A stretch of 64,000 nucleotides of DNA from a virus. Shown here piece after piece: positions 1 to 64,000 of this stretch. Where the stretch lies: the IMG/VR virus record IMGVR_UViG_3300027365_000011, positions 19,478 to 83,477 of that record; one strand, written 5' to 3'. Under the pieces are notes generated by a model, which ran no database searches, was not told where the DNA came from, and saw only the letters and a program-made list of their open reading frames with translations. How positions within the stretch are numbered: position 1 is the first letter of the stretch; each line of letters begins with the position of its first letter. The position numbers were made by a program, and so were the translations under genes.

Positions 1-1
1 C

Positions 2-175
2 AACCACGGCGATGCCGGCTATGTCGCGGCCGACGCCATCACCGCGGTGCCGTTCAAGCACCCGGTCGGCACCGACCTGCGCCACCGCGACACCCTCTAT
101 GAGCTGGCGTACCGGACCATCCACCCCTACAACGGCCGGGCCTGGTTCCGCCGCCTCAAGTTCGTCAAGGCATAA
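2..175 (+). CDS. Major capsid protein, C-terminal end (partial; P1 gp23-like)
   Basis: Frame 2 reads ...AADAITAVPFKHPVGTDLRHRDTLYELAYRTIHPYNGRAWFRRLKFVKA*, resembling the P1 gp23 C-terminus; lies upstream of the sheath gene as in P1. Not in the ORF track. Confidence 0.75.
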   Translation, partial: NHGDAGYVAADAITAVPFKHPVGTDLRHRDTLYELAYRTIHPYNGRAWFRRLKFVKA

Positions 176-230
176 CCCTCTCGACACGCCGGCCCGCCAG
201 GGCCGGCCCTGACGCAAGGACCAGGCAGCT

Positions 231-599
231 ATGACGCAGACCACTATCGAGATCCACAACCCCACCGGCTCCAGTGTCACCTACCTGAGCCGTGGGGTCC
301 GCCTGCGCGCGCCGAGCGGCCGCAGCCGGCACATCGTCAGCCACGCGGATGCCGACCTGCTGCGCGACCATTTCAAGGCTTACGCGCCGCGCGTGACGGT
401 AACGGGCGTGCCAGCACCGGATGCTCCGGCCGAGACGGCAGACGCCGAGACGGACCCGGCCGAGGATGCCGCGGGCGACGACACCGAAACGACCCAGGCG
501 GACGACGCACAGGCCACCACTCGCAACACCGGCAGGGCACAGCGCGCCCGGCGTTCCGCCAAGGGCAAGACTTCCGGCGATGAAGGCGACAGCGCATGA
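231..599 (+). CDS. Hypothetical virion-associated protein
   Basis: AAGGA RBS, typical codon use, stop overlaps the sheath start (ATGA); acidic then basic low-complexity tail. Confidence 0.6.
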   Translation: MTQTTIEIHNPTGSSVTYLSRGVRLRAPSGRSRHIVSHADADLLRDHFKAYAPRVTVTGVPAPDAPAETADAETDPAEDAAGDDTETTQADDAQATTRNTGRAQRARRSAKGKTSGDEGDSA

Positions 600-2155
600 T
601 TAAGCAGACCATCACCAATGCGGCCGGCGTGAGCGTCCTGCCGCTGATCGACAACACCTACCGCACCTCGACCGGCGGCGTCGGCGTGGCGGCCTGTGCG
701 CTCGAAGCCCCCAAGGGGCCGGTCGGGCGCCCGGTCTATGTCACCGACGCCACCTGGCGCGACGTGTTCGGCAAGCCCTACCATCCCCGCGAGGGCGGCA
801 AGGCGGAAGGCCTGCGCCACCTGGGCGAAGCGGCCAAGGAATGCCAGGGCGTGCAAGTCATGCGCGTGCTGGCCGAGGATGCGCAGTTCCCGAGCATCAC
901 CTTCAACAGCGCCGGGTCCACCGAAGCTGTCACCACCGACGCCCATGCCTATGGCACCAGCCTGACCGCCGGCGCGGGCATCGCCCTGATCGTCTACCCC
1001 AAGGACGGCGATCCCTCGACCCGGCGCAAGCTCAACGTCAGCAAGGTCGACACCGACAAGCAGCGCGTCACCCTGCAGGTGCTCGAGCCCGACAGCCTGG
1101 GCGACGACCAGGTGGTCGAATCGCTGACCTTCGGCTTCGACCCCGACGACGTGGACGACATGGGCGCCCCGGCGTTCGTGGAAGCCGTGTTCGAGAACCA
1201 GTCCACGCGCCTCGAGGCCGTGCTGGGGCCGGACGCCAGCCTGGCGGATTTCACCGCCTCCAGCGCGCCGATTGCCTTCGCCGGCGGCACCAACGGCAGC
1301 GCCCCGACCGCGGCCGATTACATCGCCGCCTGGGACGCCTTCCGCGACATGCGGGTCGACCTGGACTTCATGTTCGCCGCCGGCACCTATGACGAGACCG
1401 TGCTGGGCAACGCCAAGGACATCGCCGATGGCCGCCTGGTGCAGTTCTACTATGACGCGCCGCCGACGATGCGCAACGCCGCGGCCGCCCAGTGGCTCAT
1501 GGATCTCGGCATCAGCTCCCGCCAGATTCAGGCCGCCCACGGCGCCTACAGCTTCATCGACCCCTACTACGGCGGCCGCGCGGTGTGGGGCTATTCCGGG
1601 GCCATGGCCGCAGCGCGGGCACGCAGCAACGCCCGCGTTACCGGCAACGTGCCGGGCGTGCATTACTCGCTGGCCGGCACCAAGCGTGGCTATGTCGATC
1701 GCCGCGGCGCACGCCCCCTGTACGGCGACGACCCGCTCAACAAGGAAGCCCTCTATGACGCGCGGCTCAACCCGATCCTCGCCAACGCGGGCGGCTCCGG
1801 GGTCATCATCGGTGACGACCTGACCACCCACTACGAGGAAAACTACAGCCGCTTCGGCTGGGTCACGAGCATTTCCAACTACATCACCCAGCGCTTCCTG
1901 CTGGCGGCGGCCGCGGCCAAGTTCGAGCCGGACGGCCTGACGCGCGAACTCCTTCACGACCTTCTCAGCGAGATCATGGAGGAAATGGTCACGGCCGGCG
2001 CCCTGGTGCCGCCGCGCAATCCCGAGGTGGACGGCACGTCGCCCTACATTCTCACCATCGAACAGCTCGAAATCGACCTGTGGAAAGCGACTTGGGAAAT
2101 CTGCCCGACCGGGGCGGCCCGTCGCATCGCCGGCCAGCCGGCGCTTATCAAGTAA
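596..2155 (+). CDS. Contractile tail sheath protein (P1 gp22-like)
   Basis: 519 aa; sheath-type motifs (KGPVGRP, FAGGTNG, LYDARLNP, C-terminal PTGAARRIAGQPALIK); synteny. Confidence 0.85.
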   Translation: MIKQTITNAAGVSVLPLIDNTYRTSTGGVGVAACALEAPKGPVGRPVYVTDATWRDVFGKPYHPREGGKAEGLRHLGEAAKECQGVQVMRVLAEDAQFPSITFNSAGSTEAVTTDAHAYGTSLTAGAGIALIVYPKDGDPSTRRKLNVSKVDTDKQRVTLQVLEPDSLGDDQVVESLTFGFDPDDVDDMGAPAFVEAVFENQSTRLEAVLGPDASLADFTASSAPIAFAGGTNGSAPTAADYIAAWDAFRDMRVDLDFMFAAGTYDETVLGNAKDIADGRLVQFYYDAPPTMRNAAAAQWLMDLGISSRQIQAAHGAYSFIDPYYGGRAVWGYSGAMAAARARSNARVTGNVPGVHYSLAGTKRGYVDRRGARPLYGDDPLNKEALYDARLNPILANAGGSGVIIGDDLTTHYEENYSRFGWVTSISNYITQRFLLAAAAAKFEPDGLTRELLHDLLSEIMEEMVTAGALVPPRNPEVDGTSPYILTIEQLEIDLWKATWEICPTGAARRIAGQPALIK

Positions 2156-2167
2156 CGGAGACCGATC

Positions 2168-2851
2168 ATGCACAACCTGCTGCTGGGGAGCGCCGATGCC
2201 GACGTGTTCGGCGACTTCCGCCCCGGGAATCACCCGGTGCTCGAAAGCGCCGGGCAGCCGCGCAGCGACAGCGAGATGGATGCCCTCATCCTCGAGGCGG
2301 CCGAAACCCAGCTTCGCGCCGCCGCCATGGGCGCGGCGCTGACCTGGATCGACGACGGCGACTGGACCGCCGACACCCTGGACGCCCTCGCCCAAGGGCT
2401 CTCCGCCGGTGACGAGGGTGATGAAGACGACGAAGGCGACATGAGCGATGACGAACAGGCGGAGTACGACGCCCTGCTCGACACGCTCGGCGACGCCTTC
2501 GTCTACCTCGGCGCCGATGAAGACAACGTGGAGCAGGCGATCAACGGCGACGACGACGCCTGCCAGCTACTCGGGCAGCGGCTGTCCGACCGCCTGGACG
2601 AAACGACTCAGGATGACGATGACCTGGTGAGCGAGTTTTCCGTGGGCGGCACGCTGGTCATGGAGAGTCTCAAGAAAGTCATTCGCGACGGCGAAGTGAA
2701 GTGGGTCCGCAAGAAGAAGCGCCGCCGCAAGAAGCGTCTGACCGCGAAGCAGCGGGCCGCGCTCAAGAAGGCGCGCCGCAAGTCCAACAACGCGGCCGCC
2801 AAGCGCTCTCGCAAGCGCTCCATGCGCCGCCGCCGGCAGATGGGGCTGTAA
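2168..2851 (+). CDS. P1 gp21-like virion protein with very basic C-terminus
   Basis: Acidic body plus KKVIRDGEVKWVRKKKRRRKKRLTAKQRAALKKARRK tail as in P1 gp21; follows the sheath gene. Confidence 0.75.
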   Translation: MHNLLLGSADADVFGDFRPGNHPVLESAGQPRSDSEMDALILEAAETQLRAAAMGAALTWIDDGDWTADTLDALAQGLSAGDEGDEDDEGDMSDDEQAEYDALLDTLGDAFVYLGADEDNVEQAINGDDDACQLLGQRLSDRLDETTQDDDDLVSEFSVGGTLVMESLKKVIRDGEVKWVRKKKRRRKKRLTAKQRAALKKARRKSNNAAAKRSRKRSMRRRRQMGL

Positions 2852-2854
2852 GCC

Positions 2855-3430
2855 ATGTCATCGCGTGTCGGCAACAACGACTCGGAACTGTCCGATCATC
2901 TTAAGGCCTTCATCCAGACCCGGGATGCCCTGGTGGTGGGGATCATCGGCGAGGGCTCGAGCCGTGAGCTGACCGCGATGTGGGAAGCGCCGTTCGAGAA
3001 CGAGACGCCCGGGGCGATGCTCTCCAAGACCTCCGGGCTGGCGCAGATGGGCACGGACACGACCTCGAAGACCAAGCTCAACACCACCCAGGTATGGTCC
3101 GGCACCATGCCGCTGGTGTTTTCCCTGGTCCTCGAGCTGTACGCCATCCATGACGCCTACGCCGAAGTGCAGGCCGCCGTGGTGGAGCTGGAAAAGGCCG
3201 CCTCGCCCGAGCTCAACGGCGCGACCCCCATGGGGCGCATCCCCGAGAAGACGATCGCGCTCAACGCCGGGCGCCAGATCATCTACCCGGAGTGCGTCAT
3301 CACCAGTATCAGCCGACAACTCGACGGGCCGATCAGCCACGAAGGCTACCCGCTCCAGGGCCAACTGACCCTGCAGCTCGAGACGGTCGGCACCGTCAAT
3401 CGCTCAGACATACCCAGCACCTTCGGGTAA
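2855..3430 (+). CDS. pmgG: Baseplate/tail-tube initiator (P1 PmgG-like)
   Basis: 191 aa; WEAPFE and VWSG motifs; P1 gene order 21-pmgG-bplB. Confidence 0.65.
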   Translation: MSSRVGNNDSELSDHLKAFIQTRDALVVGIIGEGSSRELTAMWEAPFENETPGAMLSKTSGLAQMGTDTTSKTKLNTTQVWSGTMPLVFSLVLELYAIHDAYAEVQAAVVELEKAASPELNGATPMGRIPEKTIALNAGRQIIYPECVITSISRQLDGPISHEGYPLQGQLTLQLETVGTVNRSDIPSTFG

Positions 3431-3441
3431 AGGAGACCCAC

Positions 3442-3948
3442 ATGGCAAAGATCACCGGGGCGTCCGGCAACACCGAGCTGTTCCAGAAGTCCTACAACAC
3501 GCATGTCGCCAAGGGCGAAGGCCTCATCGGCACCGACTTCCTGCTCGAGATCGAGGGGTTCGAGGATAACGCCACGCTGATTCAGGCCGCCCAGCTCCCG
3601 CCGCTGATGCGCGAGATGATCGAGTCCTACGGCCCGATGGGCGTGCGCGTGCTCCAGCAGGGCAACTACAACAACGCCGCCGAGATCCCGATCACCTTCA
3701 AGGAGGTCATCAAGGGCGACGTGTACAAGATGGTCCGCGATTGGGTCGTCAACAAGCGTTACCTGCGCTGCCGGCTCAAGGCCACCCCGGAGTCGATGAA
3801 CGGCAAGGGCGCCAGCGCCCACAACTTCACCATGCACGACTGCTGGCTGAGCCTCGATGGCGTCGACCTGTCGGTCGAGGACCGTGCCGCCCTGGTCAAG
3901 CCGGCCGGCACGCTCTACGCCAACTACATCGAGCCCGAAGTCGCATAA
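3442..3948 (+). CDS. bplB: Tail tube protein (P1 BplB-like)
   Basis: AGGAG RBS before ATG 3442; AKGEGLIG...YGPMGV...KATPES...DLSVED match recalled BplB motifs. Confidence 0.75.
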   Translation: MAKITGASGNTELFQKSYNTHVAKGEGLIGTDFLLEIEGFEDNATLIQAAQLPPLMREMIESYGPMGVRVLQQGNYNNAAEIPITFKEVIKGDVYKMVRDWVVNKRYLRCRLKATPESMNGKGASAHNFTMHDCWLSLDGVDLSVEDRAALVKPAGTLYANYIEPEVA

Positions 3949-3957
3949 GGAGCCCCC

Positions 3958-4527
3958 ATGACCCCGCTGGACCTGCTGGACGACGTGAAAGCCCGCTTCC
4001 CGCTGCTGCTGGTGCAGGACACCGGCCAGCAGCAGCGCCTGCTGCGCCTGGCGCTTCGCACCTACCAGGACAAGGCGGGGCATATCGCGGCGCTGCGTCT
4101 CGACGGCTCGAGCCTGGCGGCCGATCCCGTCGTCACCGCCCCGCCGCACGCCCTCGCCCCGATCGGGGGCGTGGACGCGCGCGGCAAGACCGTGTTTCTC
4201 CACGAACAGGATAGTGTCAGCGGCCCGCAATGGGCGCTGGCACTGGATGCGACCCATGAGCCGCCCTTCACCCTGCGCTACTTCTTCGACTTCGCCGGCC
4301 TGGACCTCGCCGCCGACTCCCTGCCGCACGGCACGGTGGGCCTGATTGGCGACTACCTGTATGCCCTGCTGGACATTCTTAACACCCAGCGCCAGCGCCA
4401 GGTTAACCAGGCCAGCGAGATCCCCGCAGACCACCTGCGCGGCGACGCCGAGCTGCTGCAAGCCAAGGAGAACGTCGAGCTGGCCATGCAGGAGCAACAA
4501 GCCATCATCCCGAGCATCATGGCCTAA
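3958..4527 (+). CDS. pmgC: Head-tail adaptor (P1 PmgC-like)
   Basis: MTPLDLLDDVKARF...ALRTYQDKAGHI...AIIP matches the P1-family protein that precedes tub. Confidence 0.65.
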   Translation: MTPLDLLDDVKARFPLLLVQDTGQQQRLLRLALRTYQDKAGHIAALRLDGSSLAADPVVTAPPHALAPIGGVDARGKTVFLHEQDSVSGPQWALALDATHEPPFTLRYFFDFAGLDLAADSLPHGTVGLIGDYLYALLDILNTQRQRQVNQASEIPADHLRGDAELLQAKENVELAMQEQQAIIPSIMA

Positions 4528-4529
4528 AC

Positions 4530-5093
4530 ATGGCACTGACCCGACCGCCCCGAGCCGGCACGCCGCGCTCCACGCCCCGCCGCTACGGCGACTCCAACCT
4601 GTCGGCGATGAAGGCCCTCTCGAAGCGGATGGTCAATACGCACTTCCGCGAAGGCTGGCAGTACCGGGTCGAGATCGAGGAGGCCCCGGCCGACTGGGAG
4701 CTGTACTGCAAGGGCGTGTCGTTCACGCCGATCGAGCTGGAGTCCGCCGAGCAGCGGGTCGGCGCCCACTACCTCAACTACCTCAACGGCATCCGCCCGG
4801 TGGCGGTATCGATGACGATGCGGGACAACCAGGACGGGCGCATTGTCGACTGGTTCGAGGCCTGGACGGCGAAAATCGTCTCCCCGGCGGGCACCTGGAG
4901 CCTGCCGGCCGATTACCTGCGCACCCTGCGCCTGTTCCGGCTCGACTACAACGGCGGCGCCACGCTGTACAAGGAGCTGCGCGTCCAGCCGCAAATGTGC
5001 GGCGAGCTGACCGAATCCGTGGAGCCCGGCGGCGGGCTGCTGGAGTTCCCGCTGACGGTCCAGGAGTTCCGCGGCTTCGGCAAGCACTACTGA
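4530..5093 (+). CDS. tub: Tail-tube-like baseplate protein (P1 Tub-like)
   Basis: GWQYRVEI...GTWSLPADY...FPLT motifs; order pmgC-tub-pmgB-sit. Confidence 0.65.
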   Translation: MALTRPPRAGTPRSTPRRYGDSNLSAMKALSKRMVNTHFREGWQYRVEIEEAPADWELYCKGVSFTPIELESAEQRVGAHYLNYLNGIRPVAVSMTMRDNQDGRIVDWFEAWTAKIVSPAGTWSLPADYLRTLRLFRLDYNGGATLYKELRVQPQMCGELTESVEPGGGLLEFPLTVQEFRGFGKHY

Positions 5094-5094
5094 C

Positions 5095-5135
5095 TTTCCT
5101 ATCGAGTAACAGTCCGTTACCTCAGATGATAGAAT
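5095..5135 (+). promoter_or_regulatory. Promoter/operator ahead of pmgB-sit
   Basis: TTTCCTATCGAGTAA box, then GTTACC half-site and TAGAAT -10-like hexamer in an AT-richer gap. Confidence 0.5.
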
Positions 5136-5155
5136 CGGCACCATGACACCGCCTC

Positions 5156-5947
5156 ATGGAGCCGCCCATGTCGATCCCCCCTTTCAACCTGCCCTCGGAC
5201 CCCGGCACGACCGTTCACCTGCGCGAAGCGACCGTGGCGGACTGCGAACAGTTTGCCGACACCGAGCCGGGTCACACCGAGCGCGTGGCCAGCACCGTGC
5301 TCAACACCCTGCAGGCCGATCCGGCGGCCTTCACCGATGCCCGCGACTGGACGGCCGACGATCGCATCCTGGCGGCGTTCTGGTATCACGCCCACACCGC
5401 GACGGATACCAGCATCCACCTTCCCTACGGCTGCCCGCACTGTGGCGATGAGCATGACGCCCTGATCCACCTCAACGACCTGGCGGCCGGCTACCGGGCC
5501 ATTCAGGGGCGGGCCTACCGGAACATCGAGCACGACGGCCAGACGCTGGAGGTGCGCCCCCTGGACGGCCACGCCATGGAGGAGATCGAGCAGCTTCGGA
5601 GCGAGGCCGGCGAGCCGGGCACCGCCGATTACGAACGCATCATGGCGCTGATCGAGCGCCACCGGATCGTCGCCGCCCTGACCCCGCCCGACTACCAGGG
5701 CGTTAGAGACTCACGCATTGCCGACATGGAGCGCGTCGTGCGCGGGCTGACCCTGAGCCGCTTCGAGGCCTTGCGCGAAAGCGTCGAGGCCGCCTGGCGT
5801 GACATGGCCCACGGGCTGGAGACGGAGCTGGTCGATGGCGAGTGCCTGCTACTCACGCCGCCGGTGAACTGCGACCAGGAGGCCGGGCACAACACCCGGC
5901 TCAGGTTTCCGGTTCGGTGGGGCGACTATCTTCCGCGACTACGGTAA
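5156..5947 (+). CDS. pmgB: Tail assembly chaperone-like protein (P1 PmgB-like)
   Basis: CPHCG Zn motif, WTADDR; directly upstream of the tape-measure gene. Confidence 0.7.
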   Translation: MEPPMSIPPFNLPSDPGTTVHLREATVADCEQFADTEPGHTERVASTVLNTLQADPAAFTDARDWTADDRILAAFWYHAHTATDTSIHLPYGCPHCGDEHDALIHLNDLAAGYRAIQGRAYRNIEHDGQTLEVRPLDGHAMEEIEQLRSEAGEPGTADYERIMALIERHRIVAALTPPDYQGVRDSRIADMERVVRGLTLSRFEALRESVEAAWRDMAHGLETELVDGECLLLTPPVNCDQEAGHNTRLRFPVRWGDYLPRLR

Positions 5948-6095
5948 GAGCGCATGGCTGACGATCATCAACAACCTGGCCCTGTGGGCGAATCAGGACG
6001 CGGCGAGCGTGCTGGCGCTGCCCAAGACGACCGCCCTGAACCTCGAGCGCGGCCTGCACAAGAAGCTCAAGGAAATGGAAAAGGCGCACCGGTAG
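5931..6095 (+). CDS. Putative +1-frame extension of PmgB (FRDYGKSAWLTIINNLALWANQDAASVLALPKTTALNLERGLHKKLKEMEKAHR)
   Basis: Open +1 frame overlapping the pmgB stop, strongly host-like codons, no start codon at its 5' end. Confidence 0.55.
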   Translation, partial: FRDYGKSAWLTIINNLALWANQDAASVLALPKTTALNLERGLHKKLKEMEKAHR

Positions 6096-9040
6096 TCACA
6101 CCGATCGATCTGTCGCCGTTGGACCCGGCGCGCAACGGCGTGCTCGAGGCCCTGGGGCGCATCGAGCGCAACACCGCCGGCACGCGCCAGGCCGTCCGGC
6201 GTGACGGCGCGACAACGGCTCGGGCCGAGCCTCGCCGGGATGCCCGAGGACGTTTCGTGGCGGACGGGGGGCAAGGCAGCCTGCGCCAGCAGATTACCCG
6301 CGTCCGACGCATCGAACGCAGCGTGGAGCGCTCCCTGCCCGATCGGCCCGCGCCGGCCCCCGCCGAACGTCGAGCCCCCGGCGTGCCGACGACAGAACGG
6401 GGCGCGCCCCCGGCGATAGATACCCGCCCTGCCCCGCGGCGGCGCTCCCCGGCATCCACGTCGGGCACCGATGACACGCCCCAGGCCGCGGCCAAAGCCG
6501 CCGCCCGAGCCACGGCGGAGGCCACCACCCAGGCGGAGTCCGCGCCGGCCGGGCGGGACGTGGATGCCCCGCGACAGGACCAGGCGACGGGCAATGACGC
6601 CCCCGCACGCGAGCGCACCGCCCCCGTGCTGACACCCGCCCAGTTGCGCGCGCTGGCGTTGCGCGATGACAGCGGCCGGTTCCTGTCCCGCGAGGAAAAG
6701 GACCGCATGAGCCCGGCGGAGCTGGCCCAGGCCCGGTTGCGCGAGCAGCGCGACGCCGCCGGCGAGGACAAGCGGGACGGCGACCCGACGCTGCTGAACC
6801 GGACGCTCAAGCTGATCGGCGACAACCTGACCGATGACGGCGATGCCACGGATGCCGCCGGCACCGCGGTCGGTAATGCGTTCTATTCCTCGGCCAAGGA
6901 GTTGGGACAGGCGTACCAGGAGCTGACCGGCGAGGACTCCAACGCCCGCAAGGCCTATGAGTGGGTCCGCAACAAGCGGGCCGCCAGGGCGGGGGCTTCC
7001 GGGCAAGAGGGTTCACGCGGCACGGCCGAGGCGATCGCCGATGCCGACGCCAACCAGGCCCGGCGCGCCGACAACGCGCGGGACGCCCGCCAGGACGACC
7101 AGGAAGCGCGGCAGGCCGCCCGGGTCGAGCAGACCGACGCCCTGACCGACCAGGCCGACGACCGCCACGACGAGACGCTGGAGGCGACCGAATCGCAGAC
7201 CGAGGCGATCGAGGATGGCCTGGATGACGTGGTGGACGCCATCGAGCGCATTCCCCCGCCCGGCGGTGGCGGCGGCGGGTTCTCGCCGCTGGACATGCTG
7301 CGCGGCCGGGAGCGCGGCGGCCGATCGCCGCGGACACGCCCCGGTCGCGGTGGTCGACTGGGCCGGCTGTGGGAGGGGGTTCGCTCGCGCCTGCCCGGGC
7401 TGGGCGGAGCCGCAGCCGAAGCGGCCAGCGGCGGCGGTGCCGCCGGCTGGGGGAGCAAGCTGCTGGCCGGGGGCTCACGCCTGGCCGGGGCCGCAGCGGT
7501 TCCGTTGACGGCCCTGCTGGCCTTCCAGGGCACCAAGGACTCGCTGGGCGACAACCTCAGCGACGGCCAGAAGAACGTCGTCGCCGGCAGCGCGGCGGTG
7601 GGATCGGGCGGCGGTGCCCTGGCCGGGGCTGGCGCCGGTGCAGTGGCCGGGGCCGCCATGGGCTCCGTGGTCCCCGTGCTGGGGACCGGCATCGGTGGCG
7701 TGCTGGGCGGGCTGATCGGCGGCGCCCTGGGGGCCTGGGGCGGCGAGGAAGCCGGCAAGAAGGTCGGCGAGGCCGTGGCCGGCACCATGGACCAGGTGAA
7801 GGACGCCGCCGAGGACACCCTGGACGACCAGGAGAAAGAGCGAGCGCGGCAGGATGGCGGCGCCCGCTGGTACAACCCGCTGTCGTGGTTTTCCGGCCAG
7901 CCGGCCAGCACGCCGACCCGTTCGGCCAGCACCCCGGCCGGGGCATCCGGCGGCCGCGACGAAACGCTGCTGGAAAGCGACGAGCTGGGGCGCGTGTCCG
8001 AGAAGTACGAGTCGGGCGGCCGCGGCGTCGGCACGGTGTCCAGCGGCATCGGGGATGCCGGCGGCGTGTCCTACGGGGAGCACCAGCTTGCCTCGAGGAC
8101 CGGCACCATGCAGGCGTTTCTCGACAGCAAGGAAGGCGAGCCCTACCGCGCCGAGTTCAAGGGGATGCGCGCCGGGTCCGAGGCGTTCAGCAGCAAGTAC
8201 CGCGAGATCGCCCAGCGTGACCCCGAGGGCTTCGAGAAGGCCCAGCAGGACTACATCACCCGCACCCACTACAAGCCGGTGGAGGCGATCGCCAAGGATG
8301 CGGGGATGGACACCAGCAGCGAGGCGATCCAGGAGGCCCTGTACTCGCAGTCGGTCCAGCATAGCCGCCAGGGCAACCGCATCATCATCGAGAATGCGGT
8401 GGAGAAGGCCGGCAAGGACGCCAGCGAGGAGGAGATGGTCAACGCCATCTATGACGCCCGCACGGACTATGCCAGCCGCTACGCCAGCGCGTCGGCCACC
8501 ACCGACCGCTACCGTCGCGAGCGCCGGGACGTGCTGGCCATCGCCGGCGAGGACGACACCCCGGGCGAAACGCCCACCGTGGATGAGTCCGCCGCCCTGG
8601 CCGCCGCCGGGCAGGCCCCGACCAGCGACACGCCCGCGCGCGAGCCGCGAGTCGGCCGGCGCACCACCGCCACCATCGCCGCGGCGACCACCGATGTCAC
8701 CACACCCACCGCGGCGCGCGCCACGGCGTCCGAAGGCTCACGGGCGACCGCCCGCGCCACCCGCCTACCCGAGCCCACCACGGAGCCGGTGGACGATCGC
8801 CAGGCCGCCAAGGCCCTGCATCCGGCGCCGAAGGCCGACGAGTCGTCGCCCTCGTCGCCGCGGCGCAGCCGCCCCGCCCCATCGCCGCAACCGCCGGCCG
8901 TGGCCGCCCGCGATGGCCGTGACGGCAAGGACGGCAGCACCGGCCGCAACGGCAAGGATCGCAAGAGCGAGGGGCTGCGCGACGTGGCCATGGAGTTCGA
9001 TGACACCACGCTGACGCTGATGGCTTACGACAGGGTTTGA
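5954..9040 (+). CDS. sit: Tape-measure protein with muralytic domain (P1 Sit-like)
   Basis: 1028 aa; Gly/Ala-rich membrane segment; lysozyme-like domain LGRVSEKYESGGRG...GGVSYG; start codon uncertain. Confidence 0.8.
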   Translation: MADDHQQPGPVGESGRGERAGAAQDDRPEPRARPAQEAQGNGKGAPVVTPIDLSPLDPARNGVLEALGRIERNTAGTRQAVRRDGATTARAEPRRDARGRFVADGGQGSLRQQITRVRRIERSVERSLPDRPAPAPAERRAPGVPTTERGAPPAIDTRPAPRRRSPASTSGTDDTPQAAAKAAARATAEATTQAESAPAGRDVDAPRQDQATGNDAPARERTAPVLTPAQLRALALRDDSGRFLSREEKDRMSPAELAQARLREQRDAAGEDKRDGDPTLLNRTLKLIGDNLTDDGDATDAAGTAVGNAFYSSAKELGQAYQELTGEDSNARKAYEWVRNKRAARAGASGQEGSRGTAEAIADADANQARRADNARDARQDDQEARQAARVEQTDALTDQADDRHDETLEATESQTEAIEDGLDDVVDAIERIPPPGGGGGGFSPLDMLRGRERGGRSPRTRPGRGGRLGRLWEGVRSRLPGLGGAAAEAASGGGAAGWGSKLLAGGSRLAGAAAVPLTALLAFQGTKDSLGDNLSDGQKNVVAGSAAVGSGGGALAGAGAGAVAGAAMGSVVPVLGTGIGGVLGGLIGGALGAWGGEEAGKKVGEAVAGTMDQVKDAAEDTLDDQEKERARQDGGARWYNPLSWFSGQPASTPTRSASTPAGASGGRDETLLESDELGRVSEKYESGGRGVGTVSSGIGDAGGVSYGEHQLASRTGTMQAFLDSKEGEPYRAEFKGMRAGSEAFSSKYREIAQRDPEGFEKAQQDYITRTHYKPVEAIAKDAGMDTSSEAIQEALYSQSVQHSRQGNRIIIENAVEKAGKDASEEEMVNAIYDARTDYASRYASASATTDRYRRERRDVLAIAGEDDTPGETPTVDESAALAAAGQAPTSDTPAREPRVGRRTTATIAAATTDVTTPTAARATASEGSRATARATRLPEPTTEPVDDRQAAKALHPAPKADESSPSSPRRSRPAPSPQPPAVAARDGRDGKDGSTGRNGKDRKSEGLRDVAMEFDDTTLTLMAYDRV

Positions 9041-9042
9041 GC

Positions 9043-9411
9043 ATGTACGACGAATTGGACCACTACCTGGCCATGGATACGGCCGGGATCAAGCAATACG
9101 CCGGAGGCGCGGGACTCAACAACCGCATCCACGACTGGCTGGCCACCCCCGAGGGAACGGTGGCGGACGATCCGGGCTGGGGGCATCCGCTGCGCCCCCT
9201 GTGGCACGACCCGCAATCCCCAACCCTGTCGCTGCAGATCGAAATGGCCATCGTGCGCAAGCTGCCCGCGGACGTGCGCGACGTGCGCATCCGTCGGATC
9301 GGCGTAGCGTTCACGGCCATCGACCGCTGCGCGGTGGAGGTCGTTCACGACCTGGGCACCTACCAAGACGAGATCACGCTGGGAGAGGACGCATCCCGTG
9401 GCACTATCTGA
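9043..9411 (+). CDS. pmgA: Baseplate gp25-like protein (P1 PmgA-like)
   Basis: WLATPEGTVADDPGWGH motif; lies between sit and bplA. Confidence 0.75.
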   Translation: MYDELDHYLAMDTAGIKQYAGGAGLNNRIHDWLATPEGTVADDPGWGHPLRPLWHDPQSPTLSLQIEMAIVRKLPADVRDVRIRRIGVAFTAIDRCAVEVVHDLGTYQDEITLGEDASRGTI

Positions 9412-10792
9412 AATGTTCATCGATGAAGACCAGGCGCTGGCGGAGTTCAAGCGCATCCTGACCGGCCTCCCGGGGTACGCCCACCTGGAGAACAGCCAGA
9501 TCATCGAGTCGATGTCGCTGTTCCAGTCGTGGGCGCTGCGCCATGCCAACTGGCGCGCCGAGCGCGTCTATCAGGAGGCGTTCCTGAGCACCGCGCTCAA
9601 TCGCTCGAGCGTGCTCGCCCACGCCGAAGGCCGCCAGTATGTCCCGCGCAAGCCGACCCCCAGCCGCGGCACGGTGGCGCTGGCCAACAATGGCGACCAG
9701 CCGGTGGTGTTCCCGGCCGGGACGCGCTGGATCGGCGCCAACCAGCTCCCCTACCAGAACGTCGATGACGTGGTGGTCCCGGCCGGGGGCGCAACCACGG
9801 CCGAGTTCCGGCAGACGGAGCCGCAGTCGTTCCGCTTCACTGTCGAGGAACGCACCCCCTTCTACGAGGTGGCCCTGGACCGTGGCGCGTCCCGGGAGGT
9901 CGCCGAGATTGGCGTCACGATCGATGGCGAGCCCTGGGTCTATCGCTCGCGCCTGATGAACACCGGGCGCGATGACCACGCCTATGACGAGTTCTACACC
10001 ACCCTGGACGAGATCGGGATTCGCTTCGGCAACGGTATCTTCGGCGCCATGCCGCCCGGCGGGGCGAGCATCGAGGTCGAGGCCAGCATGACCCGCGGGC
10101 AGACCGAGCTGCTGCCCGGGCAGGAGATGCGTTACCTGAGCGGCAGCCCCGATCGCAACGTCGGGATGGTGGAGGCGCGCACCCGGACGGCGATCACCGG
10201 CGGCCGCCCGCGCGAGGACATCGAGGAAATCCGGCGCAATGCGCTGTACTACCCGCTGTATGACGAGCAACTGACCTGGCGCGACGACTACCGCTTCACG
10301 ATCCGCCGCCAGTGGCCCGAAGTGGTATGGGTCAGCGTGTGGGGAGAGCAGGAGCAGGAGCGCGTGCATGGCCCCAGCGTCGACCATATCGGCAAGATAT
10401 ACGTCAGCGCCTATGCCCCCGACAGGCCCGATGTCCTGGACGAGATCGTGACTCGCCTGGAGGCGCCCATCAGCCGCGGCTATGTCGCGGTTCCCCCCAA
10501 GCTCAAGCCGTTCGCCATCCGGCTGCAGGGCACGATTGCCCGCGACATCCCCATGTCCAGCGCCGTCAGCGACGTGAAGCGCGTCCTACATGACGCTTAC
10601 CACCGGGACAGCCCCAAGCGGCGCGAAACGATCAAGCTCAAGGACTTCTACCGGCTGGTCAGCAGCACCGGGCACTTCGAGATGGGCGACTTCACCGTGG
10701 AGCTGTTCGGCGACAAGGAGAGCAACGGGCTCAACGATCTGGTCTACCTGGACTTCACCCAGTCCGAGATCGATGTGGGGTATGACGGATGA
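9398..10792 (+). CDS. bplA: Baseplate wedge, J-like (P1 BplA-like)
   Basis: EAFLSTALNRSSVLAHAE, RFGNGIFG..PP, WRDDY, WGEQEQE. Confidence 0.85.
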   Translation: MALSEMFIDEDQALAEFKRILTGLPGYAHLENSQIIESMSLFQSWALRHANWRAERVYQEAFLSTALNRSSVLAHAEGRQYVPRKPTPSRGTVALANNGDQPVVFPAGTRWIGANQLPYQNVDDVVVPAGGATTAEFRQTEPQSFRFTVEERTPFYEVALDRGASREVAEIGVTIDGEPWVYRSRLMNTGRDDHAYDEFYTTLDEIGIRFGNGIFGAMPPGGASIEVEASMTRGQTELLPGQEMRYLSGSPDRNVGMVEARTRTAITGGRPREDIEEIRRNALYYPLYDEQLTWRDDYRFTIRRQWPEVVWVSVWGEQEQERVHGPSVDHIGKIYVSAYAPDRPDVLDEIVTRLEAPISRGYVAVPPKLKPFAIRLQGTIARDIPMSSAVSDVKRVLHDAYHRDSPKRRETIKLKDFYRLVSSTGHFEMGDFTVELFGDKESNGLNDLVYLDFTQSEIDVGYDG

Positions 10793-11928
10793 GCTGGCTA
10801 CTGGAGAGGCTGACCCCCTACAAGCAGTCCCAGCCCCGCTGGGCGGATCTGGCGCGCGCCCTGGAGACCTACTGGGACACCTACAACGCCCCGGCCCTGG
10901 ATCGCATCGAGGCCATGCGGTCGGTGTTTTCCGCTGACGAAGAAGACATCAGGGCGCTGCTGGACGAGGCCGGCATCAAGTTCGAGGTGGCCGTGCCGCT
11001 GGTCCGCGAGAACCGCGCGTTCGCCTATGCGTGGCGCGCCTACGAAGTGCATCGCAAGGATCGCCAGGCCACGCTCGAGCAGATACTGGCTCGCGACTAC
11101 TCGGGGACGTTCGTGCGCTGGATGCCGCTGTATGCCCCGCGCAACCTGCCCTACGGCGATATGTTCCTGGCGGAGCCAGAAGTGACCGCCATGGGGATGA
11201 CCCGCGCCGATGTTCATGACACCTACCGCGGCAAGGTGGCGGCCAACCTGACCGGGCTGACCGCCAGCGGGATTCGCAAGGAGGCCTTTCGCTCCGCGGT
11301 ACGCCGCAAGGTCGAGACCCTGCGCCCGGCGCATATCGTCTACGACGGCGAGATGTTCTTCCAGGTGTTCCGGGCAGAGATCGACCCGTTCCAGTCGGGC
11401 AGCACGACCCGCAAGAGCGCGTCGCACACTCACCTGATGCTGGCGCTGTCTCCCTACCGTTTCGATGACCTGGCCGCGGACGTGGCCATCCTGGATCACC
11501 AGCCCCTGGGCACGCTGCGCCACAAGGACGGCCGCCGTCACCATGTCGAGGCCTGGCCGGCAGGCCAGCCCTGGAGCCTGGACGCCGGCAGCACGGTCGA
11601 CGGCGATTATCTGCCACTCCCCGGTATCGAGGGGGATTCCCGGTCGCGCGTCGGCTCGCTGGGGAAAGGCGCGTCCCAGTCTTTCCTGACAGGAAAAATT
11701 ACCCTTAAAGCTACTGCCGAGACGGCTTTTTCGTTACCATTTGATACGCTGATTAACCACTCATTTACATTGGCTGCCAGTGCCAGCGCGGAAACCAATC
11801 GTGACACGGTGGCCCGGAGCGCCCCCGCCGCCACCCGGCGAGCAGCCATAAGCGGAGGCCCCCGGATGGATGACGTGCCCGCTGACTTCGCCCCACTGGA
11901 CATGATCTACGAGGCTGCCCATGGCTGA
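10789..11928 (+). CDS. Baseplate wedge protein (P1 gp16-like)
   Basis: MSWLLERLTPYKQ, WMPLYAP, RPAHIVYDG; follows bplA. Confidence 0.7.
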   Translation: MSWLLERLTPYKQSQPRWADLARALETYWDTYNAPALDRIEAMRSVFSADEEDIRALLDEAGIKFEVAVPLVRENRAFAYAWRAYEVHRKDRQATLEQILARDYSGTFVRWMPLYAPRNLPYGDMFLAEPEVTAMGMTRADVHDTYRGKVAANLTGLTASGIRKEAFRSAVRRKVETLRPAHIVYDGEMFFQVFRAEIDPFQSGSTTRKSASHTHLMLALSPYRFDDLAADVAILDHQPLGTLRHKDGRRHHVEAWPAGQPWSLDAGSTVDGDYLPLPGIEGDSRSRVGSLGKGASQSFLTGKITLKATAETAFSLPFDTLINHSFTLAASASAETNRDTVARSAPAATRRAAISGGPRMDDVPADFAPLDMIYEAAHG

Positions 11929-12370
11929 CGATTTGACCTGGAAAAGCGCCAAGCTACTGCCGCGCTTCTACGACAGCATTGCTCGCTCACTTATCGGCGC
12001 GGCGCCCTGCCGGCCCATCGTCAAGTTCAAGGCGGGGCATGGCTATGTGGACGAAAGCGTTGACCCGCCCGTGTTCCTCGAGGTGCCGGACGACCTGATC
12101 GACGTGCCCAACGTCTTCTATGAAGGCACCCCCGAGCTAGCGCACTCGGACGGTCGCATCCTGGCCCGCTGCCATATTCCCAAGGGCAGCGTGACCGACC
12201 CTCGCAAGTACAGCATGACGGGGCTGTACGACGACCAGGGCAGCCTGGTGGCTGTCTGCCTCGATCTTCCCGACTGGCTGGTGCCCAGCGACTGGCACAC
12301 CACGTTCGCCTACATCGACTTCCCCAACGTGGGGGAAAACCCGCCCCAGGTACTTGAGGATGTCGTGTAA
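11921..12370 (+). CDS. Tail fibre attachment protein (P1 gpR-like)
   Basis: KSAKLLPRFY...GLYDDQGSLVAVC; lies between gp16 and S. Confidence 0.6.
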   Translation: MADDLTWKSAKLLPRFYDSIARSLIGAAPCRPIVKFKAGHGYVDESVDPPVFLEVPDDLIDVPNVFYEGTPELAHSDGRILARCHIPKGSVTDPRKYSMTGLYDDQGSLVAVCLDLPDWLVPSDWHTTFAYIDFPNVGENPPQVLEDVV

Positions 12371-12894
12371 TGGCTATCCAGGCTGACATTTCCTGGCGAG
12401 AGCAGTATGTCTCGCACGCGCTCAACCGGAAGTTCACCGGCATCATCCCCATCGGGGTCTACCAGGGGTTCGCCTGCACGGTCGACGCTGCCGGCGCTGT
12501 CACCGTGGGCAACGACGGTGTGGCCGGCGTGGCCGTTGCCGAAGTGAACGGCTATTCGGTGACAGTCCGCATGGATGCCCCCGAAACCGTACAGACGGCC
12601 CCGGCTGCGCCCTATGTCGTGCTGGTGCCCTACTACGCCATCGGCGTTGCCACCCGCGTCGACCTGCAAGCCGTCGCCACTCCGGAAAGCCACCACCTGA
12701 TTCTCACGAAAGCGGTCCAGGGCAGCGATGGCGCGTGGCAACTGGACGACAGCGAGCGCCAGGTTGCCACCTGGCGAACCGCCGACAGCGAGACGCTGGC
12801 GCAGATGGCCTCGGCCCAGGTAGAGACGATGGAGCGCCAGCTTGCCCTCCAGGAGCGCGTCTATGCGCTCGAACAAGCCAGTACGACAGGATAG
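12370..12894 (+). CDS. Short tail-fibre anchor protein (P1 gpS N-terminal domain only)
   Basis: EQYVSHALNRKFTGIIPIGVYQGF matches the S N-terminus; ends in a short coiled coil. Confidence 0.7.
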   Translation: MAIQADISWREQYVSHALNRKFTGIIPIGVYQGFACTVDAAGAVTVGNDGVAGVAVAEVNGYSVTVRMDAPETVQTAPAAPYVVLVPYYAIGVATRVDLQAVATPESHHLILTKAVQGSDGAWQLDDSERQVATWRTADSETLAQMASAQVETMERQLALQERVYALEQASTTG

Positions 12895-12899
12895 TCACC

Positions 12900-13451
12900 A
12901 TGCGACAGAACTATGCGACATTCGACTTTGCCAACTTCGACGAGAAGGGCTTGTCGGGCGTCAAGGAGGCGTTCGAGCGCGCCGGCGTCACGGTCATCGA
13001 CCTCGAGGCCAGCAACCGCTCCCGCCGCATGTCCGGCTTCGCCACCAAGTCCGCCACGTTCTATTTCGAGGATGGCCAGACCATCACCCTGCGCATCAAG
13101 GGCGACGGCGACGTGTTCCAGGTGAAGCTCAACAGCCGCGTCGTGCCGATCCGCAACGTCCACAGCATGAAAGAGGCCGTGGGCGAGATGGCCCGCTACC
13201 TGCAGGCCAATGCGCCGGCGTGGAAGAAGGCCCAGCGGCGCAAGCAGCAGCGCGCCAAGGTTGACGAAAAGGACATGAAGGCCAAGCCGCTGCCCCGCGC
13301 CAAGAAGATCGAGGCGCTGGAAGCCGATGTGGCCGAGCTGGATTCGTCGCTGTCCGACCTCGCCAGCGAGAAGGACGACCTTACCAAGCAGCTCGATGAG
13401 CGCCAGCAGACCATCCAGACCCTGGAGCAGCAGATCCAGGACGCCGCATAA
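12900..13451 (+). CDS. hdf: Antirestriction/capsid morphogenesis protein Hdf
   Basis: NYATFDFANFDEKGL...DGQTITL...GDVFQVKLN, C-terminal coiled coil; precedes darA. Confidence 0.8.
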   Translation: MRQNYATFDFANFDEKGLSGVKEAFERAGVTVIDLEASNRSRRMSGFATKSATFYFEDGQTITLRIKGDGDVFQVKLNSRVVPIRNVHSMKEAVGEMARYLQANAPAWKKAQRRKQQRAKVDEKDMKAKPLPRAKKIEALEADVAELDSSLSDLASEKDDLTKQLDERQQTIQTLEQQIQDAA

Positions 13452-13461
13452 GGAGCCCCCA

Positions 13462-15951
13462 ATGACCCCGATCAACGATGGCATCGCCATCCGCGACGTG
13501 GTGCTGCCCGCCCAGGGCTTCACCGATGCCCAGCTACGCTCGGCCTTCTACGACCTGACCGCCAGCCCCGAGCAAGCGGACCTGCTGCTCGAGGACTGTA
13601 CCCCGGAAGATGCCGACGCCATTCTCAATCCCGGCCAGGATCTCGTCACCGAGGCCGTGTCGACGGTCAAGAACCGCATCGACCGCACCATGTCGGCCGT
13701 CGCGCGCGTGCTCAAGCGCTACGCCAGCGATGACGTGACGCCCTATGACATGCCCAGCATCGGCCCCGATCGCAAGAACAGCCTGTTCGCCTACAAGACG
13801 GTGACATTCACGTTCAGCGACGGGCAAACGGTCTCGATCCTGTTCCACTCCCCGGGCAGCGACCCGATGAAGCTGCGCGCCGACGACACCCTGATCGCCT
13901 ATCGCTGGATGCTCAACAAGCGCGACATCACCGCCACGGTTTCCCCGGAAGGCGGCCGCGACATCGACATCAACACCATGGGCAAGCGGATCATGCAGTT
14001 GGTGTCGGCGAACAGCGAGAAGTTCAAGGCCAACAACGCCAAGCGCCAGGAACAGCAGGCGAAGCTGGACGACCTGCAGAGCCAGCAGGCCGAGAAAAGC
14101 CAGCGCGTCGATGCGCTGACCCAGGAGAACGCCGACCTGACGAAGCAGGTCGAGGCGGCCGACGCTCGCATCGAGAAGCTGCGCGACAAGCTCGCCGACC
14201 TGGGCGAAGGCAGCCGCGACGGTAGCGGTGCCGGGGCGGGTAGCGGGCGGGCCACGCGCGAGGCTGAACAGTCGGCCAACAGTCCTGAGCAGGTCGACAC
14301 CGTGGACGGCTGGCAAGTCAGCACCGGGCCGTTTGTCGACTTCACACTGACCGCGCAATCCGCGCTGGGCGTCGACTCCACGCTAGTCAACGTCACGTCG
14401 ACCGACGGGACCGCCATCGGGACCATCGACCGCTCGGACCTCGACGCCTTCATCCGCGGCGATGTCGCCGTTTTCACGCCGGTCGATAACTGGGAAGCGA
14501 AGTTCTCGCAGTCGCTGAAAGAAAAGATGGGGCTGGCCGAGCCGTCAGGCGGCGAACCCACCCCGCCGTCCGATCTCGCCGCGCTTGACCAGCGGCTGGC
14601 GCGCGACATCGCCGGCAGCATTGGCATGGTCATGCGGATTGACAACGGGGAGGAGCCGGGCATGAACCGCTCCGCGTTCACGTCCAGCATCGCCGGCAAG
14701 ATCAAGACTCAGGCCCGGAACGGCAACACCGAAATCGTCGATGCCATCCTGCTGAAAGTCGCCAAGGCCTCGCTCGAGCATTCCAAGCCGGTGCTGGCCG
14801 CCCGCAACGCCGCCTGGAAGGCCAACGGCCACGACATGGATTACTACCTGGAGATGGCCAAGGGCCAGGCTGGCGGCGGCGAAGGCACCACATGGGGCGA
14901 TGAGAAAACCAGTGGTAGCGAATCCGGCGAGACAACGGACCCCAACATCGGTCGCGAATGGGGCTCTGAGTGGGGGCGTCAGCGCATTGTCGAGCGCGAA
15001 CAGCACCCGACTGGCGATATGTACCTGGTCGAGACCGTTGATGGCGAGAAGATTGGCCAGCAGCGGAAGTACCCCGTCGAAGGTATCGACGAGACGATTC
15101 GCCGCCAGGAATACAAGCTGACCGACGCCTATCAGGATGAGCAGCGCCAAGCCGAGGAAGATCGACGCCTCCGCGAAGAACGCGATCAGCGCCAGGCCGC
15201 CGAGCGTGACGCACAGAACGCGGAAATCCAGGCGTTTGCCGACTCTCGCGGCATGTCCACCCCCGGCGCAGCCAAGGCGCGCGATGCGCTCCTGGTCAAG
15301 ATGAGATTCGACGGCTCTGTCATGACTCGGAAGAAAGCCATTGAAGGCGTGGTGGCTGATGGCGGCACGATCACCGGCGAAGGCGCGGAGCGACGCCTGA
15401 TGATGGGTGATGGCTCGTTCTACGAGCAAAAGACCATCACCAAGACAGGTATGGACTATGCCGAATACCTGATTTCTCAGCGCACCACCGGCGAGGAAAC
15501 CACCGTGACCGACACCGACCGCGGCTCATCGAAGGCGCGCCGAGAGGCTGCGAAAGAAACCATTGCGCCCTGGAGAAAAGCGATTGAGTCGGGCGTCTCC
15601 CCCTCTGCTGACGAAGCGGCGGCTTGGGCCGAGTTTCAGCGGGCCTACCCTATCGAAGCCGCCGGAGTGAAAAACGAGCTTTCCGAGGCCATCGGCTGGG
15701 AGAGGTTTGTAGAGCTTGCCGAAGGTGGCAAGGAAGGCGGCGAGAGCGGCACCGAAACCGACCGCATCCGGGGAGAACTGCAGTCGTTGATCGACAGCGA
15801 GACGGATACCGGCGTGTTCGACCAGCGCCTGGATGAACTGGCCGACGAGGCGGAGAAGGCTGACGCCATGGACGAGCTGGACGACGTTCTGAACGCCGCC
15901 GCTGACCGCCTGACCGAGCTGCTGAACCAGGAGGCCGCCAATGTCGCTTGA
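13462..15951 (+). CDS. darA: Defence-against-restriction protein DarA
   Basis: AGGAG RBS; FSDGQTVSILFHSP...WMLNKRDITATVSP DarA N-domain, coiled coil, C-terminal LNAAADRLTELL. Confidence 0.85.
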   Translation: MTPINDGIAIRDVVLPAQGFTDAQLRSAFYDLTASPEQADLLLEDCTPEDADAILNPGQDLVTEAVSTVKNRIDRTMSAVARVLKRYASDDVTPYDMPSIGPDRKNSLFAYKTVTFTFSDGQTVSILFHSPGSDPMKLRADDTLIAYRWMLNKRDITATVSPEGGRDIDINTMGKRIMQLVSANSEKFKANNAKRQEQQAKLDDLQSQQAEKSQRVDALTQENADLTKQVEAADARIEKLRDKLADLGEGSRDGSGAGAGSGRATREAEQSANSPEQVDTVDGWQVSTGPFVDFTLTAQSALGVDSTLVNVTSTDGTAIGTIDRSDLDAFIRGDVAVFTPVDNWEAKFSQSLKEKMGLAEPSGGEPTPPSDLAALDQRLARDIAGSIGMVMRIDNGEEPGMNRSAFTSSIAGKIKTQARNGNTEIVDAILLKVAKASLEHSKPVLAARNAAWKANGHDMDYYLEMAKGQAGGGEGTTWGDEKTSGSESGETTDPNIGREWGSEWGRQRIVEREQHPTGDMYLVETVDGEKIGQQRKYPVEGIDETIRRQEYKLTDAYQDEQRQAEEDRRLREERDQRQAAERDAQNAEIQAFADSRGMSTPGAAKARDALLVKMRFDGSVMTRKKAIEGVVADGGTITGEGAERRLMMGDGSFYEQKTITKTGMDYAEYLISQRTTGEETTVTDTDRGSSKARREAAKETIAPWRKAIESGVSPSADEAAAWAEFQRAYPIEAAGVKNELSEAIGWERFVELAEGGKEGGESGTETDRIRGELQSLIDSETDTGVFDQRLDELADEAEKADAMDELDDVLNAAADRLTELLNQEAANVA

Positions 15952-16798
15952 TTTCCGTGAAAAACGCCGCTTGCAGAAGGTCGTTGCCGAGAAGCAGGCC
16001 GCCCTCCGGGGCGGCGACCTGGGCTTCAAGGCCAAGCGGGAAGCGCAGAAGGCCATGCGCGACGCCCTGACCAAGCTGGGGGCCGGTGGCAAGGCGCCAG
16101 CACCCGCTGGCCCCTCCCCCATCGACCCGGCCAAGCTGAGCCCCGGCGATCCCGTCGAATGGCGCAACGAGATGGGCACAATCCGCGGCAACTACCGCGG
16201 CGTGACCGACGACGGCCGCCATGCGGTGATTGTCCATGACGGCGGCAAGCAGACCTCCGCCCCGGTCGGCGAGGTGTTCCCGGTGGAGGAGCGTGCCCCG
16301 GAGATTCCGCCCCGTGCGCGCAAGGCCTTTGATCGACTCGTACTTCCCCTGACCGGCGTGGCCGAGGGGCTGGAGAGCGCCCGCGCGACCGACCGCAAGT
16401 TCAACGGCGACGGCCGCTATGCCGGCGAGTTCATGGCCAAGGAAGAAACCCGGGGGCGCCTTGCGGATGCGGAGAAGGCTATCAGCGAGCGATTGGGACG
16501 GATCGAGGATCAGTCCATGCTGGAAGCGGCGCGCGCCTATATCGACGCCCAGCGCCCGGACCTGACGCTGACCCAGGCCGAGCAAGAATGGCGCGACAGC
16601 ATCGCCAATGACGAGCCGGTGGCCGGCAATGTCACCCTCACCGCCCAGGCCGTGCGCGGTGACTTCAATGACCTGGCCCTGCCCGAGTTCATCAACAAGC
16701 TGAAAGAAGCCTACGGCGCGGATGAAGACCTCGACGGCGCGAAGAATGCGGCCGTGGGCTACCTGGAAGCCAACCGGGACGAGCTGGAGGCCGCCTGA
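15941..16798 (+). CDS. ddrA: DdrA-like protein
   Basis: Lies between darA and ddrB; C-terminus (GDFNDLALPEFINKL...YLEANRDELEAA) DdrA-like; central SH3-like insert. Confidence 0.65.
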   Translation: MSLDFREKRRLQKVVAEKQAALRGGDLGFKAKREAQKAMRDALTKLGAGGKAPAPAGPSPIDPAKLSPGDPVEWRNEMGTIRGNYRGVTDDGRHAVIVHDGGKQTSAPVGEVFPVEERAPEIPPRARKAFDRLVLPLTGVAEGLESARATDRKFNGDGRYAGEFMAKEETRGRLADAEKAISERLGRIEDQSMLEAARAYIDAQRPDLTLTQAEQEWRDSIANDEPVAGNVTLTAQAVRGDFNDLALPEFINKLKEAYGADEDLDGAKNAAVGYLEANRDELEAA

Positions 16799-19569
16799 TG
16801 AACATTGACGGCATGATGAAGGCCGTCCGTGATGCCGCCACCATGGATGCCGTGGTGGCGGCGTTGCGTGGCGGAGCAGCCGACGCCACCTTCGAGCAAC
16901 GCCTGGCAGCCGCCGGCCTGCAATCCCAGGAGCTGCCCACCGGCCTCAAGCGCGACAAGCGCTTCATGGTCAGCCGGTCCGATGGCGGCCAGGACGCCGC
17001 CGTGGTGGCGCAGTCCGGCAGCGCTTACCGCCTGCTGCAGCCGGCCAGCGATGATGGCCTGACGGCCGACGTGCGCGCGGTGGTGGACGCCATGAACGGC
17101 GCCGTGGCCGACAAGCTGGGCAAGGCCGCTGCCGAAAGCGGGAATGCCGACGACTACGCAGCCGCCCCGGCGCTGGTGCTCCCCGCCAGCGTGGCCGACC
17201 AGCCGCTGTCCGCCTTCGAGGGGCAGGATCTGGCCACGGTGCGCGGCAATGCGTCCGGTGGCGGCACCTTCACCGGCACGCTGCGCCTCAAGCGCCTGAC
17301 CGGCGAGCGCCGCGAAATGTTCGACGTGTTGGTCAAGATCCCCAAGGTGCGCCCGGAATCGCTGACCCGCGTGTCGGAAAGCATGACGGTCAAGGCGCTG
17401 GCGGACCTGCTGGCGGTCGACATGGACCACCTCAAGCTGGATTTTTCGCGGCTGGCGCCCGACGACGCCCTGCTGTCCACCTACTCGGAAGCCGAGCTGG
17501 CCGAGCGTGACAAGGCGCGCCGCGATGCCGAGGCCGCCGCCCAGGTGCAGCGCGATGCGGAGGAACGCCGCGCCCAGGCCGATCGCGAGCGCGATGACTT
17601 CCGCCTGTCCGGCAGCGACAGCGCCAGCGACGTGGCCGCCAGCTACGGCCAGGCCGACATGCTGGGCGCCAGCGCACCGCCGGATGACGCCGGCCAGCGT
17701 GAGCCCGACGACTTCCCCGGCCCCAGGGGCAAGGAAATGACCGTCAAGACCGCCAAGGGGACCAAGGTGGATACCCGGTTCACCATCCTCGAGGCCGACG
17801 ACCTGATCGCCAGCCACACCGCCGACGGCCGCGAGAATCCCGCCTTTCCCCAGGCGTTGCAGCCGCGCGACCGCTCCCGGGACGCCAGCCGGGCATGGAT
17901 TCAGAAGACCGCCAAGGATCTCGACCCGGGCCTGCTGGGCAAGACCAAGAAGGCCGACAGCGGCGCGCCGATCATCGGCAAGGATCGCGTGGTCGAGTCG
18001 GGCAACGGGCGTACCCTGGCGATCATGGAGGCCTATCGGCTGGGCACCGCGGACGAGTACAGGCAATGGCTGGTCGAGGACGCCGACAGCTACGGGCTCG
18101 ACTCGGCCAGGGTCGCCGCGATGAAGGCCCCGGTGCTGGTGCGGGTGCGGACCAGCGACATCGACCGCGAGGCCTTCGCGGTGGAGGCCAACCAGGACGA
18201 TAAGCTGTCGATGAGCGCAACGGAAAAGGCCCGCGCCGACGCCAACCGCCTGACGCCCGAGCTGATGGCCAAGTTCGACCCCGGCGCGGATGGCGACCTG
18301 CTGGTGGCCAGCAACCGCGGCTTCATTCAAGGGTTTCTGCAGTCGCTGGGCGATGCCGAGGCCGCCCAGTACCTGACCAGCACCGGCGACTTCACCGGGC
18401 CGCTGATCGCCCGCATCCAGGCCGCGGTGTTCGCCAAGGCGTACCAGGATGAGCGCCTGCTGGAGCTGATGGCGGACAGCGCCAAGCCCGAGAACCGCAA
18501 CATCATCGCCGCCCTGTCCGCCGCCGCCCCGGAGTTCATCCAGGCGCGCACCGCCAACGAAAGCGCCGCCCAGGGCACCGCCGAGCAACTGGCGTCGTCG
18601 GTCGAAATGTCGCTGGACAGCGAGGCGGTCAAGTCGCTGATCGACGCCACCAACGTTGTGCGCCAGGCCAAGCGCGATGGCATGGACGTGGCCGAATACG
18701 TGTCGCAGATGGGGCTGTTCGGCGACGTGGACCCCGGCGTGGCGGCCATGGCCGTGTTCATCGCGCAGAACAACCGCAGCGCCAAGCGCATGAGCACCGC
18801 GTTCAAGGCGATGGCGGCGTTCGTGCGCCAGGAGCTGGAGCGCGACAACGCCGCCGGGGGCGATATGTTCGGCGAGGCGCCGGTATCCATGAGCGACGTG
18901 GTGGAAGCCGCCAACCGGGTCATGGAGCGCGAGTACGGCGAAGGCCAGTACCGCATCGACGCCTCACCCCCGTCGGGCGGCCTGTTCGAGAGCGTGGCCA
19001 GCGAGAACCTGCAGCGCATCGACATCGACGCCGCCGCGGCGACCACGGACCCGTCGCCCTCCCCCGCCCAGGCGGCGGCCGGCAACTACCGCAAGGGCAA
19101 GGTCAGCATTCACGGGCTGACCATCGCCATCGAGAACCCCAAGGGGACGGTACGCCGCGGCGTCGACCCGGACGGCACCGAATGGGCGAACGAGCTGGCC
19201 TGTCACTACGGCGACATCAAGGGCGCCCGGGGCGCGGACGGCGACAACCTGGACGTGTTCCTGGGCGACAACCCGGCGTCGCGCGTCGTCTACGTGGTCG
19301 ACCAGATGACGCCTGACGGTGCCTTCGATGAGCACAAGATCATGCTCGGCTTCGACTCCCTCGAGGCCGCCAGGGCCGGCTATCTGGCCAGCTATGAGGA
19401 CGGCTGGCAGGGGCTCGGCGACATCACCCGCGCCTCGCTGCCGGGCTTCAAGGCCTGGCTGCGCCGTGGCGACCCGAGCCGGCCGTTTCATGCCCAGGGC
19501 AACGCCGGCATCTTCGAGTCCGCCGCGGCGATCCGCCGCCGGGCCTTGCAGGACTACCTGCTGGGCTGA
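16798..19569 (+). CDS. ddrB: DdrB-like protein: ParB-like domain plus C-terminal inorganic pyrophosphatase domain
   Basis: LQPRDRSR...SGAPIIG...VESGNGR (DdrB-ParB); AGNYRKG...IENPKG...HYG...GADGD.LDVF...FDEHKIMLGF (polyvalent-protein InPase). Confidence 0.85.
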   Translation: MNIDGMMKAVRDAATMDAVVAALRGGAADATFEQRLAAAGLQSQELPTGLKRDKRFMVSRSDGGQDAAVVAQSGSAYRLLQPASDDGLTADVRAVVDAMNGAVADKLGKAAAESGNADDYAAAPALVLPASVADQPLSAFEGQDLATVRGNASGGGTFTGTLRLKRLTGERREMFDVLVKIPKVRPESLTRVSESMTVKALADLLAVDMDHLKLDFSRLAPDDALLSTYSEAELAERDKARRDAEAAAQVQRDAEERRAQADRERDDFRLSGSDSASDVAASYGQADMLGASAPPDDAGQREPDDFPGPRGKEMTVKTAKGTKVDTRFTILEADDLIASHTADGRENPAFPQALQPRDRSRDASRAWIQKTAKDLDPGLLGKTKKADSGAPIIGKDRVVESGNGRTLAIMEAYRLGTADEYRQWLVEDADSYGLDSARVAAMKAPVLVRVRTSDIDREAFAVEANQDDKLSMSATEKARADANRLTPELMAKFDPGADGDLLVASNRGFIQGFLQSLGDAEAAQYLTSTGDFTGPLIARIQAAVFAKAYQDERLLELMADSAKPENRNIIAALSAAAPEFIQARTANESAAQGTAEQLASSVEMSLDSEAVKSLIDATNVVRQAKRDGMDVAEYVSQMGLFGDVDPGVAAMAVFIAQNNRSAKRMSTAFKAMAAFVRQELERDNAAGGDMFGEAPVSMSDVVEAANRVMEREYGEGQYRIDASPPSGGLFESVASENLQRIDIDAAAATTDPSPSPAQAAAGNYRKGKVSIHGLTIAIENPKGTVRRGVDPDGTEWANELACHYGDIKGARGADGDNLDVFLGDNPASRVVYVVDQMTPDGAFDEHKIMLGFDSLEAARAGYLASYEDGWQGLGDITRASLPGFKAWLRRGDPSRPFHAQGNAGIFESAAAIRRRALQDYLLG

Positions 19570-19598
19570 CACCGCCCTGTCCCCTGAGCCCGCCCCTG

Positions 19599-19626
19599 AG
19601 CCCGCCGCGACTGGCGGGCTTTTTTG
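19599..19626 (+). terminator. Rho-independent terminator
   Basis: AGCCCGCC-gcgact-GGCGGGCT followed by a T-run. Confidence 0.8.
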
Positions 19627-19697
19627 TTCGCTATATTGCGCCGCATGAAATGCGTGGATAGGGTGAAACTGCCCATGCTCACTCCCCCGGAGACCCC

Positions 19698-20090
19698 ATG
19701 CACGCCATCGCACTGACCCGTGAGGAATCCCGCTTGTTCGAGGAAGCGCTGGACGCCGCTGTCCGTCTCTACCAGCACCGCGCCAAGGTCGCGACCCAGG
19801 CGGCCGACATGGTAACGGCATCCGCCCTGAAAGCGACTTTTGTGGCCTTGCGCACTACCGCGGGAGACTTGCGAGGGACACGGATCGGCAGCCAACAGCG
19901 TGGCCCCTTGGCCCTGAGCTGGCGCTGGGCCGATGAGGGCGACGAAAACAGCATGGAGACGGTTATCACGATCCACCGGGGCGACCCGGATACCACCGGC
20001 TACGCGATGCTGGCCGCCATTCTCAGCGCGAATCGTCAGGGCGAGGCACCCCACGAGATTATCGCCTTGCTGGAGCGCCTGACATCCTGA
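19698..20090 (+). CDS. Hypothetical protein (paralog of 20212..20667)
   Basis: GGAG RBS; end-to-end similarity to the next ORF. Confidence 0.65.
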   Translation: MHAIALTREESRLFEEALDAAVRLYQHRAKVATQAADMVTASALKATFVALRTTAGDLRGTRIGSQQRGPLALSWRWADEGDENSMETVITIHRGDPDTTGYAMLAAILSANRQGEAPHEIIALLERLTS

Positions 20091-20103
20091 CTCCGTTGGC
20101 CGG

Positions 20104-20141
20104 TATTGCATCTTGTGAAATATCAAAAGGGCTGATACATT
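20104..20141 (+). promoter_or_regulatory. Sigma70 promoter with overlapping palindrome
   Basis: TTGTGA-17 nt-TACATT; TATTGCATCTTGTGAAATA overlaps the -35. Confidence 0.55.
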
Positions 20142-20211
20142 AGTATCCAGAGTCGCACGACAGCGGCTCGCCGCGCCGGCGAAATCCGGTAAATCTCGAC
20201 AGGAGATCATC

Positions 20212-20667
20212 ATGAAAACCATCCAGCGCACCACCGAAGGGCTGACGCTTCGTGAAACCGACTTGTTCCGGGAGGCGGTTCAGGTGGCAATCGGCGCCTA
20301 CCATAGCCAGCTCCCCGACACGACGCCGGCCTTCGGCGTGGATGACCAGCCTTCCCGGCGCCCCGACCCGGATGCCGACACCCTGATGCGCGCCAGCGCC
20401 ACCCTGGCCATGATCGCCGGCCTCAAGACGCTGCTGGATGACATCGGCCGCGCCGACCGTGGACTGGCCCCGAACGGCCCCATCGAGTTCCTGTTTTTTG
20501 CCGACGATGGCGACCCGGCAGACCGTGACAGCCTCGAGGTCACGCTGGCCTATGATGGCAGCCCCACGTCACCGGCTCACCTGATCCTGCTGGCCATCTT
20601 CAACGCCAATCTGGCGCAGGCGGAACGCCATGTCCCGACCATGACGCTGCTGGGACGGCTGCTGTAA
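20212..20667 (+). CDS. Hypothetical protein (paralog of 19698..20090)
   Basis: AGGAG RBS; own promoter. Confidence 0.7.
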   Translation: MKTIQRTTEGLTLRETDLFREAVQVAIGAYHSQLPDTTPAFGVDDQPSRRPDPDADTLMRASATLAMIAGLKTLLDDIGRADRGLAPNGPIEFLFFADDGDPADRDSLEVTLAYDGSPTSPAHLILLAIFNANLAQAERHVPTMTLLGRLL

Positions 20668-20770
20668 CAGCCATGGTCCGCCTTCGGGCGGGCCTGTTTC
20701 CCGTTGTCGCTGCCGGACAGGTAGCCCACCCAGCCCCGGTCGTCGGGGCCTTTTCGTGAAGGGAAGGAGC

Positions 20771-21040
20771 ATGGACAACAACCGCCGCTTGAAGCTGATC
20801 CACGGCGCGCTGCGCCTGAATGACAAGGACGTGGCCCGGGCCGTCACCCTGGGCGGCGTCGAGGTCAGCCGGCACAAGGCCAAGTCATGGCTTCGCCTGA
20901 AATCCACCAGCCGATTGCGCGAGGGACGCCGCCAGCAGCGCTACATCGACATGACGCAGGAACAGTTCGACGCTTTCCTGATCGGCCTGAAACCGATGCT
21001 GGATGAAATCGACGCCGAGGAATCCCCGAATGACGAGTAA
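20771..21040 (+). CDS. DUF1456/YehS-like small protein
   Basis: MDNNRRLKLIHGALRLND...EVSRHKAKSWLR...FDAFLIGL pattern; AAGGAG RBS. Confidence 0.65.
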   Translation: MDNNRRLKLIHGALRLNDKDVARAVTLGGVEVSRHKAKSWLRLKSTSRLREGRRQQRYIDMTQEQFDAFLIGLKPMLDEIDAEESPNDE

Positions 21041-22097
21041 CGCCCCTCGCCCCAAACAGCACCTGGCCGCCGCCGGCAAGCTGTACAAGGGCGCCTGGAA
21101 GCAGATCGACGGCTTCCGCGCCGAACGCGGCACCCACGTCCCCGACTGGCCCGACTGGTGCTTCATCCCCATCGCCGCCACTCAGGCCATCGTCGCCGAG
21201 GATGCGGGCGTCGACGGCGCGCAACTGGCCTTCACCCACCCCGAGCGCCTGGCTGACGCGGCGCGCCTGGCGGCACTGGCGACATGGCGCGTCACCCAGG
21301 GCATCTATCGCTTCGACCCGACGCTGTACGCCAGCGTGATCGACACCCCCGTCGAGCGCGACATTCCCGCGGACGTGCTTTATCGGCTGCCCGAGTGGTG
21401 CGTCTACGTCGAGACGCCGGGGCTCGGCTGGCTGGGCGACACGCTCCACGGCTACTGGGCGCACCTCGAGCACGACATCAATACCGGCCGGGCGGAGCTG
21501 CGCCTGCTGCTGGACACCGAGGGCGCGCTCGAGCCGCTGCCTCTGCACCTGGGCGACTGGCCGCTGATCGAGGCCGTCGAGCGCATGGTCGGCGAGGCCT
21601 CCCGGCAGACGATCATCCACGGGCTGACGCGCTGGACCGAGGGGCTGGCCCGGGATGACCTGGCCCCCGGCATTGCGGGCGATGTCGCCCCGCTGCTCTC
21701 GCTGCTGCTGTACCTGTGCAGCCAGTCCGACGAGATCGGCGCGCCCGGCCATCGCCCGGCCTATCCCCGGCCCAAGCGCACCAAGCGCGGCTGGCGCCTG
21801 TTCCCGGCCGACAAGCCCTCGACATGGAATGTCGGCGTGCGCATCGGCAGCGCGTTGAGACGTGCCCAGGGCCAAGGCGAGTCCGGTGAGCGGCCGGTGG
21901 CCGGCGCGGATCGGGCGCGCCCGCGGGCGCATATCCGCCGCGCGCACTGGCACGGCTACTGGACGGGGCCACGCGATCCCGAGCGGGTCGATGAACGCCG
22001 CTTCCAGCTACGCTGGCAGCCGCCCATCCCGGTCAACGTGAGCGACGTTGACGACCTGCCGGCGACCGTGCGGCCAATCCAGCAATCGGACGAGTAA
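21030..22097 (+). CDS. AcrVA2/FinQ-family protein
   Basis: WRVTQGIYRFD, LPEWCVYV, LLLYLC, HIRRAHWHGYW, RWQPP.PVN all parallel recalled AcrVA2 motifs (WRNTLGIY, LPDWCVYV, PHIRRGHWHGYW). Confidence 0.8.
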   Translation: MTSNAPRPKQHLAAAGKLYKGAWKQIDGFRAERGTHVPDWPDWCFIPIAATQAIVAEDAGVDGAQLAFTHPERLADAARLAALATWRVTQGIYRFDPTLYASVIDTPVERDIPADVLYRLPEWCVYVETPGLGWLGDTLHGYWAHLEHDINTGRAELRLLLDTEGALEPLPLHLGDWPLIEAVERMVGEASRQTIIHGLTRWTEGLARDDLAPGIAGDVAPLLSLLLYLCSQSDEIGAPGHRPAYPRPKRTKRGWRLFPADKPSTWNVGVRIGSALRRAQGQGESGERPVAGADRARPRAHIRRAHWHGYWTGPRDPERVDERRFQLRWQPPIPVNVSDVDDLPATVRPIQQSDE

Positions 22098-22125
22098 CGA
22101 AGCGCTTACCTTTCGTGACCGAATG

Positions 22126-22143
22126 TTACCCCTCGGGTAAAAT
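22126..22143 (+). promoter_or_regulatory. Operator/promoter of the darB-ulx-prt-pro operon
   Basis: TTACCCCTCGGGTAA palindrome overlapping a TAAAAT -10. Confidence 0.55.
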
Positions 22144-22174
22144 GTGGCGATCGCCCATCCTCAAGGGGTAACTC

Positions 22175-25100
22175 ATGACGCAACAGATTCTCGAGCGGGC
22201 CACCCAGGGGCCGCTCGACGCCGCGCTGGGCTCGGCTCGGCAGGCTTCGACCTTCGGCCAGCTTATCGGCGCTCTCTCCACCCTGGCCGACGCGCTCGGC
22301 GACACCGATACCGCCGACGCCCTGCAGGGGCAGATGCAGTACGGGCTGCGCAAGCGCGGCCAGCAGGCCCGCAAGGCCATCAATGCCAAGACCCGCGAGA
22401 TACTGGCGCGGGTCGACGGCGACCCCGACGCCCTGAGCGACGCCGACCGCGACGTGTTGCGCCAGTACAGCGGCCGCGGCGGCATCGCCGATGACAACAG
22501 CCTCTCCGAATACTACACGCCGCAGCCGATCGCCGAAGGCGTGTGGGATGCGCTCAAGGCCAACGGCTTCGAGAACGGTAATGTCCTGGAGCCATCCACC
22601 GGCGCCGGCGTGTTCCTCGCCACCAAGCCCGCCGGCACGAAGGTCAGCGGCGCGGAGATCGACCCCACCAGCTCCAGCGTGGCCGCCCTGCTCCACCCCG
22701 ACGACGACGTGAGCAATCAGTCCTTCGAGCAACTGTGCGCCACCGCCAAGGACAACACCTATGACAGCGTGGTCGGCAACGTGCCGTTCGGGGATGCCCG
22801 GGGCAAGTGGGCGAAGTTCGACCCCGAGTACCAGGACATCAAGGAGATGGAGCGTTATTTTATAACGCGCGCCATCGACAAGGTGCGTTTCGGCGGCCTG
22901 CTGTGCCTGATCGTGCCGCCCAACATCGTCAGCAAGCGCTCCAAGACCTTCACCCGCTGGCGCCGCGACATTTCCCGCAAGGCCGAGTTCCTGGGCGCCC
23001 ACAAGCTGCCCAGCGGCACCTTCGGCGGGGCCAACGGCAACGGCACCGACACCGTGGTCGACGTGCTGGTGATGCGCAAGCACAGCCGCGAGCTGACCAA
23101 CCGGATTCCCGACCTGACCACCGACGCCCTGACCGGGGCCAACGTCTACTGGGACCAGTTCATCGAGGGCCGCTGGTTCGAGCGTGACGGCAAGCGCTTC
23201 GTGCATGGCGAGATCGTGGAGGGCTTCCGCACCCAGGTGAAGTCCGAGATCGACAACGCCGGGCTCAAGCGCCTGCTGGCGCGCAAGTTCGACAGCCGCA
23301 TCGACTTCGCCGCCCTGGACAGCGCCGAGACGGTGACGCGCAACTACCAGGACGGCGACCGCCGGGTCATCGGGATGCAGATGCACGAGTTGGCCGGCGG
23401 CGAATGGGTCAAGGTCGACGCCGCCGACGGCGTGTATCGTGACGGCGCCCTCGATGCCGAGCGCTACGGTGCGGCCAGCCAGGAAGAACTGACCGGCATC
23501 CTGGGCGGCGAGCCGGCCGGGGCGCTGGCGCTGTCCCACCGTCAGGCGGCCAATGCCGTCAACGGGCGCTTCGCGGACGCGGCCAGCGGCGCCATCCGCA
23601 ACGCCGTGCGCCTGGCCGACCAGGCCGACGAGGGCGTGCGCGAGCGGGTCTACCGGGCGGCACTGGTCGGCAACGAGGTCAACCGCTACGCCCGCGCGGT
23701 CTCGGAAACCGGCCAGGCCGACGACGCCGCCCGCGAGCGCCTGCAACGGCTCGTCACCGCCGAGGTCGAGCAGTACGGCAACCCGTCACGCAGCACCGCG
23801 CTGCGCCAGGTGAGCGGCCCCGGCGCCAGCGATGTCGGCGCCTTCATGCGCTCAGTGCGCCGCGATGGCGGCTTCTCCGACCTGCTGACCGGCAAGCGCG
23901 ACGGCTCCCGCGGCGAGGCGGTCGACACCACGGACCCGGCGGACGTGCTGCGCTTCCTGGCCGCCAGCCAGGGCAACGGCGCCGTCACCCTGGACGACGT
24001 GAAGGCGATGTACAGCGGCGACCGGGCGCTGACCATCGAGTCGCTGGCCGAAAGCGACGCCATCGCGGTCACGGCCGATGGCCACCTCCAGCCCATGGAG
24101 CATTTCGCCAGCGGCAACGTGGTGAGCAAGATCGCCCGCCTGCGCGAAGCCCTCGCCGGCGAGCTCTCCCCGGCCCTGGCCGACAAGTTCCGCGGCCAGA
24201 TTGACGAGATGAACCGCCGGCGCACCTTCACCGATGTCGATGACATCGACTTCTCGCTGCGCGGCAAGTGGTTCGATCGCGAGCTGGTGGCGGAATTTCT
24301 CAACGCGCGCGGCTATGACTTCGTGCGCTATGACGCCACCCGGGGGCAGTTCACCAACGGCCGCTTCGGCACCAAGCCCGAGCGCTTCAACAAGCAACTG
24401 CTCAACTTCCTGAACGGCCAGACCGTGCGCTCCAAGGACGCTCAGGCGACCGCCGAGTACAAGCAACAGATCCGCGACCTGGCCGACGAGTTCGGCACCT
24501 GGATGCGCCAGCGCGACGACATCGATGAGCTGGTCGCCCGCTACAACGACGCCTTCAACGATCATGTGCCGGTGGAATACGACGGCTCCGACCTGGGGCT
24601 CGAGAACGTCGCCGACTGGATCACCCCGCACGACTACCAGGCCGCCGGGGTGCGCCGCCTGAGCGACGAAGGCCGCGGCGTGCTGGCCTTCGACGTGGGG
24701 CTGGGTAAAGCTCAGCCCATGGATGCCAAGATTCTTACGCCGGATGGCTGGCGCCGCATGGGCGATATTGCTGCGGGTGACATGGTGATGGCCGCTGACG
24801 GAACACCGACACGGGTTACCGGCGTGTTTCCCCAGGGCGAAAAGGAAATCTTCGAGGTCGTTTTCAGCGACGGGGCTGTGACGCGCTGCTGTGACGAGCA
24901 CCTGTGGCTGACGCAGACCGAGAAGGACCGCAAGAAGGAACGCTATTCTCGCCGCAAGGGGCTGGAGCGCTCCGAGCCCGGCACCGTCAAGCCCCTCAGC
25001 GAGATTCGCGACACGCTGGTCTACCAGACACAGAAGAACCACCGCATTCCCATGGCGGCACCGGCTCAGATGCCTGAGCGAGACGTGCTCATCGACCCCT

Positions 25101-28100
25101 ATGTCATGGGCGTGCTGATCGGGGATGGCGCCCTTTCGCACACTGCCATCACCTTCACGCCCGGGGATGACGAGATTGCCGAGCGAGTCAGCCGCATCAT
25201 TGCCAACGCCGGCACTCCGGTCGAGGTCCGCCAGCGTGCCAAGCAAGCAGGCAAGGCCACCACCTACGGCATTTCCCGTCTCAGCAACACGATACCCAAC
25301 GTCTATCACGACGAGCTGCAGCGACTGGCGCTCATGGGGTCCATGTCGCATGAGAAGTTCATCCCCGACGAGTACAAACTGGGGTCGATTGAGCAGCGCA
25401 CCGAGCTGCTGCGCGGCCTCATGGATACGGACGGCTATGTCAGCAAGGACGGGGTGACGGTACAGTTTTCCAGCACCAGCGCCGCCCTCGCAGGCGATGT
25501 GCGGGAGCTGGCGCAGAGTCTTGGTGGCATCGCGTGGACCAGCAGCAGGGAGCCGACCTACACCCACAATGGCGAGAAGCGCCAAGGGCGGACCTCCTAC
25601 ACCGTGTCAATGCGCCTTCCGGCTGCGCTCAACCCGTTCTGGCTGGCCCGCAAGGCAGAGCGCGTTCGCCCCAGGACCAAGTACCAGCCGGTGCGCTACA
25701 TCACCGAGGTCAATCCGGTCGGGCGCGAACTGGCGCAGTGCATCAGCGTTGAGCACTCCGAGCACCTGTATGTGACCGACGACTATATCGTCACTCACAA
25801 CACGCTCTCCGCCCTGTCGCTGGCCCAGTACAACGCACAGAAGGGGCGCGCCAAGCGGACCTGCATCACCGTGCCCAAGGCGGTGCTGGAAAACTGGTAT
25901 CACGAGTCTCGCCAGTTCCATAAGTCCATGGGCCATGTGCTGTTCGTCGGCTTCACGCCCAAGATGAAGGGCGGCGAGGTCGAGCGCGAGCCGGTGCTGG
26001 ATGCCGAGGGCAACCCCAAGGTCGGCCGCAACGGCGAGGTGCAGTACCGCGACGTGCTCCTCGAGGACAGCGCCGAGACCATCTTCGAGAAGATGAACGA
26101 CATCCCGCAGACCAGCAAGACGCTGGTGGTCATGTCGCGGGAGCGCTTCGGCATGATTCCCATGCGCCCGGAGTCCCGCGAGGCCTATGCCGACAAGATG
26201 GTCAGCAAGAACCTGCTGCGCGACAGCGAGGCCGCCAGTCTCGCCCAGGGCGAGGACGTGAAGCTGGGCCGCGGCGGGTCGTATGACGAGGCGAAGCAGA
26301 CCGAGCGCTACCAGCAGAAGTTCAACGACGACGGCACCCGCAAGCAGGACGCCTACCCGTTCTTCGAGGACATGGGCTTCGATTCGGTCATCGTCGACGA
26401 GGGCCACGAGTACAAGAACACCTATCAGGCCGGCGGCGACACCCAGCGCCTGGCCTACCTGCCGACGCCGCAGCCGTCCAAGCGCGCGCTCGACATGGCA
26501 ATGAAGATGGACCACCTGCGCGGCCGCAACCAGGGCGCGGGGCCGGTCATGCTCACGGCCACCCCGGTGACGAACAGCCCGGTGGAGGTCTACAACATGC
26601 TCAGTCACATCGTGCCGTCCGAGCAGTTCGAGCAGATGGGGATCAGCAACGTCGATGACTTCGTGGACACCTTCTGCGAAGTCACCGAGGTTCAGCGCAC
26701 CAAGCTGTCCGGGGAGGTCGTCACCGAGGAAGGCGTGGCGGGCTTCAAGAACCTCGACGGGCTGCGCTCGATCTTCCACCGCTATACCAACATGAAGTCC
26801 GCCCAGGACGTGAACGACGAGGCCAACAGCCTCAAGATTCCCGACCACACCGAAGTTCACGCCTCCGTCGACATGACCGCCGAGCAGGCGCGGATCTATG
26901 AGCAGCTTCGCGAGGAAGCCGACAATGCCAACCAGGAGGTGGTGAAGCAGGCCGAGGATGGCAGCGTCACGCTCGAGGATGCCCGCCCGGTGTTCGCGAT
27001 CATCCGCGACATGGACCGCATCACCACGGACATGGACCTGTACCTGCACACCATGACCTTCACCCTGCCCGCCGGGCAGCGCGAGGCCGTGGACCGGCTG
27101 GTGGCCGACCTCCCCGCGCGCATCAATCGCCGCCTGCGCGACGAGGAAACCGGCGAGATGGAGACCGTGCCGGTCGAGCTGGACGAGACCCTGAGCCTGA
27201 CGGAAGACGGCGACACCCTGACGCTGGTGGTGCATGAACTCTACGAGTCCGAGGTGGTCAAGCGGCTCAAGAAGGTCGGCATCGATGAGAAGGACGTGGC
27301 CCACCCGGTCATGCCCAAGTACGCCAAGCTGCTGGAGAACCTGCGCAGCGACCACGAGAACGGCGGCAAGCAGATCGTGTTCACGGAGGAAAAGAGCCAG
27401 CACGACAAGCTCAAGCGCATCATCGTCCACCACCTGCCGATCGAGGCCAAGGAAATCGGCATCATCAACGCCGACACCGCCGGCGGCGACAAGCTCGAGA
27501 AGATCAGCAGCGACTACAACACCGGCAAGGTGCGCATCGTGCTCGCCAACCGCAAGGCGGAAGTGGGCGTGAACCTGCAGAAAGGCACAACGGCGATTCA
27601 CCACCTCACCCTGCCCTGGACCCCGGCGAGCATCCAGCAGCGCAACGGCCGCGGCGTGCGCCAGGGCAACACGGTGTCGAACGTCAACGTCATCTACTAC
27701 ATGGGCAAGGGCAGCTTCGACGGCTACCGCCTCGACATGCTCAAGCGCAAGGCCAACTGGATCAACGACCTGTTCTTCGGCGACGCGGCCCGCGCCGACA
27801 ACGCCAACGCCGGCAGCGACGAGGACGTGTCGGTGATGCTGGCGGCCAACCCCGAGGAACAGCGCCGCCGCATCGCCGAGGCCCGCGAACAGAAGGAACA
27901 GCAGGCCCGCGAGCGCGCCAACAAGCGCGCCACCATCGACCTGACCAACTACCAGAAGCACAAGGCGTTCCTGGCCGGGTACGACGCGGCCGAGCAACGC
28001 GCCGTGGACAACGCCCGCGAGCGCGGCCGCAGCGAGGACGACGCCCGCGCGCGGATGCAGAAGAAGCGCGACAAGGCCCAGGGCGAGCTGCGCCAGATCG

Positions 28101-29539
28101 AGGGCCGCCTGACCACCGCCCAGGAGAAGGGGCGCATCGACATCGACGCCAAGCGGCTGATGCAGGGCGGCGAGTACCTGACCACGCTCGACGGCCAGGT
28201 GATTGAAGCCGGTCAGTGTTACGAGACGCCCCGCGGGATGCTGATGAAGGTCAGCGCCATCGATACCGCCTCGGGTTCTGTCACGCTCAAGTCGATCGAC
28301 ATGCCCAACGTGCCGGCCTCCCGGGAGGCGGCGAACAAGCTGGGCGGCTACAAGCGCGTCGAGATGAGCGAGGAAGCCATCGACCAGCGCATCCTGAGCC
28401 GTGGCGGCTGGCGCTACCATGAGCTGGCCAACTACCGCGTCGATGCCGCCTTCCTCCGCGAGAACGCCGGCCGACTGGTGCGCCAGTGTGTCGATCGCCG
28501 CCTGCTGATGGTCGATGACGACGGCGAGCTGCACGCCATGGAGCTGGGCGACGCCGAAAAGGCCGCCGAGGCCGGCATGGGCATCGCCAAGCCCCGCCCG
28601 AGCGATGCCGAATGGCACCGCCGCGCCAGCGCCGCACTGTTCGCGGGCCACCGCCAGGCCCCCAGCTTCGGGCGCTCGGCCATCGATCGCTTCGGCCGCG
28701 CCCTGCTGGGTGATGACTGGCTCAAGGCGGCCACCGACGCCTTCGGCAACCCGCCCAGTGATGCCGATGTGGCGGCCACGTTCGGCGAGATCGCCAGCCA
28801 GGAATGGCAGGCCTACCAGGACAACAAGCTGGACGTGCTGGCCGACATCATGGAGCGCGTGCAGGGCGACGCCGGCGCCAGCATCATCGACAGCGAGATC
28901 CAGCGCGCCGTGTCTCGGGCCACCGCCAACTACAGCCGCTACCGGACCAAGCACCGCCTGAGCAGTGCCGCCCGTCAGTCGCTGGTCGAGGCCGGCTATG
29001 ACGTGACCGACGCCACGCTGGAGGACGCCGCCCGGTCCCATGCCGAGCAGCTCGACCAGCGGGTCGAGGGCGACGCCCAGACCGTGGCCGACAACATCAA
29101 GGCGATGCGCGACAAGCGGGCCGAACAGGCCGCCGCCGACCGCGAGGCCGCCGCGGCCGAGGGCGCACAGATGGCCGCCGATGCGGTCCCCGAGACGCTG
29201 CGAGAGCGGCTGGACGAGCTGGGCATCGAGGTCAAGGTGAACACCCAGCCGATGAGCTGGAAGCCCAAGGGCGGCGGCAAGCGCCCGGCGAAGGGCATGT
29301 CGATCGAATCCGAGGCCGGATCGCGGCTGATGCTGTTCGACCCCCAGGGCTACGGCGGCCCCTTGTCCCAGGCGCTTTCGGGACGCAACAATCCGTTACA
29401 GAAGCGATACAATGCGGTCTGGACGATCTTTGAACCCGGCACCGTTCGCATGAACCTGATCCCCGGCAAGGGCGATCTGTGGTGGCACATGCCGCTGGAC
29501 GGGCTCGACTTCGACGCACTGATGGAGGCCTTCGAGTGA
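22175..29539 (+). CDS. darB: DarB: N6 methyltransferase plus SNF2-type helicase, intein-containing
   Basis: EYYTP, VLEPSTGAGVF, VGNVPFG (MTase); AFDVGLGK[intein]T, VDEGH, TATP, QRNGRGVRQGN (SF2). Confidence 0.9.
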   Translation: MTQQILERATQGPLDAALGSARQASTFGQLIGALSTLADALGDTDTADALQGQMQYGLRKRGQQARKAINAKTREILARVDGDPDALSDADRDVLRQYSGRGGIADDNSLSEYYTPQPIAEGVWDALKANGFENGNVLEPSTGAGVFLATKPAGTKVSGAEIDPTSSSVAALLHPDDDVSNQSFEQLCATAKDNTYDSVVGNVPFGDARGKWAKFDPEYQDIKEMERYFITRAIDKVRFGGLLCLIVPPNIVSKRSKTFTRWRRDISRKAEFLGAHKLPSGTFGGANGNGTDTVVDVLVMRKHSRELTNRIPDLTTDALTGANVYWDQFIEGRWFERDGKRFVHGEIVEGFRTQVKSEIDNAGLKRLLARKFDSRIDFAALDSAETVTRNYQDGDRRVIGMQMHELAGGEWVKVDAADGVYRDGALDAERYGAASQEELTGILGGEPAGALALSHRQAANAVNGRFADAASGAIRNAVRLADQADEGVRERVYRAALVGNEVNRYARAVSETGQADDAARERLQRLVTAEVEQYGNPSRSTALRQVSGPGASDVGAFMRSVRRDGGFSDLLTGKRDGSRGEAVDTTDPADVLRFLAASQGNGAVTLDDVKAMYSGDRALTIESLAESDAIAVTADGHLQPMEHFASGNVVSKIARLREALAGELSPALADKFRGQIDEMNRRRTFTDVDDIDFSLRGKWFDRELVAEFLNARGYDFVRYDATRGQFTNGRFGTKPERFNKQLLNFLNGQTVRSKDAQATAEYKQQIRDLADEFGTWMRQRDDIDELVARYNDAFNDHVPVEYDGSDLGLENVADWITPHDYQAAGVRRLSDEGRGVLAFDVGLGKAQPMDAKILTPDGWRRMGDIAAGDMVMAADGTPTRVTGVFPQGEKEIFEVVFSDGAVTRCCDEHLWLTQTEKDRKKERYSRRKGLERSEPGTVKPLSEIRDTLVYQTQKNHRIPMAAPAQMPERDVLIDPYVMGVLIGDGALSHTAITFTPGDDEIAERVSRIIANAGTPVEVRQRAKQAGKATTYGISRLSNTIPNVYHDELQRLALMGSMSHEKFIPDEYKLGSIEQRTELLRGLMDTDGYVSKDGVTVQFSSTSAALAGDVRELAQSLGGIAWTSSREPTYTHNGEKRQGRTSYTVSMRLPAALNPFWLARKAERVRPRTKYQPVRYITEVNPVGRELAQCISVEHSEHLYVTDDYIVTHNTLSALSLAQYNAQKGRAKRTCITVPKAVLENWYHESRQFHKSMGHVLFVGFTPKMKGGEVEREPVLDAEGNPKVGRNGEVQYRDVLLEDSAETIFEKMNDIPQTSKTLVVMSRERFGMIPMRPESREAYADKMVSKNLLRDSEAASLAQGEDVKLGRGGSYDEAKQTERYQQKFNDDGTRKQDAYPFFEDMGFDSVIVDEGHEYKNTYQAGGDTQRLAYLPTPQPSKRALDMAMKMDHLRGRNQGAGPVMLTATPVTNSPVEVYNMLSHIVPSEQFEQMGISNVDDFVDTFCEVTEVQRTKLSGEVVTEEGVAGFKNLDGLRSIFHRYTNMKSAQDVNDEANSLKIPDHTEVHASVDMTAEQARIYEQLREEADNANQEVVKQAEDGSVTLEDARPVFAIIRDMDRITTDMDLYLHTMTFTLPAGQREAVDRLVADLPARINRRLRDEETGEMETVPVELDETLSLTEDGDTLTLVVHELYESEVVKRLKKVGIDEKDVAHPVMPKYAKLLENLRSDHENGGKQIVFTEEKSQHDKLKRIIVHHLPIEAKEIGIINADTAGGDKLEKISSDYNTGKVRIVLANRKAEVGVNLQKGTTAIHHLTLPWTPASIQQRNGRGVRQGNTVSNVNVIYYMGKGSFDGYRLDMLKRKANWINDLFFGDAARADNANAGSDEDVSVMLAANPEEQRRRIAEAREQKEQQARERANKRATIDLTNYQKHKAFLAGYDAAEQRAVDNARERGRSEDDARARMQKKRDKAQGELRQIEGRLTTAQEKGRIDIDAKRLMQGGEYLTTLDGQVIEAGQCYETPRGMLMKVSAIDTASGSVTLKSIDMPNVPASREAANKLGGYKRVEMSEEAIDQRILSRGGWRYHELANYRVDAAFLRENAGRLVRQCVDRRLLMVDDDGELHAMELGDAEKAAEAGMGIAKPRPSDAEWHRRASAALFAGHRQAPSFGRSAIDRFGRALLGDDWLKAATDAFGNPPSDADVAATFGEIASQEWQAYQDNKLDVLADIMERVQGDAGASIIDSEIQRAVSRATANYSRYRTKHRLSSAARQSLVEAGYDVTDATLEDAARSHAEQLDQRVEGDAQTVADNIKAMRDKRAEQAAADREAAAAEGAQMAADAVPETLRERLDELGIEVKVNTQPMSWKPKGGGKRPAKGMSIESEAGSRLMLFDPQGYGGPLSQALSGRNNPLQKRYNAVWTIFEPGTVRMNLIPGKGDLWWHMPLDGLDFDALMEAFE
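24710..25801 (+). mobile_element. Class 3 intein with LAGLIDADG endonuclease, in the DarB Walker A motif
   Basis: GLGK|AQPMDAKILTPDGW...EHLW...GVLIGDG...RGLMDTDG...AQCISV...IVTHN|T; removal restores GLGKT; codon use shifts. Confidence 0.9.
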
Positions 29540-29976
29540 CCATTTCCCGCTTTGACCCTGCCGACCTCGAGCGCCTGATTGCCGAGGAAGTCGGCAGCGA
29601 GGATTTCCTGACCGACTACCTGGACGGCGTGGCCCGCACCCTGGACGCCCAGCCGGAGACCTATCGGGGCTTCGGCCCCTACTGGTGGCCGCTCAAGCGG
29701 CTGCTGATCGACGCCGGGCACTCCCAGTTCGGCGACACCGTGGACGATGCCGAGACGGCCGACGCGCTGACCTACGACCGCCCTGCCCTGACCGCGGCGG
29801 CGGCCTACACGTTCGCCGAGCACGCCCGGGGCGCGGGGATGCAGTTCAGCCCCGCGCACACGATTGCCCGCGAGGATGGGGAGCTGGACACCTACCTGAT
29901 CGCCGATGAAGACATCGAGGGGCCGGTCATCGCCCGGCAGCTCGTCCAGCAAGGGGGCACCGATGGCGCGGACTAA
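29536..29976 (+). CDS. ulx: Ulx-like DarB packaging chaperone
   Basis: YRGFGPYWWPLKRLL...YDRPALT matches P1 Ulx; GTG start overlaps the darB stop. Confidence 0.8.
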   Translation: MTISRFDPADLERLIAEEVGSEDFLTDYLDGVARTLDAQPETYRGFGPYWWPLKRLLIDAGHSQFGDTVDDAETADALTYDRPALTAAAAYTFAEHARGAGMQFSPAHTIAREDGELDTYLIADEDIEGPVIARQLVQQGGTDGAD

Positions 29977-31726
29977 GCGCAAGGCCAAGGGCAGCGTCTG
30001 GAGCCAGATTTTCGGGGCGAGCCGCCCCGATGACATGGACACCAGCCCGCTGTCCGTGCAATCCGGCGGCACCGCCAGCACCACGCCCGGCGCCGGGGCC
30101 AACTCGCTGCTCGATGATGTCGAGAAGGGCCTGGAGAGCCAGCGGGAGGCGGTGAAGTCCGCCCCCGATGGCAACCTGCTGATCCGGCGGATGCCGGTCT
30201 ACCGGCTGGAGAAGTACGCCACGCTGCGCACCATGGCGAAAGACCCGACGATCGACAGCGCGCTCAAGATGCACATTTCCCAGGCGCTCGCCGCCAAGCC
30301 GGACACCGGCGAGATCGTCACCATCGAGAGCCGCGACGGCAAGGACGACGATGCGGTCGTCCAGGACCTTCGCGAAACCTTCAAGTCGATGCTCAACAAC
30401 AACCTGGAGAAGTGGGCCTACGGCGCCGCCCTGCTGGGCTGGCAGCCGTTGCGGGTCTACGGCAAGGAAGGCGTGGGCGTCACCCAGGTTCGCCACGACT
30501 ACTACACCCTGCCCGACTTCACCAGCCGCTTCGAGCGTGTCGGCAACCTGGCCGGCTTCGCCAGCGCCTGGCAGCAGCTCACCGGGCAGGAGAAGTCCAA
30601 GGGGATGCTCCGGCTCATGCCGCCCTGGTCCTACGTCGAGATCAAGATGCCCAACTGGGGCCTGGACCACTTCAACCGCGAGCCCCACCGCCACAACGGC
30701 GACGTGTTCAGCATCGACAACGAGGACTGGGAAAACGAGGGCTATATCGAGTCCCAGGACTACGGCACCAGCCTGGTCGAAACCGCGTATGAGCCGTGGG
30801 TCGACCTGCAGGAAGCCATCCTCTCGCTCAACATGAGCCGCAAGAACGCCGCCAACGTCGAACGCCTGATCGGCGTGCAGACCGGCAAGCTCAACCCGCA
30901 GAAGGCCGCCCAGTACCTCAACACGATCGGCGAGCAGATGCGCAAGACCAGCCAGGCCCAGGCCGAGCACAGCTTGCGCAAGGGCTACGTCCAGACCGTG
31001 TGGAACCACATCATCCCGATTTTCTCGACCGGCCAGGGCCAGCTCGACATTTCCACCGTCGAGGGCAAGCCGGACATCGCCGAGATCGAGGACATCAAGT
31101 TCCACGTCAACCGGCTGGGCAGCGCGGTGGGCGTGGAGCCCTCGCTGCTGGGCTTCGGCGAGCAGATGAGCGGCGGGCTGGGCGACGGCGGCTTCTTCCG
31201 CATGTCGGTCATGGCGGCGATGAAGTCGGCGATGATCCGCACCGCGGTCGAGAACATGATTCACCGGCTGTTCGAGATCCATGTCGCCTACAAGTACGGC
31301 AAGGTCTACAGCGATGCCGAGCGCCCTTGGAAAATCAACTTCCACTCGCTCAACACCGCCATCGCCCGGGAGCAGTCCGAGGAAGCCGAGCGCCATGCGC
31401 AGCTCGCGACCACCATCACCAGCCTGTTGCAGATGATCGACCCGATGCTGGGCAACGTCGAGCCCAACGCCTACCAGCGCTGGCTGCTGGCGGACCTCAT
31501 CAAGATCGATGACGCCAAGGTCGAGGAAATGCTGGCCAAGATCGACAAGGCCAAGGGCGACCCGAACGCCGGCCAGGGTCCGGGTGGCGGCCCGCCCGGG
31601 GCCGGTGGAGCCCCTGGGGGGCCGCCGGGGGCGATCAACGAAGACGCCCGCGACACGCACGATGACCACTTCAAGGCCGCCGTCTACGAAGCCGTTTCCG
31701 AATTTCTGATGGAGAATGCCGCATGA
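29963..31726 (+). CDS. prt: Portal protein (P1 Prt-like)
   Basis: MAKDPTIDSAL, QDYGTSL, MSGGLGDGGFFRMS; upstream of the protease. Confidence 0.85.
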   Translation: MARTKRKAKGSVWSQIFGASRPDDMDTSPLSVQSGGTASTTPGAGANSLLDDVEKGLESQREAVKSAPDGNLLIRRMPVYRLEKYATLRTMAKDPTIDSALKMHISQALAAKPDTGEIVTIESRDGKDDDAVVQDLRETFKSMLNNNLEKWAYGAALLGWQPLRVYGKEGVGVTQVRHDYYTLPDFTSRFERVGNLAGFASAWQQLTGQEKSKGMLRLMPPWSYVEIKMPNWGLDHFNREPHRHNGDVFSIDNEDWENEGYIESQDYGTSLVETAYEPWVDLQEAILSLNMSRKNAANVERLIGVQTGKLNPQKAAQYLNTIGEQMRKTSQAQAEHSLRKGYVQTVWNHIIPIFSTGQGQLDISTVEGKPDIAEIEDIKFHVNRLGSAVGVEPSLLGFGEQMSGGLGDGGFFRMSVMAAMKSAMIRTAVENMIHRLFEIHVAYKYGKVYSDAERPWKINFHSLNTAIAREQSEEAERHAQLATTITSLLQMIDPMLGNVEPNAYQRWLLADLIKIDDAKVEEMLAKIDKAKGDPNAGQGPGGGPPGAGGAPGGPPGAINEDARDTHDDHFKAAVYEAVSEFLMENAA

Positions 31727-32712
31727 CCCAGCAAGTCACCCTGTCCTTCAACCTGTTCGACTACGGGCGCCACGTCGAGGGCAACTTCCGCAAGTACGAC
31801 GTGGACAACGTGCGCCAGACACTCGCCTCCCCCGCGACGCGCGAGCGCCTGCGCCTGCGCGAAGCGGTCGGCTACCTGGGCCACGGCCGCCGCCAGATCG
31901 CCGGCAAGCTCGACGTGGGCGAGGTCGAGACGATCCAGACCCCGAGCGGTGCCATCGTGGTCGAGAACGTCCCCGCCTGCGTGACGACGGACGTGTCGAT
32001 CGAGGATGACGGCACCATCCACCACACCCAGGACGTGCTCGACACCGACCCGGGCAAGGTCGTCCAGGCGCTCATGGAGTCCAAGGTGGGCGGCTTTTCG
32101 TGGGCCACCGGCGGCCGCGACGGGCGCCGCGGCGGCACGACGCTGCTCAACTCGTTTCACGGCTTCGACTACGTGATGACGCCGGGCTACGCGACCAATC
32201 GCAGCTACGCGATTCTCGAGTCCGCCAACCAGGTGGCCGATGAGCGCGAGCAGATTTTCGAGGCCATGCGGTCCTGCGGGCTGGACGCGGAAAAGGCCCG
32301 GCTCTACACCGACACCTTCACCAGCCCGTACCTGGCGGCGGCCGACATGCAGGCACGCCACGACGAGATTCTGGAGGCCCTGGGCAGCCGGGAAGGCCGC
32401 ATCGCCGAGCTGGAGGCCGAGCTGGAGGCCGCCCGCCAGGCGGATGACGTGCGCGCCGCGCGGCTCACGGAATGGGCCAAGGAGTACCACGTCGCGGTGC
32501 CGGATCATGTCCTCGAGGCGATCAAGGGCGGGGATTTCAGTGCCGAACGGGCCTTCTTCGAGTCCGTGGCCCGGGTCGAGCGCCACAAGGCCGGCGGCCT
32601 GCCCCTGGGCGGCAATCCGGAGCGTCCCGAAGCGCCCCGCCCGCGCGGGATGCGCCGCCACGACGACCCGCCGGTGTACGGGTCCGTCGCGGCCGCCCCG
32701 ACCTTCGACTGA
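31723..32712 (+). CDS. pro: Prohead protease (P1 Pro-like)
   Basis: GYLGHGRR, GGFSWATGG, FHGFDYV..P. Confidence 0.85.
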   Translation: MTQQVTLSFNLFDYGRHVEGNFRKYDVDNVRQTLASPATRERLRLREAVGYLGHGRRQIAGKLDVGEVETIQTPSGAIVVENVPACVTTDVSIEDDGTIHHTQDVLDTDPGKVVQALMESKVGGFSWATGGRDGRRGGTTLLNSFHGFDYVMTPGYATNRSYAILESANQVADEREQIFEAMRSCGLDAEKARLYTDTFTSPYLAAADMQARHDEILEALGSREGRIAELEAELEAARQADDVRAARLTEWAKEYHVAVPDHVLEAIKGGDFSAERAFFESVARVERHKAGGLPLGGNPERPEAPRPRGMRRHDDPPVYGSVAAAPTFD

Positions 32713-32730
32713 GCGCCCTGCCCCACCACG

Positions 32731-32755
32731 AAACCCCGGCCAGGTGCCGGGGTTT
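32731..32755. terminator. Bidirectional terminator
   Basis: AAACCCCGGC-caggt-GCCGGGGTTT between convergent genes. Confidence 0.75.
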
Positions 32756-32774
32756 GCTATGCTCCAGCGAGGGC

Positions 32775-33398
32775 TTACCCTCCGGGTTTCGGTTGAAGGC
32801 GGATTGCTAATGCGTGCCCGATACTTGAAGGAACTCCGGTTAGGCGGATTGTGTCAACAGCCTCCTCGCCTTCAATCTCGCTTTCAATAGGCTCAGGCTT
32901 TCCTTTCCAGCACCACTCGCCGCTACCCTTGTCCATTAGGGCCGAAAACCCCTCTCCAAGAAGCAAGTCAATAAATCCTTCAGCCCACCTCATAATGCAC
33001 TCGTCAAGCGATCCAGAAAAGCTTTGGAAACTGCCGGCCACCTTCATATCCCGAAGTTCATCTTCGGCATCATTGGCCCCAAAAGTTGCGGGAGGGACAA
33101 AAGGCCGATCTTTAACCTCATGGACGTATGAAGTTATGTCGCCTACAAGCCACCCCTCTCTCAGTTTAACTCTCTCATTCCCGTGATTCTGGTAAGTCTC
33201 AGAAAAAACCTGGATTCCGATAACAGGCAGCTTTGACCTTCCCTCAAAAACGCTTTCGCACTCGCCACACCTAATTACGTACGCATCCATCCCATTGTCC
33301 GAAAACGCTTTGCTGCGAACAACAGAAAGCATTTGCTCGCCGCAATCAGGGCACGGCTTATCTTCTTCACCAAGTATTTCTCTGAAAGCGTAACTCAT
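32775..33398 (-). CDS. Hypothetical protein with Zn ribbon (low-GC moron)
   Basis: CPDC...CGEC; GGAG RBS; visibly lower GC than its flanks. Confidence 0.65.
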   Translation of the reverse strand: MSYAFREILGEEDKPCPDCGEQMLSVVRSKAFSDNGMDAYVIRCGECESVFEGRSKLPVIGIQVFSETYQNHGNERVKLREGWLVGDITSYVHEVKDRPFVPPATFGANDAEDELRDMKVAGSFQSFSGSLDECIMRWAEGFIDLLLGEGFSALMDKGSGEWCWKGKPEPIESEIEGEEAVDTIRLTGVPSSIGHALAIRLQPKPGG

Positions 33399-33428
33399 AT
33401 CTCCACTCCTTCACTTATTTGCGAGCGC

Positions 33429-33845
33429 TTACCCGTCCCACTTTTCTACAAGCCTCTTGGCGTCTGCGCCGCTGGACTCGCTCGGCCAGCAACCATGCTT
33501 TTTGAAGAAAGCCGACCTCTCATGCTCTCGCTTTCTCCATGCCATGGTTCGGCATTCGATACATGCGTCGTCTGTATTTCTCTCATTCCTGATGGCCTTC
33601 GTACTCCTGGCCTCATAGGCGCCACACACGCAGCGTACCAGCCACTTTTTGGGTATATCTCTTAGAAGGCCGATAACCCTTAGCTTTCCAAAGGTGTGTC
33701 CCCTCAAGTCAGGAATGTTTGGCGCGTTCGCAGGGAGCCCCCTAGTTGGCTGCGGAGTTGCCCAATGGCGTCGGTGTTCAGTCTTTTTCTGATAGTCCAG
33801 AAAGCTGTATGAAAAACCCTTACTGGCCACCCTTCGAGCAGTCAT
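33429..33845 (-). CDS. Hypothetical Cys-rich protein (low GC; start uncertain)
   Basis: DLRGHTFGKLRVIG...WLVRCVCG...CIEC module of the kind seen N-terminal to phage HNH/AP2 proteins; no nuclease domain visible. Confidence 0.55.
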   Translation of the reverse strand: MTARRVASKGFSYSFLDYQKKTEHRRHWATPQPTRGLPANAPNIPDLRGHTFGKLRVIGLLRDIPKKWLVRCVCGAYEARSTKAIRNERNTDDACIECRTMAWRKREHERSAFFKKHGCWPSESSGADAKRLVEKWDG

Positions 33846-33934
33846 GTTGACAGGGATTGCTAGAATTGGAGATTCTTTCGGCACCCAGATCACCTTGATT
33901 TCATCTGTCGAGCATGTTTTTAATGATTCTAGGG

Positions 33935-34135
33935 CTACTCCTTTCCACCCGCCTGCCTTCGCTCCAGTGCATCGACGGTCAGCAGCCAGCCGGCAGCGTG
34001 AATATCGCCGGCATCGGCCGCTTCGCGCAGGGTGCGGCGGTATTCGCGCAGCCGCGCGGGGCTGGGAAGGGCATTCTTCGAGCCTTTGGGTCGGCCACGG
34101 CCGGGCGGCGGAGTGATGGGGGTAGGGTTGGCCAT
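33935..34135 (-). CDS. Small AT-hook-like protein
   Basis: GRGRPKGSKN; GAGGT RBS and a near-consensus promoter upstream. Confidence 0.65.
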   Translation of the reverse strand: MANPTPITPPPGRGRPKGSKNALPSPARLREYRRTLREAADAGDIHAAGWLLTVDALERRQAGGKE

Positions 34136-34168
34136 AAAGCGACACCTCAGTGCGTGTATGTCCGGGAG

Positions 34169-34197
34169 AAATTACCTCGCAGGTAATAAATTGTCAA
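34169..34197 (-). promoter_or_regulatory. Sigma70 promoter with operator in the spacer
   Basis: TTGACA-17 nt-TAATTT on the minus strand; TTACCTCGCAGGTAA at 34172-34186. Confidence 0.75.
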
Positions 34198-34261
34198 AAA
34201 AATGGCATTCCCCAGGCAAATAGATTGCTTTACTGGCTTTCGCTACTAGGTGAGCGCCCAC

Positions 34262-34290
34262 GAAAAACCCCGCCGGATGGCGGGGTTTTC
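34262..34290 (-). terminator. Rho-independent terminator
   Basis: AAAACCCCGCC-ggat-GGCGGGGTTTT downstream of the stb-like operon. Confidence 0.75.
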
Positions 34291-34306
34291 AGGTCGCTCG
34301 AGAGTG

Positions 34307-34618
34307 TCAGCCATTCAGGCCAACCCGGATCAGCGTGACGCCTTCGCCATCGGCGATCAGATCGTTCCAGGTCAGGTCGACCGCATCACCACGCAGCCCG
34401 CAGTGCTCATCGAGGGCGTCCTTCTCGATGAGCGTGAACTCATCGTGACCGAAGGCGCACTCACCCGGCATGAGGTCAAGCTGCACGACTTCCTCGGCAG
34501 CCGCCTCTTTCTCCCACTCGCTCAAGAGGGCGTCGCGCCGGCCTTCGGTATCCGCGACGATGGCGACATCGGCAAAAGAGAACTTGGAAGCGGTTGTGGT
34601 GGTCCAGATACGGCTCAT
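34307..34618 (-). CDS. Hypothetical acidic protein
   Basis: GGAG RBS before ATG 34618; third gene of the stb-like unit. Confidence 0.55.
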   Translation of the reverse strand: MSRIWTTTTASKFSFADVAIVADTEGRRDALLSEWEKEAAAEEVVQLDLMPGECAFGHDEFTLIEKDALDEHCGLRGDAVDLTWNDLIADGEGVTLIRVGLNG

Positions 34619-34688
34619 GGGTCTTCTCCCGCGATGGTGAGTCCGAGCCCCGGCTGTCACCGGGGCTCTCTGCTGCGTTGTGCGGCCG

Positions 34689-35537
34689 TCAGGCGTCCGC
34701 CTTGGCCTTCCCCTTCCCTTGGGCGCTATCGGCGTCCTTGCCACCCTTGGCGGCCTGTGTGATGGCACGCAGATCGAGAATCTTGTCCAGGTTCTCGAAT
34801 TGGGTGCTCAGGTAGTCGCGCATCTTGAGCGAATCGGACACCACGCTGTTGAGCATGGCCATTTCCTCCCGGCGGCCGGCATCGCCGCGGGTCTTCTTCA
34901 TCGCCTCGCGAAGCTGGCCCTTCAAGTCCTCGCCCTGCTGGGCAATCTCCCACACGCTCATTTTCAGCGTGCGCGACAGCGGGAAGGCGTTGTCGGTGGG
35001 CAGGATGATCGGGCCGTCCAGCTTCTCGCGATCGAGCAGCGCGAAGGCGTCGGGCATCCGGCGGCGCACGGTGCGAACGTCGGTGCTGGTGGTGCGGGTC
35101 ATGACCATCAGGATCTTGCCGGCGTAGTCCGGCATCAGCTCGCGCACATGGTCGAGCGTCTTCTTGGCGTTGAGCACGTCCTGACCGGGGCCGCTGACCG
35201 GGACGACGATCATGTCGATGAAGGCATCATAGCCGCGGGCGCCGATGTGCTGCAGGGCCATGGCGCTGGTGCGGTTGCCGCCGATGTCGGCGACGACATA
35301 GGCATCGTCCGTCCGGGCCATCAGCTCATCGATGGCGAACTCGGCATCCACTTCCTGACCGACCCGAACGCGCTCGGAATGGATGGCGCTATCGGTGAAA
35401 TCGGCGCTATCGTGATTCTCGTCATCCAGCTCGACCACCGCCGCCTTGCCGGTGCGCTCCAGCACCCAGGGCGCCAGCAGTTGCATGGACGTGGTGGACT
35501 TGCCGCTGCCGCCTTTCGTGTTGATAACCAGGATCAT
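34689..35537 (-). CDS. ParA/MinD-superfamily ATPase, StbB-like
   Basis: Deviant Walker A KGGSGKST, LLAP, VVADIGG, IVVPV. Confidence 0.75.
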   Translation of the reverse strand: MILVINTKGGSGKSTTSMQLLAPWVLERTGKAAVVELDDENHDSADFTDSAIHSERVRVGQEVDAEFAIDELMARTDDAYVVADIGGNRTSAMALQHIGARGYDAFIDMIVVPVSGPGQDVLNAKKTLDHVRELMPDYAGKILMVMTRTTSTDVRTVRRRMPDAFALLDREKLDGPIILPTDNAFPLSRTLKMSVWEIAQQGEDLKGQLREAMKKTRGDAGRREEMAMLNSVVSDSLKMRDYLSTQFENLDKILDLRAITQAAKGGKDADSAQGKGKAKADA

Positions 35538-35540
35538 GGG

Positions 35541-36017
35541 TCAGTCTCCGCTCTCGTTTGTTTCTAACGCCTTCCCGTTCGAGAAGTCGCTCATGCTTTT
35601 GGCCATGTCATCGATATTCAGGCGCTTTGCCTGACGATTCGCGTCATCCTTTCGGACGGTTTCTGCCGTTTCCAGCGTGGGGTTGATCGGCACCCTTTCC
35701 GGCTTTTTCCGCGCCGCTTCCGGTGGCGATCCCCCCACATCATCCCCGCTCATGATGCGTTCCGCCGTGACCTTCTTCGCGTAGTAGCGGGCATATTCCT
35801 CGGGGAACTCATCAATCAGGAACTGCCTGACCGTCTCCCGGCGCCGCGTGATTTCCAGCGGCTCAAGCAACCGCAACAGGTGCTTGATCGGGATTCCCTT
35901 TTCGATCAGCGGCGCCAGGTCTTCCCGGATATAGCGCAGCTTCACGCTTGCCCAGCTCGACACGCCGTTGATCTCGGCTTTACGGGGCAGCAAATGCTCA
36001 AGGTTTTCGTCGGTCAT
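35541..36017 (-). CDS. StbA-like DNA-binding protein
   Basis: N-terminal helical domain (KLRYIREDLAPLIEKGIPIKHLLRLL...ETVRQFL) and disordered C-terminus; upstream of the ATPase and next to the repeat array. Confidence 0.55.
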   Translation of the reverse strand: MTDENLEHLLPRKAEINGVSSWASVKLRYIREDLAPLIEKGIPIKHLLRLLEPLEITRRRETVRQFLIDEFPEEYARYYAKKVTAERIMSGDDVGGSPPEAARKKPERVPINPTLETAETVRKDDANRQAKRLNIDDMAKSMSDFSNGKALETNESGD

Positions 36018-36087
36018 CGCGACCCCCTTTGTCGACTGCCCATGCAGTCTAGCTCACCTTTTCATATTGCATCAAGTGTAATATCGC

Positions 36088-36335
36088 GCAAACCGCGCAC
36101 GAAACCCGAGCAAAACCCGAGCGAAAGCCGCGCATCGCCCAAAACGCGCGCAAAAGGCGTGCAAAAGGCGTGCAAAAGGCGAGCAAAACCCGAGCCATAG
36201 CGTTGAAAGCGGGCGCGCAAAATCCGCGCAAAGGGCGAGCGAAACCCGAGGTGCCGCCCATTGCACGCGCAAAACCCGAGCAAAAGGCGAGCAACCGGGC
36301 AGGGCAGGGGCGAGCAAAACCCGAGCAAACCACGC
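36088..36335. repeat. Array of about 18 degenerate 11-bp repeats GCAAAA(C/G)(C/G)CG(A/T/C); centromere-like
   Basis: For example units at 36150, 36161, 36172, 36183; 36217, 36228, 36239; 36269, 36280; 36314. Confidence 0.85.
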
Positions 36336-36359
36336 GCCACCGCCGAGCGAGCGCCCACG

Positions 36360-36385
36360 AAAAAGGGCTCCCGAAGGAGCCCCTT
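36360..36385 (-). terminator. Rho-independent terminator
   Basis: GGGCTCC-cgaa-GGAGCCC with an A-run on the left. Confidence 0.7.
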
Positions 36386-36404
36386 GTGACGATTCGCTGG
36401 TCGA

Positions 36405-36626
36405 TCAGCGACAGGCCGTGTCGGCAATGTCACGCCAATCTGGCGTCCCTGTGCGCTGATTCATGGGGACATTATGGCGCTGTTCATACTGCCATTGGGC
36501 CACGTCCTGACAATACTGGTCGGCCTGAATTTCATGCAATTCCGGCCCCTTTTGCCCGGCGAGTGCCAGGCCGATCAGGCTGGCGGACAGGGCGGCGGCG
36601 ATGGCGATGGCAATCAGCTTTTTCAT
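36405..36626 (-). CDS. Small exported protein
   Basis: MKKLIAIAIAAAL signal peptide; AAGGAG RBS; promoter TTGCAT-17-TATCTT. Confidence 0.7.
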   Translation of the reverse strand: MKKLIAIAIAAALSASLIGLALAGQKGPELHEIQADQYCQDVAQWQYEQRHNVPMNQRTGTPDWRDIADTACR

Positions 36627-36719
36627 GGGGTGGCTCCTTGTGTGCGTTTCGATGCCTCACAAGATAGCCCGGTATTACATTTAATGCAATACCCTGTTTC
36701 CGATTGCCACCACCTGACG

Positions 36720-36974
36720 CTACACCAGGGGCTGGGGCTGCATGTTCCCCGGCCATTCGGCCAGCCTCATCGCGAGGATTCCCGCGGGCTTTTCCAGGGG
36801 CGAGTAGAACACCACCGGCGCCCCGGACAGCGAACCCCGTCCCCGGGCCACGGCCTCCACCCGGTAGGTGATTCCGCTGTCGGGGCAATGCCAGGCGCGG
36901 TGAATCAGCGCCTCGAGGTCGCGGCCTTCGGGCAGGGAGTGGCCCGGATCAGGCTGTCGTTGCAATGCGGTCAT
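36720..36974 (-). CDS. Hypothetical protein
   Basis: GGAGG RBS; follows ssb. Confidence 0.55.
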   Translation of the reverse strand: MTALQRQPDPGHSLPEGRDLEALIHRAWHCPDSGITYRVEAVARGRGSLSGAPVVFYSPLEKPAGILAMRLAEWPGNMQPQPLV

Positions 36975-36991
36975 GGAGCCTCCAGTCGTCC

Positions 36992-37534
36992 TTAGAACGG
37001 TATTTCGTCATCTCCGAAGTCGCCATCGAAGCCGCCCTGGGCTGGCGCCTGGGGCGCCGGCGTTGGGGGCTGTGCCGGCGGCGCCTGACGAGTCGGCTGC
37101 TGGGCCGGCTGCGAATAGCCCGGGCCGCCCTGGGGGGCACCATTCGGCGGTGCGCCCGGGGGCTGCCCGGCCGGGCGGGACTGACCGCCGCCGGTGCCGC
37201 CATCACCGAGCATCTGCATGTCGTTGGCAACGATCTCCGTGGAGTAGCGGTCCTGGCCGTTCTGGTCCTGCCACTTGCGGGTCTGCAGGCGCCCCTCGAT
37301 GTAGACCTTGGCGCCTTTCTTGAGATACTGCTGGGCGACTTCGGCCTGTTTGTTGAACAGCACCACGCGGTGCCACTCGGTGCGCTCCTGGCGCTGGCCG
37401 GATTGCTTGTCCATCCAGCTATCGCTGGTGGCCACGCTCAAGTTGGCCACCGCCGTGCCGCCGGGCGTGAAGCGCACCTCGGGGTCTTGCCCGAGGTTGC
37501 CAATCAGAATCACCTTGTTGATGCCGCGTGCCAT
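36992..37534 (-). CDS. ssb: Single-stranded DNA-binding protein
   Basis: [19 protein letters not shown]...DDEIPF. Confidence 0.97.
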
Positions 37535-38065
37535 TTAGTCGGCCTCCTGGGCCAGTTGATCGAGGGTGGCGTGGTGTTCGTCCACCACGTTCGCGAGGGT
37601 TTCGGGGAGCTGGTCGGCGGCGAGAATCCCGCTCATCAGCCGGTCGCGTTCGTTCCAGCCGGTGTCGGTATTCGCGAAGGCCATGCTCAGGGCGCTTTGC
37701 ACGCCCCGGTACTGCGTGACCAGCCGGATCGCCGGCGCTTCATCGTCGTTGGTGTCGGCGACCAGCAGCACCTGGCGGCTGTTGCGCTCGAAGACGCGGG
37801 CGAAGCGCTCGCCGGGGTCCGCCAGCGTGATGCGGCTGACCCGCTGCGTGCCTTCCTCTTGGACCTCGAGCCAGCGATGGCTCTTGCCGTCATCCACCCA
37901 GGTCATCGGAAAGACCGGCGCCAGCTCTGTTTCGGGGTGATCTTCCACCGTTTGCTTGGCGGCCTGCAGGATGCCGGCGATCTCGCTCAGGCACAGCGGG
38001 ATGCGCGCGGCCGGCACCTTGTCGTACACGTCCTGCAAGGTGGTCAGGTCGTAATGCGGGCTCAT
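37535..38065 (-). CDS. Hypothetical protein
   Basis: Translationally coupled within the leftward early operon. Confidence 0.65.
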   Translation of the reverse strand: MSPHYDLTTLQDVYDKVPAARIPLCLSEIAGILQAAKQTVEDHPETELAPVFPMTWVDDGKSHRWLEVQEEGTQRVSRITLADPGERFARVFERNSRQVLLVADTNDDEAPAIRLVTQYRGVQSALSMAFANTDTGWNERDRLMSGILAADQLPETLANVVDEHHATLDQLAQEAD

Positions 38066-38790
38066 GCGGCGGCCTCGGGAGCGGGGTAGGGGAGGGTGTA
38101 GACCAGCCAGTAGTCGGGCTGGCGCTCGTCATTCAGGGGCAGCCTGGCGGTCCAGGCATCGCTGCCCAGCCAGTCCCGCACGGCATCGACCTCGTTTTCT
38201 CGGCACAGCCACCAGGCGGTTGCCTCGCGGATGACGGGGAGGGCCGATTCGCGGGCTTGGAACAGGGCGCGCTCGGCGGCGCGGCTACGCGGCAGATCCG
38301 CGGGGAGCCCGAAACGCGCCGGGTGGCGCAGGGTGAGCTTGTACAGGTTGAGCTCCACCACGTCGCCCAGGGACAGCCCCAGCCGTTCGGCGATGGCGTC
38401 GATGGCGGAGAGGATCTTGTGAGCCTCGTGCCAGATGCCGGGGCGCATCATCGGCTCCGGCCGGCCATCGGCATAGGTGGCCTTGACCACGCCCTGCAGG
38501 CGCAGCGCCGCGACCACGATGTCATAGGGCGTCACGCTGTCGTCGTCGCGTTCGCCGGCCAGGTAGCGCGTGAACAGTTCGCCGCGGGTGTCCTTGTCGA
38601 TCAGTGCGCAGTACCACAGCAGGTCGCCCAGCTCCTCGAGCATTTCGGCGCCGGTCTTGGCGTCCAGCAGCTTGGCGGATTCCGCGCACAGGCCCTGGAG
38701 GGCGTGGATCAGGTCCGCGCTGACGCCATTGCCGCCGGTGATGCTGGCGGCGGTCTTCATCGCTTCGGCGGGGTAGTCGGTCAGGTTCAT
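38062..38790 (-). CDS. MazG-like nucleotide pyrophosphohydrolase
   Basis: GLCAES...EELGDLLWY...NLYKLTLRHP. Confidence 0.75.
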   Translation of the reverse strand: MNLTDYPAEAMKTAASITGGNGVSADLIHALQGLCAESAKLLDAKTGAEMLEELGDLLWYCALIDKDTRGELFTRYLAGERDDDSVTPYDIVVAALRLQGVVKATYADGRPEPMMRPGIWHEAHKILSAIDAIAERLGLSLGDVVELNLYKLTLRHPARFGLPADLPRSRAAERALFQARESALPVIREATAWWLCRENEVDAVRDWLGSDAWTARLPLNDERQPDYWLVYTLPYPAPEAAA

Positions 38791-38996
38791 GCCCGCATCC
38801 CCCGTTTCATGAGTCGATCCCAGCCCCGCGCGCAGTCGGCATCGCAGAACAGCCGGGGGCTCTCGACGGGTTCGCCGCAGTGATGGCACTCGCCGGACGG
38901 CTTGGGCGAAGCCGGGACGGGGGCGCGCGCAGCGCCCAGGGCGGCTTCCTGGAAGGCTTCATTGCGTTCGTTGGCCTGGTCGGCTAGATCAGCCAT
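38787..38996 (-). CDS. TraR/DksA-like Zn-finger protein
   Basis: MADLADQANE...CHHCGEP...FCDADC. Confidence 0.7.
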   Translation of the reverse strand: MADLADQANERNEAFQEAALGAARAPVPASPKPSGECHHCGEPVESPRLFCDADCARGWDRLMKRGMRA

Positions 38997-39196
38997 TGGC
39001 GTTCTACCTCGGTGGTGACTGTCAGGATGGTGTCGCGAGCCGCCCGCCAGGCCTCGCAGCCGGTGCGGTGACAGCCAATGACCAGGGCGTCACCGTCGAC
39101 ATAGATCCGGTAATGGAAGGGCACCTCGAAGCGCTGGCGCCCTCCATCGCGCCGCCAGATACAGGCGACGCGCCGCTGACGGGCGGGCAGGGTCAT
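38984..39196 (-). CDS. Hypothetical protein
   Basis: Coupled overlaps on both sides. Confidence 0.55.
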   Translation of the reverse strand: MTLPARQRRVACIWRRDGGRQRFEVPFHYRIYVDGDALVIGCHRTGCEAWRAARDTILTVTTEVERQWLI

Positions 39197-40221
39197 ACTT
39201 CGGGCTGTTCCGCGGCCGGGGCGGCCGCCGTCTCGTCAGCCGGGGCGGCCTCGTCAATGAGCCCGGCGATTTCCGCGTGACTGGAGCTGCCGCCGGCGGT
39301 CTGCCGCTGCGACTGGCGGTGCTCGTCATGCGCCCGCGCGCTGGCGAGGACCGTCTGCAGGAAGTCGTCGCCCAGAGCCTCGCGCACCTTCTCGGGGGTC
39401 TGGTTCCAGGCGTCGCGCACGTACTGTTCGCCGTGTTCGGTGATTGACTGCAGGCGGTGGCGCCACTTCTCCAGGGTCTGGCTGCCGCCGGCACCGTCGA
39501 TCCAGCGACGCAGGGCCTGGCCATCGGCCGCGCCGATATAGCCCTCGCCGCGGCCGAGGATGCCTTTCAACTCGGACGGGCACTTGAGCACCTGCTGGTG
39601 GTAGCCCTCGTTCCACATCATCAGGCTGGCCGTCATCTCGAACATGAAGTTCTTTTCCTGAATCGGCTGGATGCCCAGGCTCACCGGCTTCTTGGGATCG
39701 GCGAAGTCCATTTTCTCGCGGGCGCGGATGCAGAAGATGACGTGCATGTCGCACTGCAGGACCGCGTTCATGAAGCGCTTGTGTTCGGCCTTGGCCTTCT
39801 TCCAGTCCGCCATTCGCGAGCTGGTGATGGTGGCGATTTCCTCGCAGCCGCCGGTGCCTTCCCATTCGTGGGTCACGGAGTCGATGACCAGCACCTCGAC
39901 GCCGGCCTGCTGGAACGCCTGAATGGCGTCGATGTAGCGCTGGGGCGAGAACGGCGCGTAAAGGTCGCCGATCAGGAAGGGGGAGGGCAGTTCCTGCATT
40001 CCCATCGACTGGGCGACCATCCGGTAGGTGTCGTCGCTGGCGTACAGCGAGCCGCGGCGGTTTTCGGTGTCGAGGAAGCCGACCTTGTTGCCCTGGCCGT
40101 TGGTCAGGCCGTAGGCAAGCTGCAGGGCGGTGAAGGTCTTGCCCGACCCGGAAATACCGGACAGGCCGATGACCATGCGGGCGCCGCGGCGTTCGGCCTG
40201 GCGGATCTCGATGACTGACAT
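39193..40221 (-). CDS. Sak4-like AAA recombination ATPase
   Basis: GISGSGKT, LDTE, VIDSVTHEW; lies between the exonuclease and ssb. Confidence 0.8.
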   Translation of the reverse strand: MSVIEIRQAERRGARMVIGLSGISGSGKTFTALQLAYGLTNGQGNKVGFLDTENRRGSLYASDDTYRMVAQSMGMQELPSPFLIGDLYAPFSPQRYIDAIQAFQQAGVEVLVIDSVTHEWEGTGGCEEIATITSSRMADWKKAKAEHKRFMNAVLQCDMHVIFCIRAREKMDFADPKKPVSLGIQPIQEKNFMFEMTASLMMWNEGYHQQVLKCPSELKGILGRGEGYIGAADGQALRRWIDGAGGSQTLEKWRHRLQSITEHGEQYVRDAWNQTPEKVREALGDDFLQTVLASARAHDEHRQSQRQTAGGSSSHAEIAGLIDEAAPADETAAAPAAEQPEV

Positions 40222-40235
40222 GCGTGCTCCTTGGA

Positions 40236-41588
40236 TCAGGGGGCGGCGGTGGCGGGCAGTTGCCGGCGCACGTACCACTCGGGAAGGGAAAGGGTCTGGA
40301 TGCCGTCGCCGTAGCCCGGCCAGTGGTCATCCCGACGGGCATCGGCATAGGCGGCCAGATCGGCGCGGTACTCGAGGCGGCCGATCGCGATGGAGTCGTC
40401 GTCCAGGACGTAGACGGCGACGTTGTAGGGGGGCTGCTTTTCCACCACCACGAAGGCGAACAGCCGCTGTTCGGGCCAGTCGAGCCCGGCCTGGCGGATG
40501 GCGGCATTGCAGCCGTCGAGGTACATGGGGTGCTGGACGTGGTAGCGCCACTTCATGATCGACCGCGCGAAGGCCTCCGGGCCGGCGTTGTCGGTGGTCT
40601 TGAGATCGACCAGCAGGCCTTTCTGCGGCACCCAGTAGTCGGGGCGGCAGCGGCACAGCTCGCCGGTTTCCTCGTCCTGCCAGTAGACGCTGCGTTCGGC
40701 GATGCCCTGGCGCAGCAGGGCGGCCGCAGCCGGGTGGCGGGCAACGGCGTCGCGCATCGCCAGCACCTGGTCGTACTCGGCATCCTTGAGCACGGTGCGA
40801 TGGCCGTTGTTCTCGAGCCATTCGGCCTGCACGTCGGACCACAGCGTCACATCGACGCCGTTGGCGTTGAGCCATTCGGCCATGGCGTGACGGCTGACGT
40901 TGGTGCCCAGCGTGTAGGTGAAACCGTGCTCGGCCTCGAAGGAGTCACAGATTTCCGACCACAGCTCGACCGTTTCGCCGTTGTCGCGCAGCAGCGCAGC
41001 CAGCGCCTTGCGGTCGCCGCTGGTGGACAGCAGCCCCGAGCGGTTCTCGTTCTCGGCCTGGATGATGGCCTTGAGCTCGCCGACCTTCATGGCCTCCAGC
41101 TCGTGCGCCGCATCGCCGTCGCCACCGTGAATCTCGTCCACGATCCGCGCGATCAGTTCCTCTTTCTTGCCGGCGATGGAGAGCTTGGGCATCCGATCCT
41201 TGTTCAGCTCCTGAATCCGGGCGACCAGCTCGTCAGTGCCCCGGATGGCGTGGGGGTGGGCGGCGATGCGCTCCTGGTTCAGCTTCTCGACCATGGCCAC
41301 CAGCTCGTCACGATCCTCGACGGCCTCGGGCACGTCCTGGCGGCGCAGCGCGCGGCAGTAGTCCCGCGTGAATGCTTCCGGCTCCAGCACCGCGGCGTGC
41401 AACGCGCTGCCGATGCGCTGATCGGGGGTCTCGCTGCGCTCGGACGGCGTGGTGACGACGTGGCGATAGGTCGCGAGGTTGCGATTGACGAGATCCAGCC
41501 CGGATTTCGAGATGCCCGGGCCGGTGTGGTAGTCGGCATTCGGAATATCGGCATAGACGCCGGGCGAGGGCGGTGCGGAAGGCTCCAT
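40236..41588 (-). CDS. recE: RecE/exonuclease VIII-like PD-(D/E)XK nuclease with internal insertion
   Basis: YHTGPGISKSGLD, GSALH..VLEP, CRCRPD, VDLKTT, YHVQ..Y. Confidence 0.85.
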   Translation of the reverse strand: MEPSAPPSPGVYADIPNADYHTGPGISKSGLDLVNRNLATYRHVVTTPSERSETPDQRIGSALHAAVLEPEAFTRDYCRALRRQDVPEAVEDRDELVAMVEKLNQERIAAHPHAIRGTDELVARIQELNKDRMPKLSIAGKKEELIARIVDEIHGGDGDAAHELEAMKVGELKAIIQAENENRSGLLSTSGDRKALAALLRDNGETVELWSEICDSFEAEHGFTYTLGTNVSRHAMAEWLNANGVDVTLWSDVQAEWLENNGHRTVLKDAEYDQVLAMRDAVARHPAAAALLRQGIAERSVYWQDEETGELCRCRPDYWVPQKGLLVDLKTTDNAGPEAFARSIMKWRYHVQHPMYLDGCNAAIRQAGLDWPEQRLFAFVVVEKQPPYNVAVYVLDDDSIAIGRLEYRADLAAYADARRDDHWPGYGDGIQTLSLPEWYVRRQLPATAAP

Positions 41589-41622
41589 TTTTACCCCACA
41601 TGGCATAAAGGTGAGTCAGCGC

Positions 41623-41693
41623 TTACCTGTCAGGTAAGCGAGAAAGCCAAAAAAGGGCAGCCGTCAGGCCGCCCGGTGTTACTTGAAAGGTAA
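41623..41693. promoter_or_regulatory. Operator pair (OL-like) ahead of the recE operon
   Basis: TTACCTGTCAGGTAA (41623) and TTACTTGAAAGGTAA (41679). Confidence 0.7.
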
Positions 41694-41718
41694 TGCTATG
41701 GGGTTTTTCTCATCCTAG

Positions 41719-42309
41719 TCAAGCTCGGCTGCCGATCCAGACTACCCTCCCGGTAACGGGAAACGCGCTTTCCGGCCGATCATCGAAATTCGGGTAATCC
41801 TCATTGTCTGTTAATATGCTAATTGAGTTATCGGTCAATCCGGGCATGACGCGGCGGATTCGCGGGCTGCTCGCCTCCGAGGCGCTGACGTACAACCCGG
41901 GTTTCTTCACCCGCTCGCATGGCTCGATCAATACAATGTCCCCGGGGTTCAATGTCGCCGACATCGCATCGTCCTCGACAATGAGCGCGGCCAGCTCCGA
42001 GGCCTTGGTCCCCGTGATAGTCGCCAGATACCGATTGTCGAAGGGCAGATCGGCGGCGCCTTCCATCAGGTTGCGCACCGTCACGATCGTCGGCGTCCGT
42101 CGGGCATATTCTATCGAGCTCGAGGGAGTGATGAGAGCCTGCGGGGGGACGCCCAGCACCTCGGCGATGCGCGTCAGCGTGACCAGGTTGATCCGCTGCG
42201 GGTCGCGCTCCCAACGACTCACATTGGCCGCCGACGTATCCAGGCGGCGCGCCAGTTCGGTAATGCTCATGCCCTGCCGTGACCGGATTTCACGAATTGC
42301 CAGTTCCAT
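41719..42309 (-). CDS. CI-like repressor (XRE HTH plus degenerate S24 domain)
   Basis: IREIRSRQGMSITELARRL...VSRWE; NPGDIVLI...DNEDYP...GRVVW; divergent from cro. Confidence 0.85.
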   Translation of the reverse strand: MELAIREIRSRQGMSITELARRLDTSAANVSRWERDPQRINLVTLTRIAEVLGVPPQALITPSSSIEYARRTPTIVTVRNLMEGAADLPFDNRYLATITGTKASELAALIVEDDAMSATLNPGDIVLIEPCERVKKPGLYVSASEASSPRIRRVMPGLTDNSISILTDNEDYPNFDDRPESAFPVTGRVVWIGSRA

Positions 42310-42600
42310 ACCCTCTCCCTAATTTTGCGAAGGGCGTGACGCTCTCATGTCATGCCGAAATCGACGCATCAGTCGCCATCGCCAAAGAACACAACGTGGC
42401 TTCCCTGCCGGGCACGCCTTTTATCTTATCGTGAGACATTCGGCATTTACTTAGGACGCCCCATCGTTGCGAATCGTGCCAAAGCGTTTCTTTTAAAGTT
42501 ACACCGCATAATACTTTACCCTAAATTAAATATCCTGTCGCCAACACCCGCCGCAACGTCCCGCCAACGGTAACGGGCGGCCTACGCCTTGCCCCCTTCG

Positions 42601-42638
42601 TTACTTTTAAGGTAACTTCTCGCCTACTTTTCAGGTAA
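42601..42638. promoter_or_regulatory. Operator pair (OR-like) ahead of cro
   Basis: TTACTTTTAAGGTAA (42601) and CTACTTTTCAGGTAA (42624), 23 bp apart. Confidence 0.7.
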
Positions 42639-42649
42639 CGGAGACGGCC

Positions 42650-42883
42650 ATGACACTGATCGAATACCGGCGGCACGTCACGGGCATGTCCGGACACGAA
42701 ACCGCGCGCTGGCTGGGCGTGAAGCCGGCGATCTACTGGCGCTGGGAGCAGGGCCAGATGCCCAGCCCCGCCAACATGCGCGCGATCTATCGCTTCACCT
42801 GCGGGGCCGTGACGCCCAACTGCCTGGCCGGCATGGGCGAGCGCGCCAGCCATCCGCTGTTCGACGTGGGCGAGGCGGCATGA
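42650..42883 (+). CDS. Cro-like HTH protein
   Basis: 77 aa HTH with C-terminal G.VTPN; divergent from the repressor. Confidence 0.8.
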   Translation: MTLIEYRRHVTGMSGHETARWLGVKPAIYWRWEQGQMPSPANMRAIYRFTCGAVTPNCLAGMGERASHPLFDVGEAA

Positions 42884-45522
42884 GTCACATTCAGGCGATG
42901 ACGATTCCGGTCGAGCGCCCGGACGACAATGCCAACTGGCACCACCTGCGCGGCTACCAGCAGCACACCGTCAACGGCGTGCGCGTGGCCTTTTCCCAGG
43001 GCAGCCGGGCGCCGCTGCTGGTGCTCCCGGCCGGGGGCGGCAAGACGTTCACCTCGTGCTACATGATCGACCAGGCCCAGGGGCAGGGGCGCAACGTGCT
43101 GATCCTGGTGCATCGCCAGGAGCTGGCGCGGCAGTTCTCTCAGGCCCTGACGGCCTACGGGGTGGCCCACGGGCTCATCATGGCCCACGAACGCCCCGAT
43201 CTCGCCAGGCGGGTCCAGGTCGCCAGCGTCCAGACCTATGCCAAGCGCATGGGCAAGATGAGCTGGCGCCCGCATCTCATCATCAGCGACGAAGCTCACC
43301 ACGTTACGGAAGGCAGCCTGTGGGGCCGGGTGCTCGAGAACCATGCCGGCGCGCTGCGCATGGGGCTGACCGCGACGCCGATCCGGCTCGACGGCAAGGG
43401 GCTCGGCCAGGGCCACGGCGGCTATTTCGACGCGATCGTGGAAGGCCCGTCGCCGGCCGAGCTCATGGCGCTGGGCAACCTGTGCGACTACAAGATGTTC
43501 GCCCCCGGCCAGGCGGTGGACATGAAGGGCGTGCGCCGTACCGCCGGGGACTACAACCGCAAGGATGCCGAGGAGCGCATCAACAAGCCCACCATCACCG
43601 GCAACGCCATCGAGCACTACCGTCAGCACGCGGACGGCAAGCCCGCGGTGGTGTTCTGCATGTCCCGGCGCCACGCCGAGGACGTGTGCCAGCGCTTCAA
43701 TGACGCGGGCTACCGCTTCGCGGTGCTCGACGGGACGCTGCGTGGCAAGGGGCGCGACGACGCCGGCAACGATCTGGTCGCCCAGCGCGTCGCGGCGCTG
43801 GCGGATGGCCGCCTGCACGGCCTGGTGACGGTGGATCTGGTCAGCGAGGGATTCGATTTGCCTGCTATCGAAGTGTGCATATCGCTCAGGGCCACTCAGT
43901 CGGAATCCCTCTGGATTCAGCAGTGTCTGGACGAGAAAACGGAAATACTCACTCAGCGCGGATGGGTTGGGCGTGAAGATATTAGCGATGACGACATCGT
44001 TGCGGCCTTTGATACCTCCATCGAGTCCATCCAATGGGAGCCGATTCTGAGTCGCGTGGATAGGCCGCTTGCCTCGGGCGAAGCCATGTATGCCGTTTCC
44101 GGCCCCCATCTCAACATTCGCGTCACTGACGGCCACCAGATGATCGTCAGGGGGAGGTCAGGCACTTCTAAGCGCTGGATCAAGGAAGATGCCCAGGCAG
44201 CGGCGCTGCGCCGGAGCATGTTTACCGTCCCTGTTTCCGCCACGCAGGAGCCAGGCCACCCTGCACGCCTGGCCGATGACGAGCTGCGTTTTCTTGGCTG
44301 GTTCCTTTCTGATGGCACTCACGACAAATCGAACAATGTGGTCAGGATTGGGCAGTCGTCAGCCAAACATCGCCACCTTGACTCTATTCGCCGCACGCTG
44401 CGCGGTTGCGGGTTCAAGTTCAGCGAATACCGCATCAAGCGAAAAGGCGATCAATCCCACTGCCCGGACCTCGTTCAGTTTCAGGTGTCTCGCGGACAGC
44501 CTCGCGGGCGAGACAAGCACCTTAGCGGCTGGGCGCGACTCGCGCCCTGGATCAATAAGTCGCTGCCGGAAGTTTACGAGTCCCTGACCCGCCGCCAGTT
44601 AGGCATTTTGCTGGAAACGCTCAATCTTGGTGACGGCGCGAACGGGCACAAGTCGCGCCAGGGAAAGAAGGCCATGTTCATCACATGCGGCGACAACTCA
44701 GTTATGGCCGAGCGCCTGCAGTCCCTGCTGGTGCGGAGAGGCTATCGCTGCAACCTAAGCATCTACCAGAAAGGCGACAAAGGCCCTTGGTGGTCGCTCC
44801 AGATAAATGACACGCAACACGCCACCATCGCCGGCACGTCAGTCAAGGACGGCCGTATCGGTGCCGGAAGGCAGTATCGACGCTCACGCTTCACGGAGGT
44901 CGATCACGCCCCCGGTGAGCGCGTCTGGTGCGTGGAGAATGCGCTGGGAACGCTGGTCACGCGCCGCAACGGCAAGGTCGCCATTGTCGGCAACTGCGCT
45001 CGGTCCCTCCGCCCCGCCGACGGCAAGCCCTACGCGGTCATCCTCGATCATGTCGGCAACTCCCGGCGCCACGGCCTGCCCGACGACGACCGCGACTGGT
45101 CGCTGGCCGGCAAGAAGAAGGGCAAGAAGGCCGGTGACAGCGAATCGGCGGCGCCGATCAAGCAATGCGAGGCCTGCGGCCACGTCCACCGCCCGGGGCC
45201 GCCCCAGTGTCCCGAGTGTGGCGAGGCCTACGAGACCCAGGCCCGCAAGGTGGAGGAGGTCGACGGCCAGCTCGAGGAAGTCAAGCGCCGCGCCGACGAA
45301 AAGCGCCAGCGCAAGAAGGAGATCGAGCAAGCCCAATCGCTGCCCGAGCTGCTGTATCTGGCCGAGAAGTACGGCTACAAGCCCAATTGGGCGCATATCA
45401 AGTACCGGCAGAAGCTGGCCGCCCAGCAGGGCAAGTACCGCGGCGGCAAGCCCCCGCGCCACCTGCCGCCGATTCCGCCGGTGGAAGTCTACGACCGTGA
45501 CAACCAGGGAGCCGCCCAATGA
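42880..45522 (+). CDS. SF2 DEAH helicase with Zn ribbon, intein-containing
   Basis: PAGGGKT, DEAHH, TATP, SEGFD, QQ[intein]CARSLR, CEAC/CPEC. Confidence 0.9.
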   Translation: MSHIQAMTIPVERPDDNANWHHLRGYQQHTVNGVRVAFSQGSRAPLLVLPAGGGKTFTSCYMIDQAQGQGRNVLILVHRQELARQFSQALTAYGVAHGLIMAHERPDLARRVQVASVQTYAKRMGKMSWRPHLIISDEAHHVTEGSLWGRVLENHAGALRMGLTATPIRLDGKGLGQGHGGYFDAIVEGPSPAELMALGNLCDYKMFAPGQAVDMKGVRRTAGDYNRKDAEERINKPTITGNAIEHYRQHADGKPAVVFCMSRRHAEDVCQRFNDAGYRFAVLDGTLRGKGRDDAGNDLVAQRVAALADGRLHGLVTVDLVSEGFDLPAIEVCISLRATQSESLWIQQCLDEKTEILTQRGWVGREDISDDDIVAAFDTSIESIQWEPILSRVDRPLASGEAMYAVSGPHLNIRVTDGHQMIVRGRSGTSKRWIKEDAQAAALRRSMFTVPVSATQEPGHPARLADDELRFLGWFLSDGTHDKSNNVVRIGQSSAKHRHLDSIRRTLRGCGFKFSEYRIKRKGDQSHCPDLVQFQVSRGQPRGRDKHLSGWARLAPWINKSLPEVYESLTRRQLGILLETLNLGDGANGHKSRQGKKAMFITCGDNSVMAERLQSLLVRRGYRCNLSIYQKGDKGPWWSLQINDTQHATIAGTSVKDGRIGAGRQYRRSRFTEVDHAPGERVWCVENALGTLVTRRNGKVAIVGNCARSLRPADGKPYAVILDHVGNSRRHGLPDDDRDWSLAGKKKGKKAGDSESAAPIKQCEACGHVHRPGPPQCPECGEAYETQARKVEEVDGQLEEVKRRADEKRQRKKEIEQAQSLPELLYLAEKYGYKPNWAHIKYRQKLAAQQGKYRGGKPPRHLPPIPPVEVYDRDNQGAAQ
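43924..44994 (+). mobile_element. Intein with LAGLIDADG-like domain, in helicase motif VI
   Basis: Q|CLDEKTEILTQRGW...VTDGH...GWFLSDG...LNLGDG...VWCV...IVGN|C; lower GC. Confidence 0.9.
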
Positions 45523-45917
45523 GCGAGCACAAGATCCAGAATGAGTGCCGGCTGGCGCTGAGTCAGCACAAGCGCGGCGTCTACTGGCGGGCCAACGTGG
45601 GCCAGGCCTGGACGGGCAACCGGATCGTGCGCAACCGCGACGGCAGCCTCACCATTTACGAGCCGCGGCCGTTCCAGACCGGGCTGCCCAAGGGCTTTCC
45701 CGACCTGTTCGGCATGACCGATGTGACCATTACCCCGGAAATGGTCGGGCACACCTTGCCGGTCTACACCGGCCTCGAGGTCAAGCGCCCCGGCAAGAAA
45801 CCCTCCGAACAGCAGGCCAAGCACCTGAGCCTGCTGCAACGTCGCGGCGCCCTGGCCGGCGTCGTCACCAGCCCTGACGACGCGCTGGCGCTGACCGCCC
45901 AGTACGACAAGGGCTGA
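45519..45917 (+). CDS. VRR-NUC nuclease
   Basis: SEHKIQ...GFPDL...LEVK..GKKPSEQQ. Confidence 0.85.
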   Translation: MSEHKIQNECRLALSQHKRGVYWRANVGQAWTGNRIVRNRDGSLTIYEPRPFQTGLPKGFPDLFGMTDVTITPEMVGHTLPVYTGLEVKRPGKKPSEQQAKHLSLLQRRGALAGVVTSPDDALALTAQYDKG

Positions 45918-45923
45918 CCCTCC

Positions 45924-48470
45924 ATGGCAGGCAGAAAAAGCAAGTTCGCCCACTTCGTCGCCGGGCTCACGTTCTGCGAGCCGGCCGACATGATCCAGCA
46001 TTTCTGGCCCGAACTGATGGAGCACGCCGCGCGCGTCGAGGCCAGCCTGGATGGCGTCGAGATCGTCACCGACGGCCAGCGCCACTACCTGCGCAACCTG
46101 AAAGGGGAGGACGACCAGCGCCAGTATTACATCGCCAACCTGGTCACGGACGGCGACGACACGGTATGGCCGTCCGTGACCTTCGGCAGCTTCAAGCAAC
46201 GCCTGGACAACGTGTATTTCAAGCCGCGCGACCTGGTGTGGCGCTCGTTCGAGAGCCACAAGGACGACGTGGTGGTCGACCTCGACCGCCACGCCGCGTA
46301 TCGCGAGCGCATCAAGGAAGCCCGTCAGGAAGCGCAGCGCCAGGCGATCGCCAACGAGACCATCAAGCGCGAAGCCCAGGAGGCCGCCGCCGAGGCTGCG
46401 GCCCAGGCCTGGCAGGCCGCCCAGGGCGTCGACCCCGCCGAATCCCACGCCTACCTGCTCAACAAGGGGCTGTCGATTCAGGGGCGGGTCCGGGTCGCGG
46501 CACACCGCCTGAGCGGCCGGCTGTACAGCCATACCTACCGCCAGTGGTACCCCCAGGCCACCATCGTCGACACCGGCGACCTGCTGCTGCCGGTGTACTC
46601 CGCCGACCCGACGACCCCCGGGCTCATCAACGTCCAGCGCATCGCCCGCGACGGCAGCAAGCGATTCCTGATGGGCGGCCAGAAAAAACTGGGCTACATG
46701 CCGGTCATGCCGGACGGCTGGAGCGGCGGTGCTCCCGACGCCCTGGTCATCGTGGAGGGCTATGCGACCGGGGCGAGCCTGCTGCATACGCGCGCCTTCG
46801 GCGAACGCCGGGTGGCGATCATCGTCGCCTTCGACAGCGGCAACGTGGCCGGCGTGGCGGCGGCGCTGATGGAGAAATACCCCGGCACGCCGGTCATCCT
46901 GGCCGCGGACAACGACCAGTCGACCCCCGGCAACCCGGGCATGACGCTGGCCGCCAACCTCAAGACCGACCCGGCCCTGCGGTTGCCGTTCATCGCCCCG
47001 ACGCTCCCGGACGGCGACACCCGCAAGGTCGACTTCGATGACCTGCGCCAGTGGTCGGGCGAGGCCGAAGTTACCCGCCAGGTGGCCGACCAGTTCGACG
47101 GCGCGGTGCATTTCTGGCGGCTGCACCATGACCCGGAATACCGCCAGAAGGTCGAGAGCGGCGAGGAAGGGGAGGGGCGCCCGGCGCTCAATATCCGCGA
47201 CCACTCGGAAGTGGTGGACGATTTTTCCTGGCCGAACCAGAAGCGCGGCTCGGTCGGCAAGCCGCTGCCCACGGAGGAAAACCTCGAGTGGATGACCCGC
47301 CAGTACGGCATCACCATGCGCTACAACGAAATCACCAAGGACGTGGAGATCGACGTACCCGGCGAGAATTTCAGCATCGACAACCGCAACAACGTCTCGC
47401 TGTCGAAGATCCGCGACCTGTGCGCGCGCAATGAGCTGCCCCGCGAGGACGTGGAATCCAAGGTCAAGGCGATCGCCGATCGTCAACGCTTCAACCCGAT
47501 CGTCGCCTGGATCAAGTCGCGCCCCTGGGACGGCCACGACTACCTGACGGACCTGTTCAACACCCTGACGCTGGCGCCCGATGTCGACCCCAAGCTGGCC
47601 AAGCTGCTGCTGGTCAAGTGGATGCTCGGCGCCGTGGCGCTGGCCGACAATCAGGGCCATATCTGGTCGAAATCGGTACTGGTGTTCACCGGCGAACAGT
47701 CCCAGGGCAAGACGAGCTGGTTTCGCGCCCTGGTCCCGGAGTCGACCGGCCTGACGAGCTGCATTGCCGACGGCCTGCACCTGGACCCCGCGGACAAGGA
47801 CACCGTGGCCACGGTGCTGTCGCACTGGCTGGTCGAGCTGGGCGAGCTGGACGCGACATTCCGCAAGGCGGACATCGCCCGCCTCAAGGCGTTCATCACC
47901 AAGAAGACCGACAAGCTGCGCCGCCCCTATGATCGTCAGGACAGCGAATACCCGCGGCGCACGGCGCTGTTCGCGTCGGTCAACGAAGACCGCTTCATGC
48001 AGGACCAGACCGGCAACTCACGCTGGTGGGCAATCGAGGTGCTGGCGCTCGATCACGAGCACGACATCGACATGCAGCAGGCCTGGGCGCAGTGCCATCA
48101 CCTGCTCGAGCAGGGCATGAAGCACTACCTGAGCCCGGCCGAGGAAGCCATGCTTGCCGGGTCGAATACCCGCTTCGAGCAGGTCGACCCGCTCGAGGAA
48201 ATGATCCTCAGCAGCTTCGAGGTCGAGGTGGGCTATGACGCCAACGGCTCGCCGGTCTACCGTTACGATCCACACTCGACCGTCGACATGACGGCGACTC
48301 AGGTGCTGATTCACGCGGGCATCGACAAGCCCACACGCAGCCAGGCCACCACGGCGGGGGCGTTCCTGCGCAAGCTGACCGGGGCCAAGGCGCGCCGGGC
48401 GGCCGCGGGCAATGTCTACCGGATGCCGGCGCCGAAGCAGCGGGGTGGCCAGGGGCCGGGGGGAGCGTGA
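45924..48470 (+). CDS. Primase-helicase (TOPRIM plus VapE/VirE ATPase plus C-terminal winged helix)
   Basis: YL..KG, EGYATG, AADND, DFDD; GEQSQGKT, ELGELD, RRPY, DQTGNSRW. Confidence 0.85.
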   Translation: MAGRKSKFAHFVAGLTFCEPADMIQHFWPELMEHAARVEASLDGVEIVTDGQRHYLRNLKGEDDQRQYYIANLVTDGDDTVWPSVTFGSFKQRLDNVYFKPRDLVWRSFESHKDDVVVDLDRHAAYRERIKEARQEAQRQAIANETIKREAQEAAAEAAAQAWQAAQGVDPAESHAYLLNKGLSIQGRVRVAAHRLSGRLYSHTYRQWYPQATIVDTGDLLLPVYSADPTTPGLINVQRIARDGSKRFLMGGQKKLGYMPVMPDGWSGGAPDALVIVEGYATGASLLHTRAFGERRVAIIVAFDSGNVAGVAAALMEKYPGTPVILAADNDQSTPGNPGMTLAANLKTDPALRLPFIAPTLPDGDTRKVDFDDLRQWSGEAEVTRQVADQFDGAVHFWRLHHDPEYRQKVESGEEGEGRPALNIRDHSEVVDDFSWPNQKRGSVGKPLPTEENLEWMTRQYGITMRYNEITKDVEIDVPGENFSIDNRNNVSLSKIRDLCARNELPREDVESKVKAIADRQRFNPIVAWIKSRPWDGHDYLTDLFNTLTLAPDVDPKLAKLLLVKWMLGAVALADNQGHIWSKSVLVFTGEQSQGKTSWFRALVPESTGLTSCIADGLHLDPADKDTVATVLSHWLVELGELDATFRKADIARLKAFITKKTDKLRRPYDRQDSEYPRRTALFASVNEDRFMQDQTGNSRWWAIEVLALDHEHDIDMQQAWAQCHHLLEQGMKHYLSPAEEAMLAGSNTRFEQVDPLEEMILSSFEVEVGYDANGSPVYRYDPHSTVDMTATQVLIHAGIDKPTRSQATTAGAFLRKLTGAKARRAAAGNVYRMPAPKQRGGQGPGGA

Positions 48471-48502
48471 CAGGGAATCGGGAAAGCGGGGGAGGAAATG
48501 AA

Positions 48503-48527
48503 GAAGGGCTGCTTAGTGCAGCCCTTC
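48503..48527. terminator. Terminator hairpin between convergent genes
   Basis: GAAGGGCTGC-ttagt-GCAGCCCTTC. Confidence 0.65.
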
Positions 48528-48530
48528 GTG

Positions 48531-48767
48531 CTATTTACCGTCTGTGTCCAGCAGATCGGTTAGGGTTTCCAGCTCGAACTCCTGGTTCTCGATGACCGCC
48601 TCGGCATGCACGCTCCCCGTCCGCGCCAGCCGAATCATTTGCTGAGTGTCGGGGTTTTCCTTGGCCCCTTCGCTGATGATGGCCTGCATCACCGACTGCG
48701 ATTCCCGCACACACTCCAGCGCGCTCTCGACCGCATCAATCGCACGCTTGCTGTCACTAGAACCCAT
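48531..48767 (-). CDS. Small helical hypothetical protein
   Basis: GAGGA RBS before ATG 48767. Confidence 0.5.
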   Translation of the reverse strand: MGSSDSKRAIDAVESALECVRESQSVMQAIISEGAKENPDTQQMIRLARTGSVHAEAVIENQEFELETLTDLLDTDGK

Positions 48768-49258
48768 TTGACTTCCTCTTTCCCTTCGGGCATTCCGCCG
48801 CGTGTTATGGTTCAACCAGGTTTATTGGGATAGCCCGTTCAACGAAATACTCGCGATTTATAGGCTGAAACCTGCTGAAAAATTCCGTCTCGCAACGGCG
48901 CTGGGGCCGGCGATCGGAAAGGTTATGAATTGGCGCGGAGTCCCTTCATGGCGCTTGTCGCTTGCGAGATACGCCCGTCCTTGGGCGGTGTCGACTGGGA
49001 TACGGGGCAACCTGTATGGTATGGCGGCACATTTTTGTCTCTATGGTTTGTGCCACCCAAATGATTACTTTTAAGGAAAACTTATGGCGGGTAATTTACC
49101 CTAGATGCCTTTTTTTGTCTACGCTTTAAAAGGCATTACACCATTACTTTAATACGCTCGTTTCGAAAAATAAGCCTCATTCGACACGCACCCAATAAAT
49201 GCACGGTTTGTCGTTGTTCTCATGCCAATAACCGACACGCTTTTCGATACAAGCGGGC

Positions 49259-49420
49259 TCAGGCGGCCGGCACCAGCCGGACCAACTCCGACTCCCGAAA
49301 CGGCCGTTCCGTGCCATCGACCAGACGCACCCACCACGATCGGCCGTTGCCGCCCGGGCAGCGGTCCATGAGCTCGCCCACGCCGACAGGCGACAGCACC
49401 GGGGCTCCCGTGAATAACAT
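49259..49420 (-). CDS. 53-aa SH3/KOW-like protein (not in the ORF track)
   Basis: MLFTGAPVLSPVGVGELMDRCPGGNGRSWWVRLVDGTERPFRESELVRLVPAA*; GGAG RBS; ends the leftward operon. Confidence 0.6.
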   Translation of the reverse strand: MLFTGAPVLSPVGVGELMDRCPGGNGRSWWVRLVDGTERPFRESELVRLVPAA

Positions 49421-49423
49421 GGC

Positions 49424-49783
49424 TCACTCCACTTCCAGGGCGGCGGGCTGCGCCGGCAGCTCGCCGACATCGAAGTACACCGGCAGCCCCAGCTCCTCGG
49501 CCCGCGCGATCTCCGCGCGCGTGCCGTCGCTGGCCTGCCAGTTGGGCGCCACCACCACCACGTCGCATTTCTCCATGACGTTCAGGGTCAACGCCAGCCA
49601 GAAGTCGTCATCGCCGACGTGCTCGAGGCCGGTGGACAGGTTATGCGGCACGATGGGGTGCCAGCCGCGCTCGGCGACCAGCACGCCCACCTGGCGGGCG
49701 CGGTTGACGTTGACGGTGACGCCCAGCGGCGTGGCGGCGCGGTACGGGCCGGCCACATAGGCCAGCGGGGGATTACTCGGCAT
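49424..49783 (-). CDS. DUF4406/nucleoside deoxyribosyltransferase-like protein
   Basis: YVAGPY...PIVPH...CDVV...WQASDGTRAE...GLPV. Confidence 0.8.
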   Translation of the reverse strand: MPSNPPLAYVAGPYRAATPLGVTVNVNRARQVGVLVAERGWHPIVPHNLSTGLEHVGDDDFWLALTLNVMEKCDVVVVAPNWQASDGTRAEIARAEELGLPVYFDVGELPAQPAALEVE

Positions 49784-50318
49784 TGATGATGTCCTCGATG
49801 GCTTGATCGGTCAGGTCCAGGTCGTGCTGGTGGCGGTACAGGATCGGCGCCATGCCCGGGGAGCCTTTCGCCCAGGGCTTCATGATGGTCACGCGGTCGA
49901 CCAGGTGATTGGGGTTGCCGCGGGCCTCGGCAGCCTCCATGGCAGCCTCAAGGAACGGCACGATGCCCTGACCGACGGCGGTGAACGCCTGGTCGGTGCG
50001 GATCTCCACCGAATCCAGGTACTCCTTGCCGCCGTCCGGGTTGCGGAAGTACGCGATGGCCAGCACGCTCCACTGCATCGGCACGCAGATGGTCATGTCG
50101 TGCAGGTCGTCGCGGCTGACATCGAGCGGCAATGGCACCGAAAAGCCCCAGTGCAGGAACCCGCTCTGGCGTCGAACCTCATAGAAGGTCCGGGCGTAGC
50201 GGTTCGTTGTCCGCCGCAGGTACTTGGCCCGCTTCGCCGAAACGGCGGCCTTCTTCTCGGCAGCGCGGCGCTCACGACGGTTGGCCGGGGCCTGGCGATC
50301 ATTAGCGGCGTGCGACAT
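49773..50318 (-). CDS. Hypothetical protein
   Basis: GGAG RBS; coupled. Confidence 0.65.
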   Translation of the reverse strand: MSHAANDRQAPANRRERRAAEKKAAVSAKRAKYLRRTTNRYARTFYEVRRQSGFLHWGFSVPLPLDVSRDDLHDMTICVPMQWSVLAIAYFRNPDGGKEYLDSVEIRTDQAFTAVGQGIVPFLEAAMEAAEARGNPNHLVDRVTIMKPWAKGSPGMAPILYRHQHDLDLTDQAIEDIINAE

Positions 50319-50505
50319 GCTGGATTCTCCGGTTCACTTCGCGGCTGTCCCGTGAGCCGCAGCGTTTGCAGTAGTCGAGTTCGATGCGCTCGAACGTCTC
50401 GGGGTCAAGGTCGGTCTTGTCGCTGGCGCCGACGTGGCGGCAACAGCCCGGGCACCAGTAGTCCAGGCCGCGACCGCGGCGCAGGGCAGGGCGGTGGCGA
50501 ATCAT
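50302..50505 (-). CDS. Small Zn-finger protein
   Basis: CPGC...CKRC; AAGGAG-like RBS. Confidence 0.55.
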   Translation of the reverse strand: MIRHRPALRRGRGLDYWCPGCCRHVGASDKTDLDPETFERIELDYCKRCGSRDSREVNRRIQHVARR

Positions 50506-50897
50506 CACTCGCCTTCCTTGGCCTGGCGGTGCAGCTTCTTGGCGTGCAGGCGCAGCCAGTCGGCGGTCCACTCGTCATCCCGAGCAATCACCTCGGCCAT
50601 TTCCTCCAGCCCTTCGGCTTTCACTCGTGCATCGCGGCGGGCGAGGCTGGCGGCGGGCGAGCTATTCCTTACCTCGTCCAGCTCGAAAGTCCAGTCGTCA
50701 TCGGCCAGCGCCTCCTCGCTGGTGGCCTCAAGAAACCGCCATACATGCGCCGCCAGCTCGTCACGCTCGCGGGCAATCGGATTCTTCGGGCAGATCCAGT
50801 CGTGCTCGATCAGCGCCCGATAGGCGTCCTTCTGGAGCACGCCGTAGCGGGCGCCATGGCGCACCTGGTAGTCGCAGTAGATGCAGGTGGCAGTCAT
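50505..50897 (-). CDS. Hypothetical phage protein
   Basis: CIYC...H..ICPKNP; SLARRDARVKAEGLEE is a common phage module. Confidence 0.65.
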   Translation of the reverse strand: MTATCIYCDYQVRHGARYGVLQKDAYRALIEHDWICPKNPIARERDELAAHVWRFLEATSEEALADDDWTFELDEVRNSSPAASLARRDARVKAEGLEEMAEVIARDDEWTADWLRLHAKKLHRQAKEGE

Positions 50898-51253
50898 GAC
50901 TCCCCCCGCTGAATCACGTCGCCCGACATGGTGCTGGCGCTGCCGCCGATACTCCCGCTGACCTCCACGTCGCCGCTCATGGTGCGGACATCGCCGGCCA
51001 CGTCGTGGCAGATAATGTCCCCGCTGGAGCTTTTGACCTCCCTGCAGGAACCGTCTACCCGGACATTCCCGGAAGTCGTCTCCACGGACTCGGCATCGCC
51101 CTGCACCGTCACGTAGACCGGGCCGACCAGGGAGCCGTCCTGCACTTCGCCGTCGACCACCACCTTGTCGCCGTTGATAGTGATGTTGCGGCCCTCGAAG
51201 TCGCGGCCGTCGATCGTGACGCGGCCCCGCTGGCCGCCCAGGTGGATCTTCAT
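50894..51253 (-). CDS. Beta-strand repeat protein (DUF4097-like)
   Basis: Repeated T(T/S/M)SG(N/D)V units. Confidence 0.75.
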   Translation of the reverse strand: MKIHLGGQRGRVTIDGRDFEGRNITINGDKVVVDGEVQDGSLVGPVYVTVQGDAESVETTSGNVRVDGSCREVKSSSGDIICHDVAGDVRTMSGDVEVSGSIGGSASTMSGDVIQRGES

Positions 51254-51555
51254 GCGGTCTCTCCCAAGTCGTCGTCGCGGGCGATCAGCCCAAGGGTGGC
51301 CATCAATGACCGGGCTTCCTCGCTGGCCAGCGAGTAGTACACGGTCTGGCTCTCGCGGCGTGTGTCGACCAGCCCGGTGCGGCGAAGCATGGCCAGGTGC
51401 TGGGACAGGGCGGACTGGCTCAGGGCGATGCGACGGTTCAGGGCCGTGACCGACATTTCGCGTGAGCTGGCCAGCAGCACCAGGGCGGACAGCCGGAAGG
51501 GGTTGCTCATGGCGCGCAGGATCTCGGCATTGCGAGCCAGGGTGGTGTCATTCAT
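51250..51555 (-). CDS. ArsR/SmtB-family transcriptional regulator
   Basis: SNPFRL...LSQSALSQHLAMLR...RRESQTVYYSL. Confidence 0.9.
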   Translation of the reverse strand: MNDTTLARNAEILRAMSNPFRLSALVLLASSREMSVTALNRRIALSQSALSQHLAMLRRTGLVDTRRESQTVYYSLASEEARSLMATLGLIARDDDLGETA

Positions 51556-51576
51556 GGTTCGTTCCTTGCGGTTCGG

Positions 51577-51738
51577 TCAGCGGACCAGGTGTTCGAGGGT
51601 GCAGTAGCAGCGGGATTCGCCGCCCGCGCGGCACTCCCGGTATTGTTCGAGGGCCTTCCAGTACGAGAGGGCCACCAGGGCCAGGCAGCCGGTGTAGACG
51701 ATGGCCTTCTTCAAGCGGCGTTCGGTGCGGCGTCTCAT
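51577..51738 (-). CDS. Small membrane protein (53 aa, not in the ORF track)
   Basis: MRRRTERRLKKAIVYTGCLALVALSYWKALEQYRECR...; start overlaps the upstream stop. Confidence 0.5.
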   Translation of the reverse strand: MRRRTERRLKKAIVYTGCLALVALSYWKALEQYRECRAGGESRCYCTLEHLVR

Positions 51739-52379
51739 TCGCCCGTCACCTCGCGTAGCAGGCGGGCGTTATCGGCTTCGAGGTGGTCGACACGCGCCCA
51801 CAGCGTCTTGACGCCCGCCCGGGCGCCGGCGGTCAGGCCCACCAGATTGAGCTCGGCATACCAGCGGTGCTCATCGGTCGCGGCCAGGCGCACGCGCCAG
51901 TCGCGGCGACCGTTCACCTTGCCGTCCACGGCGTCGATGATGCCCAGCCCGGCCGGGGTCATTACCGGGTCGCCCAGGGCGATGCCGTAGCCCGCGGCGG
52001 CATCGTCCAGGTCGTCAGCGTCGGGCTCCGGGGCGGCGATCGGGCCGGCCCACTCGAGCGGGCGCCAGCCCCGCCCGAAGCGCCAGGCGTCGCCCTCGCG
52101 GGTCCGGTGCTCGGCTTCCAGTTGGGGCGCCAGGTCGCTCTCCCACATCAGCGGATGGCGCGGGTCCATGTCGCCGCCAAGGATCGAGTAGTTCAGCTCG
52201 GGGGCGAAGCGGTTGCCGTCCCGGCGCCGCAGGCCCATCGTCACGCGGCAGATCACCGGCCGGTTGAAACCCCAGCCGCGGACCCAGTAGAACCGCTCGT
52301 CCAGGGCTTTCAGGCCCATGGCCTCGAAGTCAGCCAGCCGCGGGGGCGTGGCCTGCCAGACGGCGGGCAGGTCGATCAT
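51735..52379 (-). CDS. Hypothetical protein with C-terminal SH3-like domain
   Basis: ATG 52379 directly after the upstream stop. Confidence 0.6.
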   Translation of the reverse strand: MIDLPAVWQATPPRLADFEAMGLKALDERFYWVRGWGFNRPVICRVTMGLRRRDGNRFAPELNYSILGGDMDPRHPLMWESDLAPQLEAEHRTREGDAWRFGRGWRPLEWAGPIAAPEPDADDLDDAAAGYGIALGDPVMTPAGLGIIDAVDGKVNGRRDWRVRLAATDEHRWYAELNLVGLTAGARAGVKTLWARVDHLEADNARLLREVTGE

Positions 52380-52381
52380 TG

Positions 52382-52600
52382 TCACGCCAGCGCTCCCCGG
52401 GCCACGGTGGCGGCCCGCCGACGGCGATGTTCGGCTTGCTCGAACAGATGGCGGGCGCGCTGGCGCAGGTGATGCGCCGCCTCGGGGAAGTCGCCAGCCA
52501 GTTGCCCGGCCAGGCTCTCCAGCTCCCGGGCCGCGGCCGAATCCTGCAGGTTCTCGACCACCAGCCGCAGGTCGCGCGGCATGTCCATGGCGTCGCTCAT
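52382..52600 (-). CDS. Hypothetical protein
   Basis: ATGA overlap with rdgC. Confidence 0.6.
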
Positions 52601-53772
52601 GCCGCACCCCCGAGGACTGTCCGCTGGCCGTTGGTATCCATGGGCGACACCACGCCGGCGGCCTCCATGGATTCGATCAGCCGCGCCGCCCGGTTGTAGC
52701 CGAGCTTGAGCGCACGCTGCAGGCCCGAGACGCTGGCGCGCCGGGTCGATGTCACCAGTGCCACGGCATCCCCGTAGAGCGGGTCCGCGTCGTCGTCGGC
52801 GGCGGGCGCAGGCATGTCGGGGGCCTCGCCGTCGGCCAGGGCCGGTGTGGCTTCGCCGCCCAGCGCGTCGATGAGTTGTTCGACGGCCCGCGCCAGCACC
52901 TGGGTCATCAGCAGGAAGTCGCTTTCGAGGCGGGCGATCGGGTCATCGCCGCTTTCGTCCTGAGCCGCCTCATCGAGCACCGCGTCGGCGAAGCGCAGCG
53001 ACTTGAGCGACAGGTCATCGCCCAGCACCAGCGAGACCGATTCGTTGACCCGGAAGGCCAGCTTGGACGCCTGACGGCCGGCCTCGAGGGCGGCCTGCAC
53101 TTCCTCGCCGTCGAGGTCCACCTGGCGCGCCCGGATGATGCCGTCATCGCCGGTGGTCGACTTCAACTCCACCTGGTCGCCCAGTTCCAGCCAACCGGGG
53201 CGGCTGCTGGAGCGGTTGAGCCATTCGGTCATGGCGCGGGTCGGCGTCACCTGGGTGGCCAGCGGCGTGACCTTGAGCGAGCCCAGCGTCTGGCGCAGCA
53301 GGTCCAGCGTGTCTTCGGCCCGGGCACGGCTCGAGGCGTTGACGACGATGCGCGAGCGCACGGTGTCCCACCACACGTCAATCCGCTGACTGCGCACGAA
53401 GGCCCGCGGCAGCAGCTCCTCGTACACCTGTTCCTTGAGCGCCTGCTTTTCCTGACGGCGCAACGGGCGGCCTTCGGCGGCTTCCCGGTCGGCGGCGCGC
53501 TCCTCGACTTCCTCGGCGACCACGCTGGGCGGCAGCATCCGTTCCTGGCGCAGCACGGTCAGCAGGCGCTGGCCGTTGATGCTGTGGAGGCGAACCTGGC
53601 TTCCCGGGCCGCCGGGCTTGGTCCAGCCCAGGCGCTTTTTCTCCGAATCGCCCAGGGGGCGATGGGCGTGTTCCTCCAGCATCCCGGTCAGCGCGTCGTC
53701 GGTCAGCGGCGGGGCATCATGCAGGGCGTAAACATGGGCGTTCTTGAAGAACATGGGCGGCCTCTGTTCCAT
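52597..53772 (-). CDS. rdgC: Recombination-associated protein RdgC with C-terminal FtsK-gamma domain
   Basis: [23 protein letters not shown]; DPLYGDAV...[24 protein letters not shown]. Confidence 0.9.
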
Positions 53773-53842
53773 TTCAGGTAATAGACGGCCACTTTATTTC
53801 CTAATGAGTAATGTTGCAAGCAAAGAAATACCCCGCAGGAAA
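53767..53842 (-). promoter_or_regulatory. rdgC promoter with three operator boxes
   Basis: TTGCAA-17-TAAAGT on the minus strand; boxes at 53767, 53797 and 53828. Confidence 0.65.
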
Positions 53843-53903
53843 TATCCGGCGGGGTATGGGGAAGGGTGGCCGCGCTGGCGCTTGGCGTTAGATTCTCACG
53901 CCA

Positions 53904-54281
53904 TCAGGCGGTGTCGTCGCGCTGGCGCCACACGAAGCGCCGTTGACGGATGCGGCCCTGCAGGCGCTTCCACGCCGCGGCGTCGACCCAGCGCTCCGCC
54001 CAGGCCAGCAGCATGTCGGCTTGCCGGCGCGGCGGGTAGTCCTCGGGGTAGTTGGTGAAGTCCGATGCCAGCGCCAGCAGTTCAGCCCGGCCCAGGCGAG
54101 CGCTCCAGCCACCCCCGGCCGATCGGGGCGGGGCATCGCGATTCATCGCTTCGGCCCGGGCGGCGAGGTTGAGCGTCTGCGAGGTCGGGTCGAAGGTGGC
54201 GTCCAACAGGATGCCCAGCCACAAGGCGGCTTCCCCGGCGTCGATCCGGCGCTTCGAGGGCTTCAAAGGGCTCGATGGCAT
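53904..54281 (-). CDS. Hypothetical protein
   Basis: GGAGGT RBS before ATG 54281; basic C-terminal helix. Confidence 0.65.
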   Translation of the reverse strand: MPSSPLKPSKRRIDAGEAALWLGILLDATFDPTSQTLNLAARAEAMNRDAPPRSAGGGWSARLGRAELLALASDFTNYPEDYPPRRQADMLLAWAERWVDAAAWKRLQGRIRQRRFVWRQRDDTA

Positions 54282-54356
54282 GGCGGCGGCACCTCCGGCA
54301 AAAGCCAACCCCGCACCCCTCCGCCATGCGGCGAGTGGCGCACGGTTCGCGGGCAC

Positions 54357-54542
54357 TCAGACAAAATCGTTGGGCGTGACCTGGCCGTCGCTCCAGTCAC
54401 GAATCCGGCGCAACCCCTTGGCGTTGGGCGTGCTGGCGCCGGTTTCCCATCGCCAGTAGCGGATATAGCTGACCTCCAGCTCGCGGGCGGCCTCGACGGG
54501 TCCGATGCGGCGGACGGTTTCCCGGTATTCCTTGAGCTTCAC
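54357..54542 (-). CDS. Second Cro-like HTH protein
   Basis: GGAG then GTG start; YWRWETG...GQVTPNDF; promoter TTGCCT-17-TACCAT. Confidence 0.8.
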   Translation of the reverse strand: MKLKEYRETVRRIGPVEAARELEVSYIRYWRWETGASTPNAKGLRRIRDWSDGQVTPNDFV

Positions 54543-54817
54543 CCTGGTCTCCAATCGGTCGTAAGTCAGGGGAATGGTATTTCACGCCATGAAATAAGGC
54601 AAACGGAGGCAGGTAAGGGTCTGTCACGCGACAGGTAAGGCACCAGGGGAGTCGGCAAGCGTCCGGGCCTCAATCGGGGACGCACACGCCCCCGGGCTGT
54701 ATTTCCACAAGGGTCTTGTATTTCAGCCTCTCGACCCGGACGCGGCAAAGCCTACACGTCGCGCCCGACCAGCGCCACCCACGGCGGGGAGCCGGGCCGG
54801 TTTCGCGAGGCCCCAGC

Positions 54818-55122
54818 ACCGTAACCACCGTAACCTTTTGGAACCTTGCGCGGGGAGGTTACACACCGCTGGAGGCCGCGCCACGCAAGGCTTTCAGCCA
54901 TTCTACCGTAACCACCGTAACCTTTTTATAGTCAGCAGACTTGAGAGAGTTGGAAATAATAGAAGGGGGCTAAATAGGGGCTATTATTTCGCGAAAGGAA
55001 AAGTCCTATGGGGAGGTTGCACAGGTTACAAAAAACGCCCCTGCGACATCGCTGAAAGCCCCGCCATCCGTGGCCTGCGGCTGACCATGTAACCTTCACC
55101 GCAACCTTGCCGAAGGTTACAC
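54818..55122. other. Candidate replication origin (GTAACC iterons around an AT/purine-rich core)
   Basis: ACCGTAACCACCGTAACCTTTT twice; inverted GGTT(A/G)CA copies; non-coding; lies at a transcription divergence point. Confidence 0.6.
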
Positions 55123-55296
55123 ACCCGCCCGATAGGGAGGCGCATGACAGCCGTCCTGCCTCACGGTTAACGCTCCACCCCAAGCCCGCGAAAAATTCTC
55201 GCCTCGGGTCCGAAAAATCCCCTTACACCGTTACAATGAGCGTGAACTTACCTGTGGGGTAAAACCTTGTTCACGCAATCCCTGTTCTCTCTGCTC

Positions 55297-55437
55297 ATGT
55301 TCGCCCTGCTTGCCTTCGGTGTCGGCGCTTTCACCGCGCTGACGATCGACCCCAGCGCCTGGCCCTTGTGGCTGCGCCTGGCTTCGTCCCTCGGAGCCCT
55401 GGGCGCATGGCTCTGGGACGTGGCGCGGCACGGGTGA
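55297..55437 (+). CDS. Small two-TM membrane peptide at the head of the lysis cassette
   Basis: MFALLAFGVGAFTALTIDPSAWPLWLRLASSLGALGAWLWDVARHG*; weak RBS. Confidence 0.4.
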   Translation: MFALLAFGVGAFTALTIDPSAWPLWLRLASSLGALGAWLWDVARHG

Positions 55438-55467
55438 TTCAGCAACCCAACGACGACGCGAGGCGTT

Positions 55468-55812
55468 ATGACCGAAAACGACCCCCAATATTGGGCCACG
55501 CTCCTGCAGAACGCCTGGATGGTGGTTCTCGCGATATGGGGCGGGATGGTGGCCTATTACCAACGATTCCGCTCCCAGCGTGAGCCGTTCTCCTGGCTCG
55601 TGCTGCTGGGCGAACTGGCCACCTGCTCCCTGACGGGCGTGCTGGCGCTGTATGCCTGCATGGAAATGGACCTGTCGTGGCCCATGACCGCCATCGTGGT
55701 CGCGCTGTCCGGTCATGCCGGAGGCAGCCTGTTGAAGATGGCGGACAGCATGCTCCGGCGTCGTTTCGGCTTGATCCTCGGCAGCGATCAAAATGGAGGC
55801 GACCGCGGATGA
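55468..55812 (+). CDS. Holin (LydA-like)
   Basis: Three TM segments, AIWGG...GE...SGHAG; upstream of the endolysin. Confidence 0.8.
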   Translation: MTENDPQYWATLLQNAWMVVLAIWGGMVAYYQRFRSQREPFSWLVLLGELATCSLTGVLALYACMEMDLSWPMTAIVVALSGHAGGSLLKMADSMLRRRFGLILGSDQNGGDRG

Positions 55813-56054
55813 GCGCCATTTACCTGTTCAGCCTGGGCGGGGTGGCGCTGGCCACCTTGACCCTGGTGCATGCCCTGTACCTGAGAAATCGACCTGCCCG
55901 CTATCTGATGCCGGCCTTGCTGGCGCTGACTGTGTTCATCGCCACCGCCGCCGCCCCCTTCCTGCCTCTCGACGTGGCCCGCGTCATCGCATCCATGGTG
56001 CTCATCTGCGTGGCCGTCGATCACTCCCATCACGACGGAGGCCAGCATGCCTGA
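55809..56054 (+). CDS. Membrane protein of the lysis cassette
   Basis: Three hydrophobic segments; ATGA overlap; GGAGG RBS. Confidence 0.6.
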   Translation: MSAIYLFSLGGVALATLTLVHALYLRNRPARYLMPALLALTVFIATAAAPFLPLDVARVIASMVLICVAVDHSHHDGGQHA

Positions 56055-56886
56055 CACGAACTGGTACGACGCCGCGGATCTCAAGACCGCGGTGGTCAAG
56101 CCGTCGTCGCCGGTGCCCGACGTGATGCGCTTGCAGCAGGCCCTGGATGACGCGGGGTATGCGATCAGCGTCGACGGCATCTATGGGGACGGCACCAACC
56201 GCGTGCTTCGGGCCGCGCAACGACAGATGGGGCTGGTGGCCGACGGGATCGCCGGCCCCAAGACCTTCGCGGCCCTGGAAGGCCTCGACGTGGCCGCGCT
56301 GCTGGGGCAGGACGACATCGAGCGGGCCGCCGACGCCCTGGGCGTGTCGGTCCCGGCGGTGATGGCGGTCAACGAAGTCGAGTCCCGAGGGCATGGCTTC
56401 CTGGACTGCGGACTGCCGGTGATTCTGTTCGAGCGTCACTGGATGCGCCGCCAGCTCGAGGACGCCGGCATCGACCCGGCCCCCTGGGCTGCCAAGCACC
56501 CCGGCATCGTCAGCACCCGGCCCGGTGGCTACCAGGGCGGGCGACAGGAACACGACCGGCTGGCCGTGGCGCGAGCCATCAATGAGCCGGCGGCCCTGCA
56601 ATCCGCATCGTGGGGCCTGTTCCAGATCATGGGCTTTCACTATGCGTCGCTGGGCTTCGACACACCCGAGGCCATGGAAAGGGCGGCGTCGCATTCCGAG
56701 GGGCGCCAACTCGATATGTTCGTGGCGTTCATCCGTGCCGACGCGGACCTGCATCGCGCCCTGGAAGGCCACGACTGGGCGGACTTCGCCGAGCGCTACA
56801 ACGGCCCCGCCTACGCCAAGAACCAGTACGACGCCCGCCTGAGTCGTGCCTTTGCCCGGCACGCGCGAGCCCTTGCGGCCGCGTGA
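56047..56886 (+). CDS. Endolysin: PG-binding domain plus DUF3380 N-acetylmuramidase
   Basis: DGIYG...DGIAGP; VESRG.GF, ILFERH, SASWGLFQIMGF, RYNGP.Y. Confidence 0.92.
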   Translation: MPDTNWYDAADLKTAVVKPSSPVPDVMRLQQALDDAGYAISVDGIYGDGTNRVLRAAQRQMGLVADGIAGPKTFAALEGLDVAALLGQDDIERAADALGVSVPAVMAVNEVESRGHGFLDCGLPVILFERHWMRRQLEDAGIDPAPWAAKHPGIVSTRPGGYQGGRQEHDRLAVARAINEPAALQSASWGLFQIMGFHYASLGFDTPEAMERAASHSEGRQLDMFVAFIRADADLHRALEGHDWADFAERYNGPAYAKNQYDARLSRAFARHARALAAA

Positions 56887-56908
56887 CTTCAACCTGCGAG
56901 GAAACCTC

Positions 56909-57148
56909 ATGAGAAAGCGCATCATCCTGCTGTCCATCGCCGGCACGTTCGCCCTGGGCGGCTGCTCGAACCTCGTCACCCCGGCCGATGACGACTACCA
57001 CTTCGGCGACACGACCCGGACCTACTGCGAGACCACCGACCCACGCCTGCGGGATGCCGGGCGTGAAGCGGCAAGCGTCGCCGGGGTCAGGCTGTTCGAC
57101 CTGTGCCGAGCCATCGGCATCGAGTTCAAGGAGGACATTGATGGGTAA
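56909..57148 (+). CDS. Lipoprotein (spanin-like)
   Basis: Lipobox LGGC; follows the endolysin. Confidence 0.65.
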   Translation: MRKRIILLSIAGTFALGGCSNLVTPADDDYHFGDTTRTYCETTDPRLRDAGREAASVAGVRLFDLCRAIGIEFKEDIDG

Positions 57149-57626
57149 GGCGCTGGCCAAGGTCCACGCCATCAAGGTGCCGGGGGTCGTGCCGTACTAC
57201 GGCTCCCGGCCGCCCTGGATCGGCGAGGGTCGACCGATGTTCATTACCACGGCCGAAGGCCAGTATCGCGCCCGGGATGGCGTCACCGTCACCGTGCCTC
57301 GCGGCTTCGTGACCGACCTGGCGAGTACGCCGCGGTGGCTGTGGTCGCTGCTGCCCCCGCATGGCGGCCTCGCACTGGCCAGCCTGCCGCATGACTGGGG
57401 CTATGCCCAGGGCGGCAAACATGGGCTGCTGCCCAAGCCGTGGTGGGATGCGCTGTTCCGCGACCTGCTGGCCATCACCCCGGACGTGCCGCGCTGGAAG
57501 GCGGCCATCGCCTACCTGGGGGTGCGCTATGGCGGCAAGGGCGGCTGGGTCAACGGCTGGCATCCGTTCACACCGGGCACGGTGCCCGACTGGAAATCAT
57601 TGGGGGAGGAAGCCGCGCATGGCTGA
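57141..57626 (+). CDS. DUF1353 protein
   Basis: VPRGFVTDLASTP...HDW.Y...D..FR...GVR..G. Confidence 0.8.
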   Translation: MGKALAKVHAIKVPGVVPYYGSRPPWIGEGRPMFITTAEGQYRARDGVTVTVPRGFVTDLASTPRWLWSLLPPHGGLALASLPHDWGYAQGGKHGLLPKPWWDALFRDLLAITPDVPRWKAAIAYLGVRYGGKGGWVNGWHPFTPGTVPDWKSLGEEAAHG

Positions 57627-58692
57627 GAAGAAGCGAGGGCGGGACTACTGGCTCACGCTGCTGCGCGAACATGCCCGGTCAGGGGAAACCCTGGCCGCGT
57701 TCTGCAAGCGTCGGCGAGTCAGCTACAAGACGGCACGCAACTGGCGGTCCCGGTTCGGGGATGACGAGATCGGGGGCAATGGGGGCACTGTCCCTGTCCC
57801 TGACGAATCGGGACAGGGACACCAAGGCTTTTCGGGGGAGGGCGACTCGGGCTCTGGTGCCGATGAGCCGGGCGATGGAGAAAAAAGCGAGCCACGCACG
57901 CCACCCCTGGAGGGCGACACCCTCCCCGGGGGCGGGAAACATGCCGGCGGCAGCGACAAGCCTGCCCGCAAGCCGCACCCCGGCTGGGCCAACCTGATTC
58001 CGGCCGAGCCCGGCAACCAGCGCGCCCGCAAGCACGGCGGCTACTCCAAGTACCTGCCCCCCGAGGTGCAGGACGAGGTGAACACCTATGGGCGCAACGA
58101 CCTGCTGAGTGTCATCGAGGAGATCCGGCTGACCAAGGGCCGGCTGATTATGGTCACGCGCAGCCGCGCTGCCTGGGATGCCAAGGTCGACTATGCCGAG
58201 CTGACGGACACCGACTACCAGGTGGATGAGATCGCCGAGAAGAAGACCCCGGACGGCCGGGAGCGATCGGTGAAGCGCACCCGGCCCAAGTTCGAGGATC
58301 TGGAAGACCAGCTCACTCGCCGCCTGGCCTGGCTCCAGCAAGTGCATGACACGCTCTCGCGCCGGGTCAGCTACACCGCCGACGAAGCTGCCCGGCTGCG
58401 CTCGGACATCATGACCCGCGCCGACGACGAAGGCTGGACGGCGATCGAGACCGGCTGGGAGATCGAGAAGCTGGGGCTCGAACTGCCGTTCACCCTGCAG
58501 CAGCGCATCCGCTCCGAGCTGGCGCTCATGGAGCCGGAAGAACCCGAGGGCGGCATGACCGACGACGAACTCGAGGCGCTGTCCGTCGAGTACGAACGCA
58601 AGATGAGCGGCGAACCCCAATGGCTGGCCGAGCGCCGCTCGGAGGTGAAAGAGATCCACGAAGCCAAGGATGCCGAGAGGAAGGGAGAATGA
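57619..58692 (+). CDS. pacA: Terminase small subunit (P1 PacA-like)
   Basis: N-terminal HTH, GNQRARKHGGY, C-terminal WTAIE...WLAERRSEV as in PacA. Confidence 0.75.
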   Translation: MAEKKRGRDYWLTLLREHARSGETLAAFCKRRRVSYKTARNWRSRFGDDEIGGNGGTVPVPDESGQGHQGFSGEGDSGSGADEPGDGEKSEPRTPPLEGDTLPGGGKHAGGSDKPARKPHPGWANLIPAEPGNQRARKHGGYSKYLPPEVQDEVNTYGRNDLLSVIEEIRLTKGRLIMVTRSRAAWDAKVDYAELTDTDYQVDEIAEKKTPDGRERSVKRTRPKFEDLEDQLTRRLAWLQQVHDTLSRRVSYTADEAARLRSDIMTRADDEGWTAIETGWEIEKLGLELPFTLQQRIRSELALMEPEEPEGGMTDDELEALSVEYERKMSGEPQWLAERRSEVKEIHEAKDAERKGE

Positions 58693-58699
58693 CCATCGA

Positions 58700-58860
58700 G
58701 AAGGCCCTGACACCGGCCGCGTAGCGTGTCGAAACGGGTATATCTCAGCGAAAACGCCCCACCGGCCACCGTGGGGCGTTTTTATTATTGCCATATCAGA
58801 CCCTAACCGCTACATTGGTTTTCGCTACACCATATCGAAACGCACACAACCCACCGAGGT
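58700..58860. promoter_or_regulatory. Probable res site/promoter of the resolvase
   Basis: AT-richer region with repeated CCATATC and TCGAAACG elements directly upstream of a serine recombinase. Confidence 0.45.
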
Positions 58861-58865
58861 AGCCG

Positions 58866-59486
58866 ATGAAAACCGCTCGCATCTACATGCGCGTCTCGAC
58901 CGATCAACAGGATCTCGAGCGCCAGCGCCAGTTGATCGACCAGGCCCGCGCCGAGGGCTACTACATCGCCGGCACTTACACGGACAAGGCCAGCGGCACC
59001 CACACCAACCGCCCAGGGCTGCAACGGATGATTGACGAGATCCAGCCCGGCGACGTGGTGATTGCCGAGAAGATCGACCGCATCACCCGCGCGCCGCTGG
59101 CCGATGCCGAAGCGCTGGTGCGCGCGATCGAGGACAAGGGCGCCCGGCTGGCCGTCCCCGGAATGCTCGACCTGACCGAGATCGAGGCCGAGGGCATGGC
59201 GCGCATCGTGCTCGACACCATGCAGACGATGATTCTGCGCATCACGTTGCAGATGGCCCGCGACGACTATGAGACGCGCCGCGCCCGTCAGGCCCAGGGC
59301 ATCGCCCGCGCCAAGCGCAACGGCGTCTACAAAGGGCGACCCAAGAACCTCGAGAAACGCGAGAAGATTGCCGAGCTGCTGGAGGCCGGTTTCAGCGTGC
59401 GCCGGGTCGCCAAGCTGGCCGGCGCCAGCACCAGCACCGTGCAGAATGTGAAGAATGCCATGAAATCGGGGGAGGGCGAGGACTAG
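58866..59486 (+). CDS. Serine recombinase (resolvase)
   Basis: YMRVSTDQQ, DKASG...RPGL, DRITR, YKGRP, C-terminal HTH. Confidence 0.95.
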   Translation: MKTARIYMRVSTDQQDLERQRQLIDQARAEGYYIAGTYTDKASGTHTNRPGLQRMIDEIQPGDVVIAEKIDRITRAPLADAEALVRAIEDKGARLAVPGMLDLTEIEAEGMARIVLDTMQTMILRITLQMARDDYETRRARQAQGIARAKRNGVYKGRPKNLEKREKIAELLEAGFSVRRVAKLAGASTSTVQNVKNAMKSGEGED

Positions 59487-59517
59487 CCGGCCCTGCCCGA
59501 GTAGGGGTAGCATCCCC

Positions 59518-59574
59518 GTGGGCGGCTAGGGTAGCTCCCGAAAGGCCGGACTTCGCACCCGGCTTGCCGCCCAC
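59518..59574 (+). ncRNA. Structured RNA leader (three-way junction) upstream of rha
   Basis: GTGGGCGGC/GCCGCCCAC closing stem with GGG-TAGCT-CCC and AGGCCGG-ACTTCGCAC-CCGGCTT hairpins. Confidence 0.55.
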
Positions 59575-59608
59575 CTTCCTGCCCGTGCGAGCACTTGCGA
59601 GGTGTGAC

Positions 59609-60367
59609 ATGCAGCAAGCCTCCCTTCCCGTCGATACCATCGTCACCCTGGACGACACCGGCTGCCCGGTTACTACGTCCAAGGCGATTGCCGATGGCGT
59701 CGGCAATCCGCACAAGACGGTTATTCAGCTTGTGCGCCAGAACGTCAGTGATTTAGAGGACTTCGGAGGGGTCGCATTTGAAATGCGACCCTTTGAAACC
59801 CGGGGTGGCACCCAGCATCGAGAGGTCGCCATACTGAATGAGCCGCAGTCCACGCTGCTGATGACCTACATGCGCAACAATGCAGTGGTGCGGGAGTTCA
59901 AGAAACGGCTGGTCCGCGCGTTCTTTGAAATGGCCCGGGAGCGCCAGCAAGCCCCGGAGCCCGCTGCCCGCGCCTTTGGCTCCACCGGCGACGCCGATCT
60001 GGACCGCCGCCTGGACGTTGAGCAGGGCATCCTCGAGCGCGCCGGCATCCCGAAGGGCGAGCACATGGCCCGCCTGCTACGCGCCGCCGTGGCCCCCAGC
60101 GAGCCCCAGGCGCCAGCCGAGCCGATGGTCGACGGCCCCCCGGCGCATCGCATGGCCGCCCTGATCGGCCGCCACTTCGACTTCACGCATCCCCCGGTAG
60201 TGCGCATGACCGCCACGGAGGTGCTGCAGGCGTGCGGCATTGCCGAGCCCACGCGCGCCCAGGCCACGGCGGCAGGCGTCGCCATCGCCAGACTAAGCGG
60301 CCGGGAGCCGATGCGCGGCGGCCATGGCAACCTTCACGCGATGCCGAGGCCCTTGGCCAAGCACTGA
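59609..60367 (+). CDS. Rha-family regulator/antirepressor with C-terminal winged helix
   Basis: TTSKAIA...HKTVIQLVR...LNEPQSTLLMTYMRN...FKKRLVRAF. Confidence 0.85.
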   Translation: MQQASLPVDTIVTLDDTGCPVTTSKAIADGVGNPHKTVIQLVRQNVSDLEDFGGVAFEMRPFETRGGTQHREVAILNEPQSTLLMTYMRNNAVVREFKKRLVRAFFEMARERQQAPEPAARAFGSTGDADLDRRLDVEQGILERAGIPKGEHMARLLRAAVAPSEPQAPAEPMVDGPPAHRMAALIGRHFDFTHPPVVRMTATEVLQACGIAEPTRAQATAAGVAIARLSGREPMRGGHGNLHAMPRPLAKH

Positions 60368-60391
60368 GCCGACGACCCGAGCCCGCCGCAC

Positions 60392-60418
60392 CGAAGCCGC
60401 CCCTCGAGGCGGCTTTTT
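60392..60418 (+). terminator. Rho-independent terminator
   Basis: AAGCCGCC-cctcga-GGCGGCTT followed by a T-run. Confidence 0.75.
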
Positions 60419-60513
60419 CGTGCCCGCGGCCTGCTTCGCATAACACACATTATGTTAAATATCAACAACTTGCAGCAGCCGCCCACGGCCGGGCGGCTTT
60501 TTCTTGGGCGCAT

Positions 60514-60544
60514 TATTGCATCCTTTGAAATACGCTCCTATTAT
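60514..60544 (+). promoter_or_regulatory. Sigma70 promoter with overlapping palindrome
   Basis: TTGCAT-17-TATTAT; TATTGCATCCTTTGAAATA. Confidence 0.65.
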
Positions 60545-60578
60545 GGGAGCCATCACCAACGCACACGAGGACGCTCCG

Positions 60579-61001
60579 ATGACCACCACCAACTGCACCG
60601 CCCTCGCCGCGAGTGAAGCCGAAGCCGATCAAGGTCGCCGCGCCAAGCCAGGCGGCGAGACTGGTTTGAACGGCGAGCACTATGAGGGCGGCCAGTTCAT
60701 GCCGGCTAGCGCCTTCACCGTCAAGGGAAAGCACAACGGAGACGGCCGCAAAGCAGGCAACCGCAAGCCCGGCCGTAGCCTTGTCGAGCCCGGCAAGCGG
60801 GAGGTGGCACCCGAGGGCCAGCGCGCCATCTTCCAAACCATCATGCTCCTGGTCGATGTGGACGATGACGGCCGCTTGTCCCCCAACGGCGCAGCGCATC
60901 GTGTCAACGCCAATGATGCCTGGGAATATCACCCGATCGAGTCAATGGGGGCCCTGCAGGCGATGATCGAGGCCTACAACCGCGGAGAGAGATTCGCATG
61001 A
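60579..61001 (+). CDS. Hypothetical protein
   Basis: GAGGA RBS; RAKPGGETGLNGEHYEGGQFMP motif. Confidence 0.65.
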   Translation: MTTTNCTALAASEAEADQGRRAKPGGETGLNGEHYEGGQFMPASAFTVKGKHNGDGRKAGNRKPGRSLVEPGKREVAPEGQRAIFQTIMLLVDVDDDGRLSPNGAAHRVNANDAWEYHPIESMGALQAMIEAYNRGERFA

Positions 61002-61183
61002 CTGACACCCTAAGCCGCAAAGAGGCCGAAGCCATCGGCCAGGCCATCAACAAGCCCGTCAGCACCATCTATCGCTGGCGCAAGGACAACCCGCCGCTGT
61101 TCGCGGCGGTGCGGGAGTATGCCGGCCGCCACGCCGGCACCCCGTCCGGCGATCAAGACTCAGCGCCCCAGCGCACCGAATAA
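60998..61183 (+). CDS. Small HTH protein
   Basis: AINKPVSTIYRWRK; ATGA overlap. Confidence 0.65.
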   Translation: MTDTLSRKEAEAIGQAINKPVSTIYRWRKDNPPLFAAVREYAGRHAGTPSGDQDSAPQRTE

Positions 61184-61202
61184 CCACCCGCAACCCGAGG
61201 AC

Positions 61203-61694
61203 ATGACCATGAGCCGCCAACTGCCCTACACCGCCACCCGGCTGGGAACCGTCGAAAAGCTCGGCAAGCTGTTCACCACTCTGGTCGTCAGGCGCCATGC
61301 TGATGACCGGCTGATCGAGGTCATCGCCGCCTGGCGGCCGGAATGGGAAGGCGCCCGCGTCTTCGCCTGCCCGGTAGACGAGCCCGAGCACTCCCGGTGC
61401 ATCGGGGAAGTCACGGTCTACGGCTATATGGGCGAGTATCTGGCCCGCCGCCTGACGCCGCTGATCGAGCGCCAGCTAGTCGCGGAATACGCGAGCCACG
61501 TCAGCCGGGGGATGGGCGCGCTGGTCTGGCCGGTCATGGACCGCCACGAACTGGCCGCGTCAGGGCGTGCCCGGGGCGACGACATGGCCGAGCTGACCGC
61601 AAGCGTCAGGGCCGAGCTCAAGGATCGCGGGCTGGACTTCGGCGCCGACAACCTGGCCGCCCTTGGCGACCGCCGCTACATGGCCGCCGCCTGA
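61203..61694 (+). CDS. Hypothetical protein
   Basis: GAGGA RBS. Confidence 0.6.
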   Translation: MTMSRQLPYTATRLGTVEKLGKLFTTLVVRRHADDRLIEVIAAWRPEWEGARVFACPVDEPEHSRCIGEVTVYGYMGEYLARRLTPLIERQLVAEYASHVSRGMGALVWPVMDRHELAASGRARGDDMAELTASVRAELKDRGLDFGADNLAALGDRRYMAAA

Positions 61695-61710
61695 CCAGCG
61701 AGGTAATCCC

Positions 61711-62208
61711 ATGCCCGAAGTCATCTACAACATCGAGCGCCCGGCAACGCCGGGCACCATCGAAGTCTACGGCGAGGCCGCGGTCGATTTCGCCTGGTAC
61801 GAGTGGCGCATCATCGAGCACGGCCTGCCCATCCGTGATTCGGGCACGATGGACGGCGACGGCCTGCAATACGGCTCCCCCGGCATCGCCCTGCGTGACG
61901 CCCTGGTGCATGACACCGGCGCTGGCGCGGTCGTGCCGATCCGCTGGACGGGCGATGACGACTCGCTGACCGAGAACCTGGCGCAGCTCCATCACGCCAT
62001 CCAGACGCTGGCCGACATGGCCGACGCCCTGGAGCACGAAAGCGCCGACGCCAAGGCCATGCGCCGCTTCCTGAACCCGGACCACGCCAACGGCCGCCGC
62101 GGGATGATCTACACGGACGCCCGGACAGCCTCCACCGATCGCCTGGCCGAAGCCCTGAGAGGGATGATTCACCGCCTGGAGAGGATGACCGACGATGAGA
62201 GCCGCTGA
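61711..62208 (+). CDS. Hypothetical protein
   Basis: GAGGT RBS. Confidence 0.65.
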   Translation: MPEVIYNIERPATPGTIEVYGEAAVDFAWYEWRIIEHGLPIRDSGTMDGDGLQYGSPGIALRDALVHDTGAGAVVPIRWTGDDDSLTENLAQLHHAIQTLADMADALEHESADAKAMRRFLNPDHANGRRGMIYTDARTASTDRLAEALRGMIHRLERMTDDESR

Positions 62209-62413
62209 CATTGCCGAGGAACTGGGCGCCCCCATCGCGGGGGCTGCCGAGGAAACCCGTTACGCCCTGGCCAAGCAAGTGGGGAGCATGGCCGCCACCA
62301 TCGACACCAACTACGGCCCCCTGCGCCTGACGCCTGACGAGGCGGTCGAGCTGGAAGCCTTCACGCGGTGCCTGCTGGAGCGCCGCCTGGCCACCCTGGA
62401 GGCCCACCGATGA
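62195..62413 (+). CDS. Hypothetical protein
   Basis: Coupled. Confidence 0.55.
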   Translation: MRAADIAEELGAPIAGAAEETRYALAKQVGSMAATIDTNYGPLRLTPDEAVELEAFTRCLLERRLATLEAHR

Positions 62414-62688
62414 CCACCGTGTTGATCCACCACGACCCCGAGCGCTTCGCCCAGGAGCTGGCCGTGCTCACCAGCAAGGGCAAGGTGCTCGACTACATCG
62501 ACGTGGTGAGCCGTGACGGCCGCCCTGGCGAGCTGCTGGCCGCGGTACGCAGCTACGCCCATGACGACAACTGGTACAGCAACGGCAAGGTCTACCGGAC
62601 TTACCAGCACGCCTTTGCCGCCATTGGTGCCGCCATCGACCGCGCGAACCCGGACCATGCCCCGCTCAACGACCGCTGGGACGCCTGA
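62410..62688 (+). CDS. Hypothetical protein
   Basis: GGAGG RBS; ATGA overlap. Confidence 0.6.
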   Translation: MTTVLIHHDPERFAQELAVLTSKGKVLDYIDVVSRDGRPGELLAAVRSYAHDDNWYSNGKVYRTYQHAFAAIGAAIDRANPDHAPLNDRWDA

Positions 62689-62706
62689 CTCCCCATCCCC
62701 TTCCCG

Positions 62707-62735
62707 AGCCCGGCCATCGCGCCGGGCTTACTTTT
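62707..62735 (+). terminator. Rho-independent terminator
   Basis: AGCCCGGC-catcgc-GCCGGGCT followed by TACTTTT. Confidence 0.7.
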
Positions 62736-63053
62736 CAGGAAACCGATATACGCGCCCGGTGTTGCTTTTGGGGTAACGATTACCCATAATCAGCCCCGCT
62801 CGCCACACGGCGGGCATTCGACTATCAATCCATACAGGTTGCCGACGGTCGAAAAAACGGGCGCGGGTCGCAGCGCGTAATCTGCGGCACCAGGCCAGGG
62901 CAAGAGCTGAATGATCTCGAGCCCCGCGTAAGGTCGCCGGACGCTGTAACCGGCCGCTTTCCCATCGGGGCGCATCCGGTGGGCATCGGGAAGGGTTCGT
63001 GGTCCTGCGGGTGGTCACGGCAAAGGCAGGACAGGGCCTCGAGCCCTTCCCGA

Positions 63054-63126
63054 TGCGGCGTAGCTCAACGGTCAGAGCCTGTGCTTGAAGGCGCGATGGT
63101 TGCCGGTTCGAGTCCGGCCGCCGCAT
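63054..63126 (+). tRNA. tRNA-like gene, anticodon undetermined (GAA or TGA in an irregular loop)
   Basis: Acceptor TGCGGCG/CGCCGCA, D arm GCTC/GAGC, T arm GCCGG-TTCGAGT-CCGGC; no CCA directly after the discriminator. Confidence 0.75.
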
Positions 63127-63162
63127 TCCCCATCTCTCTCCCCACGACGCAAAGGATTCCGC

Positions 63163-63603
63163 ATGTTCGGTCTGTTCAACAAGCGCATGAAGAAAGCCCA
63201 GCAGAACCTCAAGAAAGTCGAGAACCGCGACCTCATGGAAGCGATCGTGGGCGGCTGCCTGCTGATTGCCGCGGCCGATGGCGAGATCGAGAAGGAAGAA
63301 ACCGACAAGCTCGACCAGCTCCTGCGCTCCAACCCGCGGCTCCAGGGCTTCGGCAACGAGATCAGCCAGACTATCCAGCGCTTCCGTGACCAGCTCGACG
63401 CCGGCTTCCAGGTTGGCCGCCTGCATATCCTCCGCGAGCTGCAGGACATCGCCGACGATCGCGCGCACGCCGAGGAAGTGCTGGTGAACATGATTACGAT
63501 CGCTGGCGCGGATGGCGAGTTCGAGGATGATGAAGTCGCCGTCATCAAGGAAGTCGCCGGCACCCTGGGCCTCAACGCCAGCGACTACGGCCTGCCGGCA
63601 TGA
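63163..63603 (+). CDS. tciA: TerB-family protein (P1 TciA-like)
   Basis: KVENRDLMEAIVGG..LIAAADGEIE...IAGADGEF. Confidence 0.85.
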   Translation: MFGLFNKRMKKAQQNLKKVENRDLMEAIVGGCLLIAAADGEIEKEETDKLDQLLRSNPRLQGFGNEISQTIQRFRDQLDAGFQVGRLHILRELQDIADDRAHAEEVLVNMITIAGADGEFEDDEVAVIKEVAGTLGLNASDYGLPA

Positions 63604-63755
63604 TCGACCGGCTCAAGCGTCTCAGCAGCAAGGCCCGGCGTTACACCATCGCCGGGTCCGCCCTGGGCATCATCGTCCTGCCGTCCTTCGTCCTGGACGC
63701 GGGCCTGTCGGCGATCATCCTCGCCCTGACCCTGCTCGGCAACGACGACCGCTAG
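63600..63755 (+). CDS. Small membrane protein coupled to terB (tci-like)
   Basis: MIDRLKRLSSKARRYTIAGSALGIIVLPSFVLDAGLSAIILALTLLGNDDR*. Confidence 0.55.
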   Translation: MIDRLKRLSSKARRYTIAGSALGIIVLPSFVLDAGLSAIILALTLLGNDDR

Positions 63756-63795
63756 ACTCTCCAGACCCTGTGTAGTGCCTTCAACTCCAGCTTTT

Positions 63796-63820
63796 GCCCG
63801 GCCTTGTGCCGGGCTTTTTT
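63796..63820 (+). terminator. Rho-independent terminator
   Basis: GCCCGGC-cttgt-GCCGGGC followed by TTTTTT. Confidence 0.8.
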
Positions 63821-63887
63821 CCTCTCAGGTAAGCTGATTACCTATAAGGTACAATGGCCCCGTATTCTTCCCTCATGGAGCCGCCTG

Positions 63888-64000
63888 ATGGCACGCCACT
63901 ACCGCACCGGACACGAGCTGCGCGCCCGGCTGGAAGGCCAGGGCCTGGCCCCCCTGGGCGACGACCTGCGCTTCCTGCTGTGCTGCCTCGAGCGCATCCC
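63888..64000 (+). CDS. Hypothetical protein, 5' part (runs off the window)
   Basis: GGAG RBS, ATG 63888; operator boxes and TACAAT upstream. Confidence 0.5.
   Translation, partial: MARHYRTGHELRARLEGQGLAPLGDDLRFLLCCLERI

Follow-up and report, generated by a model that had tools for sequence, protein, structure and literature searches.

A Rha-family phage protein with a diverged C-terminal copy of the winged helix of its own phage's primase-helicase

Initiators, origin-binding domains and Rha proteins in described systems

Self-loading primase-helicase initiators occur widely among phages, satellites and phage-plasmids. In P4 the copy-number regulator Cnr acts through the C-terminus of the alpha protein. 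Alpha combines a DnaG/Toprim primase, in which EGYAT is found, with an SF3 helicase and, at the C-terminal end, an origin-binding winged helix (PMC2777425). In the SaPIs, the winged helices of Rep bind iterons of 5-6 nt on either side of an AT-rich region, and the C-terminal domain packs on the ATPase body of the neighbouring protomer and is required for full activity (excerpt of PMC9371898; Qiao et al. 2022). An origin-binding domain of an initiator can also be found in a protein of a different kind: Odn of phage ICP1 carries a copy of the origin-binding domain of PLE RepA and finds the PLE origin with it, the iteron specificity being transferred with the domain (Barth et al. 2021, PMC8263062, in the part cited). 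The role of Rha proteins is poorly defined; the rha genes of phi80 and P22 block growth in IHF-deficient hosts (PMC4936722). This report describes a phage in which the C-terminal winged helix of the initiator occurs a second time, at the end of a Rha-family protein.

The primase-helicase and a candidate origin

The window is the whole stretch of DNA analysed, 64,000 nucleotides of the 83,477-bp virus record IMGVR_UViG_3300027365_000011. On its plus strand, 45924..48470 encodes a primase-helicase/initiator of 848 aa with a Toprim primase at residues 274-380 (EGYATG at 278), a VapE-like SF3 helicase at 531-751 and a C-terminal winged helix. The protein matches VapE-like_dom of Pfam (PF05272, 7.5e-44, 150 bits), Toprim_3 (27.6 bits, cut-off 27.2), the DNA primase family of PHROG (8.2e-109) and, in the PDB, SaPI1 Rep with dsDNA (7pds, E 3.7e-15); DUF5906 stayed below the Pfam cut-off and the NCBIfam search gave no family. 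With SaPI Rep and PriRep5, as far as the cited part of PMC9371898 (Qiao et al. 2022) describes them, it shares the VapE kind of SF3 helicase, a primase joined ahead of the helicase (a feature of PriRep5) and the C-terminal winged helix, together with short iterons in both orientations flanking an AT-rich stretch. The same part of PMC9371898 describes no second, trans-encoded winged helix for the SaPIs, in which respect the present phage differs.

The protein had been likened to the P4 alpha-type primase-helicases in an earlier sequence-only reading, a comparison which suits its front part and, by sequence, not the remainder, although the plan of three parts is the same in both. The Toprim primase part resembles that of alpha (31% over 163 aa, E 2e-12), the primase domains being homologous over matching residues 175-336 only and EGYAT being present in both, whereas the helicase and the winged helix have no sequence match in alpha. 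A P4/D5-type SF3 helicase was rejected, as BLASTP found no similarity beyond the primase domain and the Pfam assignment is VapE-like, not D5/P4. In addition, an HMM of the winged-helix domain family did not match P4 alpha, and the alpha winged helix, 1ka8, was not among the matches of the sequence and fold searches. The PDB neighbours of the domain are all winged helices and all weak; SaPI1 Rep itself reaches only Z 3.7 with the domain alone, and the top neighbour is the RFX-type winged helix of RFX5 (Z 4.8), and 1ka8 has itself been aligned with winged helices of this type (PMC2777425). The Toprim-VapE primase-helicases collected, this one among them, resemble the SaPI Rep/PriRep initiators more than P4 alpha. 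The earlier suggestion that the Rha protein may titrate the same regulator as in P4 is left without a candidate, because no Cnr homologue was found in the phage (the best tblastn match of P4 Cnr in the complete virus record had E 1.1); P4 Cnr compared with the alpha C-terminus gave no similarity.

The winged-helix domain of the primase lies at 48255..48440 (plus strand), enclosing the stretch 48288-48428 of the sequence-only reading, and is preceded by a loop insertion of about 17 residues which is common only to the closest relative. It ends nearly every Toprim-VapE primase-helicase collected: in 130 sources its HMM matches 128 ORFs with a length of 330 aa or more (the sources being 129 loci, some of them duplicates, and the virus record), and nearly every match listed for a first, narrower HMM finishes at most about 30 residues from the ORF end. 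In the VirE/VapE proteins of Bacteroides the same C-terminal place after a VapE helicase is occupied by DUF3874 (PF12990), whose profile matches the primase copy weakly (E 0.017, 15.9 bits against a cut-off of 28.3); a Pfam search with the Rha copy gave no match to PF12990.

The candidate origin is a cluster of GTAACC/GGTTAC iterons at 54818-55125. Iterons of either orientation, two ACCGTAACCACCGTAACCTTTT blocks among them, lie on both sides of an AT-rich stretch (about 54925-55010); the interval 54821-55115 contains 8 of the 17 sites of the genome, the cluster is the only one of its kind around an AT-rich stretch, and the syntenic region of the closest relative holds 10 of that genome's 43 sites in the same arrangement. 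The region is a credible candidate origin, but it could also have another function, for example as control sites of late promoters. The cluster lies 4.5 kb from the Rha gene and 6.3 kb downstream of the primase gene, unlike the adjacent iterons of the SaPIs, and nothing comparable to the iteron/AT-rich layout was found directly downstream of this phage's primase gene. Such a distance is known from P4, in which iterons are annotated both far from the gene (P4 ori) and adjacent to it (crr). The SaPI arrangement, with iterons directly after the gene, is seen in 29 of 68 relatives: between -50 and +650 relative to the stop codon of the primase gene, these have some 7-mer repeated five times or more, as do 25 of 1147 background windows. 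For dozens of uncultured phages, the iteron clusters right after the primase gene that this survey located are candidate origins. One relative, L108, has GGTAACC iterons but a quite different recognition helix, and there is no simple helix-to-iteron code.

Architecture and ancestry of the Rha-family protein

The Rha-family gene (59609..60367, plus strand; recorded product P0005) encodes 252 aa from the likely start, ATG 59609, which has an AGGTG ribosome-binding site 4-5 nt upstream; the alternative TTG at 59564 would give 267 aa. Its N-terminal domain at 59672..59935 (residues 37-124) is Phage_pRha of Pfam (PF09669, 1.1e-14; 55.2 bits, cut-off 29.9), and PHROG places the protein in transcriptional regulator and Rha-like families, with TIGR02681 of NCBIfam scoring 24.9 against a cut-off of 45.95. 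The Phage_pRha domain, which covers about 40% of the protein, is up to 76% identical to that of relatives, and the modular build with its swappable C-terminal half is shared with the Rha/KilAC proteins (Ant-type, PF09669 + PF03374). KilAC (PF03374), however, which is present in 81 of 120 relatives among the matches listed, with unrelated tails in others, is absent from this protein by Pfam search. In its place are a middle segment (59945..60097, ARAFGSTG..LDRRLD..LERAGIPKGE..LRAA), which matched no known family, and the captured winged helix (60131..60346, residues ~175-246), consisting of alpha0, a strand, H2, the recognition helix RAQATAAGVAIARLS and the wing MRG-GH-GNLHAM. The Rha-family protein is thus a domain-shuffled regulator, in which the usual KilAC has been swapped for a middle segment of about 45 residues and a diverged initiator winged helix.

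This fusion is a rare domain swap, found in two proteins in a search of 5.8 billion. The other one, P0050, is 53% identical in its C-terminal half, the middle segment being the best-conserved part (34 of 43 residues identical, counted from the alignment), while its Rha-type N-domain is much more diverged, at about 24% identity. The C-terminal half of P0050 may best be explained as having been kept under selection despite the divergence of the N-domain. The gene sits in a variable accessory region and is to be regarded as accessory, since the closest relative, which is syntenic over the whole genome and has the same iterons, possesses neither a Rha gene nor a second copy of the domain. Directly upstream is a serine recombinase (resolvase/invertase) at 58866..59486 on the plus strand (Pfam Resolvase, 1.9e-25), possibly co-transcribed with the Rha gene; a promoter-like site at 58788-58816 and a terminator-like hairpin at 60477-60498 were recognized by consensus match only.

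[quoted passage not shown] The two stretches aligned in the sequence-only reading, 48288-48428 and 60206-60346, have exactly the translations given there, and their ungapped match of 23 of 47 identical residues was reproduced; BLASTP gives 47 bits and E 5e-15 with composition adjustment. Between the full-length proteins the sole significant match is 25/52 (E 2e-11), joining primase residues 786-837 to Rha residues 212-263 in the numbering from the TTG start. The homology reaches further upstream than those 47 residues, through an extra helix and strand in which Rha has AHRMAALIGRHFDF and the family follows the pattern DPxEExIxxxFDW. A reciprocal profile search also links the Rha tail with primase C-termini, and family HMMs connect both; the whole virus record contains exactly two copies of the domain. 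Both peptides are rich in Ala, Gly and Arg, and the composition of the Rha row departs from that of the alignment, so a chance or compositional likeness in a GC-rich genome was considered. Its probability is negligible, as it is ruled out by the composition-adjusted E value, by 100,000 shuffles of one peptide, not one of which reached 23/47, by the primase of a 54%-GC relative, which scores nearly as high (116 against 122), by the profile matches to the whole family and by an independent structure-based search that returns VapE C-termini. At the DNA level 84 of 141 positions are identical (51% of third codon positions), and the same codon is used for 11 of the 23 identical residues; the pair is an old paralogy and neither a recent duplication nor a gene conversion.

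The expectation that the Rha domain should be nearer to its cognate primase than to unrelated ones holds by rank and is less clear by margin. In a local BLOSUM62 ranking against 73 primase domains, the phage's own primase comes first with 122, but the closest relative's follows with 116 and the next with 104 (median 78); identity to the cognate domain ranges over 40-49%, and global identity barely differs, 25/62 for the cognate primase against 24/59, 24/61 and 24/62 for unrelated primases. The likeness is unevenly distributed. In the recognition helix the cognate primase ranks fourth, one point under the top score, and in the wing third and first, whereas the scaffold ranks 22-25 and alpha0/beta1 last. 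Moreover, the wing motif GN[VL][HY]x[ML]P is confined to four domains, namely both Rha-type copies and the primases of this phage and its closest relative. A careful tree groups the Rha copies with the cognate clade at a support of only 68/71, the smallest well-supported set around them consisting of 36 rows, and the Rha-type copies stand on a long stem branch (2.18) with deviant composition. Taken by sequence, the nearest source lineage of the captured domain is the one holding the phage's own primase.

Possible roles of the captured winged helix

The Rha tail was modelled by AlphaFold2 as a canonical winged helix, in agreement with the earlier assignment (pLDDT 83; order H-E-H-H-E-E; H9-20, E29-32, H33-40, H47-61, E66-68 and E71-76), a model which leans on the family because its 75-sequence alignment was mostly of primase domains. 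In a structure search of the Atlas, this tail resembled the C-terminal ends of nine VapE-domain clusters and one stand-alone cluster of 101 aa, with TM values of 0.66-0.77, so that all ten neighbours are C-termini of VapE proteins or a stand-alone look-alike; DUF3874 clusters are among them.

In initiators the winged helix is probably the reader of the iterons, as SaPI Rep biochemistry and the iteron clusters adjoining the primase gene in many relatives suggest. The captured copy would then most likely provide the Rha protein with a sequence-specific DNA address, for which the phage's own GTAACC cluster at 54818-55125 is the prime candidate, and the protein would be an accessory, trans-acting addition outside the core replicon. 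We assign this reading a probability of about 0.45. A Rha protein seated at the iterons could hinder or modulate loading of the initiator, or could affect the lysis/late operon just downstream, and origin competition is a plausible hypothesis.

The charge of the domain points in a different direction. Of the 75 domains, the two Rha-type copies have the fewest K+R, with 4 each, whereas the 73 primases average 8.4 and never have fewer than 5; the net charges of the two copies are +1 and +2, the mean being +4.9. Six positions carry a basic residue in 70% or more of the primases, and both copies keep three of these and lose three. With these losses, the long branch and the deviant composition, DNA binding by the Rha winged helix may be weakened or lost. 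The domain might instead have been re-used for protein binding, for example by docking on the initiator hexamer where the C-terminal domain of one of the subunits would otherwise sit, or by binding another partner, with the middle segment as effector. The packing of the SaPI Rep C-terminal domain noted above and the strong conservation of the middle segment are consistent with this. However, the acidic alpha0 residues conserved in primases (DPxEE) are also lost in the Rha copies, so that docking in the native manner is not favoured, and it is the recognition helix and the wing that most resemble the cognate primase; protein binding without DNA binding is somewhat unlikely on balance.

It seems improbable that the protein is an ordinary Rha/Ant-type regulator, whose winged helix would be an interchangeable C-terminal module unconnected to replication, such as a generic DNA-binding or dimerisation tail for lysogeny genes. 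The C-terminal modules of the family are indeed highly varied, as the KilAC count illustrates, and the word antirepressor is a family label only. The presumed target of an antirepressor, a CI-like repressor at 41719..42309 on the minus strand, has profile matches to HTH_3 and Peptidase_S24, and its self-cleavage domain would allow induction with no obvious need for an antirepressor. On the other hand, the module is joined to a Rha domain in only those two of the 5.8 billion proteins searched and otherwise resides in initiators or beside the primase gene, and its closest counterpart is in the phage's own initiator.

The precedent of Odn raises a further alternative, in which the Rha protein would be aimed not at its own replicon but at related PriRep-type elements, such as incoming sister phages or satellites, mimicking their origin reader, occupying their origins and causing exclusion or incompatibility. 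The location in a variable accessory region, the absence from the closest relative and the divergence from the cognate domain would fit, and in both cases an initiator's origin-binding domain has been copied into a different phage protein. Odn, however, as described in the part of PMC8263062 cited, joins a RepA_N-type DNA-binding part taken from a hostile satellite to a T5orf172 nuclease, and cleavage of the satellite origin has been demonstrated. The present protein is known from sequence alone, its Rha partner has no known catalytic activity, neither nuclease nor any other destructive function being indicated by the Pfam and PHROG families, and the nearest primase domains are still those of the phage's own lineage, which makes this alternative very unlikely.

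If the captured helix still reads iterons, the accessory Rha protein would be a natural case of a phage wiring a regulator to its own origin by copying the address domain of its initiator. To our knowledge, experiments have so far demonstrated such copying in a single case, the ICP1 Odn nuclease, which is directed at a satellite. If DNA binding has been lost, the protein would exemplify ordinary module shuffling in Rha/Ant-type proteins.

Trans-encoded winged helices derived from initiators, whether free-standing or fused to Rha, might constitute an undescribed layer of replication control in PriRep-type phages and phage-plasmids, acting on the same iterons as decoys or gatekeepers and setting copy number, switching between plasmid-like and lytic replication or excluding competing replicons; such a generalization is speculative and rather doubtful. 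Free-standing copies beside origins would point to a general, unstudied control of self-loading primase-helicase initiators. Small free-standing copies of the domain adjoin the primase gene in several related phages, and an iteron or repeat cluster lies next to four of these copies; the E values are 1.3e-7 (L037/38/42), 1.9e-7 (L021), 3.3e-5 (L063) and 2.5e-4 (L036).

Fold and age of the shared winged helix

The Rha protein of this phage (59609-60367, plus strand) has 252 amino acid residues when counted from the ATG at 59609, which is preceded by AGGTG, and carries an N-terminal Phage_pRha domain; its C-terminal 143 residues match no further Pfam family even at E 10. A sequence-only reading had claimed that the Rha C-terminus (60206-60346) is a copy of the C-terminus of the primase-helicase (48288-48428), and this observation was confirmed: both stretches translate exactly as claimed, and in a gapless alignment 23/47 positions are identical (E 5e-15), a value reached by none of 100,000 shuffles. 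Comparing the two full-length proteins gives this match (25/52, E 2e-11) and no other significant one. In nucleotides the two stretches agree at 84/141 positions and at 51% of third codon positions, and the same codon is used at 11 of the 23 identical residues, so the primase and Rha copies are old paralogues. Alignment with the wider family extends the homology about 25 residues further upstream, over a helix and a strand, and the whole virus record (83,477 bp, of which the window is 19478-83477) holds exactly two winged-helix copies.

The set of related primases comprised 80 viral and 48 genomic loci. A hidden Markov model (HMM) of three sequences already matches the extreme C-terminus of most of the collected primases, and one of 75 sequences matches 128 long ORFs. 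AlphaFold2 modelling of Rha residues 170-252 (numbered from the ATG) with the 75-sequence alignment gave a pLDDT of 83 and the order helix, strand, helix, helix, strand, strand; according to this model the Rha tail (60131-60346) is a canonical winged helix, with RAQATAAGVAIARLS forming the recognition helix and MRG..GNLHAM the wing. In a structure search of the Atlas with the Atlas's own model, ten of ten rows matched with TM 0.66-0.77, of which nine are C-termini of VapE-domain clusters whose N-termini are Toprim, PriCT-2, Prim-Pol or DnaG-zinc domains and one is a stand-alone cluster of 101 aa. Fold searches of the PDB with the winged helix found weak, generic winged helices only (RFX5 was best with Z 4.8, and 7pds had Z 3.7), and there was no fold match at E <= 0.001 by Foldseek against PDB and BFVD or at Z of at least 5 in VIA wide. 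A weak profile match to the Mbp1 APSES domain (4ux5, E 0.08, WINATHILKAAGFDKPART) is a tentative lead to a possible link with KilA-N/APSES; no APSES structure appears in the fold lists.

Rarity and surroundings of the Rha fusion

At E 1e-3, 322 relatives of the Rha protein were found among 5192 candidates. The 120 relatives listed have the N-domain alone in common, typically about 40% of the query, and 81 of these carry KilAC in place of the winged-helix tail. A search with Rha residues 128-267 alone (the protein has 267 aa from the TTG at 59564) gave two proteins, Rha itself and P0050, a protein of 249 aa from a 7.9-kb contig. The N-domain of P0050 is a much more diverged Rha-type (about 27/112 identical to that of Rha), while the middle segment is identical at 34/43 residues and the tail at 27/62. 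No part of Rha is better conserved than this middle segment of 43 residues (59945-60097, ARAFGSTG..LDRRLD..LERAGIPKGE..LRAA); it belongs to no Pfam family and has only weak two-helix look-alikes. Since P0050 joins nearly the same middle segment and a homologous tail to a diverged N-domain, the C-terminal half is a conserved unit placed on different N-domains.

Further searches for this fusion gave no other member. None of 221 INPHARED records covers 80% of the Rha protein, and none of the 40 matches listed extends past Rha residue 213. The profile search with an alignment keeping all 249 columns of P0050 returned Rha N-domains as the top 150, and no other listed protein spans the C-terminal half. 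Pattern scans of viral and genome contigs with the winged-helix alignment found no new member, the sole exception being the primase of the closest syntenic phage, a Vreelandella alkaliphila contig (the relative, hereafter), and those of metagenome, viral and genome contigs with the alignment of the C-terminal half found none. The region search with the primase C-terminus recovered only itself, and the six-frame search of 342 Halomonadaceae genomes found three primases and no further fusion member. Matches of the latter search in L011-L013 (wrong-frame or antisense GC-rich ORFs) and in G198 (opposite a long high-GC3 ORF) were judged spurious. In open-access text, no paper was found on a fusion of Rha with an initiator domain.

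The Rha gene lies directly after a serine recombinase gene, with a promoter-like site before the recombinase gene and a terminator-like hairpin after the Rha gene. The relative (86,465 bp) is syntenic over the whole phage, differs in GC content (54% versus 66%) and encodes a primase with 64-65% identity. It keeps the recombinase, which is followed by unrelated small ORFs, and neither Rha nor another copy of the winged helix occurs in its whole genome, so the Rha protein is accessory.

The contig of the relative is phage from end to end and circularly permuted with respect to this record. Hallmarks of phage-plasmids in the window are a ParA/MipZ-like ATPase gene (34689-35537, minus strand) beside an ORF of 158 aa (35541-36017), and near it an array of about nine copies of an 11-bp repeat (36102-36195); about 55 ORFs scanned include a resolvase and no integrase. 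In addition, the structural region contains a single ORF of 2454 aa (22175-29539) having 61% identity over 1260 aa with the relative, and the accessory region downstream of Rha a TerB-like gene of the tellurite-resistance family (63085-63603). Upstream of the window, the virus record contains, just after tail-fibre genes, an ORF that matches the Avd accessory protein of diversity-generating retroelements (L147:12436-12849, PHROG 3206, 6e-10).

Type of initiator and candidate origins

The primase-helicase (45924-48470, plus strand, 848 aa) combines a Toprim domain, which scores 27.6 bits (cut-off 27.2), with an SF3 helicase domain of the VapE-like kind (150 bits) and, as the third part, the C-terminal winged-helix domain (48255-48440). 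An insertion of about 17 residues between helix alpha0 and the first winged-helix strand (48190-48285) occurs in the primases of this phage and the Vreelandella relative and is absent from the other 71 primase domains and from both Rha-type copies, the tails of Rha and P0050.

The best solved relative of the primase is 7pds, SaPI1 Rep with dsDNA (E 3.7e-15). According to PMC9371898, the Reps of SaPIs belong to the self-loading SF3 helicase-initiators and use a C-terminal winged helix to read iterons of 5-6 nt flanking an AT-rich region; the SaPI origin is situated just downstream of rep. The primase of this phage would work like an initiator of the SaPI PriRep type. The plan of primase, SF3 helicase and winged helix is also common to P4 alpha and pRN1 ORF904, according to PMC2777425, but P4 alpha and this primase have only the primase domain in common (31% identity over 163 aa, E 2e-12; both have the EGYAT motif), with no similarity outside it. 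The earlier framing by P4 alpha and its regulator Cnr consequently fails beyond the primase domain; moreover, no Cnr homologue was found in the virus record, and P4 Cnr bears no likeness to the alpha C-terminus. The proposal of origin competition between Rha protein and primase loses this framing; the match on which it was built is confirmed, and as a hypothesis the proposal has partial support.

A 7-mer is present at least five times within -50 to +650 of the primase stop in 29 of the 68 relatives with enough flanking DNA, and in 25 of 1147 background windows (2%). The repeated word varies by lineage and includes TGTCAC, TGACCA, GTTCAC, GGGTCA and others. Clusters of 5-12 copies of a 7-mer lie in the 350 bp directly 3' of the primase stop, for example in the collected loci L021 (11102-11452) and L037 (8496-8846), and further ones begin at 2643 in L045, 9947 in L110 and 11549 in L097, among others; such lineage-specific iteron clusters offer immediate candidate origins in uncultured phages. 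This phage has no comparable repeat cluster directly downstream of its primase gene. Eight of the 17 GTAACC/GGTTAC sites of its genome are gathered at 54821-55115, where they surround an AT-rich stretch and occur in either orientation. The corresponding region of the relative repeats this word in the same layout and accounts for 10 of its 43 sites; together, the two clusters make 54818-55125 a credible candidate origin. No simple code from recognition helix to iteron was found across the primase family. GGTAACC iterons, which share their core with those of this phage, occur also in Marinobacter halophilus (L108, around 11195-11545), whose distantly related primase has a clearly different recognition helix, so the helix sequence is no simple predictor of the iteron.

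Source of the Rha copy and other extra copies

The tie between the Rha copy and its own primase was measured by the local BLOSUM62 score of the Rha domain against 73 primase domains. The cognate primase scores 122, the best of the 73, followed by the relative with 116 and the next with 104 (median 78). When the segments are scored separately, the recognition helix places the cognate 4th and the relative 34th, and the wing places them 3rd and 1st; both fall to ranks 22-25 for the first helix and to the last place for alpha0/beta1, where they have the insertion which is lacking in the Rha copies. The P0050 tail gives a like pattern, in which the window's primase ranks 2 and 2, and a wing of the pattern GN[VL][HY]x[ML]P is found only in both Rha-type copies and the primases of this phage and the relative. 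The proposed closeness to the cognate primase is therefore upheld by the local score, but the global identities are nearly tied (25/62 for the cognate versus 24/59, 24/61 and 24/62 for unrelated primases), and a careful tree unites the Rha-type copies as sisters (100/99) on a long stem and puts them beside the cognate pair at 68/71 only, the smallest strongly supported set having 36 rows. The nearest source of the Rha winged helix is probably this primase lineage, and its capture is old.

All structural positions are kept in the Rha-type copies. Each has four K+R in the 47-residue core, while the 73 primases have 8.4 on average and at least 5, and the net charges are +1 and +2 versus a mean of +4.9. 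Six columns have a basic residue in 70% or more of primases; the Rha-type copies keep three of these and have lost the K/R preceding the Pro that caps the helix, the R in LRKL and the first R of the wing. The Rha copy may bind DNA more weakly, share this task with the N-domain or have lost it. As a precedent for the fusion, ICP1 Odn comes closest; in it, according to PMC8263062, a copied origin-binding domain of a satellite initiator steers a nuclease to that origin.

A broader HMM search of 24,805 ORFs from 130 sources found small ORFs with their own diverged winged-helix copy beside the primase gene in other phages, four of which also adjoin an iteron or repeat cluster. They include ORFs of 111 aa in L037, L038 and L042 (L037:8844-9176, E 1.3e-7), 100 aa in L021 (11470-11769, E 1.9e-7) and 98 aa in L036 (9571-9864, minus strand, E 2.5e-4), of which those of L037 (with ATGACCA iterons), L021 and L036 lie beside iterons, one of 145 aa in L063 (11212-11646, minus strand, E 3.3e-5) adjoining the primase gene, and borderline ones of 113 aa in L096 and 92 aa in L040 (E about 1e-3 each). 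A 272-aa ORF of L018 is doubtful as an extra copy, since its C-terminal match is weak (E 2.8e-4), its N-terminus is deoxyribosyltransferase-like and its cognate rank is 66/73; small PPpW-3 and Mano proteins with weak BFVD matches were not confirmed as extra copies, as the HMM finds none in the 4 kb around the primases of these phages. The small free-standing ORFs belong to no PHROG family, and the cognate ranks of the extra copies are mixed (23, 2, 6, 29, 7, 35 and 66 of 73). Reciprocal HMM searches from three of the small ORFs lead back to primase C-termini.
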